A stretch of 58,056 nucleotides of DNA. Source: an uncultured Mycoplasma sp. (GTDB taxonomy: Bacteria; Bacillota_I; Bacilli_A; RF39; UBA660). Positions 1-58,056 of this stretch are shown one piece after another (the stretch's first letter is position 1; each line of letters opens with the position of its first letter). The stretch is from the NCBI GenBank assembly GCA_945915275.1, contig CAMEEZ010000003.1, positions 1-58,056 of the forward strand. Reading direction: 5' to 3'. The notes beneath the pieces are model-generated. The model had not been told where the DNA came from. It did not search any database and saw only the letters and a program-made list of their open reading frames with translations. Position numbers and translations under genes: made by a program.

Positions 1-1049
1 GTATTGTTGTATTTATACATGAATTTATTTTCTGGGAATGCAGTATTTTCTTCAGTACTAGTAAATGAAGTACCATCAAGTTTGAAATAAATTCCATTCT
101 TTTCATATACTATAGTTCCATTAATATTTTTTAAAACTGGTACGTTTGAAAATCTTCTAACTGCACCTGATGTATCTTTAACTATTCCAAGACCACCATC
201 AATATCATACATTATTATGTATTCAGTTTTTGATTTAATTTTAGCTACATAATAATTAACTGTCTTTGAACTTGCATAAACGGTAATTTTTTCTATTTCT
301 TCGTTTTCTTTTAAATTTTTTGTAAAATTATTAATATCTAAACCTTTTACTTGCCCATTGCCGCTTACAACTTTAAATGATTTTGGACCATTTGGAATAG
401 CAACTGCATTACTAAAAGTTACGTCTGATGTACTTTGATCTACTACTCCACCAAAATCCACTAATGCGTTTCCTTTTGCATCATAAATTGCATATACATA
501 TGATGTCCCACTAGCATTAGTAATTGATTTTTTTATTTTGTATAAATATACTTTTTCATTACTATATAATAATTTAGCTCCTACTTCTTCTAAGCTAAAG
601 CTATAAGAATCAGCTTTCTTTTCTAGTAATGTATTAGTACTAGGTTCACCAACAGGGTTACCATCACTATCCTCTTTCTTATATGTTGCTTTGATAATAG
701 AGCCATCTTTTTCAACTAAACGCGATACTTCTTTGTTTTCTTCTTCTGCAGTTCCACTTGTACATAATTGATTTATCTTACCGGATGGAGTAAGAACATA
801 ATCATATACATTTTCATCACTTCCTGTACATTTAAATGGTACTACTGATTCAAAAAGAAATCCACCATTAGCCTTGTTATATCCTTTTGTAAAATCAATT
901 ATAGGATTTGCTGGTGATGTTGATAAATAGTATACTTTATCTTCAACGCCACTCAATGTAATTTCTTTAAAAGAAATTTCTGCATTCGCGCTAGCTATAC
1001 CAAACACCATAAAAGCTATAGCTAACATTAATTTTTTCATCATTTTCAT
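1..1049 (-). CDS. secreted protein of unknown function (3' end beyond window edge)
   Basis: Minus-strand frame is open from the left edge to an ATG at 1049. The N-terminus MKMMKKLMLAIAFMVFGIASANAEISF is a Sec-type signal peptide. It is absent from the ORF track because no stop lies inside the window. Confidence 0.6.
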   Translation of the reverse strand, partial: MKMMKKLMLAIAFMVFGIASANAEISFKEITLSGVEDKVYYLSTSPANPIIDFTKGYNKANGGFLFESVVPFKCTGSDENVYDYVLTPSGKINQLCTSGTAEEENKEVSRLVEKDGSIIKATYKKEDSDGNPVGEPSTNTLLEKKADSYSFSLEEVGAKLLYSNEKVYLYKIKKSITNASGTSYVYAIYDAKGNALVDFGGVVDQSTSDVTFSNAVAIPNGPKSFKVVSGNGQVKGLDINNFTKNLKENEEIEKITVYASSKTVNYYVAKIKSKTEYIIMYDIDGGLGIVKDTSGAVRRFSNVPVLKNINGTIVYEKNGIYFKLDGTSFTSTEENTAFPENKFMYKYNN

Positions 1050-1182
1050 AAACTCATTCTCTTCTATTTTATGTCTTAAGTGTACCCCTCCCGAAGCCTT
1101 CTTGTCAATATTTTTTCGCCCATTTTGAAATATTTTGTCGAACGTTGACAATTAGTGTAAAACAACAAAAAAGAAAGAAATT

Positions 1183-2937
1183 TTACTTTCTTTCTCTTAT
1201 TACTTCTTCAATTAATGATAAGAATTCTTCTTTAGATACTGTCGTAGTTTCTTCAGAGCCATATTTACGGAAGCTAATTTTTTCAGAATCAACTTCTTTT
1301 TGTCCTAATATTAAAGTATATGGAACTTTTTTCATAACAGACTCTCTCATCTTATAACCTAATTTTTCTTCCCTATCATCTAATTGGACTCTATAACCAA
1401 ATTCTTTCAATTCATCATAAATTCTTTCAGCATATTTTAAATGATATTGATTATTTACTGGAATTATATTTATTTGTAATGGAGCTAACCATGTAGGAAA
1501 TGCGCCTTTAGTTTCTTCAATTAAAAATGATGTAAATCTATCAAACGTTCCAAATATTGCTCTATGAAGAACAACAGGAGTTTCTTTTTCCCCATTACTA
1601 TTAACATAGCTTAATTCAAATTTTCTTGGTAATAAAAAATCTAATTGGCAAGTTGATAACGTTACTTCTGGTCCAACTGCGGGTTTTACTTCAACATCTA
1701 ACTTTGGACCATAAAATGCAGCTTCTCCAATTGCTTCATGATAGTCACATCCAAATTCATTTAAAACTTCACGAAGTTTATTTTCTGCTTCATTCCACAT
1801 ATCATCATCATCAAAATATTTTTCTTTATCTTCTGGATCTCTTAATGATAATCTAAATTTATAATTTTTTATCCCAAAATCATTGTATACATCTAATATT
1901 AATGAAACAACTTTTTTAAATTCTTCTCCTATTTGATCTGGCCTTACAAATAAATGAGCATCATTTTGGCACATGCATCTTACACGTTCCAATCCTTTTA
2001 CAGCTCCACTAGCTTCATATCTAAAATCCGTAGCAAACTCACCTATTCTTATTGGTAACTCACGATATGAATGAATATCATTTCCATAAACTAACATATG
2101 ATGTGGGCAATTCATTGGACGTAAAACAAATTCTTCTTCATCAACTTTCATAGAAGGAAACATATTATCTTTGTAGTGATCCCAATGTCCTGAAGTTTTA
2201 TATAAATCTATAGTTCCTACACAAGGGGTATATACATGTTTATATCCCATTTTTTGTTCTTTTTCATAAATATAGTTTTCTAATTGCTTGCGTATTATAG
2301 CACCGTTTGGTAACCATAAAGGCATACCTTTACCAACTAAATCATGTGACATAAAAATGTCTAAATCTTTTCCTATCTTTCGATGATCTCTTAATTTTGC
2401 CTCTTCTAACTCACGTAAGTATTCATTTAAATCTTCTTCTGTTTCAAAACAAACTCCATATATTCTTTGAAGCATCTTATTATTAGAATCGCCTTTCCAA
2501 TAAGCACCACTAAATTTTAAAAGTTTAAAATATTTCATTACTTTGGTAGATTCAACGTGTGGACCACGACACAAGTCTATGAAATCTTCTTGTTGATACG
2601 CAGAAATAACTGTATCATTTTCATCCATTCGAGATATTAAATCAATTTTATATTCATCACTTTTGAACATTTCTAGAGCTTCAGCCTTAGATAATTCAAT
2701 TCTCTTAATTAGTTTATTTGATTTAGAAATTTTTTTCATTTCTTTTTCTAATCTTTCTAAATCCTCTTCTTTAATAACCTCGTCCCCTAAATCAATATCA
2801 TAATAAAATCCTTCTTCAATTACTGGACCTACCCAAAACTTAGCATTTGGATATAAATGCTTGACAGCATGAGCAAGTAAATGTGCACAGCTATGATTTA
2901 ACATATTTAATTTTTCATCATCTTTTATATTTTTCAT
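1183..2937 (-). CDS. thrS: threonyl-tRNA synthetase (lacks N-terminal TGS domain)
   Basis: 584 aa. The editing-domain motif HSCAHLLAHAV occurs at residue ~14. Class II core motifs are present (FRYEASGA, GLERVRCMCQNDAHLF, HRAIFGTFDRF) plus a C-terminal anticodon-binding domain. A Thr-specific T-box lies upstream. Confidence 0.95.
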   Translation of the reverse strand: MKNIKDDEKLNMLNHSCAHLLAHAVKHLYPNAKFWVGPVIEEGFYYDIDLGDEVIKEEDLERLEKEMKKISKSNKLIKRIELSKAEALEMFKSDEYKIDLISRMDENDTVISAYQQEDFIDLCRGPHVESTKVMKYFKLLKFSGAYWKGDSNNKMLQRIYGVCFETEEDLNEYLRELEEAKLRDHRKIGKDLDIFMSHDLVGKGMPLWLPNGAIIRKQLENYIYEKEQKMGYKHVYTPCVGTIDLYKTSGHWDHYKDNMFPSMKVDEEEFVLRPMNCPHHMLVYGNDIHSYRELPIRIGEFATDFRYEASGAVKGLERVRCMCQNDAHLFVRPDQIGEEFKKVVSLILDVYNDFGIKNYKFRLSLRDPEDKEKYFDDDDMWNEAENKLREVLNEFGCDYHEAIGEAAFYGPKLDVEVKPAVGPEVTLSTCQLDFLLPRKFELSYVNSNGEKETPVVLHRAIFGTFDRFTSFLIEETKGAFPTWLAPLQINIIPVNNQYHLKYAERIYDELKEFGYRVQLDDREEKLGYKMRESVMKKVPYTLILGQKEVDSEKISFRKYGSEETTTVSKEEFLSLIEEVIRERK

Positions 2938-2944
2938 TTTTAAT

Positions 2945-3180
2945 TTTCCTTTCTTCTAATAGTATTATTGCAAATTGTTTTTTTAAATTTTTGGTTTCTT
3001 CTTTCAAGCAATCACACCTTTCAAATAAAAAGATGATACCTTAGGAGTCATAAAGACGGTACCATCCTTGTTTAACTTAATTATTGATAACGGTTTATCC
3101 GGAGTTTATTAACCCTCTTAGAAAGTAGTAATAATTAATTATATTTATTAGTTTTCACCAGCCACTAACTCTCTTTAAAA
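2945..3180 (-). promoter_or_regulatory. T-box leader, Thr specifier (ACU)
   Basis: Minus strand reads AGAGAGTTAGTGGCTGGTGAAAAC (stem I), then ...ATTACTACTTTC... with specifier ACT at 3127-3129 followed by A. Next come the T-box core AAGGATGGTACCG and the terminator arm GGTATCATC followed by TTTTTATTT, just before the thrS start. Confidence 0.85.
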
Positions 3181-3318
3181 AAATAATTAATATCATGTCT
3201 TTCCTCATCGATTTAATTAAATATTATCATTTTTTTAAGAAAAATGCAATTTTTTTGTTGTTTTGTTGAAATATATTTAAAATTAAGTTAAAATTACTAA
3301 ACAAGAAAGGAACTATCT

Positions 3319-4185
3319 ATGAAATTTTTTGTAAAAAATACTACTATTAATACAAACAAGCATGTTAAAGATTCTAATATAGTATGTATAAGTGATTTAC
3401 ATTATACAAAAAGTTTGACATCTAATTTTTTGGTTACGTTAACTCAAAAAATTGAAGATTTAAATCCTACATATATTTGTTTCTTAGGCGATTTATGTGA
3501 CGATAATTCTTATAGTGAAGTTATCGAATGGTTGAATAATTTAGCTAAAATTTCACCTGTATATTTTATTTATGGAAATCATGATATAAAAAAATATCGT
3601 ATTAAGAATGAAATGTATAAAGTTCAATCTCATCTTCCTTCAAAAATTTGTAAAGAAATTAAAAATATTAATAATTTGAAAGTTATTGATAATAATAAGA
3701 TTATTACAAACGATGGCTATTCTTTTTGTGGAGTAGATTTTTTTGATGATTCTCATTATAATTCTTTTATAAAAAAAATGAATGCTAATATTCCTGATTT
3801 TAATATTAATTATTTTAATTCTATATTAAGTCATAATCCTAAAATAATAGATCCATTAATATTTAATAAACTAGATAAAGAATATAAGGTTAATACTGAT
3901 TGTATTTTATCTGGCCATTCTCACAACGGCCTAGTTACTCCAACTTTGGATAAACTTATGCCTGGTAATAGAGGATTTTATATTAAAGCTAAAGGTTTAT
4001 TTCCCACTTTTACGAGAGGTGTTATTGATTGTGAAGAATGCTCTGAATGTCAATATGGTTATTATACTGGAATAATATGCCCTCCTTTACGTACTTTACC
4101 CGATAGAAATGTATTTCTTTATAAAGCAAATAACATATTGTATAACCCAGGAATTCAATTAGTTAGAATAAAAAAAGAAAATTGA
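3319..4185 (+). CDS. metallophosphoesterase (calcineurin-like)
   Basis: Ordered motifs DLHY, GDLCD, GNHD, SHNP and GHSHNG. Ends with a TGA stop. Confidence 0.8.
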   Translation: MKFFVKNTTINTNKHVKDSNIVCISDLHYTKSLTSNFLVTLTQKIEDLNPTYICFLGDLCDDNSYSEVIEWLNNLAKISPVYFIYGNHDIKKYRIKNEMYKVQSHLPSKICKEIKNINNLKVIDNNKIITNDGYSFCGVDFFDDSHYNSFIKKMNANIPDFNINYFNSILSHNPKIIDPLIFNKLDKEYKVNTDCILSGHSHNGLVTPTLDKLMPGNRGFYIKAKGLFPTFTRGVIDCEECSECQYGYYTGIICPPLRTLPDRNVFLYKANNILYNPGIQLVRIKKEN

Positions 4186-4207
4186 AAAATTTATTTTTTC
4201 AATTTTT

Positions 4208-6154
4208 TTAACTCATTTTTAATAGTTCATTTTCATTTATAATTTTAATACCTAATTCCTTAGCTTTTTTATTTTTGGAAGATGTTGAAGTTATATCATT
4301 ATTGATTAAATAATCAACATTCGCAGAAATAGCCTTTACAACTTTGCCCCCTCTATCTTCTATATATTCTATTAATGCATCTCTATTTTTAAAATTTTCT
4401 ACACTTCCTGTTATAACAAACTTTTTATCCCTTAAAGAATCATTATTATTTATATCAATATTATTAAATGTGATTTCTTGTAAAACTTTATCTATGCTTT
4501 CTCTAAATTGTTTATTTTCAAATGTTTTACACCATTTTTCCGCTATAATTTCTCCTATGCCTGAAATTGAGCTTAAATCTTCAAAAGAAGCGTTAAGCAC
4601 TTTATTCAAATCATTATCAAAAAATTTACAAATCATTTTTGCTCTGGCAACTCCTATTTCTGGAATACCTAAAGCATATATAAAATTATATAAATTTACT
4701 TTTCTAGACTTGTCAATTGCTTCAATTAAATTGTTATATAATTTTTCTTTAAAACCTTCAAAAGAAATGATTTTATCTTTATATTTTTTTAAATGATATA
4801 AATCAACATAATCATTTATAATATTTTCATCAATTAATTTATTAAGTATTGCATCAGATATTCCGTCTATATTCATTGCATTTCTACTTACAAATAAACT
4901 CATACGTTTTAATAATTTAGCAATACACAACTCATTAGTACAATATAAATATTCTACATCACTAGAAGAAATTATTTCAGCTTTTTCTTTACAAACTGGA
5001 CATAAATCCGGTATTTTTAAACTATTACTTTTAGTAATATTATCTGCAACTTGAGGAATTATCATGTTTGCTTTATAAACTAAAATCTTATCTTTTAAAC
5101 CTAGTTTTAATGATTTTAAAATTGATACATTATGTAAAGATGCTCTTGATACAATAGTGCCTTCTAATTCAACAGGATTAAAAACCGCCACAGGGTTTAT
5201 CAATCCAGTTCTAGAAACTTGCCATTCAACATCAATTAATTCTGTTTCAGCAGTTTCATCTTGCCATTTAAAAGCTAATGAATGGCGTGGAAATTTTGCA
5301 GTCATTCCTAAACTATTCCCATATTCTATATCATCATATGTTAAAACTAAACCATCCGAAGGAATATCATAATTTTTAATTTTTTCTTTAAATTCTAAAA
5401 CTGTATTTTTTAAATTGGTTTTATTTACAATTACTCTTTCTACTACTTCAAACCCTAAAGATTCCAACCAATTATATTGTTCACTTTTATAATTTGATAT
5501 TTTGTCATCAACATGGATTAAGGCAAATATAATACAATTTACATTTCTTTCAGCAGTAATACTACTATCTAATTGCCTAACTGAGCCAGAACATAAATTA
5601 CGAGGATTTTTATATTGACTTGAACCATCACCTGATTTTTCGTTCATTCTGTTAAAATCAGAATACTTTATTACAGCTTCTCCCCTTACAACTAATTTCC
5701 CTTTGTAAGGAATTGTTAAAGGTACATTTTTAAATTGTTTAACATTTTGAGTTACTACTTCCCCTATTATACCAGTTCCCCTAGTTACTCCACTTACTAA
5801 CATTCCATTTTCATAAGTTAAAACTATTGTTAATCCATCTAATTTCCATGACAAAATTCCTACTTGATTATCTAAAAATTCTGCTAATTCATTAACATCT
5901 TTTGTTTTAGCAAGCGATAACATAGGTGAAGGATGTTCAACTTTTTCTAACGAACTCAAAATTTCTGGTTCTACATTTATAGTTGGACTATTTGATAAAG
6001 TCATATTTGTTTCTTTCTCTAATGAAACTAATTCATCATACAACTTGTCATATTCAAAATCCGTCATCATTGAGGTATTATACTGATAATATAATTTAGA
6101 TGCTTTATTTAATATTTCAATTAACTCTTTCATTCTCTTCTGTTTTTGTTTCAT
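4208..6154 (-). CDS. ligA: NAD-dependent DNA ligase
   Basis: Adenylation motif WKLDGL, OB fold, Cys4 zinc finger (CPVCKEKAE...CTNELC), HhH repeats and a C-terminal BRCT domain. Start placed at MKQKQK (6154) because GGAGGA lies 6 nt upstream. The track ORF extends to 6166. Confidence 0.93.
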   Translation of the reverse strand: MKQKQKRMKELIEILNKASKLYYQYNTSMMTDFEYDKLYDELVSLEKETNMTLSNSPTINVEPEILSSLEKVEHPSPMLSLAKTKDVNELAEFLDNQVGILSWKLDGLTIVLTYENGMLVSGVTRGTGIIGEVVTQNVKQFKNVPLTIPYKGKLVVRGEAVIKYSDFNRMNEKSGDGSSQYKNPRNLCSGSVRQLDSSITAERNVNCIIFALIHVDDKISNYKSEQYNWLESLGFEVVERVIVNKTNLKNTVLEFKEKIKNYDIPSDGLVLTYDDIEYGNSLGMTAKFPRHSLAFKWQDETAETELIDVEWQVSRTGLINPVAVFNPVELEGTIVSRASLHNVSILKSLKLGLKDKILVYKANMIIPQVADNITKSNSLKIPDLCPVCKEKAEIISSSDVEYLYCTNELCIAKLLKRMSLFVSRNAMNIDGISDAILNKLIDENIINDYVDLYHLKKYKDKIISFEGFKEKLYNNLIEAIDKSRKVNLYNFIYALGIPEIGVARAKMICKFFDNDLNKVLNASFEDLSSISGIGEIIAEKWCKTFENKQFRESIDKVLQEITFNNIDINNNDSLRDKKFVITGSVENFKNRDALIEYIEDRGGKVVKAISANVDYLINNDITSTSSKNKKAKELGIKIINENELLKMS

Positions 6155-6302
6155 AGTATCCTCCATGTATATTAATTATTTTATCATATTTTAATAAAAA
6201 GTTTGTATAATTATTTACTTTTTAAAGAAATACAAATAAAAAGCAGACATAATATTACTGATTTCAGTTCAATTTGTCTACTTTCTATAATATCATTAAA
6301 AT

Positions 6303-8408
6303 CTACCGATTTATTTTTAGATTTAATGTATCATTTTGATAATCAATTATTATATTGTCATTTAATTTTATTTTATTATTTATTATTTCTTCTGCCAAAA
6401 GTGTTTCAATATTTTTAGTTACAAATCTTTTGATTGGTCTTGCCCCAAAATCTTCGTCATAAGACTCATTAATAATATAATCTTTAGCTTTATCAGTTAA
6501 AGTTATTTTTATATTTAAATCTTTTAAACGATTTTCTGTTTCGCTAATAATCTTATCCAAGATTTCATAAACAACTTCCTTAGATAAAGAATTAAATACT
6601 ATTATTTCATCTATACGATTTATAAATTCAGGTCTAAAATTTCTTTTTAACTCTTCATATACTAAAGATTCTCTGTTTTCTTTGTTATCTAAAATATATT
6701 CACTTCCTAAATTAGATGTCATAATAATAATTGTATTTTTAAAATCAACCACTCTTCCTTGAGAATCTGTTATTCTTCCATCATCAAGTATTTGTAATAA
6801 TATATTGAAAACATCTTTATGAGCTTTTTCAATTTCATCAAATAGTACTATACTATATGGATTACGTCTTACTGCTTCGGTAAGTTGACCTCCTTCATCA
6901 TATCCTACATATCCAGGAGGAGCTCCAACTAAACGCGATACATTAAAAGATTCCATATATTCAGAGCAATCAATTCTAACCATATGTCTTTCATCATCAA
7001 ATAATTCATAAGCTAAACTTTTAGCAATCTCCGTTTTACCAACTCCAGTTGGTCCTAAGAAGATAAATGAACCAATTGGTCTATTAGGATCTTTTATACC
7101 ACTTCGACTTCTAATAATGGCGTTACTAACAAGTTCTATAGCACTATCTTGTCCCATTACTCGTTTCTTTAGGTTGCTTTTTAAATTTAAAAGCTTATCT
7201 TTTTCTCCACTTACTAACTTCTTAATTGGAATATTTGTCCATTTAGAAATAACTTCTGCGATATTTTCTTCGTCAACAACATCACTTAACATTTTACAAG
7301 AAGAATTATTTTTTAAGTTTGCTAATTCTTTTTCTAATTCTGGGATTTTTCCATGACGCAATTTAGCAGCAGTTTCTAAATCATATTCATTTTCAGCAGT
7401 TTTTAGTTTAAAACGAGCTGTTTCAATTTCTTCTTTAAGATCATTTATTTTTTCATTTATCTCTTTTTCAGCATTCCAATTTTCTCTCATTACTTTTTCT
7501 TTTTCTTTTAAATCAGTAATTTGATCATTTATTTTTTCTAATCTTTTTTTAGATAACTCATCTTTTTCTTTTTTTAGTGCTTCTCTTTCTATTTCAAGAC
7601 GCATTAAATCTCTAGTAAGTTTGTCTAATTCTACTGGAACGGAATCTAATTGAATTTTAATGGTAGCACAAGCTTCATCAACAAGATCTATTGCTTTATC
7701 CGGTAAAAATCTGTCAGTAATATAACGATCTGATAATGTTGCCGCAGCAACTAAGGCATTGTCTTTAATATTAACTTTATGAAATAATTCAAATCTTTCT
7801 TTTAATCCTCTCAAAATTGTTATTGTATCAATAACATTTGGTTCTTTTACAATAATTTTTTGAAGTCTTCTTTCTAAAGCCCCATCTTTCTCAATATATT
7901 TACGATATTCATTCAAAGTTGTAGCACCAATAAGTCGGATATCTCCTCGAGCTAACATTGGTTTTAACATATTACCAGCATCCATAGCTCCTTCAGCACC
8001 AGCGCCTACGATCATATGAATTTCATCAATAAAAAGAATAATTTCTCCTTCACTATCTTTAATTTCCTTTAAAACAGCTTTTAATCTTTCTTCAAATTCC
8101 CCACGATATTTAGCTCCAGCAATTAAAGCCCCTAAATCTAATTCCCAAATCCTTTTATTCTTTAAACTATCAGGAACATCTTTTTTTATAATTCTTTCAG
8201 CAAGCCCTTCAACTATTGCTGTTTTACCAACTCCTGGTTCTCCAATTAAAACAGGGTTATTTTTAGTTTTCCGAGATAAAATACGTGTAATACTCCTTAT
8301 TTCATCATCTCTTCCAATAACCGGATCAATTTTATTTTGTTTAACACTTTCAGTAATATCACGACCATATTTTTCTAAAACATTCTCATTAACTTCATTA
8401 TTATACAT
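6303..8408 (-). CDS. clpB: ClpB-type AAA+ disaggregase lacking the N-terminal domain
   Basis: 701 aa. Two Walker A sites ([18 protein letters not shown]) and a long coiled-coil middle domain ([26 protein letters not shown]...). The protein begins directly at the NBD1 entry LEKYGRDIT. Confidence 0.9.
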
Positions 8409-8442
8409 TTTAAATTGCTCCTTTCATTCAAATTACAAACAT

Positions 8443-8471
8443 ATTATAACGCAATTGTTAGCACTTGTCAA
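8443..8471 (-). promoter_or_regulatory. sigmaA-type promoter of clpB (TTGACA-17-TATAAT)
   Basis: Minus strand has TTGACA (8466-8471), a 17-nt spacer and TATAAT (8443-8448), about 35 nt upstream of the clpB ATG. Confidence 0.75.
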
Positions 8472-8484
8472 TATGGAGTGCTAA
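8458..8484. promoter_or_regulatory. CIRCE operator (HrcA binding site)
   Basis: TTAGCACTT-GTCAATATG-GAGTGCTAA matches TTAGCACTC-N9-GAGTGCTAA. The inverted repeat extends to CAATTGTTAGCAC...GTGCTAACAATTG. It overlaps the -35 of the clpB promoter. Confidence 0.85.
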
Positions 8485-8507
8485 CAATTGTAAAAAAAGA
8501 AAAAGAA

Positions 8508-9398
8508 TTAACCTCTTCTATTTATGCTTACCATTTCTAAATCTTCAGTAAGTTGTTTAATTCTTTCAATAATTCTCCGAGCTTTAACAAAATCTTCACT
8601 ATTTTTCGAAAATGCTAAATGTCTTTCTAATTCTTCAATTGTAAGATTTGAAGTAAAAAATGTTGGAATATTATTATTCATTCTACTTTGTAAAATTGTT
8701 CCTAAGACTTCATCTCTTCCCCATTCAGAAACTTTTTCAGCCCCAATATCATCTATTAATAATAAGTCAACTTTCTGATAGTAATTTATCTTAGCATTAA
8801 ATAAATTCCAATCATCTTTTAATATACGTAATATTTCTGGAAAATATACTATTTCTGTGGAAACTTTTTTGTTTTTTCTTAAGTCATTAAATAACGCAGC
8901 AATTAAAAAAGTTTTACCGCATCCAAAATTACCATGAAGATATAATCCTTTCATTTTTTTACTCACATCATAATTCTCGTAGAATTTTAATATCCACTTA
9001 ATTGTTTCAGCTCTTTTAAGATCTGAACAATCAATATCTTCGATATGTGCTAATTCTAATTCTTTTGAAGCAGTTATTTTACTATCAATCAATTTATTAT
9101 TGGCTTTTAAATATTTACATGGTGTATAGGAAAACACAATGTTTTCTTTGTCACTTTCAGGATAGCAAACATGCCCCTCAACTTTATTTTTACATTCATA
9201 TAATCCATTACAATTTTTACAATTATTAAGTTCATTTACAGTATCCAATATCTTAGTTGTATTTTGTTTTAATAATTTTTCAGATACATCTAAATTTTTA
9301 CATATTTTACAAAACATTTTATCTTTTTTAGCCTCAAAATAATTTTCATTTAATTTTTGTTTTATGTCTTTCATGTTATTTAGTTTAATCGGCTCCAT
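8508..9398 (-). CDS. dnaI: primosomal helicase loader DnaI
   Basis: N-terminal Cys-rich zinc module (CKICKN...CKNCNGLYEC), AAA+ Walker A GNFGCGKTF and Walker B LLLIDDIG. It lies immediately downstream of the dnaB-type gene, as in Bacillus. Confidence 0.85.
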   Translation of the reverse strand: MEPIKLNNMKDIKQKLNENYFEAKKDKMFCKICKNLDVSEKLLKQNTTKILDTVNELNNCKNCNGLYECKNKVEGHVCYPESDKENIVFSYTPCKYLKANNKLIDSKITASKELELAHIEDIDCSDLKRAETIKWILKFYENYDVSKKMKGLYLHGNFGCGKTFLIAALFNDLRKNKKVSTEIVYFPEILRILKDDWNLFNAKINYYQKVDLLLIDDIGAEKVSEWGRDEVLGTILQSRMNNNIPTFFTSNLTIEELERHLAFSKNSEDFVKARRIIERIKQLTEDLEMVSINRRG

Positions 9399-9402
9399 TT
9401 AA

Positions 9403-10677
9403 TCACCTAATTCCTTTGATCAATGCTTCGAGTTCAGCTTTTTCTGCCTCTGTAGCTTCTTTCTTTTCTATTTCTTCATTAAACCATGTTGGTTCAATAG
9501 TTTTATTTTTAACTTTAGTGCTATCTTTACTTTTGTTCTTTTTTTTGTATTCTTTTTCTGCGTAATCCATTGCTTGAGAAGCAGTTTCAATTTTTGCTCT
9601 TTTCCATTGACCCGCAATTGTCTCGATAAACCCACTAGTTAATTTATTATTATTAAGTTTTAAAGAATAATCAATTAGTACATTTACTACAGCAGGATTA
9701 AGTTCTAAATCGATGAGAAGCATTTCTAATAATTTTAAATCTCTTGGTGTTGGATTTACTCCATTATATTTATTTTTAAGAAAGTCATAAGGTGTTGTAT
9801 TTTCAAATACTGCAATTAATCTTCCGCGTTTAGAATTATCACCTGTAGGATTTTTTAAATAATCGGGTTGAGTTCGATACACTAATGTAGGCAATCCTCC
9901 ATTATTATATTGATAGTATTTTCGGCACATCTTTCTTAGTTCTTCTTTATTTAGAGTTCCTTTATCAACAATTACCATTCTAATTATTTCACACATTCTT
10001 AAAGTATCGATATTATAAATGAATGATAAATTATTAAGAAGTTCTTTTAATTTTTTAGTTAATACTTTTTCATTAAATAAAGATTTTGGTAAAGTTTCAA
10101 TTAATAAATCAAAATCAATTTGATCATTAGCTTCTACTAAACCGATTGTTCTTTCTTTTACCTCAAAAGAAGGAATAGTATTTGAAGTTGTAAAAGTTTC
10201 TTTAATTCTTTTTGTGACATCTTTATATTCATCAAGATTAACTCTTACTTTTTGATATTGTTTTTTTAACAATTCATATTCATACTTTCCAATGTTATTA
10301 TATAAAACAACGTTAAATATTGGGTGATTAAAAAATTCAGAAGCATTCAATGGAGAGTATAATTCATAAATATATTCATTTACTTCTCCTTCTTTAACAT
10401 AAGATTTTAAAAGTCCTACAGACTCTAGACATTCTCTACTTGTTTTTATGGTATTTAAATCCATTTTTAAAATTGTCATTAAATGATGATGAGAATAATC
10501 TATGCTCATTATTTCTAATTTATCTAAATCGCTCCATAAAGTAAGATAAAGACTTACTGCAGCATATCCAATAATTGGCTCATATAAAGAAATTAAGTTT
10601 CGTTTATCATTTTCGGTAAGAATGGTTTTGTTAACTACAAGATACTTATCAGCTGGTAATAAATTTAAGATTTTCAT
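9403..10677 (-). CDS. dnaB: replication initiation and membrane attachment protein (Firmicute DnaB, DnaD-like domains)
   Basis: 424 aa. The N-terminus and overall architecture are typical of Bacillus-type DnaB. There is a 4-nt gap to dnaI. Confidence 0.75.
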   Translation of the reverse strand: MKILNLLPADKYLVVNKTILTENDKRNLISLYEPIIGYAAVSLYLTLWSDLDKLEIMSIDYSHHHLMTILKMDLNTIKTSRECLESVGLLKSYVKEGEVNEYIYELYSPLNASEFFNHPIFNVVLYNNIGKYEYELLKKQYQKVRVNLDEYKDVTKRIKETFTTSNTIPSFEVKERTIGLVEANDQIDFDLLIETLPKSLFNEKVLTKKLKELLNNLSFIYNIDTLRMCEIIRMVIVDKGTLNKEELRKMCRKYYQYNNGGLPTLVYRTQPDYLKNPTGDNSKRGRLIAVFENTTPYDFLKNKYNGVNPTPRDLKLLEMLLIDLELNPAVVNVLIDYSLKLNNNKLTSGFIETIAGQWKRAKIETASQAMDYAEKEYKKKNKSKDSTKVKNKTIEPTWFNEEIEKKEATEAEKAELEALIKGIR

Positions 10678-10781
10678 AGTTACACCTTCTTTTCAAAAAT
10701 ATTATAAACTATATATTTTTTTATCACAAGAAAAAACACTCAAGTGTTTCCTTAAATGTTAATATAATGAAAAAATGATTT

Positions 10782-10925
10782 TTATCTTATGTAAAAATAT
10801 AATACTATACAAATTAATACTAATAAAATTGTTAATAATAATATAATTAAAGAGTTGTTAAAATTATTATTTTTTTTCCTTTGAATAATCTTATTTTGAA
10901 TTTCTTGAACTTTATCTTTTCCCAT
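10782..10925 (-). CDS. small membrane protein (47 aa), hypothetical
   Basis: Hand translation: MGKDKVQEIQNKIIQRKKNNNFNNSLIILLLTILLVLICIVLYFYIR. It is preceded by AGGAAGTGAAAGAAG-ATG and has one C-terminal TM helix. It is below the ORF-track size cut-off. Confidence 0.4.
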   Translation of the reverse strand: MGKDKVQEIQNKIIQRKKNNNFNNSLIILLLTILLVLICIVLYFYIR

Positions 10926-11045
10926 CTTCTTTCACTTCCTATTTTAAATTATAAGTTAAATTATAAAATATTGCAATAAGCTTAAATTTAAAAAAAGTGT
11001 TGTCAAAACAAATTTATTATGATATCATTTAATTACTTTGGAAAT

Positions 11046-11122
11046 GGCGATGTAGCTCAGCTGGCTAGAGCACCCGGTTCATACCCGGTAGGTCGTGAGT
11101 TCGAATCTCTCCGTCGCTACCA
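11046..11122 (+). tRNA. tRNA-Met (anticodon CAU), probably elongator
   Basis: Cloverleaf readable: acceptor GGCGATG/CGTCGCT, D arm GCTCAGCTGGCTAGAGC, anticodon loop TTCATAC, T arm GTGAGTTCGAATCTCTC and an encoded CCA. It lacks the initiator features (no 1:72 mismatch, no GGG/CCC anticodon stem). Confidence 0.85.
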
Positions 11123-11133
11123 AAAGGAAATCT

Positions 11134-11154
11134 GCTCGAACTTTTCGAGTTTTA
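11134..11154 (+). terminator. short hairpin plus T-run after tRNA-Met
   Basis: GCTCGA-ACTTT-TCGAGT followed by TTTAG. The stem is weak. Confidence 0.45.
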
Positions 11155-11365
11155 GATAAATAACTAATTCAAAAATGAATTAGTTTTTTTGTGTTTACAA
11201 AAAATCATCCAAAAGGAAAGGATGGGTAAAATGGTTAATATTATTAAACAAGAATTAGAGTAATTAAAAGATAAAATAAAATGTATTAAAAGCCATGTAA
11301 AAATATGTTATAATATTTGATAGATAAAGAGATAAAAAGGTGGATATTTATTAGGAGGAAAGAAT

Positions 11366-12016
11366 ATGATTAGTACAAGTAATCGGCAGTCAGATAAATA
11401 TAGAACTTATTCTATCTCCGGTAATCGAGGAAAAGATGCTAATTATCAAGGAAAATGTTATCCAAAATTAGCGCCAAAATTATCTTTTTGGAACGTATGG
11501 CATAATAACATTGGTAAAATGTCTGAAGAAGAAAATAATAGATATTATGTACAAGAATATTGGAATCAAGTATTATCAAAATTAGATCCAGAAGAAGTTT
11601 ATAGAGATCTTGACTATTCAGTTTTATTATGTTATGAATCAAATGCTGAATTTTGCCATAGGCATATTGTAGCTGCTTGGTTTGAAATATTATTGGATGT
11701 AATTGTACCTGAACAAAAAGCTAAAGGTTATACAATAGAAGAAACAGAAAGACCATCTTATATTAAACAATATTTAGAAGATGCTATGAAGTATAATAGA
11801 AATATGAGAGGATTTAATTCCTTAAGAGCATTATATTTGTTTGAAAAAGGAGAAAATTTAGAAGCTTTAGCCAATGAATTAGAAACAAAAACTGGAAAGT
11901 GCTATGATGACTATAGACAAGCTGCTTGTTATCTTAGATGTGATGCAGACGAAGCAGAAGCAGAATATAATGAATTACAAAATCAAAAGAAATTAATAAA
12001 AACACAAAATAAATAA
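11366..12016 (+). CDS. DUF488-family protein with C-terminal helical extension
   Basis: The motif LLCYESNAEFCHRHIVAAWF resembles the conserved DUF488 C..E....CHR core. RBS AGGAGGAAAGAAT precedes the ATG. Confidence 0.5.
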   Translation: MISTSNRQSDKYRTYSISGNRGKDANYQGKCYPKLAPKLSFWNVWHNNIGKMSEEENNRYYVQEYWNQVLSKLDPEEVYRDLDYSVLLCYESNAEFCHRHIVAAWFEILLDVIVPEQKAKGYTIEETERPSYIKQYLEDAMKYNRNMRGFNSLRALYLFEKGENLEALANELETKTGKCYDDYRQAACYLRCDADEAEAEYNELQNQKKLIKTQNK

Positions 12017-12097
12017 TTCAATAAGGGCTATTAATAAACAAAAAATACAATATAAAAACAGGCAATAATAAAAAAAGAAAAGGAGCAATAAATGTTC

Positions 12098-13006
12098 CTA
12101 TTTTTTATAATTATCTTTTAAATATTTGATAAACTCTAATGATGTATTACTTATATAGTTTTTATCATAAGCAATACTTATGGTCATTTTGGGGCATTCT
12201 ATGTCTATTGGTATTTCATATAGTTCTTTATTTTCTAAATCTTTTTTTATACATTCTCTTAATCCCCAACAAATTCCTAATCCTTCTTTAGCTAAAGCAA
12301 CTTTTAACTCAGTAGCATAAACTCGATAAGTGGGTTTTAAAATGATATTATAATTTTTTAAATATCTTTCTAAAATTAGAGTATCAATAAACCCTTTCAT
12401 TGGTAATATAACAGGGAATTCTTGCTTATTTATATTGTAATTTTTGGTAAATTTTTCATAATAATAATAATTACCAAAAAAGCAACTTTCTAATTCACAT
12501 AATTTTTCTTCAGTATATTTTTCATTATCTACAAAAATAGGATAATGAAGAATGGCAATATCTAATTCACGATCATTTAATTTTTCTTTAATTTCCATGT
12601 CACTCGAAGAAAATATAGTAAATTTTACTTTGGGATATTTTTCGCTAAAAGCTTTAATTATTTTGGGAAGTATAACCGTAGAAATATGAGAATATATTCC
12701 TATTCTAACTTTACCAGTAAGTTCTTCTTTAGTTTCTTTCAAAGCTCTTTCTCCAGCCACAATACTATCAAAAGCACTTTTTACATAATTAAGAAGTTTT
12801 TCACCATCTTCAGTTAATGAAATTTTTTTGTTTTCTCTTTTAAATAATTTCGTTTCCAATTGTTCTTCCAACTCTTTTATGGCATGACTTATTGCTGGTT
12901 GTGAAACATGTAAATATTCTGTAGCTTTTGAAAAACTTAAGCATTCTGCAACAGCATAAAAAACACGATATTTATTGAAATCAGAATAACTATTATAAAT
13001 ACTCAT
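12098..13006 (-). CDS. LysR-family transcriptional regulator
   Basis: N-terminal wHTH FSKATEYLHVSQPAISHAIKELEEQL followed by a ~200-aa substrate-binding domain. Confidence 0.9.
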   Translation of the reverse strand: MSIYNSYSDFNKYRVFYAVAECLSFSKATEYLHVSQPAISHAIKELEEQLETKLFKRENKKISLTEDGEKLLNYVKSAFDSIVAGERALKETKEELTGKVRIGIYSHISTVILPKIIKAFSEKYPKVKFTIFSSSDMEIKEKLNDRELDIAILHYPIFVDNEKYTEEKLCELESCFFGNYYYYEKFTKNYNINKQEFPVILPMKGFIDTLILERYLKNYNIILKPTYRVYATELKVALAKEGLGICWGLRECIKKDLENKELYEIPIDIECPKMTISIAYDKNYISNTSLEFIKYLKDNYKK

Positions 13007-13041
13007 ATACCCTCCTTTTGACTATATATTAACACTTATTA

Positions 13042-14139
13042 TTATAAATTTAAAGTTCTATTATATCCTAAGTCGGCTATCATATCATAATAAACATCAT
13101 TTGATATTTCTATTGCTTCATCTAATTCCTTAGGCAACTTTACATCTTGATGCTGTGGCGTAGTTTCTACTTCTAAGAAGTATTTTCCATCACATATCAT
13201 TAGCTTCCATACTTGTTTATCTTTAATAAAAGTATATACATTTTTATATAAAATTTTATCGATTCTATTATAATTAAGTAATTTATTATATTCTTCTTCA
13301 GTCAAATTTTGAAATTTTATTGTAACTTCTTCATTAGAATCACATTTTTTTATTTTCATGTTATAAGAATAATTATCTTTATAAGCTCTTTTTTGAACAA
13401 CAAAATAAGTATCTTTATGATAAGAGCTTAAATAATTATCAATTTCTTTTACTTTTTTGACATTACTTTTATACAACAAGTTTAAATCAAAAGGTCTATC
13501 AAATATAAATCTTCGATATGTTCTCTTATCTTTTTCTTCACAAATATTGGATATTGAATTTAACATTAGATCTTTTTTCATTTCAAAATTATCCGTAGCA
13601 TCTATTATTTTATAATTAGGATGAAGTTCCCAACTTTTAATAGTTTTTTTATCTCTATATCTTGCTTCTTCTTCATTTTCGTAACGTGCTTCATTACTTT
13701 TTGTTTCATATTGTCCATCTATATGAGATGATGAGCATAATCCATAAATTACATCATAATTACTTAAAATTCTTAATTCGTTATCATTATATTTGTTTAA
13801 AATATTATCAAATTCATCTTCTTCAAGGTATGCTCTATTATCAAGTATACCTCTATCATATATTATATAGACATTAGAATCTTCTGGATAAGTGGCAATT
13901 ATTTTTTCAATAGCATCTTCTTTAGATTTTTGTAAAGTATACACTATATCTTGAAAAACTAAAGTTTTGTTCTTATCAGAAGATGGCCTTATTCCCATTT
14001 TAGCTAAATCAGTAGCAGTTTCTGGCACAACAATCACATAAGAATTAGGCTTTTTTTCTAAATATTCTTTAATTATGGGGATAAGACTGGTTTTGCCCCC
14101 TCTTGGTCCTCCAGTTAATACAATTTTTAAAACTTTCAT
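13042..14139 (-). CDS. P-loop ATPase (AAA_28/NadR-like) fused to a CYTH-like C-terminal domain
   Basis: Walker A LTGGPRGGKTS, then VVPETAT and YDRGILD as in AAA_28 kinases/ATPases. The C-terminal ~170 aa ends in FLEVE, like a CYTH barrel. Start placed at MKVLK (GGAGG 6 nt upstream). Confidence 0.6.
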   Translation of the reverse strand: MKVLKIVLTGGPRGGKTSLIPIIKEYLEKKPNSYVIVVPETATDLAKMGIRPSSDKNKTLVFQDIVYTLQKSKEDAIEKIIATYPEDSNVYIIYDRGILDNRAYLEEDEFDNILNKYNDNELRILSNYDVIYGLCSSSHIDGQYETKSNEARYENEEEARYRDKKTIKSWELHPNYKIIDATDNFEMKKDLMLNSISNICEEKDKRTYRRFIFDRPFDLNLLYKSNVKKVKEIDNYLSSYHKDTYFVVQKRAYKDNYSYNMKIKKCDSNEEVTIKFQNLTEEEYNKLLNYNRIDKILYKNVYTFIKDKQVWKLMICDGKYFLEVETTPQHQDVKLPKELDEAIEISNDVYYDMIADLGYNRTLNL

Positions 14140-14286
14140 AAAAACCTCCATATTAGAGATTTATAGGCCTATTTGATCTCTCAACTTTATTTAACAATAC
14201 AAATTAAAATTTAACAAATATTTATTTTTTATCTTTCTTATAAATAAAATTTATATTTATAAGTTATAATATAATAGTGATTATTT

Positions 14287-14769
14287 ATGAAATTAATTCA
14301 TCCATTAAAACCAATATATAATAAAAATTCAAAAATACTTATTTTAGGATCTTTTCCAAGTGTAATTTCACGAAAAGAAAATTTTTATTATGCAAACAAA
14401 AACAATCGATTCTGGAAAATATTAGAAATTATTTTCAATGTAAAGTTAGAAAATATGGACAATAAAATAAATTTTTTACTTCTAAACAAAATTGCTTTAT
14501 GGGATGTTATTTACTCATGCGAAATCAATAACTCAAGTGATTGTTCAATTAAAGATGTTGTTCCTAATAATATAAATAAAATTATTAAAAATAGTAACAT
14601 AAAACACATTTTTATTACAGGAAAAACAGCATTACGATATTATAATAAGTTTTTCAAAAATCTTATTAATATAAATATCACTTATTTACCTAGTCCTTCA
14701 AGTGCTAACGCAATATATTCATTGGATAAATTGGTAGAAATTTACAAAGATATTTTAGTTTATTTATAA
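14287..14769 (+). CDS. DNA-deoxyinosine (hypoxanthine) glycosylase, UDG superfamily
   Basis: ILILGSFPSVISRKENFYYANKNNRFWKIL matches the GSFPS...YY...N.FW signature of family-6 UDG-like enzymes. Size is 160 aa. Confidence 0.7.
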   Translation: MKLIHPLKPIYNKNSKILILGSFPSVISRKENFYYANKNNRFWKILEIIFNVKLENMDNKINFLLLNKIALWDVIYSCEINNSSDCSIKDVVPNNINKIIKNSNIKHIFITGKTALRYYNKFFKNLININITYLPSPSSANAIYSLDKLVEIYKDILVYL

Positions 14770-14804
14770 TTATTTAATCCATTATAATTAATGGAGGGAT
14801 TAGA

Positions 14805-15020
14805 ATGAAGAAAATACCAAATATGATATCCTCAAAAGATTTGTCTTATATATCTGATATGTTTAATTGGAATTTTACTGCAGCAAAAAAGACAGAATTT
14901 TATTTAGAGTCTTGTGAGGATGAAGATTTATGTAAAGAATTAACTAAATTAAATAAAATTCATTTAAAAAATTGTCAGAACTTAACAAAATTATTAGAAA
15001 ATGGTGATGATAATGAATGA
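14805..15020 (+). CDS. hypothetical small protein (partner of CotF-like gene)
   Basis: 71 aa with RBS GGAGGGATTAGA before the ATG. Its stop overlaps the next gene's start (ATGAATGA). Confidence 0.5.
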   Translation: MKKIPNMISSKDLSYISDMFNWNFTAAKKTEFYLESCEDEDLCKELTKLNKIHLKNCQNLTKLLENGDDNE

Positions 15021-15267
15021 TAAATATATATTATATGATATTTTAGAAACAGAAAAAAATATTGTGGTTAATACTGCTATTGCTTTAAACGAAGCTAGTT
15101 GTACACCAATTTATGACGCTTATTTTGAAATGTTTGATACTATTTCAAAGGAAGCTAAAACATTATTTAATTTAGCTTACAATAAAAATTGGTATACTTT
15201 AGAAGAAGCAACTAAAACTAAAATTGAACAAGAATATACTAAGTTAAATAGTGAACTTAGCAAATAA
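15013..15267 (+). CDS. spore coat protein F (Coat_F)-like domain protein
   Basis: ILYDILETEKNIVVNTAIALNEASCTPIYDAYFEMF...NKNWYTLEEA fits the Coat_F pattern D.L..EK.....Y..A..EA ... GWY....A. Confidence 0.55.
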   Translation: MNDKYILYDILETEKNIVVNTAIALNEASCTPIYDAYFEMFDTISKEAKTLFNLAYNKNWYTLEEATKTKIEQEYTKLNSELSK

Positions 15268-15289
15268 AAAAGGAGTTTTTCCTTTTTTT
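15268..15289 (+). terminator. intrinsic terminator of CotF-like operon
   Basis: AAAAGG-AGTTTTT-CCTTTT followed by a T-run. Confidence 0.6.
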
Positions 15290-15293
15290 ATAT

Positions 15294-15320
15294 TAAAAAA
15301 ACGACTATAAAAAGTCGTTT
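15294..15320 (-). terminator. intrinsic terminator after tRNA-Ala (bidirectional hairpin)
   Basis: AAACGACT-ATAAA-AGTCGTTT is flanked by an A-run and a T-run, so it reads as stem plus T-run on the minus strand. Confidence 0.65.
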
Positions 15321-15330
15321 ATGTTCATAT

Positions 15331-15407
15331 TGGTGGAGAATAAGGGATTCGAACCCTTGACCCCCTGCGTGCAAGGCAGGTGCTCTAGCCAACTGAGCCA
15401 ATTCCCC
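15331..15407 (-). tRNA. tRNA-Ala (anticodon UGC)
   Basis: Reverse complement GGGGAATTGGCTCAGTTGGCTAGAGCACCTGCCTTGCACGCAGGGGGTCAAGGGTTCGAATCCCTTATTCTCCACCA. It has the G3:U70 identity pair, anticodon loop CTTGCAC and an encoded CCA. Confidence 0.92.
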
Positions 15408-15468
15408 AAAGAACAAAATTATCTTATCACATAAGATAATTTTTAGCAAGAGCTTTTTTATTATTTTA

Positions 15469-15669
15469 TTAATTTTCTTTTATTTTTAACAAATGTTTTT
15501 CAACTTCTTCCAAAGCCCTACCTAATTCTTTTTTGTTGATATACTCCTCTTCATTCATTTGAAAATGTTTGTTTTCTAACATTTGTTTACTTCTGATTGA
15601 AGCAACATGAACTAATTTATATTTTGAATCTACTATATTTAATAGTTTATCAATTGATGGGTATAACAT
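15469..15669 (-). CDS. rpoZ: DNA-directed RNA polymerase subunit omega
   Basis: 66 aa. MLYPSIDKLLNIVDSKYKLVHVASIRSKQM is the canonical RpoZ N-terminus. Confidence 0.88.
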   Translation of the reverse strand: MLYPSIDKLLNIVDSKYKLVHVASIRSKQMLENKHFQMNEEEYINKKELGRALEEVEKHLLKIKEN

Positions 15670-15743
15670 TTTCTCACATCCTTACATTATTATGATACTA
15701 AATAATATGTAAACCATACAAGATTTTTGTATATTATTGACAT

Positions 15744-17615
15744 TTATTTTACTAATTGTCTTAACGCTTCTAAAATTAAAACCATTGCCCAGGTATCTTG
15801 CTTACAATATATTTTTAAAGCTTCATATTTTAAATTAAATTCTTCTTTAGACATTTTATCATAATTAGCATATTCAACAATTGCTTCAGTACCATTTTTA
15901 ACTACTAATTTATCATATGATAAGTCAGAGAATACCGGCAATGTTTTTTTTATGGAAAATGAACCACTTAAAGCTTTATTATAGTAATTAAACATTTTGG
16001 CTTTTTCTTTATCAAATCCTAATTCTTCATACATTTTTGAATTAGTGTTAACTAGCCATAGTAAATCAAATCCACGATCATGTAATTTCATTAATTCATT
16101 TTTATATTTTGGAAAGCATTCAGCCATTTCTTTTATTCTGCCTTTTTCAAAAGTCACATTTTGAGCAAATAAAGTTCCTTTATTTGGATCCATATATTTA
16201 AGCATCGCTTTAATCATTTCTTCTCTTTGATCTGACAAATCACTATTCAGAAAAATATAGTTATCTTTATCAAAATCACACACTCCAGGTTCTCGTTCTA
16301 TATGTAAACTAAATTCAAATGGCGATTGAATATATGGCTTTTCTCCTTTAAATCTTGGAACAGGACAAGGAAACGTTTCAAAGTCTAAATGATAAATTGG
16401 ATATTCTAACATTTTAAGTCCAGCGGATAGTTTTTCCTTATCAATATATATAGTATCAAATTGATAACAATTTCTTTCTATTATATGATTAGGATTTGTT
16501 ATCCATTCTTCTGGCACATCCATTAAATTTATATATCCTTCATTTATTAAATCAAGTCCTTTTAATCTTTCTCCGTTTAAAGTCTTAAAACCTTGTCCAT
16601 TATTTACATAACTTAAAGACGAATTCTTTTTAGGAATTTTTTTCCCACAAATTGCATTAAAAAACTTGCATTGATTTTTTTTCTTATAAGTACACCATTT
16701 ACCTAAAGGACATTCTTTCGTATCGCTATTCTTAATATATCTTTCTAATTTATCAGCCTCAGAAATAATAAATGGTTGTAATTCGCCAGTAACTTTAGTT
16801 AAATCTATAAATGTAATTAATTCTTCCCCATTTTCATCGGGTTCATATACTGGCTCATTATCAATATATTTCCCCGAAAATGTATAATCAGCATTTAATA
16901 CCCCTAAATAATATCGAAAATTTTTGATTTTATCTTCATTATTACTTTGTTTATATTCACCTTCTATAATAAATCTTTGAATAGCTAAATCAAAAACATA
17001 TGATCCTTCTTTATAACGATCAAAAAGCTTTTCTTTTTGTTTTTGATAATTTTCCAATGGCATTTCTCTTTGAATATCATATCCATCTATTTCATCTTTT
17101 AAATAAAGAATATTATCAATCTTATGAAAAATAGAATATTTTTCGCACTTTTTATGATTTGATTTTAAATTCATATATTTATTAGTAGTTGTAGCTTTAA
17201 CTTCTATTATATTTATTTTGTCATCCACTTCATTATAAACATCAATATAACATAAATAATTAAAACCATTTCGGTTAAAATCAAAACACTCTTGGCTTTT
17301 TGTATCAGCAGCATATTTTACAGTACCGCCAAAATATTTTTTAGCAATTTTTCCAGCCTCTTCTTCCACTTTGTTATAATAAGGTAGCATAGCCTCTAAT
17401 TGTCGATCTAATTTGTCTACTAAATCGACTTCTTCGCCATTTTCATCCACTTCAAACATATTTCCTAAAATTTCTTCAATATGAGATAAATTTTCTTCTT
17501 CTAAATATTCATCATATGAAATATCGCTAAGAAGTTTCTCCTTTTTTATATTATCTAAAGCAGCATATCTAGGGCATCGAGAATAATTAATAAAATTAGT
17601 TTTGGTAATTGGCAT
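15744..17615 (-). CDS. DUF2779-type protein with RecB/Cas4-like N-terminal nuclease fold and Cys cluster
   Basis: An N-terminal Cys (YSRCPRYAAL) plus the cluster ECPLGKWCTYKKKNQCKFFNAICG resembles the Fe-S staple of Cas4/AddB-type PD-(D/E)xK nucleases. The core IIEVKATT resembles the ExK motif. The C-terminal half is DUF2779-like. Confidence 0.6.
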   Translation of the reverse strand: MPITKTNFINYSRCPRYAALDNIKKEKLLSDISYDEYLEEENLSHIEEILGNMFEVDENGEEVDLVDKLDRQLEAMLPYYNKVEEEAGKIAKKYFGGTVKYAADTKSQECFDFNRNGFNYLCYIDVYNEVDDKINIIEVKATTTNKYMNLKSNHKKCEKYSIFHKIDNILYLKDEIDGYDIQREMPLENYQKQKEKLFDRYKEGSYVFDLAIQRFIIEGEYKQSNNEDKIKNFRYYLGVLNADYTFSGKYIDNEPVYEPDENGEELITFIDLTKVTGELQPFIISEADKLERYIKNSDTKECPLGKWCTYKKKNQCKFFNAICGKKIPKKNSSLSYVNNGQGFKTLNGERLKGLDLINEGYINLMDVPEEWITNPNHIIERNCYQFDTIYIDKEKLSAGLKMLEYPIYHLDFETFPCPVPRFKGEKPYIQSPFEFSLHIEREPGVCDFDKDNYIFLNSDLSDQREEMIKAMLKYMDPNKGTLFAQNVTFEKGRIKEMAECFPKYKNELMKLHDRGFDLLWLVNTNSKMYEELGFDKEKAKMFNYYNKALSGSFSIKKTLPVFSDLSYDKLVVKNGTEAIVEYANYDKMSKEEFNLKYEALKIYCKQDTWAMVLILEALRQLVK

Positions 17616-17622
17616 AGCTCAC

Positions 17623-17979
17623 CTATTCAACTACTTTAGCCGTAATTTTATCATCTTTTAAAGTTAGCTTTATCTTAACCTTAGACAAATCTCTTTCACT
17701 TGATAAAATATGATTATTTTCATCAACAGGCAGAAGATTAGCATCAACCAAATCTTTAGCTAAAATAAATATTTCATTATTTTCATTAAATTTATCTTTA
17801 TTTAATTCACCATAAAACTCAGCTTGCTTTTCTATTAAATAATAATTATCATTTTGAACCTCAGTTGCTAAGTCATTTGAAAATGCATATGATGTTTTGA
17901 TTATTGCTATCATCGATACAATTCCTAATACTGCAATTACCACTAATAATTCTGGAATAGTATATCCTTTGTTTTTCAT
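17623..17979 (-). CDS. prepilin-type N-terminal cleavage/methylation domain protein (ComGC-like pseudopilin)
   Basis: MKNKGYTIPELLVVIAVLGIVSMIAI is a class III signal: G at -1, E at +5 and a hydrophobic helix. RBS AAGGTGG lies 5 nt upstream. Confidence 0.8.
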   Translation of the reverse strand: MKNKGYTIPELLVVIAVLGIVSMIAIIKTSYAFSNDLATEVQNDNYYLIEKQAEFYGELNKDKFNENNEIFILAKDLVDANLLPVDENNHILSSERDLSKVKIKLTLKDDKITAKVVE

Positions 17980-18015
17980 TATTACCACCTTAATTAATTA
18001 TATCATATTTCTATA

Positions 18016-18684
18016 TCATTTAATATTATTTTCTTCACTTATCATATCATTTAATGAAATAATTTTTAAATCTCGATATTTTATTTCTTCAATCAATCTC
18101 TCTATTTCTTCAACACTTAAATTTTCTTCTATAAGTATAATATCTCCTGATTCAATTTTATTTTTTTCTGTCAAAACATTTTGATGGTTAATGACTAAAG
18201 ATGGCTTAACTCTTAATTCAGTAGAATTACATTTGCTATTAATATTTATTATACAAACACCATCATATTCAGTATCATATCCTAAATTTTTTAAATATGT
18301 TTTAATATAAGGATTATTTTTTATAACTAAGGATATAGCATTTTTATTTTTATTTCCTTTTATAATTATTTTATCTTTATTATCTACTAAAGATATCTCT
18401 GGTTTTATTTGATCATATTTCAAATAGTATTCATTAAAGACATTAATTGATTTCATATTATTATAACTCTTATTAGCATTTACATTTAATCCATTTATTC
18501 CTGGAATAATAGTTTCCCCCTCAATTTTAGCATTAACATAATCCACATTATAACGTTCTTTTGTATTATTGATTTTTATCATCAATTCATCTTTATTTTT
18601 CATCACAATTGCTATTTTTTCTGTATAATAAAAACTAAAACAAACTAAAAAAAGGATGCTTAGTATTTTAATAATTTTCTTCAT
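18016..18684 (-). CDS. membrane-anchored hypothetical protein
   Basis: 222 aa with an N-terminal TM/signal anchor KKIIKILSILFLVCFSFYY. The layout loosely recalls sporulation polysaccharide deacetylases, but no catalytic Asp-Asp/His motifs are seen. Confidence 0.5.
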   Translation of the reverse strand: MKKIIKILSILFLVCFSFYYTEKIAIVMKNKDELMIKINNTKERYNVDYVNAKIEGETIIPGINGLNVNANKSYNNMKSINVFNEYYLKYDQIKPEISLVDNKDKIIIKGNKNKNAISLVIKNNPYIKTYLKNLGYDTEYDGVCIININSKCNSTELRVKPSLVINHQNVLTEKNKIESGDIILIEENLSVEEIERLIEEIKYRDLKIISLNDMISEENNIK

Positions 18685-18730
18685 AAACTCACCTATTAAA
18701 GTATATAAAAAAAAGTTATAATTATAACTT

Positions 18731-19087
18731 TTAACCGATTTTTGTTTTTATTAAATCTGCTACTCTTTTAGGATCATCTAATATTAAATTTGAAATCATA
18801 TCATTTTTCTTCAATTCGTCTAAAAATATAATTTCTTCTCTTGACAATACTGTGAAGTTATTTTCATCATTAGTTATTGTTTTTATTAGATTGTCGCTTC
18901 CAATTAAATAATCAGAAGAAACACCAAAAAGAGTCATAAAATCAATCATCGTTTCAATCGAAGGAGTTCTAGTCCCCTTTTCATAACAACTTATTGAAGA
19001 TTTTGAAACGCCAACTAAATTTGCTAATTCATCTTGAGACATATTTTTTTCTTTTCTTAAAGCTTTTAATCTATCACCACGTATCAT
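18731..19087 (-). CDS. XRE-family HTH regulator
   Basis: LKALRKEKNMSQDELANLVGVSKSSISCYEKGTRTPSIETM is a classic Cro/C1 HTH. It has a ~50-aa C-terminal extension. Confidence 0.88.
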   Translation of the reverse strand: MIRGDRLKALRKEKNMSQDELANLVGVSKSSISCYEKGTRTPSIETMIDFMTLFGVSSDYLIGSDNLIKTITNDENNFTVLSREEIIFLDELKKNDMISNLILDDPKRVADLIKTKIG

Positions 19088-19185
19088 TACTTTATCACCA
19101 AGTTTAGTATAAGCAAATAAAAAATTTTTATGTTTTGATTCTACTTTTAGTAGATTTATTTTACTTTTTCGTGTATACTTAGATA

Positions 19186-19383
19186 GTGATTAATATGAAT
19201 AAACTACAAAAACTAAGAATAAAAAATAAAATAACTATAAAAGAAATGGCACAGATGCTTAATATATCTTATACTTACTACTGGCAAATAGAAAATAAAG
19301 ATAGAAAACTTTATTATAAACTAGCAGTAAAAATTGCCAAAATATTTAATTTAAAACCTGATGATATCTTTTTTGATTGGTAA
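19186..19383 (+). CDS. XRE-family HTH protein (Cro-like, short)
   Basis: LQKLRIKNKITIKEMAQMLNISYTYYWQIENKDRK. Divergent from 18731-19087. The start is GTG 19186 or ATG 19195. An extended -10 TGTATACT lies at 19172-19179. Confidence 0.75.
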   Translation: MINMNKLQKLRIKNKITIKEMAQMLNISYTYYWQIENKDRKLYYKLAVKIAKIFNLKPDDIFFDW

Positions 19384-19397
19384 AATTTAAAACAGGA

Positions 19398-19727
19398 TTA
19401 TTCCCCTGTTTTTTTACTAGTTAAGAAGGTAACTTTTTCAGCAATTACTTCAACTATATATTTAGTTTCTCCATCTTTATCATAACTTGATGTTTGAATT
19501 CTACCTTTTATACCCACAACATCCCCTTTTTTACAATATTCACAAGTACTTGAGGCAATACCATTCCATAAGATGCATCGGATAAAATCAGTATCATATA
19601 ATCCCTCCGAATTTTTATAACTTCTAGGAACTGCAACTGTTACACTAGTTCTTTTCTTGCCTTTTTCAGTTTTTAATGCTTCAGGGTCTGTTGTCAATCT
19701 ACCTACTAAAACTACTTGATTTAACAT
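19398..19727 (-). CDS. ssb: single-stranded DNA-binding protein without acidic C-terminal tail (SsbB-like)
   Basis: MLNQVVLVGRLTTDPE marks the start of an OB fold. The protein is 109 aa and ends ...LTSKKTGE, with no D-D-D-(I/L)-P-F tip. Confidence 0.8.
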   Translation of the reverse strand: MLNQVVLVGRLTTDPEALKTEKGKKRTSVTVAVPRSYKNSEGLYDTDFIRCILWNGIASSTCEYCKKGDVVGIKGRIQTSSYDKDGETKYIVEVIAEKVTFLTSKKTGE

Positions 19728-19888
19728 ATTTTTTTCTCCTTTCTAGCTCACTATATCATTTAAAAAAATTTGATGCAAAAGTACATAAATCAAATATTGA
19801 TAACAAAAATAAGCTAAATATTAGAAATATATAAATTAAAAAGTTGATTTGAACAATCAACTCTTAATATACATTAAATTTTATAAAA

Positions 19889-21178
19889 TTAACATTTTAA
19901 TAAACGATTTAATTCAACAGCATATTCCATTGGTAATTCTTTTTTAAAATCACTAATAAAGCCCATTACTAATAATTCTTTAGCTCTTTCTTCAGATAAC
20001 CCTTTAGATGTCAAATAAAACATTTCCTCTTCTTTTATTTTAGAAACACTTGCTTCATGTTCTAGAGTGGAAGAATTATTTTCTACTATATTTTTAGGAT
20101 ATGTATCACTTTTGGAAATATTATCTAACAAAAGGGTATCACACTTAACCGAAGCTACACTTCCTATTGCATTTTTTGTAATTCTTGAAGTTCCCCGATA
20201 ATTAGCTATTCCACTTTTTTCGGCTATTGATTTACTAACAATATTACTTTTAGTATTTTTCCCTAAGTGAATCATTTTAGCTCCAGCATCCAGTATTTGT
20301 CCAGTTTTAGCATATGCAATACTTATAGAGTTTCCTACAGAATTATCTCCTTTTAAAATACAAGAAGGATATTTCATTGTAACTTTACTCCCTACATTAC
20401 CATCGACCCATTCCATTTTGCCATTTTCTTCTACAATTGCTCTTTTAGTAACTAAATTATAAACATCTAGTGACCAATTTTGGATAGTTGAATATCTCAT
20501 TCGAGCATTCTTCATAACAAAAATTTCTACAACACCGGCATGTAAGGAATTTGAAGAATAACTTTTAGCAGTACACCCTTCAATATAATCAAGTTCAGCC
20601 CCTTCATCAACAATAATGATAGTTCTTTCAAATTGTCCTAGACTCTCTGTTTCAATTCTAAAATAACTTTGCAATGGTCTATCTATCTTAGTATAAGGTG
20701 GAACGTAAATAAAACTACCACCACTCCACAAAGCTCCATTTAAAGCCGTATATTTATTTTCAGAATAATCTACTAAAGAGTTAAAATATTTTTTAAATAA
20801 GTCCGGATATTTTTTTAAAGCATCATCAGTACTCAAAAATATAACTCCATCTTTATTATTATTTTTATGATAAACTACTTCACTTTCATATTGATTAGTT
20901 ACACCACTTAGATATTCTTGTTCAGCTTTAATTACACCTAAATCGCAAAACTTTTTTTCAATATTTTTATCAACTTTATTCCAATCATCAACTGATGAAG
21001 CAACATCACTTTTATAATAAAGTATTTTATCAAAATCAAGATCTATATCTGGACCAAAGTTTGGATTTTCTAATTCCAAAAACTTATGGTAAGCTTTAAG
21101 TCGAAAATCTAACATCCATTGTGGCTCATTTTTTTTGTTTGAAATTTTTTTTATAAAATCCTCATTTAATTTTTCCAT
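19889..21178 (-). CDS. sufB: Fe-S cluster assembly protein SufB
   Basis: NEPQWMLDFRLKAYHKF...DFDKILYY at the N-terminus, followed by a beta-helix core (GAKMIHLGKNTKSNIVSKSI, EHEASVSKI). Confidence 0.85.
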   Translation of the reverse strand: MEKLNEDFIKKISNKKNEPQWMLDFRLKAYHKFLELENPNFGPDIDLDFDKILYYKSDVASSVDDWNKVDKNIEKKFCDLGVIKAEQEYLSGVTNQYESEVVYHKNNNKDGVIFLSTDDALKKYPDLFKKYFNSLVDYSENKYTALNGALWSGGSFIYVPPYTKIDRPLQSYFRIETESLGQFERTIIIVDEGAELDYIEGCTAKSYSSNSLHAGVVEIFVMKNARMRYSTIQNWSLDVYNLVTKRAIVEENGKMEWVDGNVGSKVTMKYPSCILKGDNSVGNSISIAYAKTGQILDAGAKMIHLGKNTKSNIVSKSIAEKSGIANYRGTSRITKNAIGSVASVKCDTLLLDNISKSDTYPKNIVENNSSTLEHEASVSKIKEEEMFYLTSKGLSEERAKELLVMGFISDFKKELPMEYAVELNRLLKC

Positions 21179-21280
21179 ATAGAAAATCCTTTCTTAAATA
21201 TAATACAATAATATCTCATTTAAAACAATTGTATTTTATAAAATAATTTGATAATATTATTATGATAAGGAGGATAAAAA

Positions 21281-21970
21281 ATGGTTAATTCAAATGCAAA
21301 AGCCAATGAAGAATTTTTCAAACTTATGACTTTAAAATATCCTCATTTAAACACCTTGAAATTAAAAGATAATATATTATCTTTTAATGATTACAAAATT
21401 AACTTGGGAGAATTTAGATTAATTAATTTTAATAAGAATCCTCTTTCTTTTTCTTTAAGCGATTATGATTTTTTCAATTTAGTAAAAATTCATTGTGATA
21501 TAAATGAAGAACAAAATTATATTAAAAATGAGAATTATAATGAAAATATTATTTATATGAACATAGAAACAATAGTTGTAAAAAAAACAATGAACGATTC
21601 TGAAAGAAAAGAATTAAAAGGCTTTATTAAAGCCTATAAATCTTTATTAGCATATCAAGATTATCTATTAGATTTTGCCATAGTTAAACTTAACAAAATG
21701 GGAAATTTAATTTATAGTTTAATTAATAATCCTTATATAAATCAGACTGAAGGTTTAGAATTATTATATGATTTTAACAATAGTGATGGTCTTTCAAGTA
21801 GTAAAGGTCCTAAATTAGTTTTAAAAAGCCCAAATTTTCCTTCAATAACTAAGGAAGATGAAGATAATTTTTATCCTAAAACAGGAACTGGTGGATATGC
21901 AAGCATTATGCTATTAATTTACATAGTTTTAAATATTGGTTTTATATTAGCAATCTTTTTAATAAAATAA
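21281..21970 (+). CDS. hypothetical protein with C-terminal YPKTG motif plus TM segment
   Basis: 229 aa with no N-terminal signal peptide. It ends NFYPKTGTGGYASIMLLIYIVLNIGFILAIFLIK. Confidence 0.5.
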   Translation: MVNSNAKANEEFFKLMTLKYPHLNTLKLKDNILSFNDYKINLGEFRLINFNKNPLSFSLSDYDFFNLVKIHCDINEEQNYIKNENYNENIIYMNIETIVVKKTMNDSERKELKGFIKAYKSLLAYQDYLLDFAIVKLNKMGNLIYSLINNPYINQTEGLELLYDFNNSDGLSSSKGPKLVLKSPNFPSITKEDEDNFYPKTGTGGYASIMLLIYIVLNIGFILAIFLIK

Positions 21971-21986
21971 AAAAAGTTGAAACAAA

Positions 21987-24900
21987 TTAATTTTCGTTTC
22001 GAGCTTTTTTTCTAACATATTCACTATGAAAGTCATGACGAGACTTTATTGGATACATTGAAATAATATTTTTTGTATTAGGTAAAGTACAAACTTTCAA
22101 ATAATTTTCTCCATTAATTCCAATATTATTAAACTCAAAAACATATTCATCATATCCAGCATTTTTTATAAAATGATTGTCATCTAACTTTGTTTCAACT
22201 ATATTTAATAATAATGAAAAATCAACTTCAGGATTAAATATATTATCATTTATAGATTTATCAATTATATAATTATAAGCATCATTTTTATTATATTCCA
22301 AAGCATTTTCTTTTATTTTAGTTATTTTACCATAATATTTTTCAGGCAAAATAATATTTAATTTAGACGATAAAAAACTTATGATAATTGAGTCTTTTTC
22401 TTTTTCGTTGAATGCATTAGTATAATCATATAAAATCATTGCTTTTTTTAAAGCATCATAATATTTATTTTCTTTTAAATCAATAAACATTAATTGTCTT
22501 ATTTTAGATAAATTATAATTATCCGATGAATCAAAATACTTTCTAGCCGTATTAAAATCCTTCTCAATAATTGCAATCTTACCTAAATACATTTTAGAAA
22601 GATCATTAAAGTTCCTATCTTCGCCTATTAATTGAGAAAATAATATTTTAGCTTTTGCAAAATTTTCTTCTCCAAAATACGCTAAAGCATTTCTGTAAGT
22701 TGCTAATTCTTTATATTCATCACTTTTTATTTCTTGGCAAATATCATGAATTTTAGCATATTCACCTAATTCAAGACAAATACCAATCTTTTTTATTTTT
22801 GCTCTATCTGCTAAAAATGAATTCTCAATCATTGAAATATATTCTAATGCTTTATCAAAATTCTTTCTTTCAATTTCAATATCTATTAATTCACAATAGG
22901 AATATGCTTTTTCTTTGGTAGCGTTGACTTGTAAAAAATAATTAGTTGCTTCTTCTATATTTCCTAAGCCTTTTTCAGACTGACCAAGGACTAACAACAC
23001 ATTGTTTTTAAAACGTGAAGCACGATCATTATCAATATAATCTTCTTCAAAATCAAAATCATCATTTTGGATATCAAATAAAATATCTAAGCAAATTATT
23101 CTTGCTTTTTTATATTCCCCTATTGAAGAATATATTCTTGCTTTTTCTAACATTGCAAGTTTTTTTATATGTCCATTACTTTCGCCAATTAAAACATCTG
23201 CATACATTATTGCTTCATAATATTCCTTAAGTTTTCCTTTTAATTTTATAAGTTCTAAGATTACATGAAAACGACTTGAAGTATTAATAATACTTTCTAA
23301 AATATTGTTGGCCTCTTCTAATTTATTTTGTTTAATTTTTATTTTGGCTAATTCTAATTTAGCATATCCTTCTTGTCTTGTATCATTGTATTTAATTAAG
23401 TTTTCTGTTGCTTTATCATATTCTTTTTTTTCGGATAAAATTATAGATAAATTTATTTCTGCTAGATTTTTATATGAACCATTATTATCTTTAATTTGCT
23501 TAAAATAAAACTCACTTTTTTCTAAATCTCCAATTTTTAAATATATTTTAGCAATTCTAAATATAGCTTTATTATAATATCTAGAATTTTTATTATCAAT
23601 CATTTTATAATAATCAATTGCTTCATTAAAATTATCACAAAATTCTTCAATCTCAGCACATAAAATTACGCTTACTTCTTTATAGTCATTATTACTATTA
23701 ATATTTTTATGTAATAAATCTAACGCTTTTTTTAAATTTCCAGATTGGACATAATATGTTGCTTCTAAGTAATCTGCCAAAGGAGCATTATTATTAGAGA
23801 TATTTCTTATTTTATTTATTACTCCAAAAAATTTGTCATTATTAGTATTTTTATAAATCTTAGCTAAACTATTTAAAGCAAGAACACTACAATTATTTAA
23901 TTTAATTAACTCGATGTATTTATTTTCTGCTTCAATTAGATTTCCTTTTGCTCGCAAAAGTTCTGCTTCATAAAACAATGTTTTTTCTTTATCAATTTTT
24001 GATTGAGATTCTTTTAAAATGTCAATATTTTTTCTTGCTAAATCAAATTCTTTTAACTCTATGTTACATTCGATCTCTATACATAATGCTTTATAAAATG
24101 TTTTGTTTTTTAAATTTTTTATACCTTTTATATAGTTTTTCGCTTCTATAAGATTTCCTGAACTCTTTTCTAAAGAAGCAAGTGTTATTAAAGCTTCTTG
24201 TTTATCTATCTTATTTGAACTATTGTCTAATATTTCTAATAATAATTTTTTTGCCTCTTCATGATTATGTAGTTTTATTAACAATCTTGCATATTCTAAT
24301 CTTCCATAATTTCCTTTAGATGTTTTTATAACATTATCAAGCAACTTTTCCGATTTCGAAAGATCATTTAGTTCTTCATATAACTTAGCTAATTCTATAC
24401 TAGCCATAATCTTATCATGTTCACTTCCCGAAAGAGCCTTATTTAACCATTCTATAGCTTCTTTATATTTACCCAGTATACGATATGCAGAGCCAATTCC
24501 AATATATGCTATGTTTTTATCCTTATAACTTCCACTTAGCATCTTTTTATAGAGATTAATTGCCTCATCATATTTTCCTAAATTTAGATTTAATTTAGCT
24601 TCTTCTTGAATAGCTCGATTCTTTAAGTAAGTTCCTTTAACTTTATTTAAATATTCTAAAGCTTCATCATTTTTAGCTAAACTAATACATAACTTCGCAT
24701 ATTCTAAATAATCATCAGGAGAGCCAAAGTTTTCTAAACTTTTTTTATAAAACTTTTGGGCTTCTAATAACTCTCCCTTTTTCATAAGGATTTGCGCTTT
24801 CAATGAAAATGCTTTATTTTTATTAGGATATTTATCATTTAAAATTTCTTCAATTAATTTATTAGCAGAATCTAAATCGCCATTATTTATATGTATAGTA

Positions 24901-25466
24901 GCTAATCTTAATTTAACAAAATAAAGATCTTTTAATTGGATTTTTAAATCATTTGATTCTAATATTTCTTCAAAGAGCTTTTTAGCTTCATTATAATTTT
25001 CCAAGAAAAACTCTAATTCAGCATATTTTAACAATGCATTCCCTGTCTTATTAAGATTTAATGATTTTTCTAAATAATCTCTCATAGTACTAGTTAGATT
25101 ATCTATTGTTTTTGTTGTTTCATTATTCTTTTCAATTTGTCTTGTCTTTATCTGTTTTTTTAAATTTATCATTTTAGATAAAGTATATTCAGCCAATTCT
25201 AAATATGCTTCATGGGCTATATCAGTACTTAATATTTTATTGATATTTTCAATAAATTTTTCCTCATTACCTTTAAATCGATAAATTTTTGCACGATAAA
25301 GATATACTATATTCATTTTAGTATCATCTGTTACTTTTTCTAATAAATTCAAAGCTTCATCATAATTACGATAAGCTATTAAACAAGAAATATATCTTAA
25401 AAGATTTTTATCTTTTGGATTTTTTTCATACTCCTCTTTTAAATTTTCAAGTTTATTATTTCCCAT
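21987..25466 (-). CDS. giant TPR-repeat protein (1159 aa)
   Basis: There are dozens of 34-aa units with the A..Y...G.Y.EA...Y pattern (e.g. YRAKIYRFKGNEEKFIENINKIL, GSAYRILGKYKEAIEWLNKAL). The last ~130 aa are not TPR. Confidence 0.8.
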   Translation of the reverse strand: MGNNKLENLKEEYEKNPKDKNLLRYISCLIAYRNYDEALNLLEKVTDDTKMNIVYLYRAKIYRFKGNEEKFIENINKILSTDIAHEAYLELAEYTLSKMINLKKQIKTRQIEKNNETTKTIDNLTSTMRDYLEKSLNLNKTGNALLKYAELEFFLENYNEAKKLFEEILESNDLKIQLKDLYFVKLRLATIHINNGDLDSANKLIEEILNDKYPNKNKAFSLKAQILMKKGELLEAQKFYKKSLENFGSPDDYLEYAKLCISLAKNDEALEYLNKVKGTYLKNRAIQEEAKLNLNLGKYDEAINLYKKMLSGSYKDKNIAYIGIGSAYRILGKYKEAIEWLNKALSGSEHDKIMASIELAKLYEELNDLSKSEKLLDNVIKTSKGNYGRLEYARLLIKLHNHEEAKKLLLEILDNSSNKIDKQEALITLASLEKSSGNLIEAKNYIKGIKNLKNKTFYKALCIEIECNIELKEFDLARKNIDILKESQSKIDKEKTLFYEAELLRAKGNLIEAENKYIELIKLNNCSVLALNSLAKIYKNTNNDKFFGVINKIRNISNNNAPLADYLEATYYVQSGNLKKALDLLHKNINSNNDYKEVSVILCAEIEEFCDNFNEAIDYYKMIDNKNSRYYNKAIFRIAKIYLKIGDLEKSEFYFKQIKDNNGSYKNLAEINLSIILSEKKEYDKATENLIKYNDTRQEGYAKLELAKIKIKQNKLEEANNILESIINTSSRFHVILELIKLKGKLKEYYEAIMYADVLIGESNGHIKKLAMLEKARIYSSIGEYKKARIICLDILFDIQNDDFDFEEDYIDNDRASRFKNNVLLVLGQSEKGLGNIEEATNYFLQVNATKEKAYSYCELIDIEIERKNFDKALEYISMIENSFLADRAKIKKIGICLELGEYAKIHDICQEIKSDEYKELATYRNALAYFGEENFAKAKILFSQLIGEDRNFNDLSKMYLGKIAIIEKDFNTARKYFDSSDNYNLSKIRQLMFIDLKENKYYDALKKAMILYDYTNAFNEKEKDSIIISFLSSKLNIILPEKYYGKITKIKENALEYNKNDAYNYIIDKSINDNIFNPEVDFSLLLNIVETKLDDNHFIKNAGYDEYVFEFNNIGINGENYLKVCTLPNTKNIISMYPIKSRHDFHSEYVRKKARNEN

Positions 25467-25486
25467 AACCCACCTATTTTCTTTAT

Positions 25487-26464
25487 TTATTCTTTATTAA
25501 TTAAGAAAGCCAATATTTCTTCAGGGCATAGTTTACCATAAACTACATCATAAATCAAATCTAAAAAAGGATATTTTATTCTTTTACTCTTTGTTAATTG
25601 ATAAATTGACTTTAACGTGTACATACCTTCGACTGTATTATTTTTTAAATATGATGATATTTTTCTTTTGGAACTGTTTTCACCAATTAATTTTCCAAAA
25701 GAATAATTTCTACTAGATGTAGAAGTACAAGTTAATATAATATCGCCAAAACCTGCAAAAGAAAGAATTGTTTTTTCATTCCCACCAAATTTTTTGATAA
25801 GTTTTCTTACATCATTTAAGCTTTCTGTAAGAAATAAAGCTTTAGTAGACTCTGAAACTTTTAATCCATCTAAAATTCCTGCTGCCAAGGCAATAACGTT
25901 CTTCATGGTTCCACATAATTCTACACCTATAAAGTCATTAGTATTTCTTATTTTTAAATTTTTATAAGCTAATACTTTATTAACTATTTTTTTCGTATCT
26001 TTATTAGTAGCAGCTAAAGATAGACCAATGGCTTCATCATTTGCCATATCTTTAGCAAATGATGGACCTGATATTGTGCATAATTTTTTCGTTTCTAATA
26101 CTTCTCTAACTATTTTACTTGCAAAAACACAAGAATTTTGCTCTATTCCTTTGGAAGCGATAACAATGTGTTGTTCTTTTTTTATTAATGGCTTTAATTC
26201 CTCACATACACTTCTCACAAATTTTGTCGCTACAGCAATAATAATAACATTGCTCTTTTTTATAGCTAAATTTAAATCTGTTGTGTACGTAAAATTTGAA
26301 GGCATTTTAACATTTGGAAGAGCTTTTTTATTCATTTTATCTTTTATCAAAGAATTTATTTCTGCTTCTACTTTACTCCAAATGATTATATTTTTTGTTT
26401 TATTATTAATTCTTAAGGCTAGTCCTAATGCATAAGCGCCTGCCCCTAATATCGTTACTTTCAT
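25487..26464 (-). CDS. gpsA: NAD(P)H-dependent glycerol-3-phosphate dehydrogenase
   Basis: Rossmann start MKVTILGAGAYALGLA, then SKGIE, GPSFAKD, KNVIALAAG and GDIILTC motifs. Confidence 0.9.
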   Translation of the reverse strand: MKVTILGAGAYALGLALRINNKTKNIIIWSKVEAEINSLIKDKMNKKALPNVKMPSNFTYTTDLNLAIKKSNVIIIAVATKFVRSVCEELKPLIKKEQHIVIASKGIEQNSCVFASKIVREVLETKKLCTISGPSFAKDMANDEAIGLSLAATNKDTKKIVNKVLAYKNLKIRNTNDFIGVELCGTMKNVIALAAGILDGLKVSESTKALFLTESLNDVRKLIKKFGGNEKTILSFAGFGDIILTCTSTSSRNYSFGKLIGENSSKRKISSYLKNNTVEGMYTLKSIYQLTKSKRIKYPFLDLIYDVVYGKLCPEEILAFLINKE

Positions 26465-26533
26465 AGTATCACCTTTTTTATTATATCAAAAAATCTTTCT
26501 TAAAAAAATAAGAAAGATTTATTTATAAATGAG

Positions 26534-26788
26534 TTATTTAGATTCAATAATTAACTTAATTGCTGTTTTCTGTTCGCCATCAATTGTTATATCATTAAAT
26601 GCTGGTATAACTATTAAGTTATCTCCACTTGGAGCTACAAAACCTCTTGCTATTGCTATTGCTTTAATTGCCTGATTTAATGAACCTGCACCAATGGTTT
26701 GAATTTCTACACTACCATTTTCTCTAAACATGTTAGCAATCGCTCCAGCTACTTTACTTGGATTTGATTTACTAGATACTTTTAACAT
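26534..26788 (-). CDS. spoVS: stage V sporulation protein S
   Basis: MLKVSSKSNPSKVAGAIANMFRENGSVEIQTIGAGSLNQAIKAIAIARGF is near-canonical SpoVS. Confidence 0.9.
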   Translation of the reverse strand: MLKVSSKSNPSKVAGAIANMFRENGSVEIQTIGAGSLNQAIKAIAIARGFVAPSGDNLIVIPAFNDITIDGEQKTAIKLIIESK

Positions 26789-26864
26789 TTTTTCCTCCTT
26801 TAATTAGTACATTAAAATATATGTTTCAAAAAATAAAAAAATGAAAAGTATATTTTCATTTTCT

Positions 26865-27041
26865 TTAATTCCATAAATCTAATTCATCAAGAATAATACC
26901 AGAATATTGTTCTATTATTTCATCTTCACTTAAATCTTCTGTGTTATTTAATTCAGGAAGTATTATTTTTCCTGTTTGTTTTTCATCAACATCTAATTTT
27001 ACTCTAATCTCTTCACCATCTAACATTATAGTCTCGTACAT
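26865..27041 (-). CDS. small acidic hypothetical protein (58 aa)
   Basis: Hand translation: MYETIMLDGEEIRVKLDVDEKQTGKIILPELNNTEDLSEDEIIEQYSGIILDELDLWN. AAGGTAGG lies ~9 nt upstream. It is below the ORF-track cut-off. Confidence 0.4.
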   Translation of the reverse strand: MYETIMLDGEEIRVKLDVDEKQTGKIILPELNNTEDLSEDEIIEQYSGIILDELDLWN

Positions 27042-27096
27042 ATATAATTACCTACCTTATTAAAAGTATATCATATCAAAATAAAAATGGGAAATA

Positions 27097-27960
27097 CTAT
27101 TTTTCCCATCTTGCATATATTCCACAAGGTAAAATAAGTTCACTATCTTTCATTGGAAGTCCTAACTCATCACTTGATATATTGCCTTTTTTTTCTTTAT
27201 TTATCGTCAATCTTAAAATATTTTCTAAGACTGTCATTGATAAACCAGTCGTATATGAATTTATAAGAAATAGTAATGGATCTTCACTTAATAATTCTTT
27301 ACATAAATCCACAAGATTAAATAAGTCTTCTTCAATAGACCAGACCTCATTTTTACTTCCTCTTCCAAAACTTGGTGGATCCATTAAAATAATATCATAT
27401 TTGTTTCCTCTTCTTATTTCTCTTTTTACAAATTTAACACAATCATCAACTAAATAATGTATCTCACGATCAGATAAATGACTAGAAATAGCATTTTCTT
27501 TAGCCCAATCAACCATGCCCCGTGACGAATCAACATGAACAACATGAGCATTTTCTGATAAAGCAGCAATTGATGCTGCACCAGTATATGCAAATAAATT
27601 TAAAACTTTTACTTTTCTTCCCGCTTTTTTTATTTTATCTCTTATTAAGTTCCAATTATAAGCCTGTTCAGGAAATAAGCCTGTATGCTTAAAATTCATC
27701 AATTTTAAATTAAAAGTTAAATCTCTATAATGAATATTCCAATTAGATAAAGCTTTGTTTTTTATCTCCCAATTTCCTCCTCCAGACTTACTTCGATGAT
27801 AAATTGCATCTACATCTTTCCATAGTTCTGGATGATTTTTTTCTTTCCAAATTATTTGAGGATCTGGTCTAATAAGTTTTACTCCGTTCCAAATTTCTAA
27901 CTTTTCTCCATTTGCCATATCAAGAATTTGATATTCATAAAAATCATTTATTGTTTTCAT
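27097..27960 (-). CDS. class I SAM-dependent methyltransferase (RlmI/RlmK-like, no PUA domain)
   Basis: FKHTGLFPEQ, VLNLFAYTGAASIAA (motif I) and ILMDPPSFGRG (motif IV DPPxF). Confidence 0.75.
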   Translation of the reverse strand: MKTINDFYEYQILDMANGEKLEIWNGVKLIRPDPQIIWKEKNHPELWKDVDAIYHRSKSGGGNWEIKNKALSNWNIHYRDLTFNLKLMNFKHTGLFPEQAYNWNLIRDKIKKAGRKVKVLNLFAYTGAASIAALSENAHVVHVDSSRGMVDWAKENAISSHLSDREIHYLVDDCVKFVKREIRRGNKYDIILMDPPSFGRGSKNEVWSIEEDLFNLVDLCKELLSEDPLLFLINSYTTGLSMTVLENILRLTINKEKKGNISSDELGLPMKDSELILPCGIYARWEK

Positions 27961-28480
27961 TTAATTTTCCTAAATATAGAACTAATGGATCAACTAATTC
28001 TAAAATCCCATTGATTAAAAAGAAATAACCAAATATTAAAATTTGAATTTTACTTGTATATGACAAATTAACAGCAGTTAGTAACCCAGTTAATATAAAT
28101 ATGGCAATTGATATCATTTGAATAATCCAAGCTTTATTCTTACGATCATTATAATAATCAGCTTTTTTTAATCTTACCAAAGATATAAATGCAACCCATA
28201 TCATAAGAACTATGGCAACATTAACATTTTGCTTTAAGTCTAAGAAACAACTTAATGTCATTATTAATAAAGATACTATAAAAGTTAAAATACTTTCTAT
28301 ATCTTTATCTTTATAAGTAATAATGAAACTTATTAAATTAAATAAAGCTATTAATCCAAAACTTGCTAAAAGCATTCTTTTTAAATTAATTATTCCTAAA
28401 ACTGGTAAAGTTAAATCAATTACACCAATTATTATTAATAATATTGCTAAAACTAATGGAGTTAGTTGCTTTTTATTCAT
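27944..28480 (-). CDS. polytopic membrane protein, hypothetical
   Basis: About 6 predicted TM helices. Start placed at ATG 28480 (GGTGA upstream); the track ORF uses a TTG at 28510. It overlaps the uppS stop and the methyltransferase start, so these are probably co-transcribed. Confidence 0.55.
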   Translation of the reverse strand: MNKKQLTPLVLAILLIIIGVIDLTLPVLGIINLKRMLLASFGLIALFNLISFIITYKDKDIESILTFIVSLLIMTLSCFLDLKQNVNVAIVLMIWVAFISLVRLKKADYYNDRKNKAWIIQMISIAIFILTGLLTAVNLSYTSKIQILIFGYFFLINGILELVDPLVLYLGKLNENNK

Positions 28481-29195
28481 TTTTTTCACCACTTTCTTTT
28501 GTTCCCCCAAAACGACGATCTCGTTTGTTGTATACTTCTAGTGCTTCATCAAAATCAGAATTTTTAAAGGCAGGAAAGTATATTTTAGGAAAATAAAATT
28601 CTGCATAACTTGCTTGCCAAAGCATAAATCCACTTAATCTATTTTCTCCACTTGTTCGAATGAGTAAATCTATCGGCGGTAATTCTTGATATAAGTAACT
28701 ATTAAACAATTCTTTTGTTATATCATCAGAGTCAATCTTTCCAATTTTAATATCTTCCACAATTCTTTTTGTCGCATCTATAATTTCACATTGAGAATCA
28801 TAATTTATACATATATTAAATATACCTTTAGTATTATCTTTAGTTGATACTTCAACTTCTTCGATAACTTTTATAACATCGTCTGGTAAAGGCGATTTTC
28901 TAATACCAGAAAAGACTATTTTTATATTTTCTTTATTCAACTCTTTTTGGTACCTTTTAAATCCTTTTACAAATAAATTCATTAAAAAGTCAACTTCTTT
29001 TTTACTACGTTTAAAATTTTCTACTGAAAAAGCATAAACACTAAATATTTTGACACCTTTATTAATAACATATTTACATAGATCGCATAAATTTTCAAAT
29101 CCTGCTTGATGTCCTTCACTTCGAGACATTCCTCTTTCTTTTGCCCATCTTCCATTTCCATCTAAAATGAAAGCAACATGATTGGGAATATTCAT
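28473..29195 (-). CDS. uppS: undecaprenyl diphosphate synthase (isoprenyl transferase)
   Basis: HVAFILDGNGRWAKERG, FSVENFKR and RTSGENRLSGFMLWQ. Confidence 0.92.
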   Translation of the reverse strand: MNIPNHVAFILDGNGRWAKERGMSRSEGHQAGFENLCDLCKYVINKGVKIFSVYAFSVENFKRSKKEVDFLMNLFVKGFKRYQKELNKENIKIVFSGIRKSPLPDDVIKVIEEVEVSTKDNTKGIFNICINYDSQCEIIDATKRIVEDIKIGKIDSDDITKELFNSYLYQELPPIDLLIRTSGENRLSGFMLWQASYAEFYFPKIYFPAFKNSDFDEALEVYNKRDRRFGGTKESGEKNE

Positions 29196-29282
29196 TTATC
29201 ACACCTCTTTAATTTTCTAATATATATAAATTATACTATAAATTTACCAAATATGATATAATTTTTATAGGATGGTGTTAAT

Positions 29283-30290
29283 GTGAAAATATTGGTTACA
29301 GGCGGTGCAGGATATATTGGCTCACATACTTGTGTCGAGCTTTTAAAAAACAATTACGAATTGGTAATATTAGATAATTTTTCAAATAGTGAGCCAAAAG
29401 TATTAGAAAATATTAAAAAAATTACTAATAAAGATTTTAAATTTTATGAAGGGAATTTAATTGACCAAAGATTATTAGAAAAAATATTTGAAAAAGAGAA
29501 CATAGATGCTGTTATTGATTTTGCCGCATATAAAGCTGTTGGGGAATCCGTAAGTAAACCAGTTGAATATTATATTAATAATGTATCTACAGTTTTAAAT
29601 CTTCTAAAAGTTATGAAAAAATATAAAGTGAAAAAATTTGTTTTCTCATCAAGTGCAACAGTTTATGGAAATCCAAAAATTATTCCCATTACTGAAGATT
29701 GTGAGATTGGTGGAACTACTAATCCATACGGAACAAGCAAATTAATGTGTGAAACTATTTTAAAAGATTTATATAATTCAGACAATTCTTGGAATATAGC
29801 TATTTTAAGATACTTTAATCCCGTTGGTGCTCACAAATCAGGTTTAATCGGAGAAAGTCCAGTTGGAAAGCCAAATAACCTAATGCCTTTTGTTTCTAAA
29901 GTTGCCAAAGGTGAGCTTGAGTGTTTAAAAATTTTTGGAAATGATTATGATACACCTGATGGAACTGGAGTTAGAGATTATATTCACGTGGTTGATTTAG
30001 CTATTGGACATATCAAAGCATTAGAAAAACTTAATAAAGAAAATAAAGGATTATATATTTATAATCTTGGAACTGGTACTGGATATAGTGTTCTAGATAT
30101 CGTTAAAACATTTGAAAAAGTCAATAAAGTTAAAGTTAAATATGAAATTACGGAAAGGCGCGAAGGCGATATTGCTTTATGTTACTCTGATCCAACCAAA
30201 AGCTTTAAAGAGTTAAATTTTAAAGCCTCTAAAACTCTTGAAGATATGTGTAGAGATTCATGGAATTTTGAAAAAAATTATAAAAAATAA
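29283..30290 (+). CDS. galE: UDP-glucose 4-epimerase
   Basis: MKILVTGGAGYIGSH, SSSATVYG, YGTSKLMCE (YxxxK) and RYFNPVGAH. GTG start. Confidence 0.9.
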   Translation: MKILVTGGAGYIGSHTCVELLKNNYELVILDNFSNSEPKVLENIKKITNKDFKFYEGNLIDQRLLEKIFEKENIDAVIDFAAYKAVGESVSKPVEYYINNVSTVLNLLKVMKKYKVKKFVFSSSATVYGNPKIIPITEDCEIGGTTNPYGTSKLMCETILKDLYNSDNSWNIAILRYFNPVGAHKSGLIGESPVGKPNNLMPFVSKVAKGELECLKIFGNDYDTPDGTGVRDYIHVVDLAIGHIKALEKLNKENKGLYIYNLGTGTGYSVLDIVKTFEKVNKVKVKYEITERREGDIALCYSDPTKSFKELNFKASKTLEDMCRDSWNFEKNYKK

Positions 30291-30312
30291 AAAGTTTAAT
30301 TTTTCAAACTTT

Positions 30313-30930
30313 TTATTTTTTTTCTGTCGCATAAGCCACATTACTAACAACCGCAGCAAAATTTTTATTCATTGTTTCGTTTGGAGCGTTCTCATTAAGC
30401 CATAATCTTAATTCATATTTTACTTCTTCATCAGGATTTAAAACTCCATTAGCTAAAAGATAAGTATCTTTTATCGTAATACCCTTTTCATTGGTTAGAT
30501 TATCAAATAAATTCTCATCTATTTCTATCTTTTCTAAAGTATTTAAAATATTAGTATTAAACGTTGTATTTGTCGTTATATTCACTAAATTTGTTTTTAA
30601 ATATTCATCACTTAATGTATTATTTGCATCAGTTGTTAACGTAAGCTCATAAGTTGCTGCTATATTACAGGTGTTTTTTAGGACTACTATGTATGGAGAT
30701 AAACTTAATCCTTTTTCATCAGTTAAAGGGTAAGTATTAATTAGATTTATACTAGAGCTTTTTTCGTCAAACACATCTATATATGATAATGAGAAACATC
30801 CACTAATAATTTTATTAGAGGTTTCTTGAGAATCAGAAATTGTCCAAAGAGCATAACTAGATCCAAGAGTTGTAGAAGCTGCTAGCAATATTCCAATAAT
30901 TAATAATGAAATTTTATACCCTAACTTCAT
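30313..30930 (-). CDS. secreted/anchored hypothetical protein
   Basis: The N-terminus MKLGYKISLLIIGILLAASTTLGSSYALWTISD loosely resembles TasA/SipW-type signals (..GTYAYFTD). The remainder is Thr/Asn-rich and beta-type. Confidence 0.5.
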   Translation of the reverse strand: MKLGYKISLLIIGILLAASTTLGSSYALWTISDSQETSNKIISGCFSLSYIDVFDEKSSSINLINTYPLTDEKGLSLSPYIVVLKNTCNIAATYELTLTTDANNTLSDEYLKTNLVNITTNTTFNTNILNTLEKIEIDENLFDNLTNEKGITIKDTYLLANGVLNPDEEVKYELRLWLNENAPNETMNKNFAAVVSNVAYATEKK

Positions 30931-31041
30931 AATTATGCCCTCCTATTATTACCTTTATTATAAGATATTTTTTATAATTTGAAAAGCATTTATTATTTTA
31001 TGTCAAAATTTGACACAAACAAAAAAGCAAAATGTAAAATT

Positions 31042-32454
31042 TTACTCTTTATTCTTATATATATGACCATCTAAACTAAAACTTTTAGCGTCATCTATTT
31101 TAACTTTTATAATTTTTCCAATTGTATCTTTTGAAGCTTCAATATTTACAAGTTTCATTCCTTCGGTATATCCATATACTTTATCTTCATCTTTTTCGTT
31201 TATTCCCAAAACTAAGACTTTAACAACTTTATTTAATAATCTTTTATTACTTTGTAATGAATAATTATTAATTTTTTCATTTAATATTTGTAATCTTCTT
31301 TCTTTTTCTTCTAATGGAATAGAGTCTTTAATTTTACTTGCCGGAGTTCCTTCTCTTGGTGAATAAATAAAGGTAAATGCTCCATCAAACTTGCATGTGT
31401 CTACAACTTCTAATGTTTCATTAAAATCTTCTTCTGTTTCATTTGGAAACCCTACAATAATATCAGTAGTGATTGTGGCGTTAGGAACCTTATTCTTAAT
31501 TTTATTAAATAGTTCTAGATAATCTTCTTTGGAATATCTTCTTCCCATTAATCTCAAAATATTAGTTGATCCTGATTGCAATGGTAAGTGAATATAAGGC
31601 ATTATATTTTCATATTTGGCAATAACATCAATCATTTCATCTGTAAAATCCCATGGATGAGAAGTTACAAATCTAATTCTTTCAATGCCTGTTTGTGCAA
31701 CACTTCTAAGTAAACTTGAAAAATCTTCAGGTATTTCTAAGTCTTTTCCATAGGCATTAACATTTTGACCTAAAAGTGTTATTTCTTTATAACCTTTTTC
31801 TTTTAAATCTGTGACTTCTTTTAAAATATCACTAGATTTACGGCTTCTTTGTTTTCCTCTTGTGTATGGAACAATACAATATGTACAAAATTTATCACAA
31901 CCATACATAATATTAACCCAAGCAGTAATTTTTGAGTCTCTGCTATAAGGAATATTTTCAAAAACATTACCCTCATTAGAATATACTTCAATTTGTTGTT
32001 TTTGAGTTCTATCAATTATTAACTTAGGTAAATCTTGAATATTATGAGTACCAAATACTATGTCTACATAAGGGTGTTTATTTATTATTTCATTTACGAC
32101 CCCTTCTTCTTGAGACATGCACCCACCTATAGCAATAATAAGGTCTGGCTTTTCTTTTTTTAGATGTTTACATCTTCCTAAAAATCCAAATACTTTATCA
32201 TGAGCATTTTCTCTAATTGCACAAGTATTTAATACAATCAAATCTGCTTCTTCTAAAGTTTCAACAGAAGAAAATCCTAAAGATTCTAAATAACTACGTA
32301 TCGCTTCAGAATCATGAACATTCATTTGGCATCCATAAGTTCTTAAAAAGAATTTTTTATTATTAAAAGATTTTTGATATTCATCATTTAAATAAATAAA
32401 TTCAACTTTCTCTTTGGTTCTTTTTTTAGCATCTTGATAATTTGGCAAACGCAT
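31042..32454 (-). CDS. miaB: tRNA-i6A37 methylthiotransferase
   Basis: UPF0004 domain (FLRTYGCQMNVHDSE), radical-SAM CDKFCTYCIVP and a C-terminal TRAM domain. Confidence 0.9.
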   Translation of the reverse strand: MRLPNYQDAKKRTKEKVEFIYLNDEYQKSFNNKKFFLRTYGCQMNVHDSEAIRSYLESLGFSSVETLEEADLIVLNTCAIRENAHDKVFGFLGRCKHLKKEKPDLIIAIGGCMSQEEGVVNEIINKHPYVDIVFGTHNIQDLPKLIIDRTQKQQIEVYSNEGNVFENIPYSRDSKITAWVNIMYGCDKFCTYCIVPYTRGKQRSRKSSDILKEVTDLKEKGYKEITLLGQNVNAYGKDLEIPEDFSSLLRSVAQTGIERIRFVTSHPWDFTDEMIDVIAKYENIMPYIHLPLQSGSTNILRLMGRRYSKEDYLELFNKIKNKVPNATITTDIIVGFPNETEEDFNETLEVVDTCKFDGAFTFIYSPREGTPASKIKDSIPLEEKERRLQILNEKINNYSLQSNKRLLNKVVKVLVLGINEKDEDKVYGYTEGMKLVNIEASKDTIGKIIKVKIDDAKSFSLDGHIYKNKE

Positions 32455-32528
32455 AATACCACTTCTTTCAGTGATTAGTATATCAAAAAAAAAGAATTAA
32501 GAAAAGTTATATATTTCTTAATCTCTTA

Positions 32529-34400
32529 CTATCTTTTATAACTATAAAACTTTTTCCCTGTTATATATGAGTAATAATTTATATAGTCATTATCTTTAGT
32601 AATAAAATACTCATGCATAAATTGAGGTTCGGAATCTACAGTGGTAATATATTTAAATGTCTCTGAATTATAAATTTTATATTCTCCGTTTTTCTCATAA
32701 GTGTATATTCTATTTATTTCATCTAAATCTAAATATACTATATTCTTATCTTCCAATAAAATTTTACCATTTTTATCAAGTAAAACATCTCTTAATCCTT
32801 TATTTGCATTTCTTACTTTCAAAAGCATTATATCTTCATTATATAATGTAACTAATGATAGTTCTTCATCTTGACTAATTGGCAATTTTATTTTATTACC
32901 ATTAGAATCATAAAATTCAGAAGTAAATTCAACGCTAAAATCATCTAATATTTTAGATGTAATTACAGCAAAATTACCGTCTGATACTATCTCTATTGTT
33001 GGATTTTCTATAATCTTAGTACCATCTTTTTTTACCACCATACTATAATTAACACCATAAAAGTTACATTCGCCATATGGATAATTATTTAATAAGTATA
33101 TATCATTACTTGATTTAGGACTTTCCCAACACTTATAAGTTGTAGGAACACCATTACTATAAATTGTTGTTGTTTTTAAATCGTCATCATAAGTCGCATA
33201 ATTATCTTTATCAATAAATTCAACATTTAATAGTGGATTTTCTGTTCTAATACTTCCATCGTCATTTACAAAATATGATGTATTACCTGAACAAATTAAT
33301 GTCCCATCTTCTAAAAATTCAAATTCACACTCAACACCATAATCATCTTGGCTTTTTTCATATTTTTTGATTCCATTTTCATATAATATGTAATTATCAT
33401 AGGAAGTGAAAATTACTTTTTCATAATTATCTCCAAAGTGAGTTTCATATTTATATTCTGGAGAAACATTTAATTTCATTATTTGTTCTTCTTTTTCCGT
33501 ATCAAAAATATAAATTTCACTAATATCCAATCTTTCTTTAAAAAACTTTATCATAATATCATTTCCCAATTTATAATTATAGTCTACAATGGGATATTGA
33601 GTTTCATCTTCTGATTTTTCTAAATAAAAAACTTCATCTAACTTTGTATTTAATCCATAATATTTATTATCTTTTAAATATAATAAGAATTTTGGGAAGA
33701 TAGAATCTGAAAATACACCGGTCACTCCAGTTAATATAACCTTTCCTTCTTTATTAAATAATTCTCCCGTATCTTTTCCTTTTTCTTTTACAAAAAAATA
33801 TCCCATATGTAAATCAACATTTACATTATCACTTGGTTCAAATATGACATTACCTTTATTTCCAAGAATTTGTATTTTTTTATTATCTTTTTGTTCGGCT
33901 TTATAAACTCCATTGTTTCCATACAATGATGAATAAATAAAATCTGTATATTGTTCACCATTTTCATCAAACATCGCATTTAAGCCATTTGGAAGACTAA
34001 TTACAAAAGTTTTAGGATTTTCTAATTTTTCTGTTAAATTATTATTGAATTCTTTATACTGTTTTGAATTTCTTTTTTTATGATTTATCATTATAAATAA
34101 TCCAACTACTAATATAACCATTATAATAGCAATTATAATAATCACTAATTTTTTGTTATATTTCTTAGGATTTTGAGAAAGACTATTTTCATCAGTTGAT
34201 ACTAAATTTTGCGTTGTATTATCAGCTTGAATAGTTGAATCAATACTATTTAAATTATTTGTATTTACATTATTTTGACTTTCTAGATTGTTATTTATTG
34301 TATTATTATTTTGAATTAAATTATTTCCGCAATGCAAGCAAAATAATGATTCATTATTGTTTAAACTACCACAATTTGGACATATTTTCATATAAATCAT
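32529..34400 (-). CDS. zinc-ribbon / single-pass membrane protein with large extracytoplasmic repeat domain
   Basis: N-terminal CPNCGSLNNNESLFCLHCGN, an Asn/Gln-rich linker, TM KLVIIIIAIIMVILVVGLFIMI, then ~500 aa of WG-like beta repeats (GVYKAEQKDNKKIQILGNKGNVIF, GELFNKEGKVIL). Confidence 0.65.
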   Translation of the reverse strand: MIYMKICPNCGSLNNNESLFCLHCGNNLIQNNNTINNNLESQNNVNTNNLNSIDSTIQADNTTQNLVSTDENSLSQNPKKYNKKLVIIIIAIIMVILVVGLFIMINHKKRNSKQYKEFNNNLTEKLENPKTFVISLPNGLNAMFDENGEQYTDFIYSSLYGNNGVYKAEQKDNKKIQILGNKGNVIFEPSDNVNVDLHMGYFFVKEKGKDTGELFNKEGKVILTGVTGVFSDSIFPKFLLYLKDNKYYGLNTKLDEVFYLEKSEDETQYPIVDYNYKLGNDIMIKFFKERLDISEIYIFDTEKEEQIMKLNVSPEYKYETHFGDNYEKVIFTSYDNYILYENGIKKYEKSQDDYGVECEFEFLEDGTLICSGNTSYFVNDDGSIRTENPLLNVEFIDKDNYATYDDDLKTTTIYSNGVPTTYKCWESPKSSNDIYLLNNYPYGECNFYGVNYSMVVKKDGTKIIENPTIEIVSDGNFAVITSKILDDFSVEFTSEFYDSNGNKIKLPISQDEELSLVTLYNEDIMLLKVRNANKGLRDVLLDKNGKILLEDKNIVYLDLDEINRIYTYEKNGEYKIYNSETFKYITTVDSEPQFMHEYFITKDNDYINYYSYITGKKFYSYKR

Positions 34401-34479
34401 CAACACTCCCTTATTATTAAGATAATTTTATCAAAACTATTATTTTTCTTCAACTAAAAAAAGGAAATTATTTTCCTTT

Positions 34480-35367
34480 TTAAAATTTATTTCCACACAT
34501 GAAACAAATTGCATCATTTTGGTCTACTTGATTACCACAATTTGGACAGAACTTTTTATTTTGAACAGGTTCTGTCATAACCGGTTTAGAATCTACAGGT
34601 TCAGTAGCAATAGGTTGTGTTACTGTAGGTTCAACAACTTGTGTTTGTTGTACTGGTTCTATTACTGGAGATTCTACTACTGAAGCTGGTTGCATATTTG
34701 TAACTTGAGATGCAGGCGTTTCAACTACTGGTGTAGGTTGAACTTCATTAACTGGAATCACTGGTGTTTCAACAACAGGAGTTGGTTGAACTTCATTAAC
34801 TTGAGTTGTTGGAACTTGTTCAACTGTTTGAAGCGGAACACTTTGTACTTCAGGTTGTAAATTATTATTTTGAACAACGCTATTATTCATTCCAACACTT
34901 TGATTATAATCCATTCCCATATTTTGGATTGGGTGATTATTATTTTGGACAACATTTTGATTTACTGTATTATTCGTTGGTATATTCCCTTGGTATTGTG
35001 CATTTCCAAAAGCTAACATTGGTAAACAAACATATGGAAATAATACCATAGCTACTCCAAATCCAGTTGATTTACCAAACTTATGAGCAAATTCAATATA
35101 AGTTTTGAACATCGCATAGATATTAGCAAATGGTATAAAATATAATAATACATACCACATTGGTAATTCTGTGATTTGAATTATAACTATAAAATTATAA
35201 ATTGGAATTAAAGCTTCCCATCCTTTTCTTCCGGCTTTTTTAAATACTTTGTACATACATACTAGTAAAAATATACAAGCTAGCATTACTATAAACCATG
35301 TAATTGTTAAACCAACTAATATATCTCCTGTGGCATTAGTAGTTTGTACTTCATAAGAATAACTCAT
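34480..35367 (-). CDS. membrane protein with Pro/Thr/Val/Gln linker and C-terminal zinc ribbon
   Basis: N-terminal 3-4 TM segments, tandem NEVQPTPVVETP repeats and C-terminal CPNCGNQVDQNDAICFMCGN. Confidence 0.65.
   Translation of the reverse strand: MSYSYEVQTTNATGDILVGLTITWFIVMLACIFLLVCMYKVFKKAGRKGWEALIPIYNFIVIIQITELPMWYVLLYFIPFANIYAMFKTYIEFAHKFGKSTGFGVAMVLFPYVCLPMLAFGNAQYQGNIPTNNTVNQNVVQNNNHPIQNMGMDYNQSVGMNNSVVQNNNLQPEVQSVPLQTVEQVPTTQVNEVQPTPVVETPVIPVNEVQPTPVVETPASQVTNMQPASVVESPVIEPVQQTQVVEPTVTQPIATEPVDSKPVMTEPVQNKKFCPNCGNQVDQNDAICFMCGNKF
34705..34800. repeat. 48-nt imperfect tandem duplication (2 copies) inside CDS
   Basis: GTTTCAACTACTGGTGTAGGTTGAACTTCATTAAC (34718-34752) and GTTTCAACAACAGGAGTTGGTTGAACTTCATTAAC (34766-34800), giving a 48-nt period. 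They encode VNEVQPTPVVETP twice. Confidence 0.8.
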
Positions 35368-35384
35368 TTCTTTTACCTCTTCTC

Positions 35385-36236
35385 TTAATTAAACATATTC
35401 ATTATTTCTCCAAGGTCAATTGATGACATTGAATTCATAATTATAAAATATCCAATAATTGCTAATATTGTAATACTAGCAACATGAAAATAAATATTAA
35501 TATCTCCATTTTCAAATTTAGTGTTTTCATTAATTAAACCTATAAACATAATAAATGAATATATTAATCCAATAACAAATACTATAATATATAGTTCTGC
35601 CCAAATTTTACCTAATATAGGAGCTAAAACGCTACATAATACTATATTCGGTAAAAAAGATGTTGCAGTTACTGCTAATAGTTTTGAAAAATTTGTTGTT
35701 TTCTTAGCAACTAAACTAGCTAAATAATACACTCCAGCAATAGCTAATATTATTACAAAATTTATTATTAAATTTTTAAATATTAATGAAACAAAATCCA
35801 AATTTTCTAATAACTCAAATTTTATAGTAGTTTGCATTTTTGTTAATTCATAATTATACTCTTTAACTACAATTATGTTTAATATTGTTGTTATTAAATT
35901 AATAAACATCATTGCAAATGCTACAATACCACTTAAGATAAATGAATTTTTTAAATCAGCTAATTTATCTTCCTCATCTTTAAAAGTTTTTACTGGCTTT
36001 ATTATTGAATTAATAATATATTTCACAAAATTTAATAATGGTTTGCTAGATTGTGATACATTATTTTGAGGTGTTGCCACTATTTGAGGATTATTAAAAT
36101 CTTGTGGTTGATTTGTAATATTATTATTCACTATTGGTGGATTATTAGGAGTAACAGCTGCTCCTAATATATTTCCACATTTAACACAAAATTTTGCGCT
36201 TTCATTATTTAAATTTCCACATTTAGAACAATTCAT
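35385..36236 (-). CDS. zinc-ribbon plus Yip1-like polytopic membrane protein
   Basis: N-terminal CSKCGNLNNESAKFCVKCGN followed by 5 TM helices. Start placed at MNCSKCG, with AGGAGA overlapping the TAG stop of the upstream SPFH gene. The track ORF extends to 36263. Confidence 0.65.
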   Translation of the reverse strand: MNCSKCGNLNNESAKFCVKCGNILGAAVTPNNPPIVNNNITNQPQDFNNPQIVATPQNNVSQSSKPLLNFVKYIINSIIKPVKTFKDEEDKLADLKNSFILSGIVAFAMMFINLITTILNIIVVKEYNYELTKMQTTIKFELLENLDFVSLIFKNLIINFVIILAIAGVYYLASLVAKKTTNFSKLLAVTATSFLPNIVLCSVLAPILGKIWAELYIIVFVIGLIYSFIMFIGLINENTKFENGDINIYFHVASITILAIIGYFIIMNSMSSIDLGEIMNMFN

Positions 36237-36244
36237 CATATCTC

Positions 36245-37501
36245 CTATAATTGTGTTCCACATTCACTACAAAATTTTCCAGTAGCTGCAGCATTACCAC
36301 AATTTGGACATCCAGTTTTAGTTACTGTTGGCTCACTTACTGGAGCAGTTGGTTCACTAGCTTCTGCAACTGCAGTAGTTGGCTCATTAACTGGTGCAGA
36401 TGGCGCACTTTGAATTCCACCAAATACTGTTCCTGGTTGAGGATCAACTGGACCTGTAGGTTGAACTGGTGTTGCTTGATTTGGGAATCCTTGAACAGCT
36501 CCCATCATATTAGCACCTTGCATTTGACCCATGCCCATACCCATGAATCCCATCATAGCACCTGCTTCATTACCTGCTGCTGTTTTCATTGCTTCAGCGC
36601 TAGCTGCAGCCATTGTTCCTGCCATATTTTGACTATAAACTTGACCCATACGAGTTGTTCTAGCAATATCAGCATCCATTTCTTGAATTATTTTTCTTGA
36701 AGCTTCTGATGCATTTACTCTTAAAGCAACATCAGAAACAATAATTCCATATTTTTGATGCCATTCATCATCTAAGATTTGATTCATTTGATCAGTTACA
36801 TCTGTTTTATAACTTTGAATTCTATTAAATGAAACATTATGCATAGTCATAATATTTGAAATTGCTTCACTTACTTTTTGAGCAAATCTGCTTTTTAAAA
36901 TATTTTGTCCACCATCTGTAACAAAAATATCATCATAAGTTAATGTATCTTTGGGATTTGCCCCAATTATGTTATTTACTAAAATAATTGGATCATTAAC
37001 TTGAATACCATATTCACCATTGTAAGTTATTTCTACACTTCCATATACTGGATCAAAAATCGTTTCAGGTTGAGCTGATCCAAATGTATTTCCTGGTATT
37101 ACCTTAGTATTAACAAAATATACTCTTTGATCTTTAGCTTCTTGACCACCATATGTAAAACGTGCTCCAATTGTTTTAAATGTGTTAATAAGACCTTGAC
37201 CTAATCCTCCAGTAAAAATGCTTGGCTCACTACTTGTATCCCAAGTATAAGTTCCAGGTTCTGCAGAAAATTCTACAATCTTCCCATTATCAATAATCAT
37301 CATTGCCATACCTTGTGGAACAGCAATTGTACTTCCATTTGATATTACTCCTTCAGAAGCATTTTTATTGCCATCACCATGCTTTACAATACCTCTTTGA
37401 ATAATAACATTATTCTCTACTTGTGGACATTCCACAAATTCTTTAAATTGATCTCCAAATCCAGATGATACTGAACTTAATGCTGCTTTAATTAATCCCA
37501 T
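36245..37501 (-). CDS. SPFH/band-7 protein with C-terminal zinc ribbon (COG4260, B. subtilis YdjI type)
   Basis: The N-terminus MGLIKAALSSVSSGFGDQFKEFVECP and the SPFH core are typical of YdjI-like 'virion core protein-like' proteins. It has a Met/Gly/Ala/Pro-rich tail and then CPNCGNAAATGKFCSECGT. Confidence 0.7.
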   Translation of the reverse strand: MGLIKAALSSVSSGFGDQFKEFVECPQVENNVIIQRGIVKHGDGNKNASEGVISNGSTIAVPQGMAMMIIDNGKIVEFSAEPGTYTWDTSSEPSIFTGGLGQGLINTFKTIGARFTYGGQEAKDQRVYFVNTKVIPGNTFGSAQPETIFDPVYGSVEITYNGEYGIQVNDPIILVNNIIGANPKDTLTYDDIFVTDGGQNILKSRFAQKVSEAISNIMTMHNVSFNRIQSYKTDVTDQMNQILDDEWHQKYGIIVSDVALRVNASEASRKIIQEMDADIARTTRMGQVYSQNMAGTMAAASAEAMKTAAGNEAGAMMGFMGMGMGQMQGANMMGAVQGFPNQATPVQPTGPVDPQPGTVFGGIQSAPSAPVNEPTTAVAEASEPTAPVSEPTVTKTGCPNCGNAAATGKFCSECGTQL

Positions 37502-37519
37502 AAATATCCTTCTTTCCTT

Positions 37520-38236
37520 CTAATAATTAATTATATTGTTTAAAGACCAAACTCTTTTTACAATTTCTTTTATTCCTGTACCACAATAAGTACATATTTT
37601 TACTCCGGTATGTTTTACTGGAGCTCCACAATTTGGACAATTAAGTCCTAAAGTTTTTATTTCAATATCAACTTTACTTTCATCTATAACATAGACATAT
37701 TCTATTCTAAAGCGATCTTGAATTTTTTTACCAATTTCACTACCCTTTTTACAGAAATACTCCAAGCTTGTTTGAAATTGTATTGTTGCAATACTTTCAC
37801 TTTTCTCATATTTACTAATTGAAGTTTTGTGAAATTTAACTGAATCGAAATGAACTTCTTCTTTTAAATCTTCTATTTTACTTTTTATCCACGAATTAAT
37901 TTTACAATTAAATTTTTTTGTTGGAATTTGTTTAGTTTCAATACTATTTAAACATTCTAAAATAGCGCTTTCTGCCATACCTTTTAATTCGTAGATATTT
38001 AAATCTGGATAATCTTTTTTTATTTTTGATAAATATAAATTTTCCATACTTGAAATTGATTTGGGTGTTTCACTAGCTAATATTTTGCTTTTTTCAATTG
38101 CTTCTTTTAAATCAGATGTTCCAAAATATTTGTTAATAAACTGTCTTAATTTAATCTTTATGAAAAAATAAAAAGCTAAAATTATTCCGATTATCAAAAA
38201 TATTAATACTAAATTAATTATTAATTTTGTAGTCAT
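37520..38236 (-). CDS. TM + Tim44/NTF2-like domain + C-terminal zinc ribbon protein
   Basis: TM LIINLVLIFLIIGIILAFYFFI, a ~150-aa alpha+beta domain and CPNCGAPVKHTGVKICTYCGT. The Tim44-like assignment is only by pattern. Confidence 0.55.
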   Translation of the reverse strand: MTTKLIINLVLIFLIIGIILAFYFFIKIKLRQFINKYFGTSDLKEAIEKSKILASETPKSISSMENLYLSKIKKDYPDLNIYELKGMAESAILECLNSIETKQIPTKKFNCKINSWIKSKIEDLKEEVHFDSVKFHKTSISKYEKSESIATIQFQTSLEYFCKKGSEIGKKIQDRFRIEYVYVIDESKVDIEIKTLGLNCPNCGAPVKHTGVKICTYCGTGIKEIVKRVWSLNNIINY

Positions 38237-38363
38237 TAATACTTGCCTATAGCATTCCCACTTCCTTTACATAGAGATTTAAATTCAATATACACTCCTA
38301 TTCTATTAAAATTATATCATATTTATAAAAATATAAAATAATTTTGTAAATGATTTTACGTAA

Positions 38364-38390
38364 ACAAAAAAAGTTGTTACAAAACAACTT
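38364..38390 (-). terminator. serS intrinsic terminator
   Basis: AAGTTGTT-ACAA-AACAACTT abuts the serS stop. On the minus strand it is followed by TTTTTGT. Confidence 0.7.
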
Positions 38391-38391
38391 T

Positions 38392-39669
38392 TTATTTAAT
38401 AACTTCTAATCCTCCCATATAAGGTCTTAATGCTACTGGAATTTTTATACTTCCATCTTCTTGATAATTATTTTCTAGAAACGCTATTAATCCTCTTGGA
38501 GTAGCTAAAACTGTATTATTAAGAGTGGATACATAATAGTTTTCTTTTTCACCCTTAGCTCTAATTCCTAAGCGCCTTGCCTGAGCATCTCCTAATGTTG
38601 AACAAGATCCAACTTCAAAATATTTCTTTTGTCTTGGACTCCATGCTTCAATATCACATGATTTAACTTTTAAATCTGCTAAATCTCCAGAACAACATTC
38701 TAATGTTCTTACAGGAATATCTAAACTTCTAAAGAATTCAACAGTGTATTTCCACATTTTTTCATACCATTCCATAGCTTCTTCTGGTTTACATAGAACT
38801 ACCATTTCTTGTTTTTCAAATTGATGAACACGATAGATTCCTCTTTCTTCTAGTCCGTGAGCTCCAACTTCTTTTCTAAAGCATGGAGAGTAACTTGTCA
38901 TTGTAATGGGTAGAGTTTCTTCTTTAATTAATTGTCCTTTGTATCTTCCAATCATAGAATGTTCACTAGTTCCAATTAAGAATAAATCCTCACCTTCAAT
39001 TTTATACATCATCGCATCCATTTCAGCAAAAGACATTACTCCATCAACAACATCTCCTCTAATCATGAATGGTGGAACACAATAAGTAAAACCTTTATCA
39101 ATCATAAAATCTCTTGCATATGATAACATTGCTGAATGAAGTCTCGCTATATTTCCAGTTAAATAATAAAAGCCATTACCACTTACTCTACCTGCGCTCT
39201 CTTTGTCTAGTCCAGATAATTTTTCACAAATATCAGCATGATATGGGATTTCATATTCTGGAACTATAGGTTCTCCAAAACGTTCATTTTCCACATTTTC
39301 ACTATCATCTTTTCCAACAGGAACTGATGCATCTATGATATTTGGTATTTTCATCATATTTTCTCGAAGTTCTAATCTTAATTTTTCTTCTTCTTCTTCA
39401 ATAGTTTTTAATTCTTCATTAATATTTACAACTTCTTGTTTCTTTTCATTAGCTTTATCAATTTCCTTATTTCTAAATAGAGCACCAATTTCATCACTTA
39501 TCTTATTTCTTTGACTACGAAGTTCATCGCCATGTAATTTTAAATTTCTAATACTTTCATCTTGTTCAAGAATTTCGTCTAATAATAATATTTTATCTTC
39601 TTGAAATTTCTTTTTTAAATTTTCAATAACTAATTCTTTATTTTCTCTAATTAATTTAATATCTATCAT
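38392..39669 (-). CDS. serS: seryl-tRNA synthetase
   Basis: N-terminal coiled-coil arm (MIDIKLIRENKE...). Class II motifs FRKEVGAHGLEERGIYRVHQFEKQE and GSCSTLGDAQARRLGIR. A Ser T-box lies upstream. Confidence 0.95.
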   Translation of the reverse strand: MIDIKLIRENKELVIENLKKKFQEDKILLLDEILEQDESIRNLKLHGDELRSQRNKISDEIGALFRNKEIDKANEKKQEVVNINEELKTIEEEEEKLRLELRENMMKIPNIIDASVPVGKDDSENVENERFGEPIVPEYEIPYHADICEKLSGLDKESAGRVSGNGFYYLTGNIARLHSAMLSYARDFMIDKGFTYCVPPFMIRGDVVDGVMSFAEMDAMMYKIEGEDLFLIGTSEHSMIGRYKGQLIKEETLPITMTSYSPCFRKEVGAHGLEERGIYRVHQFEKQEMVVLCKPEEAMEWYEKMWKYTVEFFRSLDIPVRTLECCSGDLADLKVKSCDIEAWSPRQKKYFEVGSCSTLGDAQARRLGIRAKGEKENYYVSTLNNTVLATPRGLIAFLENNYQEDGSIKIPVALRPYMGGLEVIK

Positions 39670-39671
39670 AT

Positions 39672-39850
39672 TAACCTCTTTCTAAAATAAAAAGGATAAT
39701 ACCTTAGGAGTCATAAAGACGGTACCATCCTATTATTCGCTTAATTTTTTGATAACGGAATCACCCGGAGTTTTTTGACTCATTTGAAAAGTAGATTCAT
39801 TAATAATAATTCTTAGTTTTCACCATCCACTAAGTCTCTATGAAACATCT
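39672..39850 (-). promoter_or_regulatory. T-box leader, Ser specifier (UCU)
   Basis: Minus strand reads AGAGACTTAGTGGATGGTGAAAAC (stem I), ...GAATCTACTTTTC... with TCT at 39793-39795 followed by A, the T-box core TAGGATGGTACCG, and a terminator plus TTTTTATTTT before the serS ATG. Confidence 0.85.
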
Positions 39851-39951
39851 TATTAATTACTATTCTTTTCGCTTCATTTTATAAGTTTAATATAACATTA
39901 ATCTAATATTTTTTCAATTATTTTTTATAAAAAAAGAGTTTTTTCAAACTC

Positions 39952-41694
39952 TTATAATAGGAACAACATTATGTATACAACAATTAAACATAGTAACATT
40001 CCAACTGCAAATTTCCAAATATATTTTAACCAATCTTTATATTCAACTTTTGTATAAGTTAAACCAGCAACAAGTAAAATACTAGTTGGAGCCAAGAATG
40101 ATACAAATCCAAACATAGTTAAATAAATTAATACAACAATGTTCAAATAAGCACTAAATCCGGAAATAATATACCCTGATAATTGATATCCTGTATACAT
40201 TAAGTCTGAATGGAATATTGAAGTGATAAACGCTGAAAGAATATTAGCTCCTACATTATAATCAGTATCAACATTTACATCTGCATAACCATCTTGGTTA
40301 GAATCATAATTTAATACTGAAGTGCTAGTAAATGTTTCTAATAATTCTTCATCACTTTCGCCAATTTCTCCATTACCATCAAAATCTAAATATTTATCTG
40401 GATATCCATCACCATCTGAATCACAGTTTAAATCGCATTTTCCATCTTTATCTGTATCCTGATTGATTTTATTTTCATCAGCTTTTAAATCCCCATCAGT
40501 ATCTATATTGAAGAATGCCATTCCACTACCTTTATAATCTATATTAATTTCTGGTTTACCTTCAATTGGCATTATTTTATTTGTTATTGTAGCCATCATT
40601 GGAGAAAAATAGAATGTAATGTATACTGCATAAGAACAAAATACTGCAAATGCAACTAATCCCATTTTCTTTAGTCCGTATAACACTGCATCATAAATTT
40701 TATTAAAGTTTAATCTATAAACTATAATTAATACTATTGCAAAGAATAATAATACTGCAATTAAGGAATACATATTCCATGTTGGGTATGTTTCTGCTTG
40801 GTTTCCGAATGGTGCTAACGAACTACCTAATAAATAATAGATTAATGTGAAATCTTTACCAATTGTTAAATTAACTAGCCATTCATGAAATTTATTAAAT
40901 ATTTCAATCCCAAAATATCCATTCCAATCAATAATTCCTAAAATAGTTATTATTGCTAAAACAGATAAAATTATAATTAATGGTAAACTTCTTGTTTTTT
41001 CTTTAGTAGATTCTATTTCAAATAAATCTTCTTTAGATTCATCAACTTTATCTTTTAAAACCTTTTTTATATGTACTATTGTAAAGAAATTAAATAATAA
41101 TAAAGCAACTACTAAAATTAAAACTCTATATATCATATCTACTTCTAATAAATTAAATGCAGATTGTTGAGATATATAATAATTAAACCATGTTAACGCA
41201 TCTGATCCAAATGTAGCTCCCAAAGTTCCAACTAACATTGAACCAAAAGTTACCACAAATGCAGTTATTTTATCTAATTTCATCTTTAAAATAATATTAA
41301 TAATAAATGGAACAAATAAAAGTACTGCAAATGTCATAGTACTCATAGATGTTAAAACAGCGATAAATACAGAAACTAATACAGTAAATATTATTTCTTT
41401 ACCTTTTAGTCCTTTTGCTATCTTTTCAACTAATTGTTGATAAGCTGGAATCTTTGTTAAAATTCCATAAAAAACTCCAAGTATTAATAAAAATAATATT
41501 TTGTCAATACTCATTGCTAACATGTAATAAACTAAATTTCCGGCATCTGTTAAACCAAGTCTAACTAATCCAGTTTCTACATATTCACTACCATTAAAAG
41601 AACCTGCTGGGATTATCCAAGTTAATATTAATGCTAGTATAAATAAAATTCCTAATGATTTTCCTAAACTATGTTTTTCAAAAAACTTTTTCAT
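39952..41694 (-). CDS. YfcC-family (AbgT/DcuC-like) membrane transporter with inserted acidic DxDxDG repeat loop
   Basis: The N-terminus KSLGILFILALILTWIIPAGSF is YfcC-like and there are >10 TM helices. Residues ~378-480 read DTDGDLKADENKINQDTDKDGKCDLNCDSDGDGYPDKYLDFDGNGEIGESD...DSNQDGYADVNVDTD. Confidence 0.65.
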   Translation of the reverse strand: MKKFFEKHSLGKSLGILFILALILTWIIPAGSFNGSEYVETGLVRLGLTDAGNLVYYMLAMSIDKILFLLILGVFYGILTKIPAYQQLVEKIAKGLKGKEIIFTVLVSVFIAVLTSMSTMTFAVLLFVPFIINIILKMKLDKITAFVVTFGSMLVGTLGATFGSDALTWFNYYISQQSAFNLLEVDMIYRVLILVVALLLFNFFTIVHIKKVLKDKVDESKEDLFEIESTKEKTRSLPLIIILSVLAIITILGIIDWNGYFGIEIFNKFHEWLVNLTIGKDFTLIYYLLGSSLAPFGNQAETYPTWNMYSLIAVLLFFAIVLIIVYRLNFNKIYDAVLYGLKKMGLVAFAVFCSYAVYITFYFSPMMATITNKIMPIEGKPEINIDYKGSGMAFFNIDTDGDLKADENKINQDTDKDGKCDLNCDSDGDGYPDKYLDFDGNGEIGESDEELLETFTSTSVLNYDSNQDGYADVNVDTDYNVGANILSAFITSIFHSDLMYTGYQLSGYIISGFSAYLNIVVLIYLTMFGFVSFLAPTSILLVAGLTYTKVEYKDWLKYIWKFAVGMLLCLIVVYIMLFLL

Positions 41695-41732
41695 TTCTAC
41701 CTCCTATTAGCTAGTATACCACTAGAATTTGG

Positions 41733-41786
41733 CAAAAAAAAGACTTTTATGTCGTTTTTTTATGAAAAAAACTTCATAAAAGACTT
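41733..41786 (-). terminator. lysS intrinsic terminator (long hairpin)
   Basis: AAGACTTTTATG (41740-41751) pairs with CATAAAAGACTT (41775-41786). On the minus strand it is followed by TTTTTTTG. Confidence 0.6.
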
Positions 41787-43254
41787 ATTCGTTTGGTCTC
41801 ATCAATGGATACATTACAACATCTTTAATATTATCACTATTTGTTAATAATTGAATTAAACGATCAATTCCCATTCCCCAGCCTGATATTGGAGGCATAC
41901 CATATTCCATAGCATTAATATAATCATAATCCATATCCATAGCTTCTTCATCTCCATGAGCTTTCATTTCTGCTTGTTCTAATAAACGTTTTTCTTGTTC
42001 TTGAGGGTCAATAAGCTCTGAAAAACCATTTACTATTTCAGCTCCATTTATCACTAATTGGAAACGATCAGTTATTTCAGGTCTATCATCATTTGCTCGA
42101 GCTAATGGTGATAAACTTGTTGGATGTTCAGTTAAATATACTGGACCTAGCATATGAGGACGAGCGACTTTTTTATATAAATAATCAACTAAATTTCCAA
42201 AACCTAAATTTTCAATTGGAGTTTCACTTTCTAGTTCTATTTTTTCATCTATTATTTTTTGTAATAACTTTTCTTTAGTATTATATTCAAAAATATCAAT
42301 GTTAGCGTATTTAATAATTAACTCTCTAAATGAAACTTTTGGCCAATCTCCAGATAAATCAACCATCTTATCTCCGACTTGAATATTTAATGTTCCATAT
42401 AATTTCATTATAATTGTTTGTAACATATTTTGAATTAATTTCATATTATCTTCATAATTATAATACGATTGATAAGCTTCAACCATAGTAAAATCTTGTA
42501 AATGAGTTGCATCCATTCCTTCATTTCTAAAACAACGAGCAACTTCATAAACCTTTGGGATTCCGGCAACTACACTTCTTTTCATATATGTTTCAGGAGC
42601 AATTCTTAAATAAACATCCATATCAAGAGCATTATGATGAGCAACAAATGGTCTTGCTACTGCTCCACTTGGTTTGCTATTTAAAATTGGAGTTTCAACT
42701 TCATAATATCCCAAATCATCTAAATAGCGACGTAACTCTCTCACAAATGTTATTCTTGTTAAGAAGCGCTTTCTAGTATCTTCATTCATTATCATATCTA
42801 CATAACGATGACGATAACATAACTCTGGATCAGTAAGTCCATGGAATTTATCTGGTAGTGGTTTTAATGCTTTGCCTAAAAAAGTTAATTCGCTCGCTCT
42901 TAAAGTTTTTTCTCCTGTGTGAGTTGTAAACATTTCACCTTTTACTCCAATAAAGTCTCCTAAATCTATTAGATTTTTGAAAAACTCGTACTTTTCTTCA
43001 CCAATCAAATCAATTTTAATTGATACTTGTAAATCTGCTTCAATATCTCTTAGTTTAACAAAACTTAATTTTCCCATTTTACGCATAAATACAATTCTTC
43101 CAGCTACACTTACATTATTTGTTTCATCTTCTAAAAGTCCAGCTTCTTTTAAAGAATGAGTAACATCATATTTTTCAGGATACGGGTTACATACTTTTCT
43201 TATTTCTTCTACTTTTTCTCTTCTTACTAATTCTTGTTCCGAAAAATTTCTCAT
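41785..43254 (-). CDS. lysS: lysyl-tRNA synthetase, class II
   Basis: OB anticodon-binding domain (VSVAGRIVFMRKMGKLSFVKLRD), motif 2 FRNEGMDATHLQDFTMVE and motif 3 GWGMGIDRL. Start placed at MRNFSEQE (AAAGGAAGTGA upstream). Confidence 0.93.
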   Translation of the reverse strand: MRNFSEQELVRREKVEEIRKVCNPYPEKYDVTHSLKEAGLLEDETNNVSVAGRIVFMRKMGKLSFVKLRDIEADLQVSIKIDLIGEEKYEFFKNLIDLGDFIGVKGEMFTTHTGEKTLRASELTFLGKALKPLPDKFHGLTDPELCYRHRYVDMIMNEDTRKRFLTRITFVRELRRYLDDLGYYEVETPILNSKPSGAVARPFVAHHNALDMDVYLRIAPETYMKRSVVAGIPKVYEVARCFRNEGMDATHLQDFTMVEAYQSYYNYEDNMKLIQNMLQTIIMKLYGTLNIQVGDKMVDLSGDWPKVSFRELIIKYANIDIFEYNTKEKLLQKIIDEKIELESETPIENLGFGNLVDYLYKKVARPHMLGPVYLTEHPTSLSPLARANDDRPEITDRFQLVINGAEIVNGFSELIDPQEQEKRLLEQAEMKAHGDEEAMDMDYDYINAMEYGMPPISGWGMGIDRLIQLLTNSDNIKDVVMYPLMRPNE

Positions 43255-43283
43255 AAAATTCACTTCCTTTCAGTATAATAACA

Positions 43284-43309
43284 TAAAAAAAGCCTTTAAT
43301 AAAGGCTTA
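43284..43309 (-). terminator. intrinsic terminator after 43307-43882
   Basis: AGCCTTT-AAT-AAAGGCT overlaps the stop. A T-run follows on the minus strand. Confidence 0.65.
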
Positions 43310-43882
43310 AATTTTATACATTTTTGTTTTTTTCTTAGAAGTAGCTAAAACCGTAACTACTCCAACAGCGCCTATAGCTAGAGCAATATATGGAACCGCA
43401 TATCCAGTATCAGTAACCTTACTATCATCAGATCCTGTACCTTCTGAAGAAGTGCTTTTCCATTCTGGTATAATATCTCCACCACAATCAGAATCCGTTA
43501 GTGTTGCATCAGCATTCCAAGTTACTGTTCCTAATACAGCTGTTTCTCCCGCTGCTATTGGTTCAACATTTAATACATAAACATGTTCAGTTTCATTTGC
43601 ACTATTTTGTTTAGCATAACTTGAGTTAACTACAAAAGAAACTGCAGTTGAATCTACTTTAGGGCTTAAAGTTAATGTTAATATTCCACCTTTAAAATCA
43701 GTTGTACCTGTATTTTTATATGCTATATCGCAAGTAGTAATTTTCTTTTTAGTTTTTGAATCAGTTTTAGTAACGCACTTATAGTCTCCTTGATTAATTA
43801 AATTTTGTAAATCGGCTTTAACATTCCAAGGAATTAAAATCATTGTCAATAAAGCAACTAGTACCATTAAACTTTTCTTCAT
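43307..43882 (-). CDS. small secreted surface protein with C-terminal sorting-signal-like tail (VTDTG)
   Basis: Signal peptide MKKSLMVLVALLTMILIPWNVKA. The C-terminus is KVTDTG-YAVPYIALAIGAVGVVTVLATS-KKKTKMYKI, i.e. motif, hydrophobic stretch and basic tail. Confidence 0.65.
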   Translation of the reverse strand: MKKSLMVLVALLTMILIPWNVKADLQNLINQGDYKCVTKTDSKTKKKITTCDIAYKNTGTTDFKGGILTLTLSPKVDSTAVSFVVNSSYAKQNSANETEHVYVLNVEPIAAGETAVLGTVTWNADATLTDSDCGGDIIPEWKSTSSEGTGSDDSKVTDTGYAVPYIALAIGAVGVVTVLATSKKKTKMYKI

Positions 43883-44015
43883 ATATAACCTCTCTCTTTC
43901 TCTACCTTTATTATGCTTTAATTATAACATAAAAATACAAAAATCAAAGTATTTTTTATAAAATATACTCAAAAACGTAAAGTTATGGTATACTATCATA
44001 TAGTAGGTGTTTCAT

Positions 44016-45626
44016 ATGAAGAAAATATTAATATCAATCAAAAAAAATTATTTAGCATTTTCCTATAAAAGGAACACTAATGCTATGCAAAAAAAATTAC
44101 TAAACACTAATATTATTTCTGATAACGAATTAGTATTTAGTGAAGATTATATAGAAAAAAACTTTAAAATTGTTGCTGCATTTTTAAAAGAAATATGTGA
44201 ACAATATAATATACATATAATTTCTTTTCAAAAAAATGAAATGTTTAATTTATTATTTGATTTATTTAAAAAAAATCCTTATATAAAAGTACTATATCTA
44301 TTCGAAGAAACTAGTTTACCTTACTATATATATGAAGGTATTATAAAAAACAATTATATAAAACAACTAAATTGTTATAATGTACCAACATTTATGATCG
44401 AACTTTTAGATAAACATGATATTGAAGTCACTTCTAGAAATGAAATACTATTTACAAGTCATTTTATGGAAGAAAATAATTTGACACAATTTAGTAAAAT
44501 TTTTTATAAAATTTCTGTTAAAATTAAACTTCCTGTATCAGAAAAAGATTTAGAAGATTTTGAAACATTTTGTAAAATAAATAAATATTTACGAACAATC
44601 CATTTAGAAAACACAAATATTGAAGATATAGATAAAATTCTTAAAATACTAAGAAAATGTAAAAATGGAGATATTAAATTATTGATTCATGACAATATTG
44701 TAGATGAAAAAATAATTTCAAATCTAAAGAAAATAAACAAAGCATCTAAAAAATATAAAATTTCTTTTAAATTAGTATATTCTGAAGACTATTTAAAGAA
44801 TAATGTTATTAATCAGTCTGTAGTTAGTATATTAAAAATATGTGGCACTATTATTGGATGTTTAATCTTTTCAGTAATAGGATATGTTTTGTATTCCAAT
44901 TATGATAGTATGACGAAAGATGTCCAGCTAAAAAAAGAAATAAATAAAGTCCTTGAAGAAGGAAAAACAGATGAAGAAAATCCTTTAGAAGAAAAAAATG
45001 AAGAAGTTGAAGAAGACCCTATTGCTGAGTCAGAGGAAAAAAAAGAACCAACATTAATCATATCTAATCAATATTTATCTTCTTTACTTACTATTAATGA
45101 TGATACTGTTGGATGGTTGAAAGTTAATAATACAAATATCGATTATCCTGTTGTCCAAGCTGAAGATAACGACTATTATTTAACCCGTAATTTTTATAAA
45201 AAGAATGATAAATCTGGATGGGTTTTTATGGATTATCGTAATGATTCAAGGGAATTAAATAAAAATACAATTTTTTATGCTCATAATAGATTTAGTAACG
45301 GAGTTATGTTTGGAACTTTACAAAATACAATGAAAAGTGATTGGTATACAAATCCTAATAATCAATATATTGAATTTGACACATTATATAAAAAGATGAA
45401 ATGGAAAATCTTCTCTATTTATAAAATTGAAGTTACCACAGATTATTTAAAAACAAGTTTTATAGATGATGAATCTTGGTTAGAATTTGCTAATATGTTA
45501 AAAAATAGAAGTATTTATAATTTTGGTGTTGAAATAAAACCGGAAGATAAAATTATAACATTATCTACCTGTATGGGTTCAAACAATCAATATAGATTAG
45601 TAGTACATGCAGTATTAGAACAGTAA
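44016..45626 (+). CDS. srtB: class B sortase with ~330-aa extra N-terminal region: ~270-aa cytoplasmic domain, TM helix, acidic linker
   Basis: The C-terminal ~200 aa read INDDTVGWLKVNNTNIDYPVVQAEDNDYYL...IFYAHN...IITLSTC...YRLVVHAVL (His, TLSTC Cys and Arg triad). TM VVSILKICGTIIGCLIFSVIGYVLY is at ~aa 270-295. The acidic linker is EENPLEEKNEEVEEDPIAESEEKKE. Confidence 0.8.
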   Translation: MKKILISIKKNYLAFSYKRNTNAMQKKLLNTNIISDNELVFSEDYIEKNFKIVAAFLKEICEQYNIHIISFQKNEMFNLLFDLFKKNPYIKVLYLFEETSLPYYIYEGIIKNNYIKQLNCYNVPTFMIELLDKHDIEVTSRNEILFTSHFMEENNLTQFSKIFYKISVKIKLPVSEKDLEDFETFCKINKYLRTIHLENTNIEDIDKILKILRKCKNGDIKLLIHDNIVDEKIISNLKKINKASKKYKISFKLVYSEDYLKNNVINQSVVSILKICGTIIGCLIFSVIGYVLYSNYDSMTKDVQLKKEINKVLEEGKTDEENPLEEKNEEVEEDPIAESEEKKEPTLIISNQYLSSLLTINDDTVGWLKVNNTNIDYPVVQAEDNDYYLTRNFYKKNDKSGWVFMDYRNDSRELNKNTIFYAHNRFSNGVMFGTLQNTMKSDWYTNPNNQYIEFDTLYKKMKWKIFSIYKIEVTTDYLKTSFIDDESWLEFANMLKNRSIYNFGVEIKPEDKIITLSTCMGSNNQYRLVVHAVLEQ

Positions 45627-45659
45627 AAAAGTTATGACATTGCTTTGCCATAACTTTTT

Positions 45660-47390
45660 TTAATTTTGAGATTCTGTAAAGTATAAACTCTTATAAGCCT
45701 CACTTGTTTTTAATAATTCTTCATGCGTTCCTGATGACTCTAATTTTCCTTTATCAATAACATGAATTATATCTGCATCTACAATCGTAGATAACCTATG
45801 CGCAACAATAATAATTGTATGATCTTTTACTAAATTATCGATTGTCTTTTTAATATATTCTTGACTTTCATTATCCAACGCTGACGTAGCTTCGTCAAAT
45901 AAAATTATTTTAGTATTTAAAAGTAATGTTCTTGCTATTGCAATTCTTTGCTTTTGTCCACCAGATAAATTTATCCCGCCTTCACCTATTATAGTATCGT
46001 ATTGATTAGGCAATGACATAATATAATCATCTATGTATGCTTTTTTACAAACTTCTCTGATTTCTTTTAAAGATACATTTTCCTTAACAATTCTAAAATT
46101 TTCAATAATTGATAAATTAAATAAAAATGGTGTTTGTCTGATTATCGAAATATTATTTCTTAAAGATGTTTCACTTAAGTCTTTAATATTAATATCATCC
46201 ACTAATATTTCCCCTTCTGTAGCATCAAAATATCTTAATAGTAAATTGAATATCGTTGATTTACCATTACCACTACGTCCTATGATTGCTACTTTTTTAT
46301 TACTTTCAATTTTTAGATTCAATCCCTTTAAGGTATTTTCTTCATCTTCACGATATTTAAAGAAAACATTTTTAAATTCAATTATTCCTTTAGTATTTTT
46401 TAACTTTTTCTTACCAAAATTTTCATCATCATATAATTTATTATTAACAATCTCATCTATTCTTTTTAAAGAAACTGTTACTTTATTAAAGTTAACTCCA
46501 AAATCAGAAATAGATTCTACTACTTCATCTATTCTCCAAATATAACTTTGCATCATAATAAATATTGCGAAAGTAATTTTTCCTATTATAAAGTAATACC
46601 CACATGTTAATAAAATCATTGTTTGTAACATAAAGTATACTCCATTATTAATACTATAATAAAACATTTCATATTTTTTAATCTTCTTATTATTATCAAT
46701 AATGCGTTGTATAACACCAAATACCCTATTTTCTATATTTTTTTTAATTCCTAATGATTTTATTTCTCTTATACCAGTTATATTTTCTGTTGTTATCTTA
46801 ACATAATTATCAGTTTCTTTTTTTATTTTCTCTTGACTCTTCTTAATTTTAGGAAAGAATTTTGCTGAAATAAAGCCCATTATGAATGAAAATATTAATA
46901 TTTCCATACCTAATAAAACTGAAACACTAAATGCATATATAATAAGTACTATAACAACAAATGATTTACATATTAATTTTACCATTTTAGCTAGTAATTC
47001 CATAACTCTATCAGGATCAGTATATAATCTGTTTATAAATTCTCCAACTCCAATTTCTTCGAAAGCTATTGCTGGTAAATTGTCAATTTTTTTATAAATA
47101 TCTTTACTAACATTTTTCATAAATTTAAGTTCTAAATAATTATATAAAGTGTGTCTTGGTATATGTAATATTGAGTAGCAAAAAATATAAACGCCTTCCC
47201 AGATTAACAAAAAAGTTATAAATCCAGAAAAGTTTTTACTTACTAATAATTCAATAGTTTTTCCCTCTAAATATGCATTTATTAATGCTGGAAAATAAGT
47301 GAACATTACTAATAGTATATATCCAAATAATTTTATTTTTTCATCTTTTAAATAATGCCATAAAATTTTAAATGATTTAGCTTTTTTCAT
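45660..47390 (-). CDS. ABC exporter, fused permease/ATPase (type I, MsbA/LmrA-like)
   Basis: Six N-terminal TM helices, Walker A GRSGNGKST, signature LSGGQKQR and Walker B ILFDEATSALD. No C39 peptidase domain. Start placed at MKKAKSF (GAAGGGGA upstream). Confidence 0.88.
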   Translation of the reverse strand: MKKAKSFKILWHYLKDEKIKLFGYILLVMFTYFPALINAYLEGKTIELLVSKNFSGFITFLLIWEGVYIFCYSILHIPRHTLYNYLELKFMKNVSKDIYKKIDNLPAIAFEEIGVGEFINRLYTDPDRVMELLAKMVKLICKSFVVIVLIIYAFSVSVLLGMEILIFSFIMGFISAKFFPKIKKSQEKIKKETDNYVKITTENITGIREIKSLGIKKNIENRVFGVIQRIIDNNKKIKKYEMFYYSINNGVYFMLQTMILLTCGYYFIIGKITFAIFIMMQSYIWRIDEVVESISDFGVNFNKVTVSLKRIDEIVNNKLYDDENFGKKKLKNTKGIIEFKNVFFKYREDEENTLKGLNLKIESNKKVAIIGRSGNGKSTIFNLLLRYFDATEGEILVDDINIKDLSETSLRNNISIIRQTPFLFNLSIIENFRIVKENVSLKEIREVCKKAYIDDYIMSLPNQYDTIIGEGGINLSGGQKQRIAIARTLLLNTKIILFDEATSALDNESQEYIKKTIDNLVKDHTIIIVAHRLSTIVDADIIHVIDKGKLESSGTHEELLKTSEAYKSLYFTESQN

Positions 47391-47429
47391 ATTTATCCCC
47401 TTCTTTCTAAAACAAAAAGCCACTTTATC

Positions 47430-47540
47430 TTAAAGTGACTCTTTATATTTTTTTATTACTTCAAAACAAGTGAGAATATGTTTATTCTCTACAAAATCAC
47501 TTTTAAATTTAACATATTTAGAATTATAATTTTTCTTCAT
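47430..47540 (-). CDS. small Lys-rich peptide (36 aa), hypothetical
   Basis: Hand translation: MKKNYNSKYVKFKSDFVENKHILTCFEVIKKYKESL, with strong RBS AAAGGAGTGAGAAT-ATG. It lies 40 nt upstream of the ABC exporter. The hairpin CACTTTA-TCT-TAAAGTG overlaps its stop. Confidence 0.4.
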   Translation of the reverse strand: MKKNYNSKYVKFKSDFVENKHILTCFEVIKKYKESL

Positions 47541-47571
47541 ATTCTCACTCCTTTCTTTATAATTCGAAATA

Positions 47572-47600
47572 AACATAACACACAAATATTAATATGTCAA
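47572..47600 (-). promoter_or_regulatory. sigmaA-type promoter (TTGACA-17-TATGTT) for small ORF/ABC exporter
   Basis: Minus strand has TTGACA (47595-47600), a 17-nt spacer and TATGTT (47572-47577). Confidence 0.6.
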
Positions 47601-47611
47601 ATTTTATTTTT

Positions 47612-47642
47612 ACAAAAAAATGACACATATTATATGTCATTT
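47612..47642 (-). terminator. intrinsic terminator of glycosyltransferase operon
   Basis: Minus strand reads AAATGACA-TATAATATG-TGTCATTT followed by TTTTGTA. It overlaps the stop of 47641-49131. Confidence 0.65.
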
Positions 47643-49131
47643 ATTCCCAAATATCATTTAATAATTCATTATATATATTATAATTATTTAAAGCTTCTTT
47701 ATTTTTTTGCTTTTGACTACCACTTCTTGGCAAATGGTTAATATGATAAACACAAGAAGATAAAACAGGAATAACATAGCATCCTTCTGCTATTAATTTA
47801 GATGCAAAATATGCATCTTCCATCCCCCATCCTTTAAATTTTGAGCTAAATGGAGTTGCTGATTTTATTAAAGACTTATTTAAAGCCATATTATGTCCCG
47901 TAACCACCGTTGAAATATTATAAATTCCAATCTGTGATCCAAAGCTTAAATCTTTAAAATAATTTGTATCATCTAAAATAGAAAATTCTTCATTAATATA
48001 AGATTTATCACATCCAATATGATATTCTTTAATTTTGGTATTTACTCTACTATCATCAAAATCAGTACATGTATCGACTCCAGATAATAAATTTGCGATT
48101 TTTAAAATATCAGAATCTTTATCAATATTTTTTCTCATACAAATAAATATAGCATTTGGAATCATTTGGATTCTAACACTCATATCATATATATAATTCT
48201 TACTCAAAATAATATCTGAATCCATAAAAATAACATTTTCATATTTTGAAACAGCATAACCGACATTTCTGGCATTAGATAATCCCATATTTTTTTCAAA
48301 AGATATAATCTGTAATTCAAAATCTAATTTATCTCTAATTTCATTGATTTCCTCAATCACATTATTAGTTGAACCATCATCTATAATAATAACTTGTATT
48401 TTTTGCTTTTCCTCTTTTGTTAATTTTTGACCTTGTATTGATAATAATGAATATATTACATTTTGATTATAAACCGGTATTATAATGCTGATATTCATAA
48501 TATTATATTTTTTTCTTAAACAAGGTTTTGAAGTTAATAAACTATTGTTTGTAATATACTTATAGTAATTTTCTATATATGAATAATCATTAGATATATT
48601 AGATAGTCTTAATTTTAAAGAAGTGCTACTTGAACGAATGTCTAAACCTGTTTTAATACCATATGTTTTTATTTTTAAATTTAAATTTCCTATTTCATCA
48701 AATAAATATTCCGGTTTTGGTGAAATAATAGGTTTATGATCATTAATATTATCATATTTAATTAAATTAAACTTGTTTTGAATTTCTTTACAAAATTGTT
48801 CATCCTTAAAAGATATTATAGTTCCATGGTAAGTATCAAATAATATAGAACAATTATTAAAATCTAAGATTGATATATCATTAATATAATATCTTTTTGT
48901 ATTATCTAATATTTTAAAAAAGTACTTAATATTTTTATTTTTAATATATATTGTCTTTTGCCTATTATCTTTTCTATAACTAATTTTATTATTTACAATC
49001 TCAACTCTAAATGTGTCATCTTCTGAGAAGACATTTAATCTTCTTTTTATTTTTGGAAGAGAATCTCTATCAATTAAATAATTGATTATACTTTTAATTT
49101 TTCTTTTATTATTTAATATTAAATATTTCAT
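47641..49131 (-). CDS. family 2 glycosyltransferase with ~210-aa unknown N-terminal domain
   Basis: The GT-A core is ISIIIPVYNQ...VIIIDDGSTNN...FMDSDIIL (DxD) in the C-terminal half. Confidence 0.8.
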   Translation of the reverse strand: MKYLILNNKRKIKSIINYLIDRDSLPKIKRRLNVFSEDDTFRVEIVNNKISYRKDNRQKTIYIKNKNIKYFFKILDNTKRYYINDISILDFNNCSILFDTYHGTIISFKDEQFCKEIQNKFNLIKYDNINDHKPIISPKPEYLFDEIGNLNLKIKTYGIKTGLDIRSSSTSLKLRLSNISNDYSYIENYYKYITNNSLLTSKPCLRKKYNIMNISIIIPVYNQNVIYSLLSIQGQKLTKEEKQKIQVIIIDDGSTNNVIEEINEIRDKLDFELQIISFEKNMGLSNARNVGYAVSKYENVIFMDSDIILSKNYIYDMSVRIQMIPNAIFICMRKNIDKDSDILKIANLLSGVDTCTDFDDSRVNTKIKEYHIGCDKSYINEEFSILDDTNYFKDLSFGSQIGIYNISTVVTGHNMALNKSLIKSATPFSSKFKGWGMEDAYFASKLIAEGCYVIPVLSSCVYHINHLPRSGSQKQKNKEALNNYNIYNELLNDIWE

Positions 49132-49145
49132 ATATTATTCCTCAT

Positions 49146-50732
49146 CTAAAATTTAAAATCAAAATCTATCTCATCAACGGGTATAGAAATATTTTGATCA
49201 TAAAAAGAAATTTTTTCTGACTGTAAAATTATATCACTATACACTTTGTATTCTCTAGAATTATTCCAGTGTCTACCATCTTTTGCAAAAGCTATATATT
49301 TTTCATTATCGCCAGGTAAAAATTTATAGTGTAACAGGTATGAACAAAATGTAGCTTTAGCATTTATATCCCATGGATAATAAAAATGATCATTAACAAA
49401 AAGTTCTTTGCCTGTATAAGTTATGAAAGGTATTTTTTGTAAACTAGGATTTATACCAAAAATCCTAGAACGAGGCCCGCCATAAAACCTTTGATAATAA
49501 GGTGCTCTCAAGTTTATTTTATATGTACCTTTATCCACAAAATTGAAATCTTCTATATTTCCTTCAAATAATCTTTTTGAACTATATACATCTAACATCA
49601 AACTTTTAATATAATTTATTTTCTTTGTATTTATAAAATCTTCAAGTTTCTTACTTTTGTATCCTTCATAAATAAATAATTCATCAGAATCCACTGTTAA
49701 ATATTTATTCCCAATTCCATAATATTCAAATATTTGTTGTTTCCAACCACACATTTTATAACAATTATATTGCTCATCTATTTTCCAAAAAGAAATATTA
49801 ACTATTTCTTGATATTTTTTTAATATCTCTGTTGAATTATCTGTTGAATTATTATCAACTAACACAAAATTTTTAATACCGATATTTATGTAATGGTTTA
49901 TCCATTTATTAGCAAAATTTTCAAAATTATTATAAAAACATATTAAAATTATTCCATTATCAAATTCAGTCGACTTTATTTGTTTAAGGCTTTTTGTTTT
50001 TAATCCGCTAATAAAATTTGAAAAATACTCATCTGTAAACTCTAAATTATTGAATTCTTTTTTAAACATCTTTATTAATCTTCTTTTTAAACTATCGCTA
50101 CTATTTAAACTTTCGATTTCTTGAATTACTTTTTTTGCTTTTTTATTCTTAATTGTTTTTAATAACTTTATATGATTAAAAAGAGGCGCAAAATCAACAT
50201 TGATAAACTCTTCAAGTTTACCGGTTTTTATATGAGAAGTTTTAAGATTTAAAATCCTTTTCATGTATGAAATAATCGAACCATGAGAAACTATTAATAT
50301 TGTATTTTCTTTAAAATTATTTTTGTACACATCATTTAAAAATTCACATAATCTTGACTCTATCTCAAACTTATTTTCACCATATTCTCCAAATCTAACA
50401 AAAAAATCCCCATTAATTTGGTTAATTCTAGTATTATCTAAATCATCATTGTTCTTTTTACCAGAATATTTTCCATTACTAATTTCATGTATCCTATTTT
50501 CAATAACAACTTCTGTTTTAGGATATTTTTTAAAAACAAAATTAGCAGTTTGTATTGTTCTAGGAAAAGGAGAAACATAAATTTTATCAATTTTTGAAGG
50601 TAAATATTCTATGCTTTCTAATATGGATTCTTTTCCTTTTTCTGTTAAAATAGACCAATAAATTTCTTTGTCTGAAATTAACTCTTTTACATTATCTGTT
50701 GCTTCACCATGTCTCAAAAAAATCAAATTCAT
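49146..50732 (-). CDS. fusion: histidine phosphatase (PGAM-like) + GT-A glycosyltransferase-like domain
   Basis: The N-terminus has LIFLRHGEATDN (RHG catalytic motif) ... VSHGSII. The C-terminal half has IGIKNFVLVDNNSTDNSTEILKKY ... TVDSDELF (GT2/GT92-like). Confidence 0.75.
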   Translation of the reverse strand: MNLIFLRHGEATDNVKELISDKEIYWSILTEKGKESILESIEYLPSKIDKIYVSPFPRTIQTANFVFKKYPKTEVVIENRIHEISNGKYSGKKNNDDLDNTRINQINGDFFVRFGEYGENKFEIESRLCEFLNDVYKNNFKENTILIVSHGSIISYMKRILNLKTSHIKTGKLEEFINVDFAPLFNHIKLLKTIKNKKAKKVIQEIESLNSSDSLKRRLIKMFKKEFNNLEFTDEYFSNFISGLKTKSLKQIKSTEFDNGIILICFYNNFENFANKWINHYINIGIKNFVLVDNNSTDNSTEILKKYQEIVNISFWKIDEQYNCYKMCGWKQQIFEYYGIGNKYLTVDSDELFIYEGYKSKKLEDFINTKKINYIKSLMLDVYSSKRLFEGNIEDFNFVDKGTYKINLRAPYYQRFYGGPRSRIFGINPSLQKIPFITYTGKELFVNDHFYYPWDINAKATFCSYLLHYKFLPGDNEKYIAFAKDGRHWNNSREYKVYSDIILQSEKISFYDQNISIPVDEIDFDFKF

Positions 50733-51826
50733 TTTATTACCTCCACCAGTTTGCTAGTTTTTTCTATCCAATTATAGTGTTCTAAAACATACTTTCTATT
50801 TTTTTGAGCTATTATCTTTCTATTGGATTCTATCGCTTTAATAATTCCTTCAATAGTTGAATCAAGCGTTGGTTCCACAACAAATCCTCTTCCATCTTCT
50901 AAAAGTTCTTTATTTATTTTAGAATTAGTTGCTACAATAGTTAACCCACAACTCATCGCCTCAAGAATTGTTCCTTGAAGGCCCTCTCCATATTCTGATG
51001 GCGATATAAATATATCCGCTTCTTGATAATATTTTTCTGTATTGGACACAACACCGACAAAAGTTGCATATTTGGAAATCTTTTCTAATCTATTTCTATC
51101 TGGTCCATCTCCAACAATAACCATTTTTAATTTATATTTTTTCTTCAATCTTTCAAACGCCAAAATAATTTTATCAACATTTTTTCTAGAAATAAGACGT
51201 CCTACATATAAAAGTGTAATCTCTTTTTTTTCTTCAGATTGAGATGATTTTAATAAAAATCTATTACAATCAACCCCAGTTGATACAACTTTCATTTCTT
51301 CTTTATAATATTTTTTCCAAGACTCTTTAACTTCCATAGAAATCGCAATAACTTTATCATATGCTGATAAAAAACTTCCTTGAAAATCATTTTGTTGCTT
51401 TGGAATTCCACATAAGTATAATACATTTTTATTGATTAATTTTCTAGGAATAAATACAGCATCTAAATTATAGTATGAAAAAACAAAATCATAAATTGTA
51501 TTTTTTTCACTCAAATATTCATACAATCTTTGATTATAAAATATTGATTCTATATTCCAGCGACACCTATCTTCTCCTGGTTCTATTTCATAAATATATC
51601 TTGCTTTTTCATCTTGATTAATTTCTATTATACTAATTTTATTTGAATATTCCTCATAAAATTTTTTATATGGTTCTGAATATTCTAGCCCAACACTTCT
51701 AGGAGATAATGTAATAAAATGAACTTCATGACCAAGAGCATAAAAGTTAGTAGCGTGATCGAACGAAATTCGTTCTGCACCCCCAACAAAATAAGATGAT
51801 CTAGGTTGATTAATAATTATTTTCAT
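50729..51826 (-). CDS. GT4 (GT-B, group 1) glycosyltransferase
   Basis: EGLQGTILEAMSCGLTIVATN is the E-x7-E region. Start placed at MKIIINQ (AAAGGAG upstream). It overlaps the next gene's start by 4 nt and the upstream stop by 17 nt. Confidence 0.85.
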   Translation of the reverse strand: MKIIINQPRSSYFVGGAERISFDHATNFYALGHEVHFITLSPRSVGLEYSEPYKKFYEEYSNKISIIEINQDEKARYIYEIEPGEDRCRWNIESIFYNQRLYEYLSEKNTIYDFVFSYYNLDAVFIPRKLINKNVLYLCGIPKQQNDFQGSFLSAYDKVIAISMEVKESWKKYYKEEMKVVSTGVDCNRFLLKSSQSEEKKEITLLYVGRLISRKNVDKIILAFERLKKKYKLKMVIVGDGPDRNRLEKISKYATFVGVVSNTEKYYQEADIFISPSEYGEGLQGTILEAMSCGLTIVATNSKINKELLEDGRGFVVEPTLDSTIEGIIKAIESNRKIIAQKNRKYVLEHYNWIEKTSKLVEVIK

Positions 51827-52529
51827 TTTTACTCCTTTTATCAATATATTTCTTTGTTAAAATTCTTGCTATTTCTAAATCATCAATATGTAAAGAATAA
51901 TCTTTGCAATAATCCATCCATATTGTTTTATATTGTTCTATCTGATCAAATGTTATCATTCCATTTACCATTTCAATTATTTTTTGAATTTCTAAAATCG
52001 CACCGCGATGGGTAATATTAATCGACTGATACGAATTACTTAAATCATTTATAATATTTAATACACCACCAGCAATGCGTGCAGACCACTCAAAATGATT
52101 CTCTCCAGGAGTTATGATAATATTCCGATCTTTATTTTGACCAAAATTATGACTTAAATCACCTAGCTTTCTACATTCTTCAAAATCATCCCAACAGCTT
52201 TGCAAGAAATCTATTCTTTCTCTATGTTCTAATCCTTCAAAATTAAAATCCCCTTGAAATAACTCAGTTAACCCATAATCACCAATACATTCACATTTAA
52301 TATTATGTTTCAATAAATTATCCCCAATAATTTGAGCGGTTTCTAAAGCTCTTTTTTTTGTGGAGTGCCTTATAATAACATCGTCACTATCTATTTTATA
52401 TAAAATGTTTTGCGCTGCCTTTTGAGCCATTTCTATTCCGTTTAAAGTCAAACTTGTATCATTTTTACCATCTATATAACTATGATCATCATAACTATGT
52501 CTTAATAATATAAAATCATTTTTTCCCAT
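51810..52529 (-). CDS. histidine phosphatase family protein (PGAM-like)
   Basis: FILLRHSYDD (RH motif), TLNGIEMA, RHSTKKRALETA and ITHRGAI (second His). Confidence 0.7.
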   Translation of the reverse strand: MGKNDFILLRHSYDDHSYIDGKNDTSLTLNGIEMAQKAAQNILYKIDSDDVIIRHSTKKRALETAQIIGDNLLKHNIKCECIGDYGLTELFQGDFNFEGLEHRERIDFLQSCWDDFEECRKLGDLSHNFGQNKDRNIIITPGENHFEWSARIAGGVLNIINDLSNSYQSINITHRGAILEIQKIIEMVNGMITFDQIEQYKTIWMDYCKDYSLHIDDLEIARILTKKYIDKRSKNENNY

Positions 52530-52550
52530 ATTTCTCGCCTTTAAATTTTA

Positions 52551-54737
52551 TTATTTTGTTTTTTTTAATACCATATTTTTTTTGATTTCTGTTTGAAATG
52601 GTTTGGTGATTGTTTTATTGTATAAAACAACTTGTTCATGTAACGCTCTAGTTGAAGCAACATATAATAAATGCATGTCAACAGCGTTATTTTCATCATA
52701 AACATCACTTGAAGCATCATTAATTATTGTACAATCAAATTCTAAACCTTTAGCTGACGCAACAGTTAAGACAAATACTCCTCCATCAAATCTATTATCT
52801 TTATTTGAAATATACGTTGAATTTATTCCTTTTCCGATTAATTCTTCATTTACTCTTTGTGCCTCCAATTCATCCTTACAAATTACAGCGATTGTTTTAT
52901 AACCTCTATCAATCCAATCGCAAATTTTATTTTCTTTTATATTTTCATCATCTTGATTATCTAAATATTGTACATCAGAACCATGTCGTATTACTGGTAT
53001 AGATTCATTTACTCCTATAGATTTTAATATGTTATTTGAAGCTTCAGTTATCTCTATTGTTGTACGATAACTTTTACTTAATTCTAACATACGACATTTA
53101 TCTTCAAAAATATTTTTATTAAGCTCATCCCAAGAATTTATACTTCTATATGGATAAAGCGCTTGAGCTATATCTCCATAAATATTAAATATAGCATTTT
53201 CAAATATTTTTTTCATTGTATAATATGTGAACAAACTATAATCTTGGGCTTCATCTATAACTATATGATTATAATTTGTTTTTTTATTAGAAATAATATA
53301 ATTTAAATATAACAATGCCGAAATATCTTCAAATGCAATTTGTTTCTTTCTTATTAATTTTAATGTATCTTTTTGTAACATTCGTATTTCTTCTGGTGTT
53401 AAATTTGTTTCCATTTGATCCAATTCAGATATAAACAAAACATATAATGCTAAGCAAGATTTATTAATTTCTTTAAAATACTTATCTAATAATTTTTCTC
53501 CCTGTTTTTTTACTAAAATATCCAATTCAACACTTTTTTTTACTGCTTCTTCCCTTACTGGATCACCCTTTGGTAATGAGGTATAAATTTGTCTATATTC
53601 TCTATTTAGATCACTATATATTTCATTTATATCCTCTTTAAATTTGCTTTTAAAATACTTACGAGTTTTATCAAAATCCAAATGATTACCATGCTCTCCA
53701 AATAATCTTTCTCTTATAATATCAGCAGAATATACCACTTTACCATCTATGCAGAAATCATTTGTCACTATTTTATCCCCATGACAACATTGTAACATAA
53801 ATTTGTCTAAAAGATCACGGAATTCTAAGCTACTTTTAAATTTACTAATATTTATTTGCATTTGTCGTTTCTTTTTGGTTTCGGGCAATATTTCTGGACA
53901 CAACGTTAAATCTGTTTCTAAATATTCATTCATAAAATTTAATAATGTTTGCTGTTTTACAGTTGATGTTTCTAATTCTGGTAAAACTGATGAAATATAA
54001 TTTAGAAAATAATTATTGGGACCAATAACTAAAAAATCATTAGATTTGTATTTATTTCCTAAATTATATATTAAGTAAGCAATTCTATGTAGTGCAACAG
54101 ATGTTTTTCCACTACCAGCAACTCCTTGAATAATAATATCATTATCTTCTGATCTTATAATTGAATTTTGTTCCTTTTGAATAGTTGAAATAATTGTTTT
54201 CATTTTATTGTCAGAATTAGCATTTAAATAAGGAAATAATAATTCGTCATTGGTTACTAAGTTAGTATCTACCGCATTTATTAATTCGCCGTTTTCAATT
54301 ATTATTTGTCTTTTTAAGAGTAAATTACCATTCTGAATACCTTCAGGTGACTCATATGAAACATTTCCAAGTTCACTATCATAATATAATCCACATATCG
54401 GACTTCTCCAATCATAAACTACAGGATTATTATTATGACTTATTGAATTTTTGCCAATATAAATTGTTAATATTCCATCCGCATTTAATCTCTGATAATC
54501 TATTCTTCCAAAATAAGGACAACTCTTAGATTTTTGAAGGTTATATACTCTTTTTCCAACATCAAAAAGCTGCGAATTCAAATTCAAATGAGTACCTCTC
54601 AATCTATCCTCAAAGGAAAGCTTAGTAGATGCTTTTTTTAGTTCTTCTTCACTTTCCTTATTTTTCTCTATTTCTTCATCAATAACTCTTTTAGTATAAT
54701 CTAAGTGCTTTTTTTCTTCTTCAAATATGTTATTCAT
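52551..54737 (-). CDS. helD: HelD-type UvrD-like helicase (RNA polymerase recycling ATPase)
   Basis: N-terminal coiled coil, then CPYFGRIDYQ...IYIGKNSI...VYDWRSPICGLYY, Walker A GVAGSGKTSVALHR, IVIDEAQDY, and C-terminal GLEFD...LLYVASTRA. Confidence 0.85.
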   Translation of the reverse strand: MNNIFEEEKKHLDYTKRVIDEEIEKNKESEEELKKASTKLSFEDRLRGTHLNLNSQLFDVGKRVYNLQKSKSCPYFGRIDYQRLNADGILTIYIGKNSISHNNNPVVYDWRSPICGLYYDSELGNVSYESPEGIQNGNLLLKRQIIIENGELINAVDTNLVTNDELLFPYLNANSDNKMKTIISTIQKEQNSIIRSEDNDIIIQGVAGSGKTSVALHRIAYLIYNLGNKYKSNDFLVIGPNNYFLNYISSVLPELETSTVKQQTLLNFMNEYLETDLTLCPEILPETKKKRQMQINISKFKSSLEFRDLLDKFMLQCCHGDKIVTNDFCIDGKVVYSADIIRERLFGEHGNHLDFDKTRKYFKSKFKEDINEIYSDLNREYRQIYTSLPKGDPVREEAVKKSVELDILVKKQGEKLLDKYFKEINKSCLALYVLFISELDQMETNLTPEEIRMLQKDTLKLIRKKQIAFEDISALLYLNYIISNKKTNYNHIVIDEAQDYSLFTYYTMKKIFENAIFNIYGDIAQALYPYRSINSWDELNKNIFEDKCRMLELSKSYRTTIEITEASNNILKSIGVNESIPVIRHGSDVQYLDNQDDENIKENKICDWIDRGYKTIAVICKDELEAQRVNEELIGKGINSTYISNKDNRFDGGVFVLTVASAKGLEFDCTIINDASSDVYDENNAVDMHLLYVASTRALHEQVVLYNKTITKPFQTEIKKNMVLKKTK

Positions 54738-54795
54738 TTAACATCCTTCTCTCATCTAAACAGACTAATTTAAATTGTTCAATTTTATGTCATTT

Positions 54796-54824
54796 ACTAT
54801 AATTTATTTTAATGTCCAAGTCAA
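54796..54824 (-). promoter_or_regulatory. sigmaA-type promoter of helD (TTGACT-17-TATAGT)
   Basis: Minus strand has TTGACT (54819-54824), a 17-nt spacer and TATAGT (54796-54801), about 58 nt upstream of the helD ATG. Confidence 0.65.
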
Positions 54825-54857
54825 TAAAATATTATATATAAATCATTTTTTGAAGAA

Positions 54858-55940
54858 TTATTTCATTTTTAATATATATTCATAATTCTTTAGAAGTCTC
54901 TCATCATTAGGATTTATTTCTAGTGCTTTTATTATATTTTCTAAGGCTTTTTCTTTATCTTTTTTATTGTAATATGCAAGACTTAAAAGATCATATGGGG
55001 TTTCGTTAAAAGTAAACACTTCATTAATATAAGTTTTTCCATTGATAGGAATTTCTAGTGCTTTTAAAACTAACTTTTCTAACTCATCCCAATTTTCTAA
55101 AGTGTACATTAAAATTGCTTTTTCTATTAAAGGGTCTCTTAAATGAGGAGCTTCTTCAATTGCTTTATCTAACCACATAATTGCTTCATCGTATCTTTTT
55201 AAAGCAGTATAACTTCTTGCAATAAAACGCATTGATGCACTTCTTTCATCTTTCCAAGTTGCTTTAGGTAATTTCAAGTGTTTAATTAAAGTATCAATAC
55301 ATTCATTCCATCTTTCATAATACATATATTCTCTTCCTAAATAATGCATATTCCTGTCATCATCAGGATCTTCTTTGACAGATAATTCTAGTAATGGAAG
55401 ATAACTGCTTCTAGATTTATTTCTATCCGGATAATGATTTAAAGTAATATCTGGTATAGTTAATATCTTTTCTTTTTCACCAATAAACGTTAAAACTTCA
55501 TGAACAGGATGAGTCCATTTATAATCTTTTAAGGTATGAGTTTTTTCATAAAAGAAACTTACAATAGGTCTATTTTGTTCATCTAAACTCCAGTTATAAG
55601 TGTATCTTGCTTTCGTAGCATCAATGCACCAATTCTTTTCAAGAATATCTCTCCACCCATGAACAAAAACTTCATCTAAATCTGTACAAACACAAATATC
55701 TGCATCTTCTGGTATAAGTTTTAATGATTCATTTCGAGCCACATCAAATCGCCAAGGACTAATTATTTTAGTTTCGACATTAACCCCTTTTTCTTTTAAT
55801 CTTTCTACTGTATTATCTGTAGAACCTGTGTCTAAAACAAAGATGCCATCTGCTTCATTCATTGAATCAACCCAACGATCCACAAATTTTTCTTCATTTT
55901 TACTTATAGCGTAAACATAAATTTTTAATTTTTTATTCAT
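54858..55940 (-). CDS. GT-A glycosyltransferase fused to C-terminal TPR repeats
   Basis: IYVYAISKNEEKFVDRWVDSM...FVLDTGSTDNTVERL...CTDLDEVF (DxD), then TPR units (ARSYTALKRYDEAIMWLDKAIE, LAYYNKKDKEKALENIIKALEINP). Confidence 0.75.
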   Translation of the reverse strand: MNKKLKIYVYAISKNEEKFVDRWVDSMNEADGIFVLDTGSTDNTVERLKEKGVNVETKIISPWRFDVARNESLKLIPEDADICVCTDLDEVFVHGWRDILEKNWCIDATKARYTYNWSLDEQNRPIVSFFYEKTHTLKDYKWTHPVHEVLTFIGEKEKILTIPDITLNHYPDRNKSRSSYLPLLELSVKEDPDDDRNMHYLGREYMYYERWNECIDTLIKHLKLPKATWKDERSASMRFIARSYTALKRYDEAIMWLDKAIEEAPHLRDPLIEKAILMYTLENWDELEKLVLKALEIPINGKTYINEVFTFNETPYDLLSLAYYNKKDKEKALENIIKALEINPNDERLLKNYEYILKMK

Positions 55941-55988
55941 TTTTTCACCAATATAATATATGCAACAAAAAAAGAAAGATATGTGTTT

Positions 55989-57638
55989 TTATCTTTCTAA
56001 TCTTTGATATTTTTTTGTAGACAACATTAATCCACAACTTAATAAAATTAAAAGTAAGTATTTTAAAATATTATCACCTGTTGGAGGATTTGAAACATCT
56101 TGCTTTACATCTTCGACTATATAATAATTACTAAAATGTTTTGTACTAAATTGTAAATATTTTTGATTATTATATTCCACAACTTTAACATCAAAATATT
56201 CAATATCTTTTAAATTCTCAGACATATATAAAACTTTAAGATTTTTTCCCCATTCTTCATTATAAGGAATCAATATGTCTGTAACATTGTTGAATTCACT
56301 TATTATCTTATCTAAAATTTTTGAATATAATTTCAAATTATATGAATGAATGTTTTTATATCCAAGTTTTTCTAATTGTCTCGCTTCATCTTTAGTCACT
56401 TCAAATTGTTCAACTAATAATTTAGCATCTAAAGGAACATTTCCAGATTTAGTTTTTAAAATTATTCCTGTTTTATAGTCTTTTGAAACTATCGTTGCTA
56501 TTTTATCTAATTCATTGATATCTAATTCGGCAATACCTATTTCATATTTTATATCATTTATATAAAGATAATGAGTATGCATAGCGACAATATCTTTATT
56601 AAAATAATCTTCTCGAAAATAATCCTCTGTTATTTTAGCGCGCTCTTTTTCTGGAGTACTATTAATAGTTTGATAATATTTTTGAATATCCATATTTAAA
56701 TAATCTCTTAATAAATATCCCACGTCAGCATTTGGATAGCCTATAAAACTTTCTTGTCCTTCAACATATGGTTTAACTTCTATTTTTATTTTCTCATCAT
56801 TTACATATTCTTTTAAACGATCTTCTAAAGTTTTAGCATAATCTTCTAATTTAGTCCCAACTGGAACAAAGAACATTTGAGCACTTGTATATGTATTTAA
56901 TGTAAATCCATATATAATTCCATCTTTTCTTATATAAGTTGAACCTTCTGCCATTGACACAAAAGCATCTCCTCTTCTTGTATCTTCATATCCAACAAAA
57001 AATTCATAACTAGGATTATCTTCAACAACTTTTTTTAATGATGCAAATTCATTTAAAGCATTATCCCCAGCAAAGAAAGTTGATGTATTTGATGAGTAAT
57101 TTAAATAATGATTTAACATTGAAAGGTCAGCTACATATACATCATCAACAATTGATTCAATAATTTTATAAGCTTCTTTTTTTGTATTAGCATCTCCCTC
57201 AACTTCTGTGAATTTTCCTGAAACTACTTTATCTATAATTTCCTTTCCACCATCAAGATAAATTTGAAATTCGCACTCATCATTTTCATGAATTTTAGTA
57301 ACAAGATCAGCAGAACCTTCTACATATTCTTCGTAAACATCACCTTTTTTATGACACGACATATCTATTGCATCATTAGCTTCAAAATCTAATATTTTTT
57401 CTAATTCACTACGAATTATATTTCTTAAAAACCATCCTTCAATATTCCAAACTTCTTCAGTTCTGTGTTCTTTTATAAGTTTGTAATAATCTTCCATATT
57501 TACATATTTAACATCAAACTTATAATCAGCTAACGCTTCTTCCATTTGTTGTTTTCTTTCAGTTATAGTTTTTGCATCTACATTCATAGATGAAAAACTT
57601 AAAAGAAATAAAGTTACTATGATTAATATTTTTTTCAT
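55989..57638 (-). CDS. secreted surface protein with NPPTG sorting signal
   Basis: Signal peptide MKKILIIVTLFLLSFSSMNVDA. The C-terminus is SNPPTGD-NILKYLLLILLSCGLMLS-TKKYQRLER. The NPPTG codons are at 56076-56090. Confidence 0.8.
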   Translation of the reverse strand: MKKILIIVTLFLLSFSSMNVDAKTITERKQQMEEALADYKFDVKYVNMEDYYKLIKEHRTEEVWNIEGWFLRNIIRSELEKILDFEANDAIDMSCHKKGDVYEEYVEGSADLVTKIHENDECEFQIYLDGGKEIIDKVVSGKFTEVEGDANTKKEAYKIIESIVDDVYVADLSMLNHYLNYSSNTSTFFAGDNALNEFASLKKVVEDNPSYEFFVGYEDTRRGDAFVSMAEGSTYIRKDGIIYGFTLNTYTSAQMFFVPVGTKLEDYAKTLEDRLKEYVNDEKIKIEVKPYVEGQESFIGYPNADVGYLLRDYLNMDIQKYYQTINSTPEKERAKITEDYFREDYFNKDIVAMHTHYLYINDIKYEIGIAELDINELDKIATIVSKDYKTGIILKTKSGNVPLDAKLLVEQFEVTKDEARQLEKLGYKNIHSYNLKLYSKILDKIISEFNNVTDILIPYNEEWGKNLKVLYMSENLKDIEYFDVKVVEYNNQKYLQFSTKHFSNYYIVEDVKQDVSNPPTGDNILKYLLLILLSCGLMLSTKKYQRLER

Positions 57639-57693
57639 AAGACACTCTCCTTACTTTGAGTATAGTTTATTATAAATTTTTTTGCAAGATAAA

Positions 57694-57711
57694 AAAGACC
57701 TTTTGGTCTTT
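57694..57711 (-). terminator. intrinsic terminator after collagen-like gene
   Basis: AAAGACC-TTTT-GGTCTTT. On the minus strand the stem is followed by TTTTTATC. It starts 5 nt after the TAA at 57716-57718. Confidence 0.7.
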
Positions 57712-57715
57712 TTCA

Positions 57716-58056
57716 TTAAGCTACTTCACAATCTGCACCAGTAGCACCTTGCGGGCCTTGTTCACCTTGTACCACTTGTTCTCCTTGAACTCCTTGTACA
57801 CCCTGGATACCTTGAATTCCTTGAATACCTTAAACTCCTTGAATACCAGTTGCTCCGGTCGGTCCAGTTGGACCTGTAACTCCAGTTGGACCTGTTGGAC
57901 CTTGTGGAATTGTTAAGTTAAGTATAAAATTTGGCGAACTACCAGTTATCGAAGCGGATGCCTCTGTACCCGGATCTCCTGTTGTTACAATACCTATTGT
58001 TAAAGTTGGTGTGGCTCCGGTTGCTCCGGTTGGACCAGTTGCTCCAGTTGCTCCAG
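57716..58056 (-). pseudogene. collagen-like Gly-X-Y repeat protein (5' end beyond window) interrupted by in-frame TAA
   Basis: Hand translation of the minus strand: ...[111 protein letters not shown]. The internal TAA is at 57830-57832 and the second stop is at 57716-57718. If the first stop is real, the CDS is 57830-58056. Confidence 0.6.

Follow-up and report, generated by a model that had tools for sequence, protein, structure and literature searches.

In Bacillus subtilis, the SPFH protein YdjI reaches the membrane only with the membrane proteins YdjG and YdjH. YdjG and YdjI are also called SamG and SamI, and the operon pspA-ydjGHI is also named pspA-samGHI. In other SPFH systems (HflK/C-FtsH, QmcA-YbbJ/NfeD and FloA-NfeD) the SPFH protein has its own transmembrane (TM) or hairpin anchor, and a dedicated membrane-protein gene, for NfeD or a protease, accompanies that of the scaffold. 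Enterococcus gallinarum (L090) has a classical layout without PspA, consisting of SPFH, YdjG-like and TPM genes. Another arrangement is seen in Monoglobus pectinilyticus (Clostridia), in which RefSeq annotates a TIM44-like domain protein beside an SPFH protein (NZ_OY725743). No description of a Tim44-like and SPFH pair was found in the literature searched.

The locus studied here lies at 32529-38236 on the minus strand of the window, i.e. the whole 58,056-base stretch of DNA that was analysed. An ORF check of the window reproduced the five co-directional ORFs of the sequence-only reading together with their coordinates and intergenic gaps, which from gene 1 to gene 5 are 18, 8, 17 and 79 nt. 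The genes and their zinc ribbons are as follows.

37520..38236, minus strand: gene 1, 238 aa; TM helix, Tim44/NTF2-like domain and ribbon; conserved as the membrane partner of SPFH
37583..37639, minus strand: gene 1 ribbon, CPNCGAPVKHTGVKICTYC, aa 200-218, of the type CPNCGA...C.YC
36245..37501, minus strand: gene 2, 418 aa; SPFH protein of the YdjI/SamI type, Band_7_1 (PF13421, E 5e-16)
36260..36310, minus strand: gene 2 ribbon, CPNCGNAAATGKFCSEC, aa 398-414, C-terminal
35385..36236, minus strand: gene 3, 283 aa; N-terminal ribbon, N/P/Q-rich linker and Yip1 domain with five TM helices
36177..36230, minus strand: gene 3 ribbon, CSKCGNLNNESAKFCVKC, aa 3-20, N-terminal
34480..35367, minus strand: gene 4, 295 aa; DUF5684 (PF18936, E 7e-21), three TM helices detected, C-terminal ribbon
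34495..34548, minus strand: gene 4 ribbon, CPNCGNQVDQNDAICFMC, aa 274-291, C-terminal
32529..34400, minus strand: gene 5, 623 aa; N-terminal ribbon, Asn-rich linker, one TM helix and all-beta ectodomain
34329..34382, minus strand: gene 5 ribbon, CPNCGSLNNNESLFCLHC, aa 7-24 from the ATG at 34400 (aa 4-21 in an alternative 620-aa numbering), N-terminal

The start of gene 3 was placed at 36236 (MNCSKCG) rather than at the upstream ATG at 36263, because the ribbons of its orthologues begin at residue 3. The locus had been described as five membrane proteins, but as no TM segment is predicted in the SPFH protein, it comprises four integral membrane proteins and one soluble or peripheral protein. 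The domain assignments were upheld for all five genes, by Pfam for genes 2-4, by profile comparison and Foldseek for gene 1, and by matches to WG_beta_rep for gene 5.

Gene 2 encodes a Band_7_1 domain followed by a conserved Met/Gly-rich segment, an A/G/P/T-rich linker and the ribbon, which is invariant in an alignment of its 6806 homologues. It shares 31% identity (E 2e-31) with the Enterococcus SPFH protein that has YdjG-like and TPM genes as neighbours. In gene 1 an N-terminal TM helix spans aa 5-23 and is followed by a cytoplasmic Tim44/NTF2-like domain, with the ribbon inserted ahead of the last beta-strand of that domain. Profile-profile comparison (hhalign) aligned it with Tim44-positive partner proteins (prob 98.7%, E 3e-16), and the best Foldseek matches of its AF2 model (pLDDT 80.5) were mL45, the C-domain of Tim44 and ARC6 (E 4e-4 to 1e-2).

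The analogy with YdjGHI is sound, as the same SPFH architecture stands beside a ribbon-bearing anchor. In both loci the SPFH protein has Band_7_1, no TM, a low-complexity or Met/Gly-rich segment and one or more C-terminal ribbons, its gene adjoins that of a membrane-anchored ribbon protein with an alpha+beta domain, and a membrane-proximal scaffold role would be expected. The absence of a PspA gene nearby was also borne out: neither PspA/IM30 nor TPM (YdjH) genes were found among the 10 mid-size ORFs of the window that were scanned or among 132 SPFH neighbours. This sets the locus apart from pspA-ydjGHI, as do the three further ribbon-tagged membrane genes that follow here. The anchors themselves also differ. 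Gene 1 combines an N-terminal TM helix, a Tim44-like domain and a single ribbon, whereas in YdjG two ribbons at the N-terminus precede an unrelated domain and a C-terminal TM. When a Tim44-like partner was compared with a YdjG-like protein, the ribbon alone aligned (30 columns, prob 90%), and the ribbon type of gene 1 can also be aligned to the first YdjG-like ribbon. The gene 1 anchor is analogous to YdjG, not homologous, and a function carried over from YdjG would be by analogy. The pairing of an SPFH scaffold gene with a dedicated membrane-protein gene is shared with the HflK/C, QmcA and FloA operons, but neither NfeD nor a protease is present here.

The pair in Monoglobus and in many gut Bacilli MAGs is likewise a two-gene unit of identical order with the ribbon ahead of the last Tim44-like strand. 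Against the partner family, hhalign gave a probability of 99.95% for the Monoglobus protein and of 98.7% for the gene 1 family. The gene 1 subfamily is, however, shorter and divergent, falls under Pfam's detection of Tim44, and is without the Gly/Ser-rich extracellular segment that the 280-330-aa forms have at the N-terminus. The Monoglobus and gut Bacilli pair loci also differ in having no Yip1, DUF5684 or WG-repeat genes.

Each of the five proteins has one ribbon of the form CxxCG-x(8-10)-CxxCG. A six-frame scan of the window (every ORF of 60 aa or more, pattern C..C-x(5-20)-C..C) gave exactly five matches, every one inside the five genes of the cluster, and the probability of five tagged genes being consecutive by chance is ~4e-5 (39/C(43,5), with ~43 real genes in the window). 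The ribbons and their sequences as first read were therefore confirmed, and their local enrichment is non-random. Ribbon matches in Pfam (Zn_Ribbon_1, Zn_ribbon_3 and DZR; E 1e-5 to 3e-2) were mostly under the gathering score, which could favour a reading of the ribbons as chance cysteine patterns or of the cluster as an ORF-calling artefact, although such scores are expected because a ribbon has only ~20 residues. The four Cys and flanking Gly are invariant across orthologues, the five motifs in 58 kb all fall within cluster genes, and homologues exist for all five ORFs. That reading is so improbable as to be negligible, and the conservation data effectively refute it.

Across gene 4 orthologues, conservation is 96% in the ribbon, as against 60-73% in the TM domain and 25-67% in the linker (~140 aa, V/P/Q/N/T-rich). 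At the level of sequence, the ribbons are under purifying selection. All five are predicted to be cytoplasmic, and four are tethered on the cytoplasmic side by flexible leashes of low complexity. Their most likely role is in protein-protein contacts in the cytoplasm, and docking on the SPFH assembly is possible. A precedent in concept is SHOCT, a short tag whose most frequent fusion partners are Band_7_1 proteins and which has been proposed as an assembler of membrane complexes (PMC3581485; PMC11237479). SHOCT too is a short terminal module found on Band_7_1 SPFH proteins and many unrelated membrane proteins; its fold is, however, helical and metal-free and none is present here, so the analogy is one of logic only.

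Leashes, tag precedent and the run of five consecutive tagged genes all favour the proposal of the sequence-only reading, namely a dedicated five-component module in which the ribbons would be a common docking or oligomerisation code, the whole an envelope-stress scaffold and gene 5 a possible sensor. The same layout, with all five genes in the same order and all five ribbons, does recur in one close relative (L086), and the ribbons of genes 2, 3 and 4 are kept while the remainder of these proteins diverges to 41-55% identity. Gene 3 (Pfam Yip1 E 1e-9; Zn_Ribbon_1 E 1e-5) has orthologues of 42-97% identity in L083-L086, all with the ribbon.

A comparison of 80 species gives a different picture. 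A Tim44-like-ribbon gene lies within two genes of the SPFH-ribbon gene in 26 of the 80 species loci, and of 44 ribbon ORFs found at this distance from SPFH, 38 are of the Tim44 type. At position -1 of SPFH the frequency of ribbon ORFs is 27%, against a background of 3.3% (Fisher OR 5.2, p 1e-11, not phylogeny-corrected). Non-Tim44 ribbons, by contrast, are not enriched near SPFH in these species (6/291, 2.1%, compared with 22/1004, 2.2%, farther off), which partly bears out the alternative that the ribbons are generic tags. A gene of the gene 1 type is directly upstream of SPFH in L002, L003, L005-8, L012, L030, L035, L061 and L083-L089, and relatives with 70-73% SPFH identity have kept the gene 1-gene 2 pair alone. 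Genes 1 and 2 are the sole widely conserved unit of the five, whereas genes 3-5 accompany SPFH in a narrow clade only (SPFH at least 82% identical). Co-conservation of the ribbon genes with SPFH thus holds for gene 1 and not for genes 3-5, and a conserved five-ribbon module is not seen. In ~35 species the SPFH-ribbon gene lies near oriC and has no ribbon-bearing neighbour at all, so that the partner is either encoded elsewhere or not obligatory.

Further observations weigh against a dedicated five-component module. Homologues of DUF5684 lie near SPFH at only 1 of 34 informative metagenome loci, and DUF5684 or Yip1 neighbours of SPFH are without a ribbon in L004, L019 and L010. The gene 5 ectodomain (~520 aa) consists of diverged WG repeats, and the reading of it as a beta-repeat domain is supported by WG_beta_rep matches in 11 of 17 family members and by an AF2 model that is poor (pLDDT 42.6) yet all-beta; the ribbon, however, is present in just 6 of the 17, and the large proteins of L083 and L084 lack it. 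No regulator or kinase gene is adjacent, which speaks against signal relay. The signals around the genes also bear on this question.

38366..38393, minus strand: terminator-like hairpin and T-run directly after serS (fold -9.3 kcal/mol, z -2.5)
38311..38319, minus strand: extended -10 element TGATATAAT upstream of gene 1, from sequence only
34456..34481, minus strand: weak terminator-like hairpin and T-run overlapping the gene 4 stop (-7.9 kcal/mol, z -1.0)
34453-34425, minus strand: promoter-like site TTGAAG-17-TAAAAT with TG, 3' of the gene 4 hairpin
32485..32527, minus strand: terminator-like hairpin and T-run after gene 5, upstream of miaB (-8.8 kcal/mol, z -1.5)

The first hairpin separates the cluster from serS, and the extended -10 element is likely the promoter of genes 1-4. 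A scan for promoter consensus sites gives no information in DNA this rich in AT (70 sites found, 66 expected). Gaps within genes 1-4 are tight (8-18 nt) and no terminator was found between genes 2, 3 and 4; genes 1-2 probably share a transcript with genes 3 and 4. The ribosome-binding site of gene 5 (GGGAG, 5 nt ahead of the start at 34400) also lies 3' of the gene 4 hairpin, and gene 5 probably forms a separate transcription unit. Since the hairpin and promoter-like site part gene 5 from genes 1-4, it is doubtful that one transcript covers all five genes. We regard the dedicated five-component module as unlikely.

Variation among close relatives raises another explanation, in which genes 3-5 are functionally unconnected with the SPFH pair, being fast-evolving small membrane or surface proteins with a generic, widespread ribbon in a recombination-prone slot. 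The gene families of the cluster recur in L083 and L084 (five genes, other order) and in L085 (four of the genes). L006 has four genes, with a 157-aa protein in place of Yip1, and L081, L082 and L001 have SPFH and DUF5684 only, so that the slot between the SPFH gene and miaB holds 1 to 4 genes. Divergence is steep, with genes 3 and 4 at 41-55% identity and the gene 5-like protein at 25%, compared with 82-87% for SPFH. Relative to L086 there is a block of 98-100% identity within flanks of 65-92%, which indicates recent recombination. Gene 5 has only 2 close homologues (among 5.8e9 proteins) and ~15 full-length relatives (among 1.84e9 representatives), and its N-terminal ribbon-linker-TM module matches ~90 proteins (103-979 aa) that are unrelated otherwise. 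Far away from SPFH genes, DUF5684-ribbon proteins are common, and DUF5684 pairs, with and without ribbons, are also common where no SPFH gene is nearby. Such independence is nevertheless at odds with the tight, terminator-free spacing of genes 2, 3 and 4 and with the low chance probability of five consecutive tagged genes. DUF5684 adjoins SPFH also in L001, L004, L006, L019, L081 and L154, directly following it both in the serS-miaB context and in other flanking contexts (L004, L019), and Yip1 follows SPFH again in L010. On balance, we consider a complete lack of linkage rather improbable.

We lean, if modestly, towards a two-gene scaffold module of SPFH and Tim44-like proteins to which lineage-specific genes 3-5 have been added. 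The scaffold would be the soluble SPFH protein of gene 2 with its flexible linker and C-terminal ribbon, and by analogy with B. subtilis the Tim44-like protein of gene 1 most likely recruits oligomeric SPFH to the inner face of the membrane. In one narrow lineage, made up of uncultured gut Bacilli of low GC content, the slot between SPFH and miaB would then have gained the Yip1, DUF5684 and WG-repeat genes, each with a generic cytoplasmic tag of the zinc_ribbon_2/DZR type on a low-complexity leash. Operon structure and synteny in close relatives suggest that genes 3-5 may be tied to the scaffold, and the synteny may itself be due to shared ancestry. Genes 3 and 4 are plausibly lineage-specific partners or clients of the SPFH scaffold.

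Five consecutive ORFs on the minus strand make up the cluster, listed here from gene 1 to gene 5 together with a promoter element read from the sequence.

upstream of gene 1: putative extended -10 element TGATATAAT
37520-38236, minus strand: gene 1, Tim44-like protein with a ribbon
36245-37501, minus strand: gene 2, SPFH protein with a ribbon
35385-36236, minus strand: gene 3, Yip1 protein with a ribbon
34480-35367, minus strand: gene 4, DUF5684 protein with a ribbon
32529-34400, minus strand: gene 5, protein with a ribbon and a large ectodomain

These ORFs, with one predicted zinc ribbon of the form CxxCG-x(8-10)-CxxCG per protein, had been described in a sequence-only reading, and ORF and motif scanning bore out both the coordinates and the ribbon sequences quoted. 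The intergenic gaps from gene 1 to gene 5 are 18, 8, 17 and 79 nt, i.e. only 8-18 nt within genes 1-4. When every ORF of at least 60 aa was scanned in six frames, the pattern C..C-x(5-20)-C..C gave exactly five matches in the 58,056-base window, all of them in genes 1-5. Taking a real gene count of about 43 (four embedded antisense ORFs were discounted from the 47 that reach 100 aa), the chance of five tagged genes being consecutive is P ~4e-5 (39/C(43,5)). The GC content of the window is ~26%, and its closest public relatives are MAGs of uncultured gut 'Bacilli bacterium', 'Tenericutes' and 'Clostridium sp. CAG', names which we take to correspond to RF39-like Bacilli.

Genes 1-4 are likely to form one transcription unit, with gene 5 transcribed separately or by read-through. 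A hairpin and T-run is present at the 3' end of serS (-9.3 kcal/mol, z -2.5) and a weaker one 3' of gene 4 (-7.9 kcal/mol, z -1.0). Beyond the latter lie a promoter-like site, which includes a TG motif, and a GGGAG ribosome-binding site ahead of gene 5; a further hairpin lies 3' of gene 5. The hairpins were spotted by eye and folded separately, and two of the three are weak. Scanning with sigma-70 and terminator consensus sequences returned 70 sites against 66 expected, which is uninformative in DNA of 26% GC. No RNA element was found in the cluster, the whole-window Rfam scan giving only two tRNAs, and upstream of serS there was no T-box at the Rfam gathering threshold. NCBIfam was uninformative for all five proteins. 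PADLOC defence-system models gave no meaningful match (the sole result was a 13.5-bit match to a DruE fragment), and a defence-island reading was therefore dropped.

Gene 2 encodes a Band_7_1 SPFH domain (PF13421, E 5e-16; score 59.4 bits, cutoff 24) and a conserved Met/Gly-rich stretch, with an A/G/P/T/M-rich linker (aa 301-397) leading to a C-terminal ribbon (aa 398-414) that is invariant across 15 homologues. A simple hydropathy scan, as opposed to a dedicated predictor, detected no hydrophobic segment above threshold. As predicted from its sequence, gene 2 is an SPFH protein without an intrinsic membrane anchor; the domain calls of the sequence-only reading were right for all five proteins, except that it had counted this one among the membrane proteins. 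The architecture is that described for B. subtilis YdjI/SamI (PMC8581546; bioRxiv 10.64898/2026.02.06.704340). Kinship to the YdjI type was assessed with an Enterococcus SPFH protein, encoded beside YdjG-like and TPM genes, as a proxy for the B. subtilis sequence (31% identical to gene 2, E 2e-31). A counterpart of the segment at about aa 313-330 of gene 2 (window 36245-37501, minus strand) is recognisable in this YdjI-like protein (GFVGMGMGM). No relative was found in a PDB sequence search with gene 2.

Gene 1 has a single N-terminal TM helix with positive residues C-terminal to it, and no direct Pfam match at E<0.1. Its family aligns to PF04280-positive (Tim44) SPFH neighbours of other species (hhalign probability 98.7%, E 3e-16), and Foldseek searches with an AF2 model (pLDDT 80.5) returned mL45, a Tim44-like protein of the mitoribosome (E 4e-4), as well as the C-domain of Tim44 (2cw9) and NTF2-like ARC6/PARC6 (the latter two at E ~1e-2). 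Profile alignment and model together place gene 1 in a predicted Tim44/NTF2-like alpha+beta fold, in which the ribbon is an insert just ahead of the last Tim44-like beta-strand and has no leash.

The remaining three proteins carry their ribbons on low-complexity linkers. Gene 3 consists of a ribbon, an N/P/Q-rich linker and a Yip1 domain (PF04893, E 1.2e-9; score 38.7 bits, cutoff 28.6), with five TM helices. In gene 4, DUF5684 (PF18936, E 6.9e-21; score 75.1 bits, cutoff 27.4) is followed by a V/P/Q/N/T-rich linker of ~140 aa and then the ribbon. Gene 5 comprises a ribbon, an Asn-rich linker, one TM helix and a predicted all-beta ectodomain of ~520 aa. It has no WG_beta_rep (PF14903) match of its own at E<1; 11 of 17 family members do match, at best with E 3.6e-10. 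Its AF2 model, built from a three-sequence alignment (pLDDT 42.6), is too poor to judge WG repeats, and a fold search on it would not be meaningful. The gene 5 family is tiny, with two close homologues in 5.8e9 proteins and ~15 full-length relatives in 1.84e9 representatives; its N-terminal ribbon-linker-TM module matches ~90 otherwise unrelated proteins.

By a simple positive-inside reading all five ribbons would be cytoplasmic. Among gene 4 orthologues the ribbon is 96% conserved, compared with 60-73% identity for the TM domain and 25-67% for the linker, and the ribbons of genes 1, 2 and 3 are conserved equally to or above their own domains. Each ribbon has its own signature, and the five are therefore not recent copies of one another. 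Judged by their conservation the ribbons are functional modules, though conservation does not tell what they bind.

Close relatives were found by exact-protein look-ups, apart from the L006 locus, which came from a set of 80 species-level loci.

Cluster composition at loci of close relatives (locus; identity of the SPFH protein to gene 2; composition)
L086; 96%; five genes in the order of the window, all five ribbons
L085; 87%; genes 1-4, the contig ending ~60 nt past gene 4
L083; 85%; gene 1, SPFH, Yip1, large protein, DUF5684
L084; 82%; gene order as in L083
L081, L082; 82%; serS, 97-aa ORF, SPFH, DUF5684-ribbon, miaB
L001; 80%; as L081, but the ORF called between serS and SPFH is shorter
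L006; 69%; gene 1, SPFH, 157-aa protein, DUF5684-ribbon, miaB

The large protein has no ribbon in either L083 (648 aa, 26% identical to gene 5) or L084 (598 aa, alignment limited to an 85-residue C-terminal stretch, 36% identical), and three further loci (L087-L089, SPFH 70-73% identical) have just a gene 1-like gene and the SPFH gene. That the cluster is an artefact is extremely improbable.

Several other features of these loci were observed. A ~1.2-kb block at 35500-36700, which covers the ribbon-Yip1 gene completely along with the 3' part of the SPFH gene that encodes linker and ribbon, is 98-100% nucleotide-identical to L086, compared with 65-92% for the flanking cluster genes; the protein identities are 96-97% and 66-80%, respectively. 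This looks like a recent homologous exchange inside the cluster, to judge from the identity profile. The L004 locus (8600-15900, SPFH 71% identical) has a cluster of other composition, likewise ribbon-rich. It encodes, in order, a Tim44-like protein with a ribbon, an SPFH protein with two, a ribbon-less DUF5684 protein, a TM protein of 246 aa, a ribbon-less gene 5-like protein of 537 aa, and two more ribbon proteins, one of 405 aa with the layout ribbon-TM-ectodomain and one of 170 aa with the layout ribbon-2TM. Close relatives have a BspA-type LRR_5 gene (532-535 aa) between a dcuC-like transporter gene and serS (L081 3377-4984), where the window has just a 282-nt gap (39670-39951). On the other side, 3' of miaB, a 205-aa ORF (30313-30930, minus strand) gave no Pfam match; it begins with a TM helix, after which comes the motif 'SSYALWT'. 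L006 has three paralogues after miaB (203, 489 and 562 aa), and L055 encodes similar proteins with 'TSYAWYS'. We presume that this ORF might belong to the SipW/TasA-like signal-peptide family.

The 80 loci were fetched around SPFH-ribbon homologues of 48-80% identity. Of the ORFs at position -1, 27% bear a ribbon; the share is 14% for +1 and 13% for +2, compared with 3.3% beyond two genes (Fisher odds ratio 5.2, p 1e-11, a value that carries no phylogenetic correction). Single-sequence BLAST of genes 3-5 against these loci gave almost nothing, and custom HMMs were therefore built. With these, Tim44-like-ribbon proteins make up 38 of the 44 nearby ribbon ORFs and are found in 26 of the 80 loci. 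Ribbon ORFs of other kinds are not commoner near SPFH (6/291, 2.1%) than further off (22/1004, 2.2%). Among 132 SPFH neighbours scanned with Pfam, the sole recurrent membrane families were Tim44 (15) and DUF5684 (4), and neither PspA nor TPM was recurrent. DUF5684 lies beside SPFH, with different flanks and no ribbon, in L004 and in L019, and L010 has a ribbon-less Yip1 gene after SPFH. In the reverse direction, with 66 metagenome loci around DUF5684, SPFH was within three genes in one of 34 informative loci; in the dominant DUF5684 pattern two paralogues are paired, only one of which bears a ribbon, and SPFH is absent. Human-gut metagenome contigs (L094-L126) show this recurrently as a divergent pair of 127 aa without and 178-184 aa with a ribbon, with no SPFH gene nearby.

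Co-conservation with SPFH, whose absence the sequence-only reading had named as refuting its proposal, holds for gene 1 but fails for genes 3-5, three of the four non-SPFH genes. Their ribbons behave as a generic tag outside this clade, and both outcomes named as refuting are therefore partly borne out. The proposal was that the five ribbons form a dedicated docking module with gene 5 as sensor. The clustering of all the window's ribbons and the intact order in L086 speak for such a module; across the 80 loci and the close relatives, however, the arrangement is local rather than a conserved system, and we consider this reading unlikely. The observation behind it stands, and its interpretation is partly supported.

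Around 35 loci (L020, L058 and similar), from a large clade of related gut Bacilli, have an SPFH-ribbon gene without a ribbon-bearing neighbour, directly after jag-mnmE-mnmG-rsmG-parB, which is typically an origin-proximal gene set. The SPFH ribbon itself is absent in only four related species, too few to relate to loss of the partner; in these (L013, L014, L015 and L021) an acidic proline-rich '...ETPAE' tail takes its place, and the upstream neighbour appears to be RNase Y (~520 aa, one TM; four RNase_Y_N matches among neighbours).

Known systems offer two points of comparison, obtained by tblastn of plasmid records as annotated reference loci. In Enterococcus gallinarum, the SPFH gene (Band_7_1 and two ribbons) is followed by a gene for a protein of 374 aa, which has two ribbons at the N-terminus and a TM at the C-terminus, the layout of YdjG (PMC11237479), and then by a TPM-domain protein gene; the arrangement is that of YdjI-G-H, but no PspA gene is adjacent. 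In Monoglobus pectinilyticus, a ribbon-bearing 'TIM44-like domain-containing protein' is encoded directly upstream of the SPFH gene, and aligns to the Tim44-like-ribbon partner family with an hhalign probability of 99.95%.

Unlike pspA-ydjGHI/samGHI, the cluster has no PspA/IM30: as had been noted, none is found in genes 1-5, nor in a subset of 10 other mid-size window ORFs that were scanned. YdjH/SamH, the TPM-domain membrane protein of samGHI, has no counterpart either, as neither the cluster nor the window ORFs that were scanned gave a TPM_phosphatase match. YdjG/SamG has two N-terminal ribbons, an NTF2-like domain and a C-terminal TM, whereas in gene 1 the order is reversed and the domain is Tim44-like. 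That gene 1 is a rearranged YdjG homologue was ruled out, as hhalign aligns the partner family with the Enterococcus YdjG-like protein over 30 ribbon columns only. The ribbon being the sole match, Band_7_1-ribbon proteins have at least two kinds of partner, YdjG with TPM and Tim44-like-ribbon, and on predicted domain content the window cluster is of the second type. In the literature searched we found no description of a Tim44-like and SPFH pair, nor of this arrangement under DUF5684 or COG4260/PF13421.

The cluster is a locally expanded form of a YdjI-type SPFH module that has a Tim44-like-ribbon partner and lacks PspA and TPM. On balance we favour, by a modest degree, a reading in which genes 1-2 are a conserved scaffold pair and genes 3-5 lineage-specific additions that are perhaps local partners or clients. 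Gene 1 would anchor the soluble, oligomeric gene 2 protein at the inner membrane face, as we infer from B. subtilis YdjGHI and general SPFH biology. Genes 3, 4 and the probably separately transcribed gene 5 would have been added in a variable slot ahead of miaB, each with a generic ribbon tag predicted to be cytoplasmic. Genes 3-5 could instead be functionally unlinked to the pair; given the close spacing of genes 1-4 and the run of five consecutive ribbon genes, we find this doubtful.

SPFH scaffolds organise membrane microdomains, and to our knowledge how a soluble YdjI-type SPFH protein finds the membrane is known only for B. subtilis. By analogy, this locus and the 26 of 80 loci may point to a second, apparently undescribed anchoring partner, a Tim44-like protein with an inserted ribbon. 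The pair has no PspA or TPM protein in cis, and is present in at least one species of Clostridia as well as in gut Bacilli of low GC that are uncultured. A bolder and rather improbable extension of the scaffold-pair reading is that the zinc_ribbon_2/DZR-type ribbon is a portable address tag, with the soluble, Tim44-like-anchored SPFH-ribbon oligomer capturing any membrane protein that bears a matching ribbon on a flexible cytoplasmic leash. If true, lineages could rewire the clients of SPFH microdomains by gaining or losing ribbons, and this would explain both the coming and going of ribbons on Yip1, DUF5684 and WG-repeat proteins and the wide spread of the tag on bacterial membrane proteins of unassigned function. 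With four or five ribbon proteins beside a ribbon-bearing scaffold, such loci would be a convenient site for probing tag-mediated recruitment. The five-gene arrangement as such is local; the Tim44-like/SPFH pair and the possible role of the ribbon tag are worth an experiment.

Follow-up and report, generated by a model that had tools for sequence, protein, structure and literature searches.

The window analysed here is a stretch of 58,056 nucleotides from an uncultured low-GC gut bacterium, and positions 47641..52529 of it hold a cassette of four genes, A to D, all on the minus strand (Table 1). The first-pass annotation had described, at the same coordinates, a terminator-bounded operon encoding a stand-alone histidine phosphatase, a GT4 glycosyltransferase, a phosphatase fused to a GT-A domain and a GT2 enzyme with an extra N-domain. 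This layout was confirmed: A and B overlap by 17 nt, B and C overlap by 4 nt and a gap of 14 nt separates C from D, and Pfam shows the domain assignments to be correct. The program-made ORF of gene B begins at a TTG codon at 51844; its homologues begin at an ATG (MKIIINQPR). The RNA of positions 47650..47610 forms a hairpin with a folding energy of -12.9 kcal/mol (z = -4.4; none of 200 shuffled sequences was as stable), and U7 comes after it. A scan for consensus terminators missed this hairpin 3' of gene D and folding found it; the terminator is real. Genes A–D are translationally coupled and end there. HelD lies upstream of A, 21 nt away and with no terminator between them, and the transcription unit may start at HelD, the two being co-transcribed. 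HelD also precedes the cassette in loci L008, L010, L014, L015, L016, L034 and L039 and follows it in L017; we treat it as context only.

Table 1. Predicted features of the cassette and its immediate surroundings
Feature	Coordinates	Strand	Assignment	Size or detail
HelD	52551..54737	-	RNA polymerase recycling helicase	NCBIfam HelD_BACSU 401 bits, slightly below the 419 cut-off
Gene A	52529..51810	-	Histidine phosphatase, branch 1, stand-alone	239 aa
Gene B	51826..50729	-	GT4 (GT-B fold) glycosyltransferase	365 aa
Gene C	50732..49146	-	Histidine-phosphatase/GT-A fusion	528 aa
C, N-terminal domain	50193..50732	-	Histidine phosphatase	Residues 1-180; Pfam His_Phos_1 at residues 3-168
C, C-terminal domain	49146..49985	-	GT-A, Glyco_tranf_2_4 (PF13704)	Residues 250-528
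Gene D	49131..47641	-	GT2 with an N-domain of no known family	496 aa
D, N-terminal domain	48517..49131	-	Beta-rich domain	Residues 1-205; confidently modelled
D, catalytic domain	47641..48516	-	GT2-type GT-A	Residues 206-496; motifs DDGS, DSD, GWGMED...YHINH
Terminator	47607..47650	-	Intrinsic-terminator-like hairpin + U7	Overlaps the gene D stop codon

The local DNA has a GC content of 22-25%, and as long ORFs in DNA of this composition, each with more than 100 full-length homologues, A–D lie far beyond chance. None of the four proteins contains a membrane segment, the hydropathy maximum (KD19) being at most 1.45 as against 1.9-2.7 in membrane or secreted neighbours. NCBIfam holds no equivalog for any of them, and the anti-phage defence models of PADLOC gave no match.

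Gene A scores 35.1 bits against Pfam His_Phos_1 (PF00300; cut-off 21.7). Its catalytic residues R10, H11, R60, E89 and H174 (in the motif THRG) are kept in all 15 aligned family members, and it carries a family-specific insert (FLQSCWDDFE...FGQNK). Judged by sequence, A belongs to branch 1 of the histidine phosphatase superfamily. Its homologues form 112 clusters confined to the same lineages as the cassette, and A never occurs without B, which it directly precedes and overlaps. The N-terminal domain of C matches the same profile at 72.2 bits (cut-off 21.7), and of the 57 homologues aligned, 54 retain residues R7, H8, R58, E83 and H150; two proteins from one and the same lineage (L003/L004) lack them, and L051 is gapped at the first four positions. 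The AlphaFold model of C has a pLDDT of 86 and a pTM of 0.81, and the top Foldseek matches of its N-domain are PspA, PhoE, CobC and GpgP (E 1e-8 to 1e-6, target-normalised TM-score, TMt, about 0.6). Profile, catalytic residues and modelled fold agree in predicting a branch 1 histidine phosphatase. A and C alike possess the full set of nucleophilic His, two Arg, Glu proton donor and second catalytic His, in keeping with the phosphatase assignments first made.

The glycosyltransferase part of C matches Glyco_tranf_2_4 (PF13704) over residues 273-366 (49.9 bits; cut-off 27.5), with a conserved DSDE motif (D348, D350, E351), H449 and H468-Y-K. A sequence search of the PDB gave no match for this domain, whilst its model shows GT-A fold matches to viral GT2/GT92-like models in the BFVD. 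Profile, DxD motif and modelled fold point to a PF13704 GT-A enzyme. Ahead of it, residues 182-249 form a basic (Lys/Arg-rich) helical segment, which belongs to the glycosyltransferase family and is not a linker; the glycosyltransferase of a split-gene locus (L087) aligns to C from residue ~189. The segment could bind membrane or a polyanion. The PF13704 family comprises 3246 representative clusters, mostly stand-alone proteins of ~380 aa. The fusion had been called unusual at first; it is uncharacterised, but with more than 150 clusters at 90% identity carrying it, it is not rare.

Gene B matches Pfam Glycos_transf_1 (E 4e-30) and has an EX7E motif, E281-x7-E289, both Glu residues of which are invariant among nine homologues; profile and motif place it among the retaining GT4 enzymes of the GT-B fold. 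Its PDB profile matches span the donor-binding half only and are to generic GT4 enzymes (SPS, PimA/B, BshA, PglA), the SPS structure 6KIH being among the top ones. Residues 215-342 of D match Glycos_transf_2 (PF00535) at 67 bits, together with Glyco_transf_7C, and D304, D306, G434-W-G-x-E-D439, H463 and H466 are invariant. The top PDB profile match is to the chondroitin polymerase K4CP (E 3e-23) and Foldseek returns K4CP, TarS/TarP and ppGalNAc-T, so that the catalytic domain of D is best predicted to be a GT2 with a Glyco_transf_7C-like tail. No Pfam match was obtained for the first 210 residues of D, which are modelled with a pLDDT of about 76-95 (means of 10-residue blocks) as strands (2-6, 27-63, 81-108) and helices (9-22, 68-74, 111-121). 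This N-domain accompanies the GT2 domain in homologues with as little as 35% identity and is missing from the Saccharibacteria counterpart. By sequence, the cassette comprises three soluble glycosyltransferases (B, the C-terminal domain of C, and D) and two histidine phosphatases (A and the N-domain of C), all with intact catalytic residues, and two of the glycosyltransferases each have a phosphatase immediately upstream or fused at the N-terminus.

The A-B-C-D block recurs in about 12 uncultured gut Bacilli genomes (L008, L009, L010, L014-L017, L020, L026, L034, L039) and is never found inside a conventional polysaccharide locus, which bears out the expectation that the four genes would be co-conserved outside such loci. 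A permuted order, GT2-A-B-C, occurs in Saccharibacteria (L037, L049, L050), in the alphaproteobacterium Ca. Enterousia (L058) and in L003; the short GT2 of these loci aligns along the entire catalytic domain of D, and A and B of the window and of L003 share 56-60% identity. Among near-identical Saccharibacteria loci, GT2-A-B stands beside C in L049 and L050 and is absent from L048, L052 and L053, this being the sole difference. The cassette moves as a module between phyla. Its hosts are small-genome, host-associated bacteria: gut Bacilli, whose genomes measure about 1.5 Mb, Saccharibacteria and Ca. Enterousia. It is flanked by housekeeping genes, which also make up the rest of the window, and in Saccharibacteria it adjoins two-component system and tRNA synthetase genes.

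Across 59 loci, neither a priming phosphoglycosyl transferase nor Wzx/Wzy, an ABC exporter or an LCP/ligase gene is conserved beside the cassette, and a conventional surface-polysaccharide locus (Wzx/Wzy or ABC capsule, O-antigen, teichoic acid) was rejected on this ground. The first-pass statement that no flippase accompanies the genes holds for the cassette as a conserved unit but not for the window itself, where the same strand carries an MsbA-like ABC exporter 217 nt downstream of the cassette; this exporter is not beside the cassette in any related locus. Homologues of D (54-35% identity) occur in further modules. Alongside them stand a gene for a HAD (Hydrolase_3) phosphatase, or one that matches His_Phos weakly, NUDIX, GT4 and P-loop kinase genes and GDP-mannose or GDP-heptose genes. 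The NUDIX gene is a fixed member of these D-like modules, no membrane component was found in them, and one sits on a conjugative element. They represent a non-homologous replacement of the histidine phosphatase by a HAD phosphatase.

The explanation that we prefer, and hold tentatively, is that the cassette may encode a self-contained cytoplasmic pathway in which a phosphorylated soluble acceptor is built up into a glycoside or short oligosaccharide, removal of the phosphate being coupled to sugar transfer. The observations in its support are the intact domains and motifs, the lack of hydrophobic segments, the tight coupling of the genes up to the terminator, the conservation of the block, the absence of conserved envelope genes, the phosphatase replacement and a split form of C. 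This last occurs in one genome, where C is divided into adjacent phosphatase and glycosyltransferase genes (L087), and constitutes Rosetta-stone evidence for a functional link between the two activities. Fusion, splitting into neighbouring genes and replacement by a HAD phosphatase together show that the phosphatase step is integral to the pathway.

The behaviour of C alone complicates this picture. C is present without the rest of the cassette in 36 of the 59 loci, so that A-B-C-D is not an obligate unit, and in nine of these loci C has shed its DxD motif and H468 whilst retaining the phosphatase residues. Stand-alone phosphatases of ~200 aa are common, share 55-71% identity with the N-domain of C, and are intermixed with C N-domains in a neighbour-joining tree; one of them shares a contig with C (L064 and L010). 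The decayed lone proteins and the interleaved tree imply that the phosphatase of C is independent of the glycosyltransferase product. In addition, NUDIX, Ham1, HD and pyrophosphatase-like genes cluster around the cassette or C in related genomes, and the constant NUDIX gene of the D-like modules follows the same trend. All of this would suit general metabolite or nucleotide phosphatases, tied to the glycosyltransferases by supply or housekeeping and not by a shared intermediate, with the glycosyltransferase part of C an optional add-on; such enzymes might supply the acceptor in its free form, or dispose of a nucleotide product or of a sugar phosphate from the neighbouring NUDIX enzymes. We consider this unlikely, since A occurs solely with B, the adjacency of phosphatase and glycosyltransferase is kept even where C is split, a phosphatase of different fold fills the equivalent slot in the D-like modules, and the pTM of the C model suggests a defined arrangement of its two domains.

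The surroundings of the cassette in the window invite another reading, that the enzymes O-glycosylate a sortase-anchored surface protein, a collagen-like protein or another secreted protein in the cytoplasm, as happens to serine-rich-repeat adhesins or BclA. Adhesin glycosylation typically employs several soluble glycosyltransferases and no lipid carrier, the catalytic domain of D resembles polypeptide GalNAc transferases in fold, and within 6 kb lie genes for a class B sortase and for a 549-aa protein bearing an NPPTG sorting signal, as well as a collagen-like ORF. These surface genes are not conserved beside the cassette, however, their clusters being singletons among 79 sources (the window and 78 loci). 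It is a separate GT2-TPR gene (54858-55940) that directly adjoins them, with HelD standing between them and the cassette, and the Saccharibacteria cassettes lie among genes of a quite different kind. Phosphatases are not known to play a role in protein O-glycosylation systems of the adhesin type. Glycosylation of the neighbouring proteins, which had been put forward in the first-pass annotation, is therefore very unlikely.

The main rival is the decoration of an envelope glycan or glycolipid. Here the glycosyltransferases would work on the inner side of the membrane, their substrate being a lipid-linked oligosaccharide, a teichoic-acid-like polymer or a diacylglycerol glycolipid that genes located elsewhere produce, whilst the phosphatases would strip a phosphate arriving with the sugar or expose an acceptor hydroxyl. 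All three glycosyltransferase domains come from glycan-building families. Stand-alone homologues of the C domain are found in a classical Wzx/Wzy EPS locus of a Bacillaceae genome and on rhizobial plasmids, beside sulfotransferase and polysaccharide export genes, and PF13704 is cited in papers on LOS outer core and cell-wall polysaccharide. For D the matches are to K4CP and TarS/TarP; those of B to PimA/B, PglA and capsule-polymerase GT4 domains are as good as any that it has, and the segment preceding the C domain is basic and helical. The phosphatase persists where the glycosyltransferase part has decayed or been lost, and enzymes of the form glycosyltransferase-phosphatase-glycosyltransferase have precedents in capsule synthesis (PMC12096443; PMC10299916). 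On the other hand, no gene for a priming enzyme, flippase, polymerase, ligase or exporter stays with the cassette across the three phyla, its proteins lack membrane segments, and transfer among hosts that are Gram-positive, CPR (candidate phyla radiation) and Gram-negative would call for an identical lipid-linked acceptor in each. The precedents, moreover, combine HAD phosphatases with PRPP-type transferases, not His_Phos with a DxD GT-A. We regard envelope decoration as rather unlikely.

Returning to the soluble pathway, activity of the cassette after transfer among Bacilli, Saccharibacteria and an alphaproteobacterium requires an acceptor common to all three. This could be a phosphorylated soluble metabolite present in all the host bacteria, for which a glycolytic intermediate or a glycerol or sugar phosphate is an obvious candidate. 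C would be the core enzyme, performing glycosyl transfer and dephosphorylation on one small molecule, and the A and B pair together with D (or the short GT2 of Saccharibacteria) would lengthen the product to a di- or trisaccharide glycoside. The acceptor might be glycosylated and then dephosphorylated, as in GpgS/GpgP, SPS/SPP or MshA, or a phosphate might be removed to create the acceptor before glycosylation. The strict order of glycosylation followed by dephosphorylation of the product, as first proposed, does not fit lone C proteins that lack DxD and keep the phosphatase; a phosphatase outlasting its decayed partner favours the dephosphorylate-first order or a wider phosphatase role. Several observations count against a soluble product: members of the C glycosyltransferase family with a readable context sit in polysaccharide loci, D resembles enzymes that build or decorate polymers, the basic helix of C has the binding potential already mentioned, C so often stands alone and in part decayed, three glycosyltransferases are many for a compatible solute, and homology offers no equivalog. 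It is possible but doubtful that the cassette around C makes a soluble glycoside or short oligosaccharide not described before, and that horizontal transfer has carried the cassette among ultra-small, host-dependent bacteria belonging to three phyla. Were this so, the product might serve as a compatible solute, for storage or in signalling, the C fusion would represent a new class of bifunctional glycoside-phosphate synthase/phosphatase, and a sister pathway would be encoded by the D-like HAD/NUDIX/kinase modules.

Among known systems, the GpgS/GpgP pair is close in logic, in that a DxD GT-A and a branch-1 histidine phosphatase act on a soluble phosphorylated acceptor, as is proposed for the cassette. 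Mycobacterial GpgP is a histidine phosphatase working after a GT-A synthase (PMC3240985), the C phosphatase superposes on GpgP Rv2419c (Foldseek E 3e-7, TMt 0.59), and 3-phosphoglycerate is present in every cassette host. A glucosylglycerate- or mannosylglycerate-type pathway (GpgS/GpgP or MpgS/MpgP) is nevertheless highly improbable. The likeness to GpgP (Rv1208/Rv2419c system) is one of fold at about 17% identity, thus at superfamily level only, and is no better than that to PspA, PhoE or CobC. D scores 15.5 bits with the GT81 profile PRK13915 of NCBIfam, whose cut-off is 262, B and C do not match it, and a GpgS identity for B, C or D was rejected. The cassette has PF13704 as its phosphatase-fused domain and three glycosyltransferases where GpgS/GpgP needs one, and its phosphatases are fused to or overlap glycosyltransferase genes whereas the mycobacterial genes are unlinked. 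The phosphorylated glycoside proposed in the first-pass annotation by this analogy keeps an integral phosphatase step, but the analogy extends to logic alone.

SPS/SPP, MshA with its phosphatase, fused TPS-TPP, GgpPS and MgsD follow the same logic of glycosylating a phospho-acceptor and then dephosphorylating it, and fused TPS-TPP provides a precedent for a phosphatase-glycosyltransferase fusion among soluble-glycoside pairs. In SPS/SPP-type pairs the phosphatases are HAD-type and the glycosyltransferases belong to GT20, GT55 or SPS-type GT4; none of these families rises above the Pfam/NCBIfam cut-offs in A–D. The cassette would therefore resemble GpgS/GpgP or SPS/SPP by analogy of logic, not by family membership. 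C. jejuni Cj1432 and H. influenzae Bcs3 (CriT-CrpP-CroT) resemble C in uniting glycosyltransferase and phosphatase in one polypeptide. The middle domain of Cj1432 and CrpP of Bcs3 dephosphorylate after ribose-5-phosphate transfer; the phosphate is taken off the residue just added, which allows the following glycosyltransferase to act (PMC12096443; PMC10299916). This family differs in its HAD-like phosphatase and its PRPP-using transferase with a PRTase-like fold (PMC10299916), and its members reside in capsule loci with export genes, unlike the cassette; a PRPP-dependent ribofuranosyltransferase + HAD module was rejected for A–D, whose phosphatases are His_Phos and whose fused transferase is a DxD GT-A. 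D, finally, shares the GT-A fold, DxD and GWGxED...H tail of the K4CP A1 domain, TarS/TarP and ppGalNAc-T at 12-24% identity, but it lacks their lectin, trimerisation or second glycosyltransferase domains and has a unique 205-aa N-terminal domain.

Four closely packed genes on the minus strand, A to D, make up the cassette, and their spacing is exactly as the first-pass annotation had described it. The surrounding window carries mostly housekeeping genes (ThrRS, LigA, ClpB, SufB, GpsA, MiaB-like, SerRS and LysRS), with a GC content of about 25% throughout. Upstream, the gene for HelD, an RNA polymerase recycling helicase, lies 21 nt from A with no terminator between; the other end of the cassette is marked by a hairpin of -12.9 kcal/mol (z = -4.4) that takes in the D stop codon and is directly followed by U7. 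Between this terminator and an MsbA-like ABC exporter gene, whose start codon is GTG, lies a 36-codon ORF (MKKNYNSKYVKFKSDFVENKHILTCFEVIKKYKESL) with a GGAG ribosome-binding site, which could encode a small peptide or an exporter-linked leader. A tie between the cassette and the exporter was rejected, as the exporter is never syntenic with the cassette elsewhere. Five successive genes in another part of the window join zinc-ribbon motifs to SPFH/Band-7, Yip1, DUF5684 or uncharacterised membrane regions. Sheep, pig, bovine and other gut DNA metagenomes contain the window's own sequence; the runs matching the cassette region were DNA metagenomes only, with no RNA sequencing run among them.

Coordinates of the cassette, other features of the window and related loci (L numbers denote loci from other genomes or contigs)
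Feature	Position	Strand	Remark
Cassette A-D	47641-52529	-	four packed ORFs
A	52529..51810	-	
B	51826..50729	-	start is the ATG used by homologues; 17-nt overlap with A
C	50732..49146	-	4-nt overlap with B
D	49131..47641	-	14-nt gap after C
Zinc-ribbon genes	32529-38236	-	
Class B sortase	44007-45626	+	
36-codon ORF	47433-47540	-	
GT2-TPR protein	54858-55940	-	
Secreted protein	55989-57638	-	549 aa
Collagen-like ORF	57776-58054	-	runs past window end
L016, hydrolase island around cassette	2408-5744 and 13251-15372		OZ006970.1
L087, split C	8036-12592		1.09-Mb contig
L079, D-like module	9363-14580		
L082, D-like module	6144-13161		
L083, D-like module	8001-16485		
L084, D-like module	5897-11714		

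Pfam agrees with the earlier domain calls for all four proteins, none of which has a hydrophobic segment. A is a histidine phosphatase (His_Phos_1) whose catalytic residues R10, H11, R60, E89 and H174 are kept in 15 of 15 aligned family members. It is confined to the cassette-carrying lineages, and B always follows it directly. The same Pfam family covers residues 3-168 of C, where R7, H8, R58, E83 and H150 are all present; thus the second histidine and the arginines, whose loss had been named as fatal to the original reading, are intact in both phosphatases. An AlphaFold model of C (pLDDT 86, pTM 0.81) has a histidine-phosphatase fold in its N-terminal part and best matches PspA, PhoE, CobC and mycobacterial GpgP, His_Phos matches swamping the Foldseek result for the full-length model.

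B is a GT4 (Glycos_transf_1, E 4e-30) with an invariant EX7E motif (E281/E289). Its profile matched only the generic GT4 donor-binding half in the PDB and so points to no particular acceptor; a preference for BshA seen in a single-sequence search disappeared once the profile was used. In C, residues 273-366 match Glyco_tranf_2_4, and the GT-A motif D348-S-D350-E, H449 and H468-Y-K are intact. The profile of this domain had no match to PDB sequences even at E = 10, and viral protein models matched in BFVD (GT2/GT92-like) confirm a GT-A fold and no more. D is a Glycos_transf_2 protein from residue 215, with DDGS, DSD and GWGMED...YHINH motifs, and its catalytic domain is nearest to the chondroitin polymerase K4CP, TarS/TarP and polypeptide GalNAc transferases. 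Its N-domain is beta-rich and confidently predicted (model pLDDT 85). The first 210 residues in isolation had no Pfam match, and this domain remained unmatched when full-length D was compared with NCBIfam, PADLOC and PHROGs; Foldseek with the full-length model was swamped by GT-A matches. No NCBIfam equivalog was found for A-D, all matches lying far under cut-off. All three glycosyltransferases belong to families that usually build glycans, which does not distinguish a soluble from a lipid-linked oligosaccharide.

Full-length homologues of C, 72-44% identical to it, form more than 150 clusters. Scanning for loci with a single genome per species yielded 74, from Ca. Saccharibacteria (49-38% identity), Ca. 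Enterousia (34%) and uncultured gut 'Bacilli', among them Ca. Ventrenecus, Ca. Coprosoma, Clostridium sp. CAG:710 and a closed genome of 1.52 Mb (OZ006970.1). Arrangements were counted in the 59 loci holding C. C stands alone in 36 of these, nearly all with several flanking genes on each side, and the A-B-C-D block occurs in about 12, all Bacilli and frequently with HelD just upstream, so the four genes are co-conserved there, a point on which the first-pass annotation had staked its proposal. In five loci (L003, L037, L049, L050 and L058) a short GT2 gene precedes A-B-C. This GT2 aligns with D along its entire catalytic domain (24% identity, hhalign E 2.6e-5). All four kinds of enzyme therefore recur, in permuted order, in another phylum. 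L007 has C-D without A and B, and L011-L013 carry cassette copies in decay. Nanosynbacter-like loci have identical flanks (a two-component system, an FtsX-type ABC system, CTP synthase and ArgRS) and differ solely in a GT2-A-B cassette beside C. A and B are 56-60% identical to those of the window in L003, a metagenome contig, and 42-45% in L037, a locus named as Saccharibacteria; such identity between phyla indicates horizontal transfer. A plasmid search with C found distant stand-alone GT2 genes in rhizobia and nothing else.

In related genomes NUDIX, Ham1, HD and pyrophosphatase-like genes and an APH-type kinase surround the cassette or C. The closest closed genome, OZ006970.1 (L016), has its cassette amid a nucleotide 'house-cleaning' hydrolase island of three NUDIX genes, Ham1/ITPase genes, one HD-domain gene and one pyrophosphatase-like gene. 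The NUDIX and kinase modules and the HelD neighbour had prompted the idea of a role in defence or phage-DNA modification, which was dropped as evidence was wanting: PADLOC matched A-D to no known defence system, and D had no match in a phage collection.

A profile of the C GT domain gathered 3246 representative clusters, for the most part free-standing PF13704 proteins about 380 aa long, with some multi-GT proteins among them; the basic, helical segment 182-249 of C is the counterpart of their N-terminal extension. The sole homologue from a cultured organism, Pseudalkalibacillus hwajinpoensis, lies among the LytR, CpsB/C/D, priming-transferase, Wzy and Wzx genes of a classical EPS locus, and rhizobial homologues adjoin sulfotransferase and polysaccharide-export genes. 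These settings favour a role in decorating or assembling a glycan or glycolipid of the envelope, where phosphate would be edited in the manner of Cj1432 and Bcs3 (PMC12096443, PMC10299916), and if true this would be a new mode of phosphate editing on envelope glycans. Across the 59 loci, however, the cassette has no conserved partner for priming, flipping, polymerisation or export. We therefore consider an envelope role possible but unlikely, and concur with the earlier judgement that this is not a conventional capsule, O-antigen or teichoic-acid locus.

Some observations indicate that phosphatase and glycosyltransferase act together; others complicate such a scheme. In L087 C is split into overlapping adjacent genes, one for a 206-aa His_Phos and one for a 374-aa PF13704 GT, downstream of A and a GT4; an upstream GT2 there is apparently fragmented into 165-aa and 124-aa ORFs. 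Homologues of D (54-35% identity) occupy another recurrent module, in the order ManC-like NTP-transferase, dNK-like P-loop kinase, D-like GT2, HAD Hydrolase_3 phosphatase, NUDIX, GT4 and a 280-aa HprK-like P-loop protein. This looks like a sister pathway, likewise uncharacterised. The HAD phosphatase, at the equivalent place, is a non-orthologous displacement, which argues that dephosphorylation is a pathway step; in L084 a weak His_Phos stands in its stead. The L083 module adjoins GDP-heptose synthesis genes, and that of L082 is carried by a conjugative element that has MobL, TraG and a resolvase.

On the other hand, nine lone C proteins (L001, L002, L030, L021, L028, L029, L032, L036 and L038) have DxD and H468 replaced whilst keeping every phosphatase residue, and appear to carry a pseudo-glycosyltransferase domain on an active phosphatase. 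The reverse, a degenerate phosphatase with an intact GT, is seen in one lineage (L003/L004), with A next door. Free-standing phosphatases of about 200 aa, 55-71% identical to the C N-domain, are common, and one shares a contig with a C gene. They interleave with Bacilli C N-domains in a neighbour-joining tree (180 residues, indicative only), which suggests that the GT part was lost or gained more than once. Retention of the phosphatase without GT motifs, together with these interleaved stand-alone enzymes, argues for a phosphatase role independent of the GT product. That the phosphatases are simply housekeeping enzymes, loosely linked to the glycosyltransferases, nevertheless seems rather improbable to us.

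We tentatively prefer, as the most economical view but with more doubt than confidence, to see the cassette as a self-contained cytoplasmic pathway in which sugar transfer is coupled to phosphate removal. C would be the core enzyme, acting on a soluble, universally available, phosphate-bearing acceptor, with A and B, and D, extending its product. As the phosphatase persists without an active GT, dephosphorylation before glycosylation, or a broader phosphatase role, would be favoured. The predicted solubility of A-D, the tight coupling of the genes, transfer among three phyla, the want of any conserved priming, flipping, polymerising or export partner in the 59 loci, and the recurrence of phosphatase coupling, with kinase and NUDIX coupling in the sister modules, all fit a cytoplasmic pathway.

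The first-pass annotation had also offered glycosylation of neighbouring surface or collagen-like proteins. The window does encode a secreted protein with a sortase substrate signal (C-terminal NPPTG, hydrophobic segment and basic tail), a class B sortase (TIGR03064, 171 bits) with an unusual extension at its N-terminus (about 320 aa) bearing a membrane segment, and a collagen-like ORF of G-X-Y repeats. An in-frame stop within the repeat could reflect a pseudogene, a repeat assembly error or two ORFs. None of these genes is syntenic with the cassette in other loci, and that link falls. A better candidate protein glycosyltransferase is the soluble GT2-like protein (weak Glyco_tranf_2_4 and Glycos_transf_2 matches) with C-terminal TPR repeats, whose gene directly adjoins the surface and collagen-like genes; protein glycosylation by the cassette itself is very doubtful. 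L019 has a 62%-identical GT2-TPR copy at a distance of about 3.5 kb from its C gene, which stands alone.

Biosynthetic pathways are very few in Saccharibacteria and in gut Bacilli with small genomes, and the accessory genes of both are mostly unassigned. Where such genomes conserve a cassette of five catalytic domains and share it horizontally, it probably contributes to life in or on a host; osmoprotection, surface chemistry and carbon storage are examples of what it may serve. This combination of domains is new, and its spread across phyla is of interest. Literature searches on the fusion, PF13704/Glyco_tranf_2_4 and Saccharibacteria glycosyltransferases turned up none dealing with this family. 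The histidine-phosphatase/PF13704 fusion, present in more than 150 clusters at 90% identity, is uncharacterised, and PF13704 has thousands of members. Learning what the cassette makes would annotate several large families together.

The cassette is confirmed as real, conserved and uncharacterised, and as a variant of the 'glycosyltransferase plus phosphatase' theme. In its logic it may be likened to GpgS/GpgP (PMC3240985), and to this extent the original interpretation stands. Membership of that family does not: a GT81 synthase is absent and the likeness to GpgP is at superfamily level only, making a true glucosylglycerate-type pathway highly improbable. By analogy the cassette also resembles SPS/SPP, MshA and its phosphatase, and the fused synthase-phosphatases, while belonging to none of them. 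It differs from the known synthase-phosphatase systems in having no HAD phosphatase, GT20 or GT55. Defining its product would also raise to three the phosphatase folds known among 'synthase plus phosphatase' solutions.
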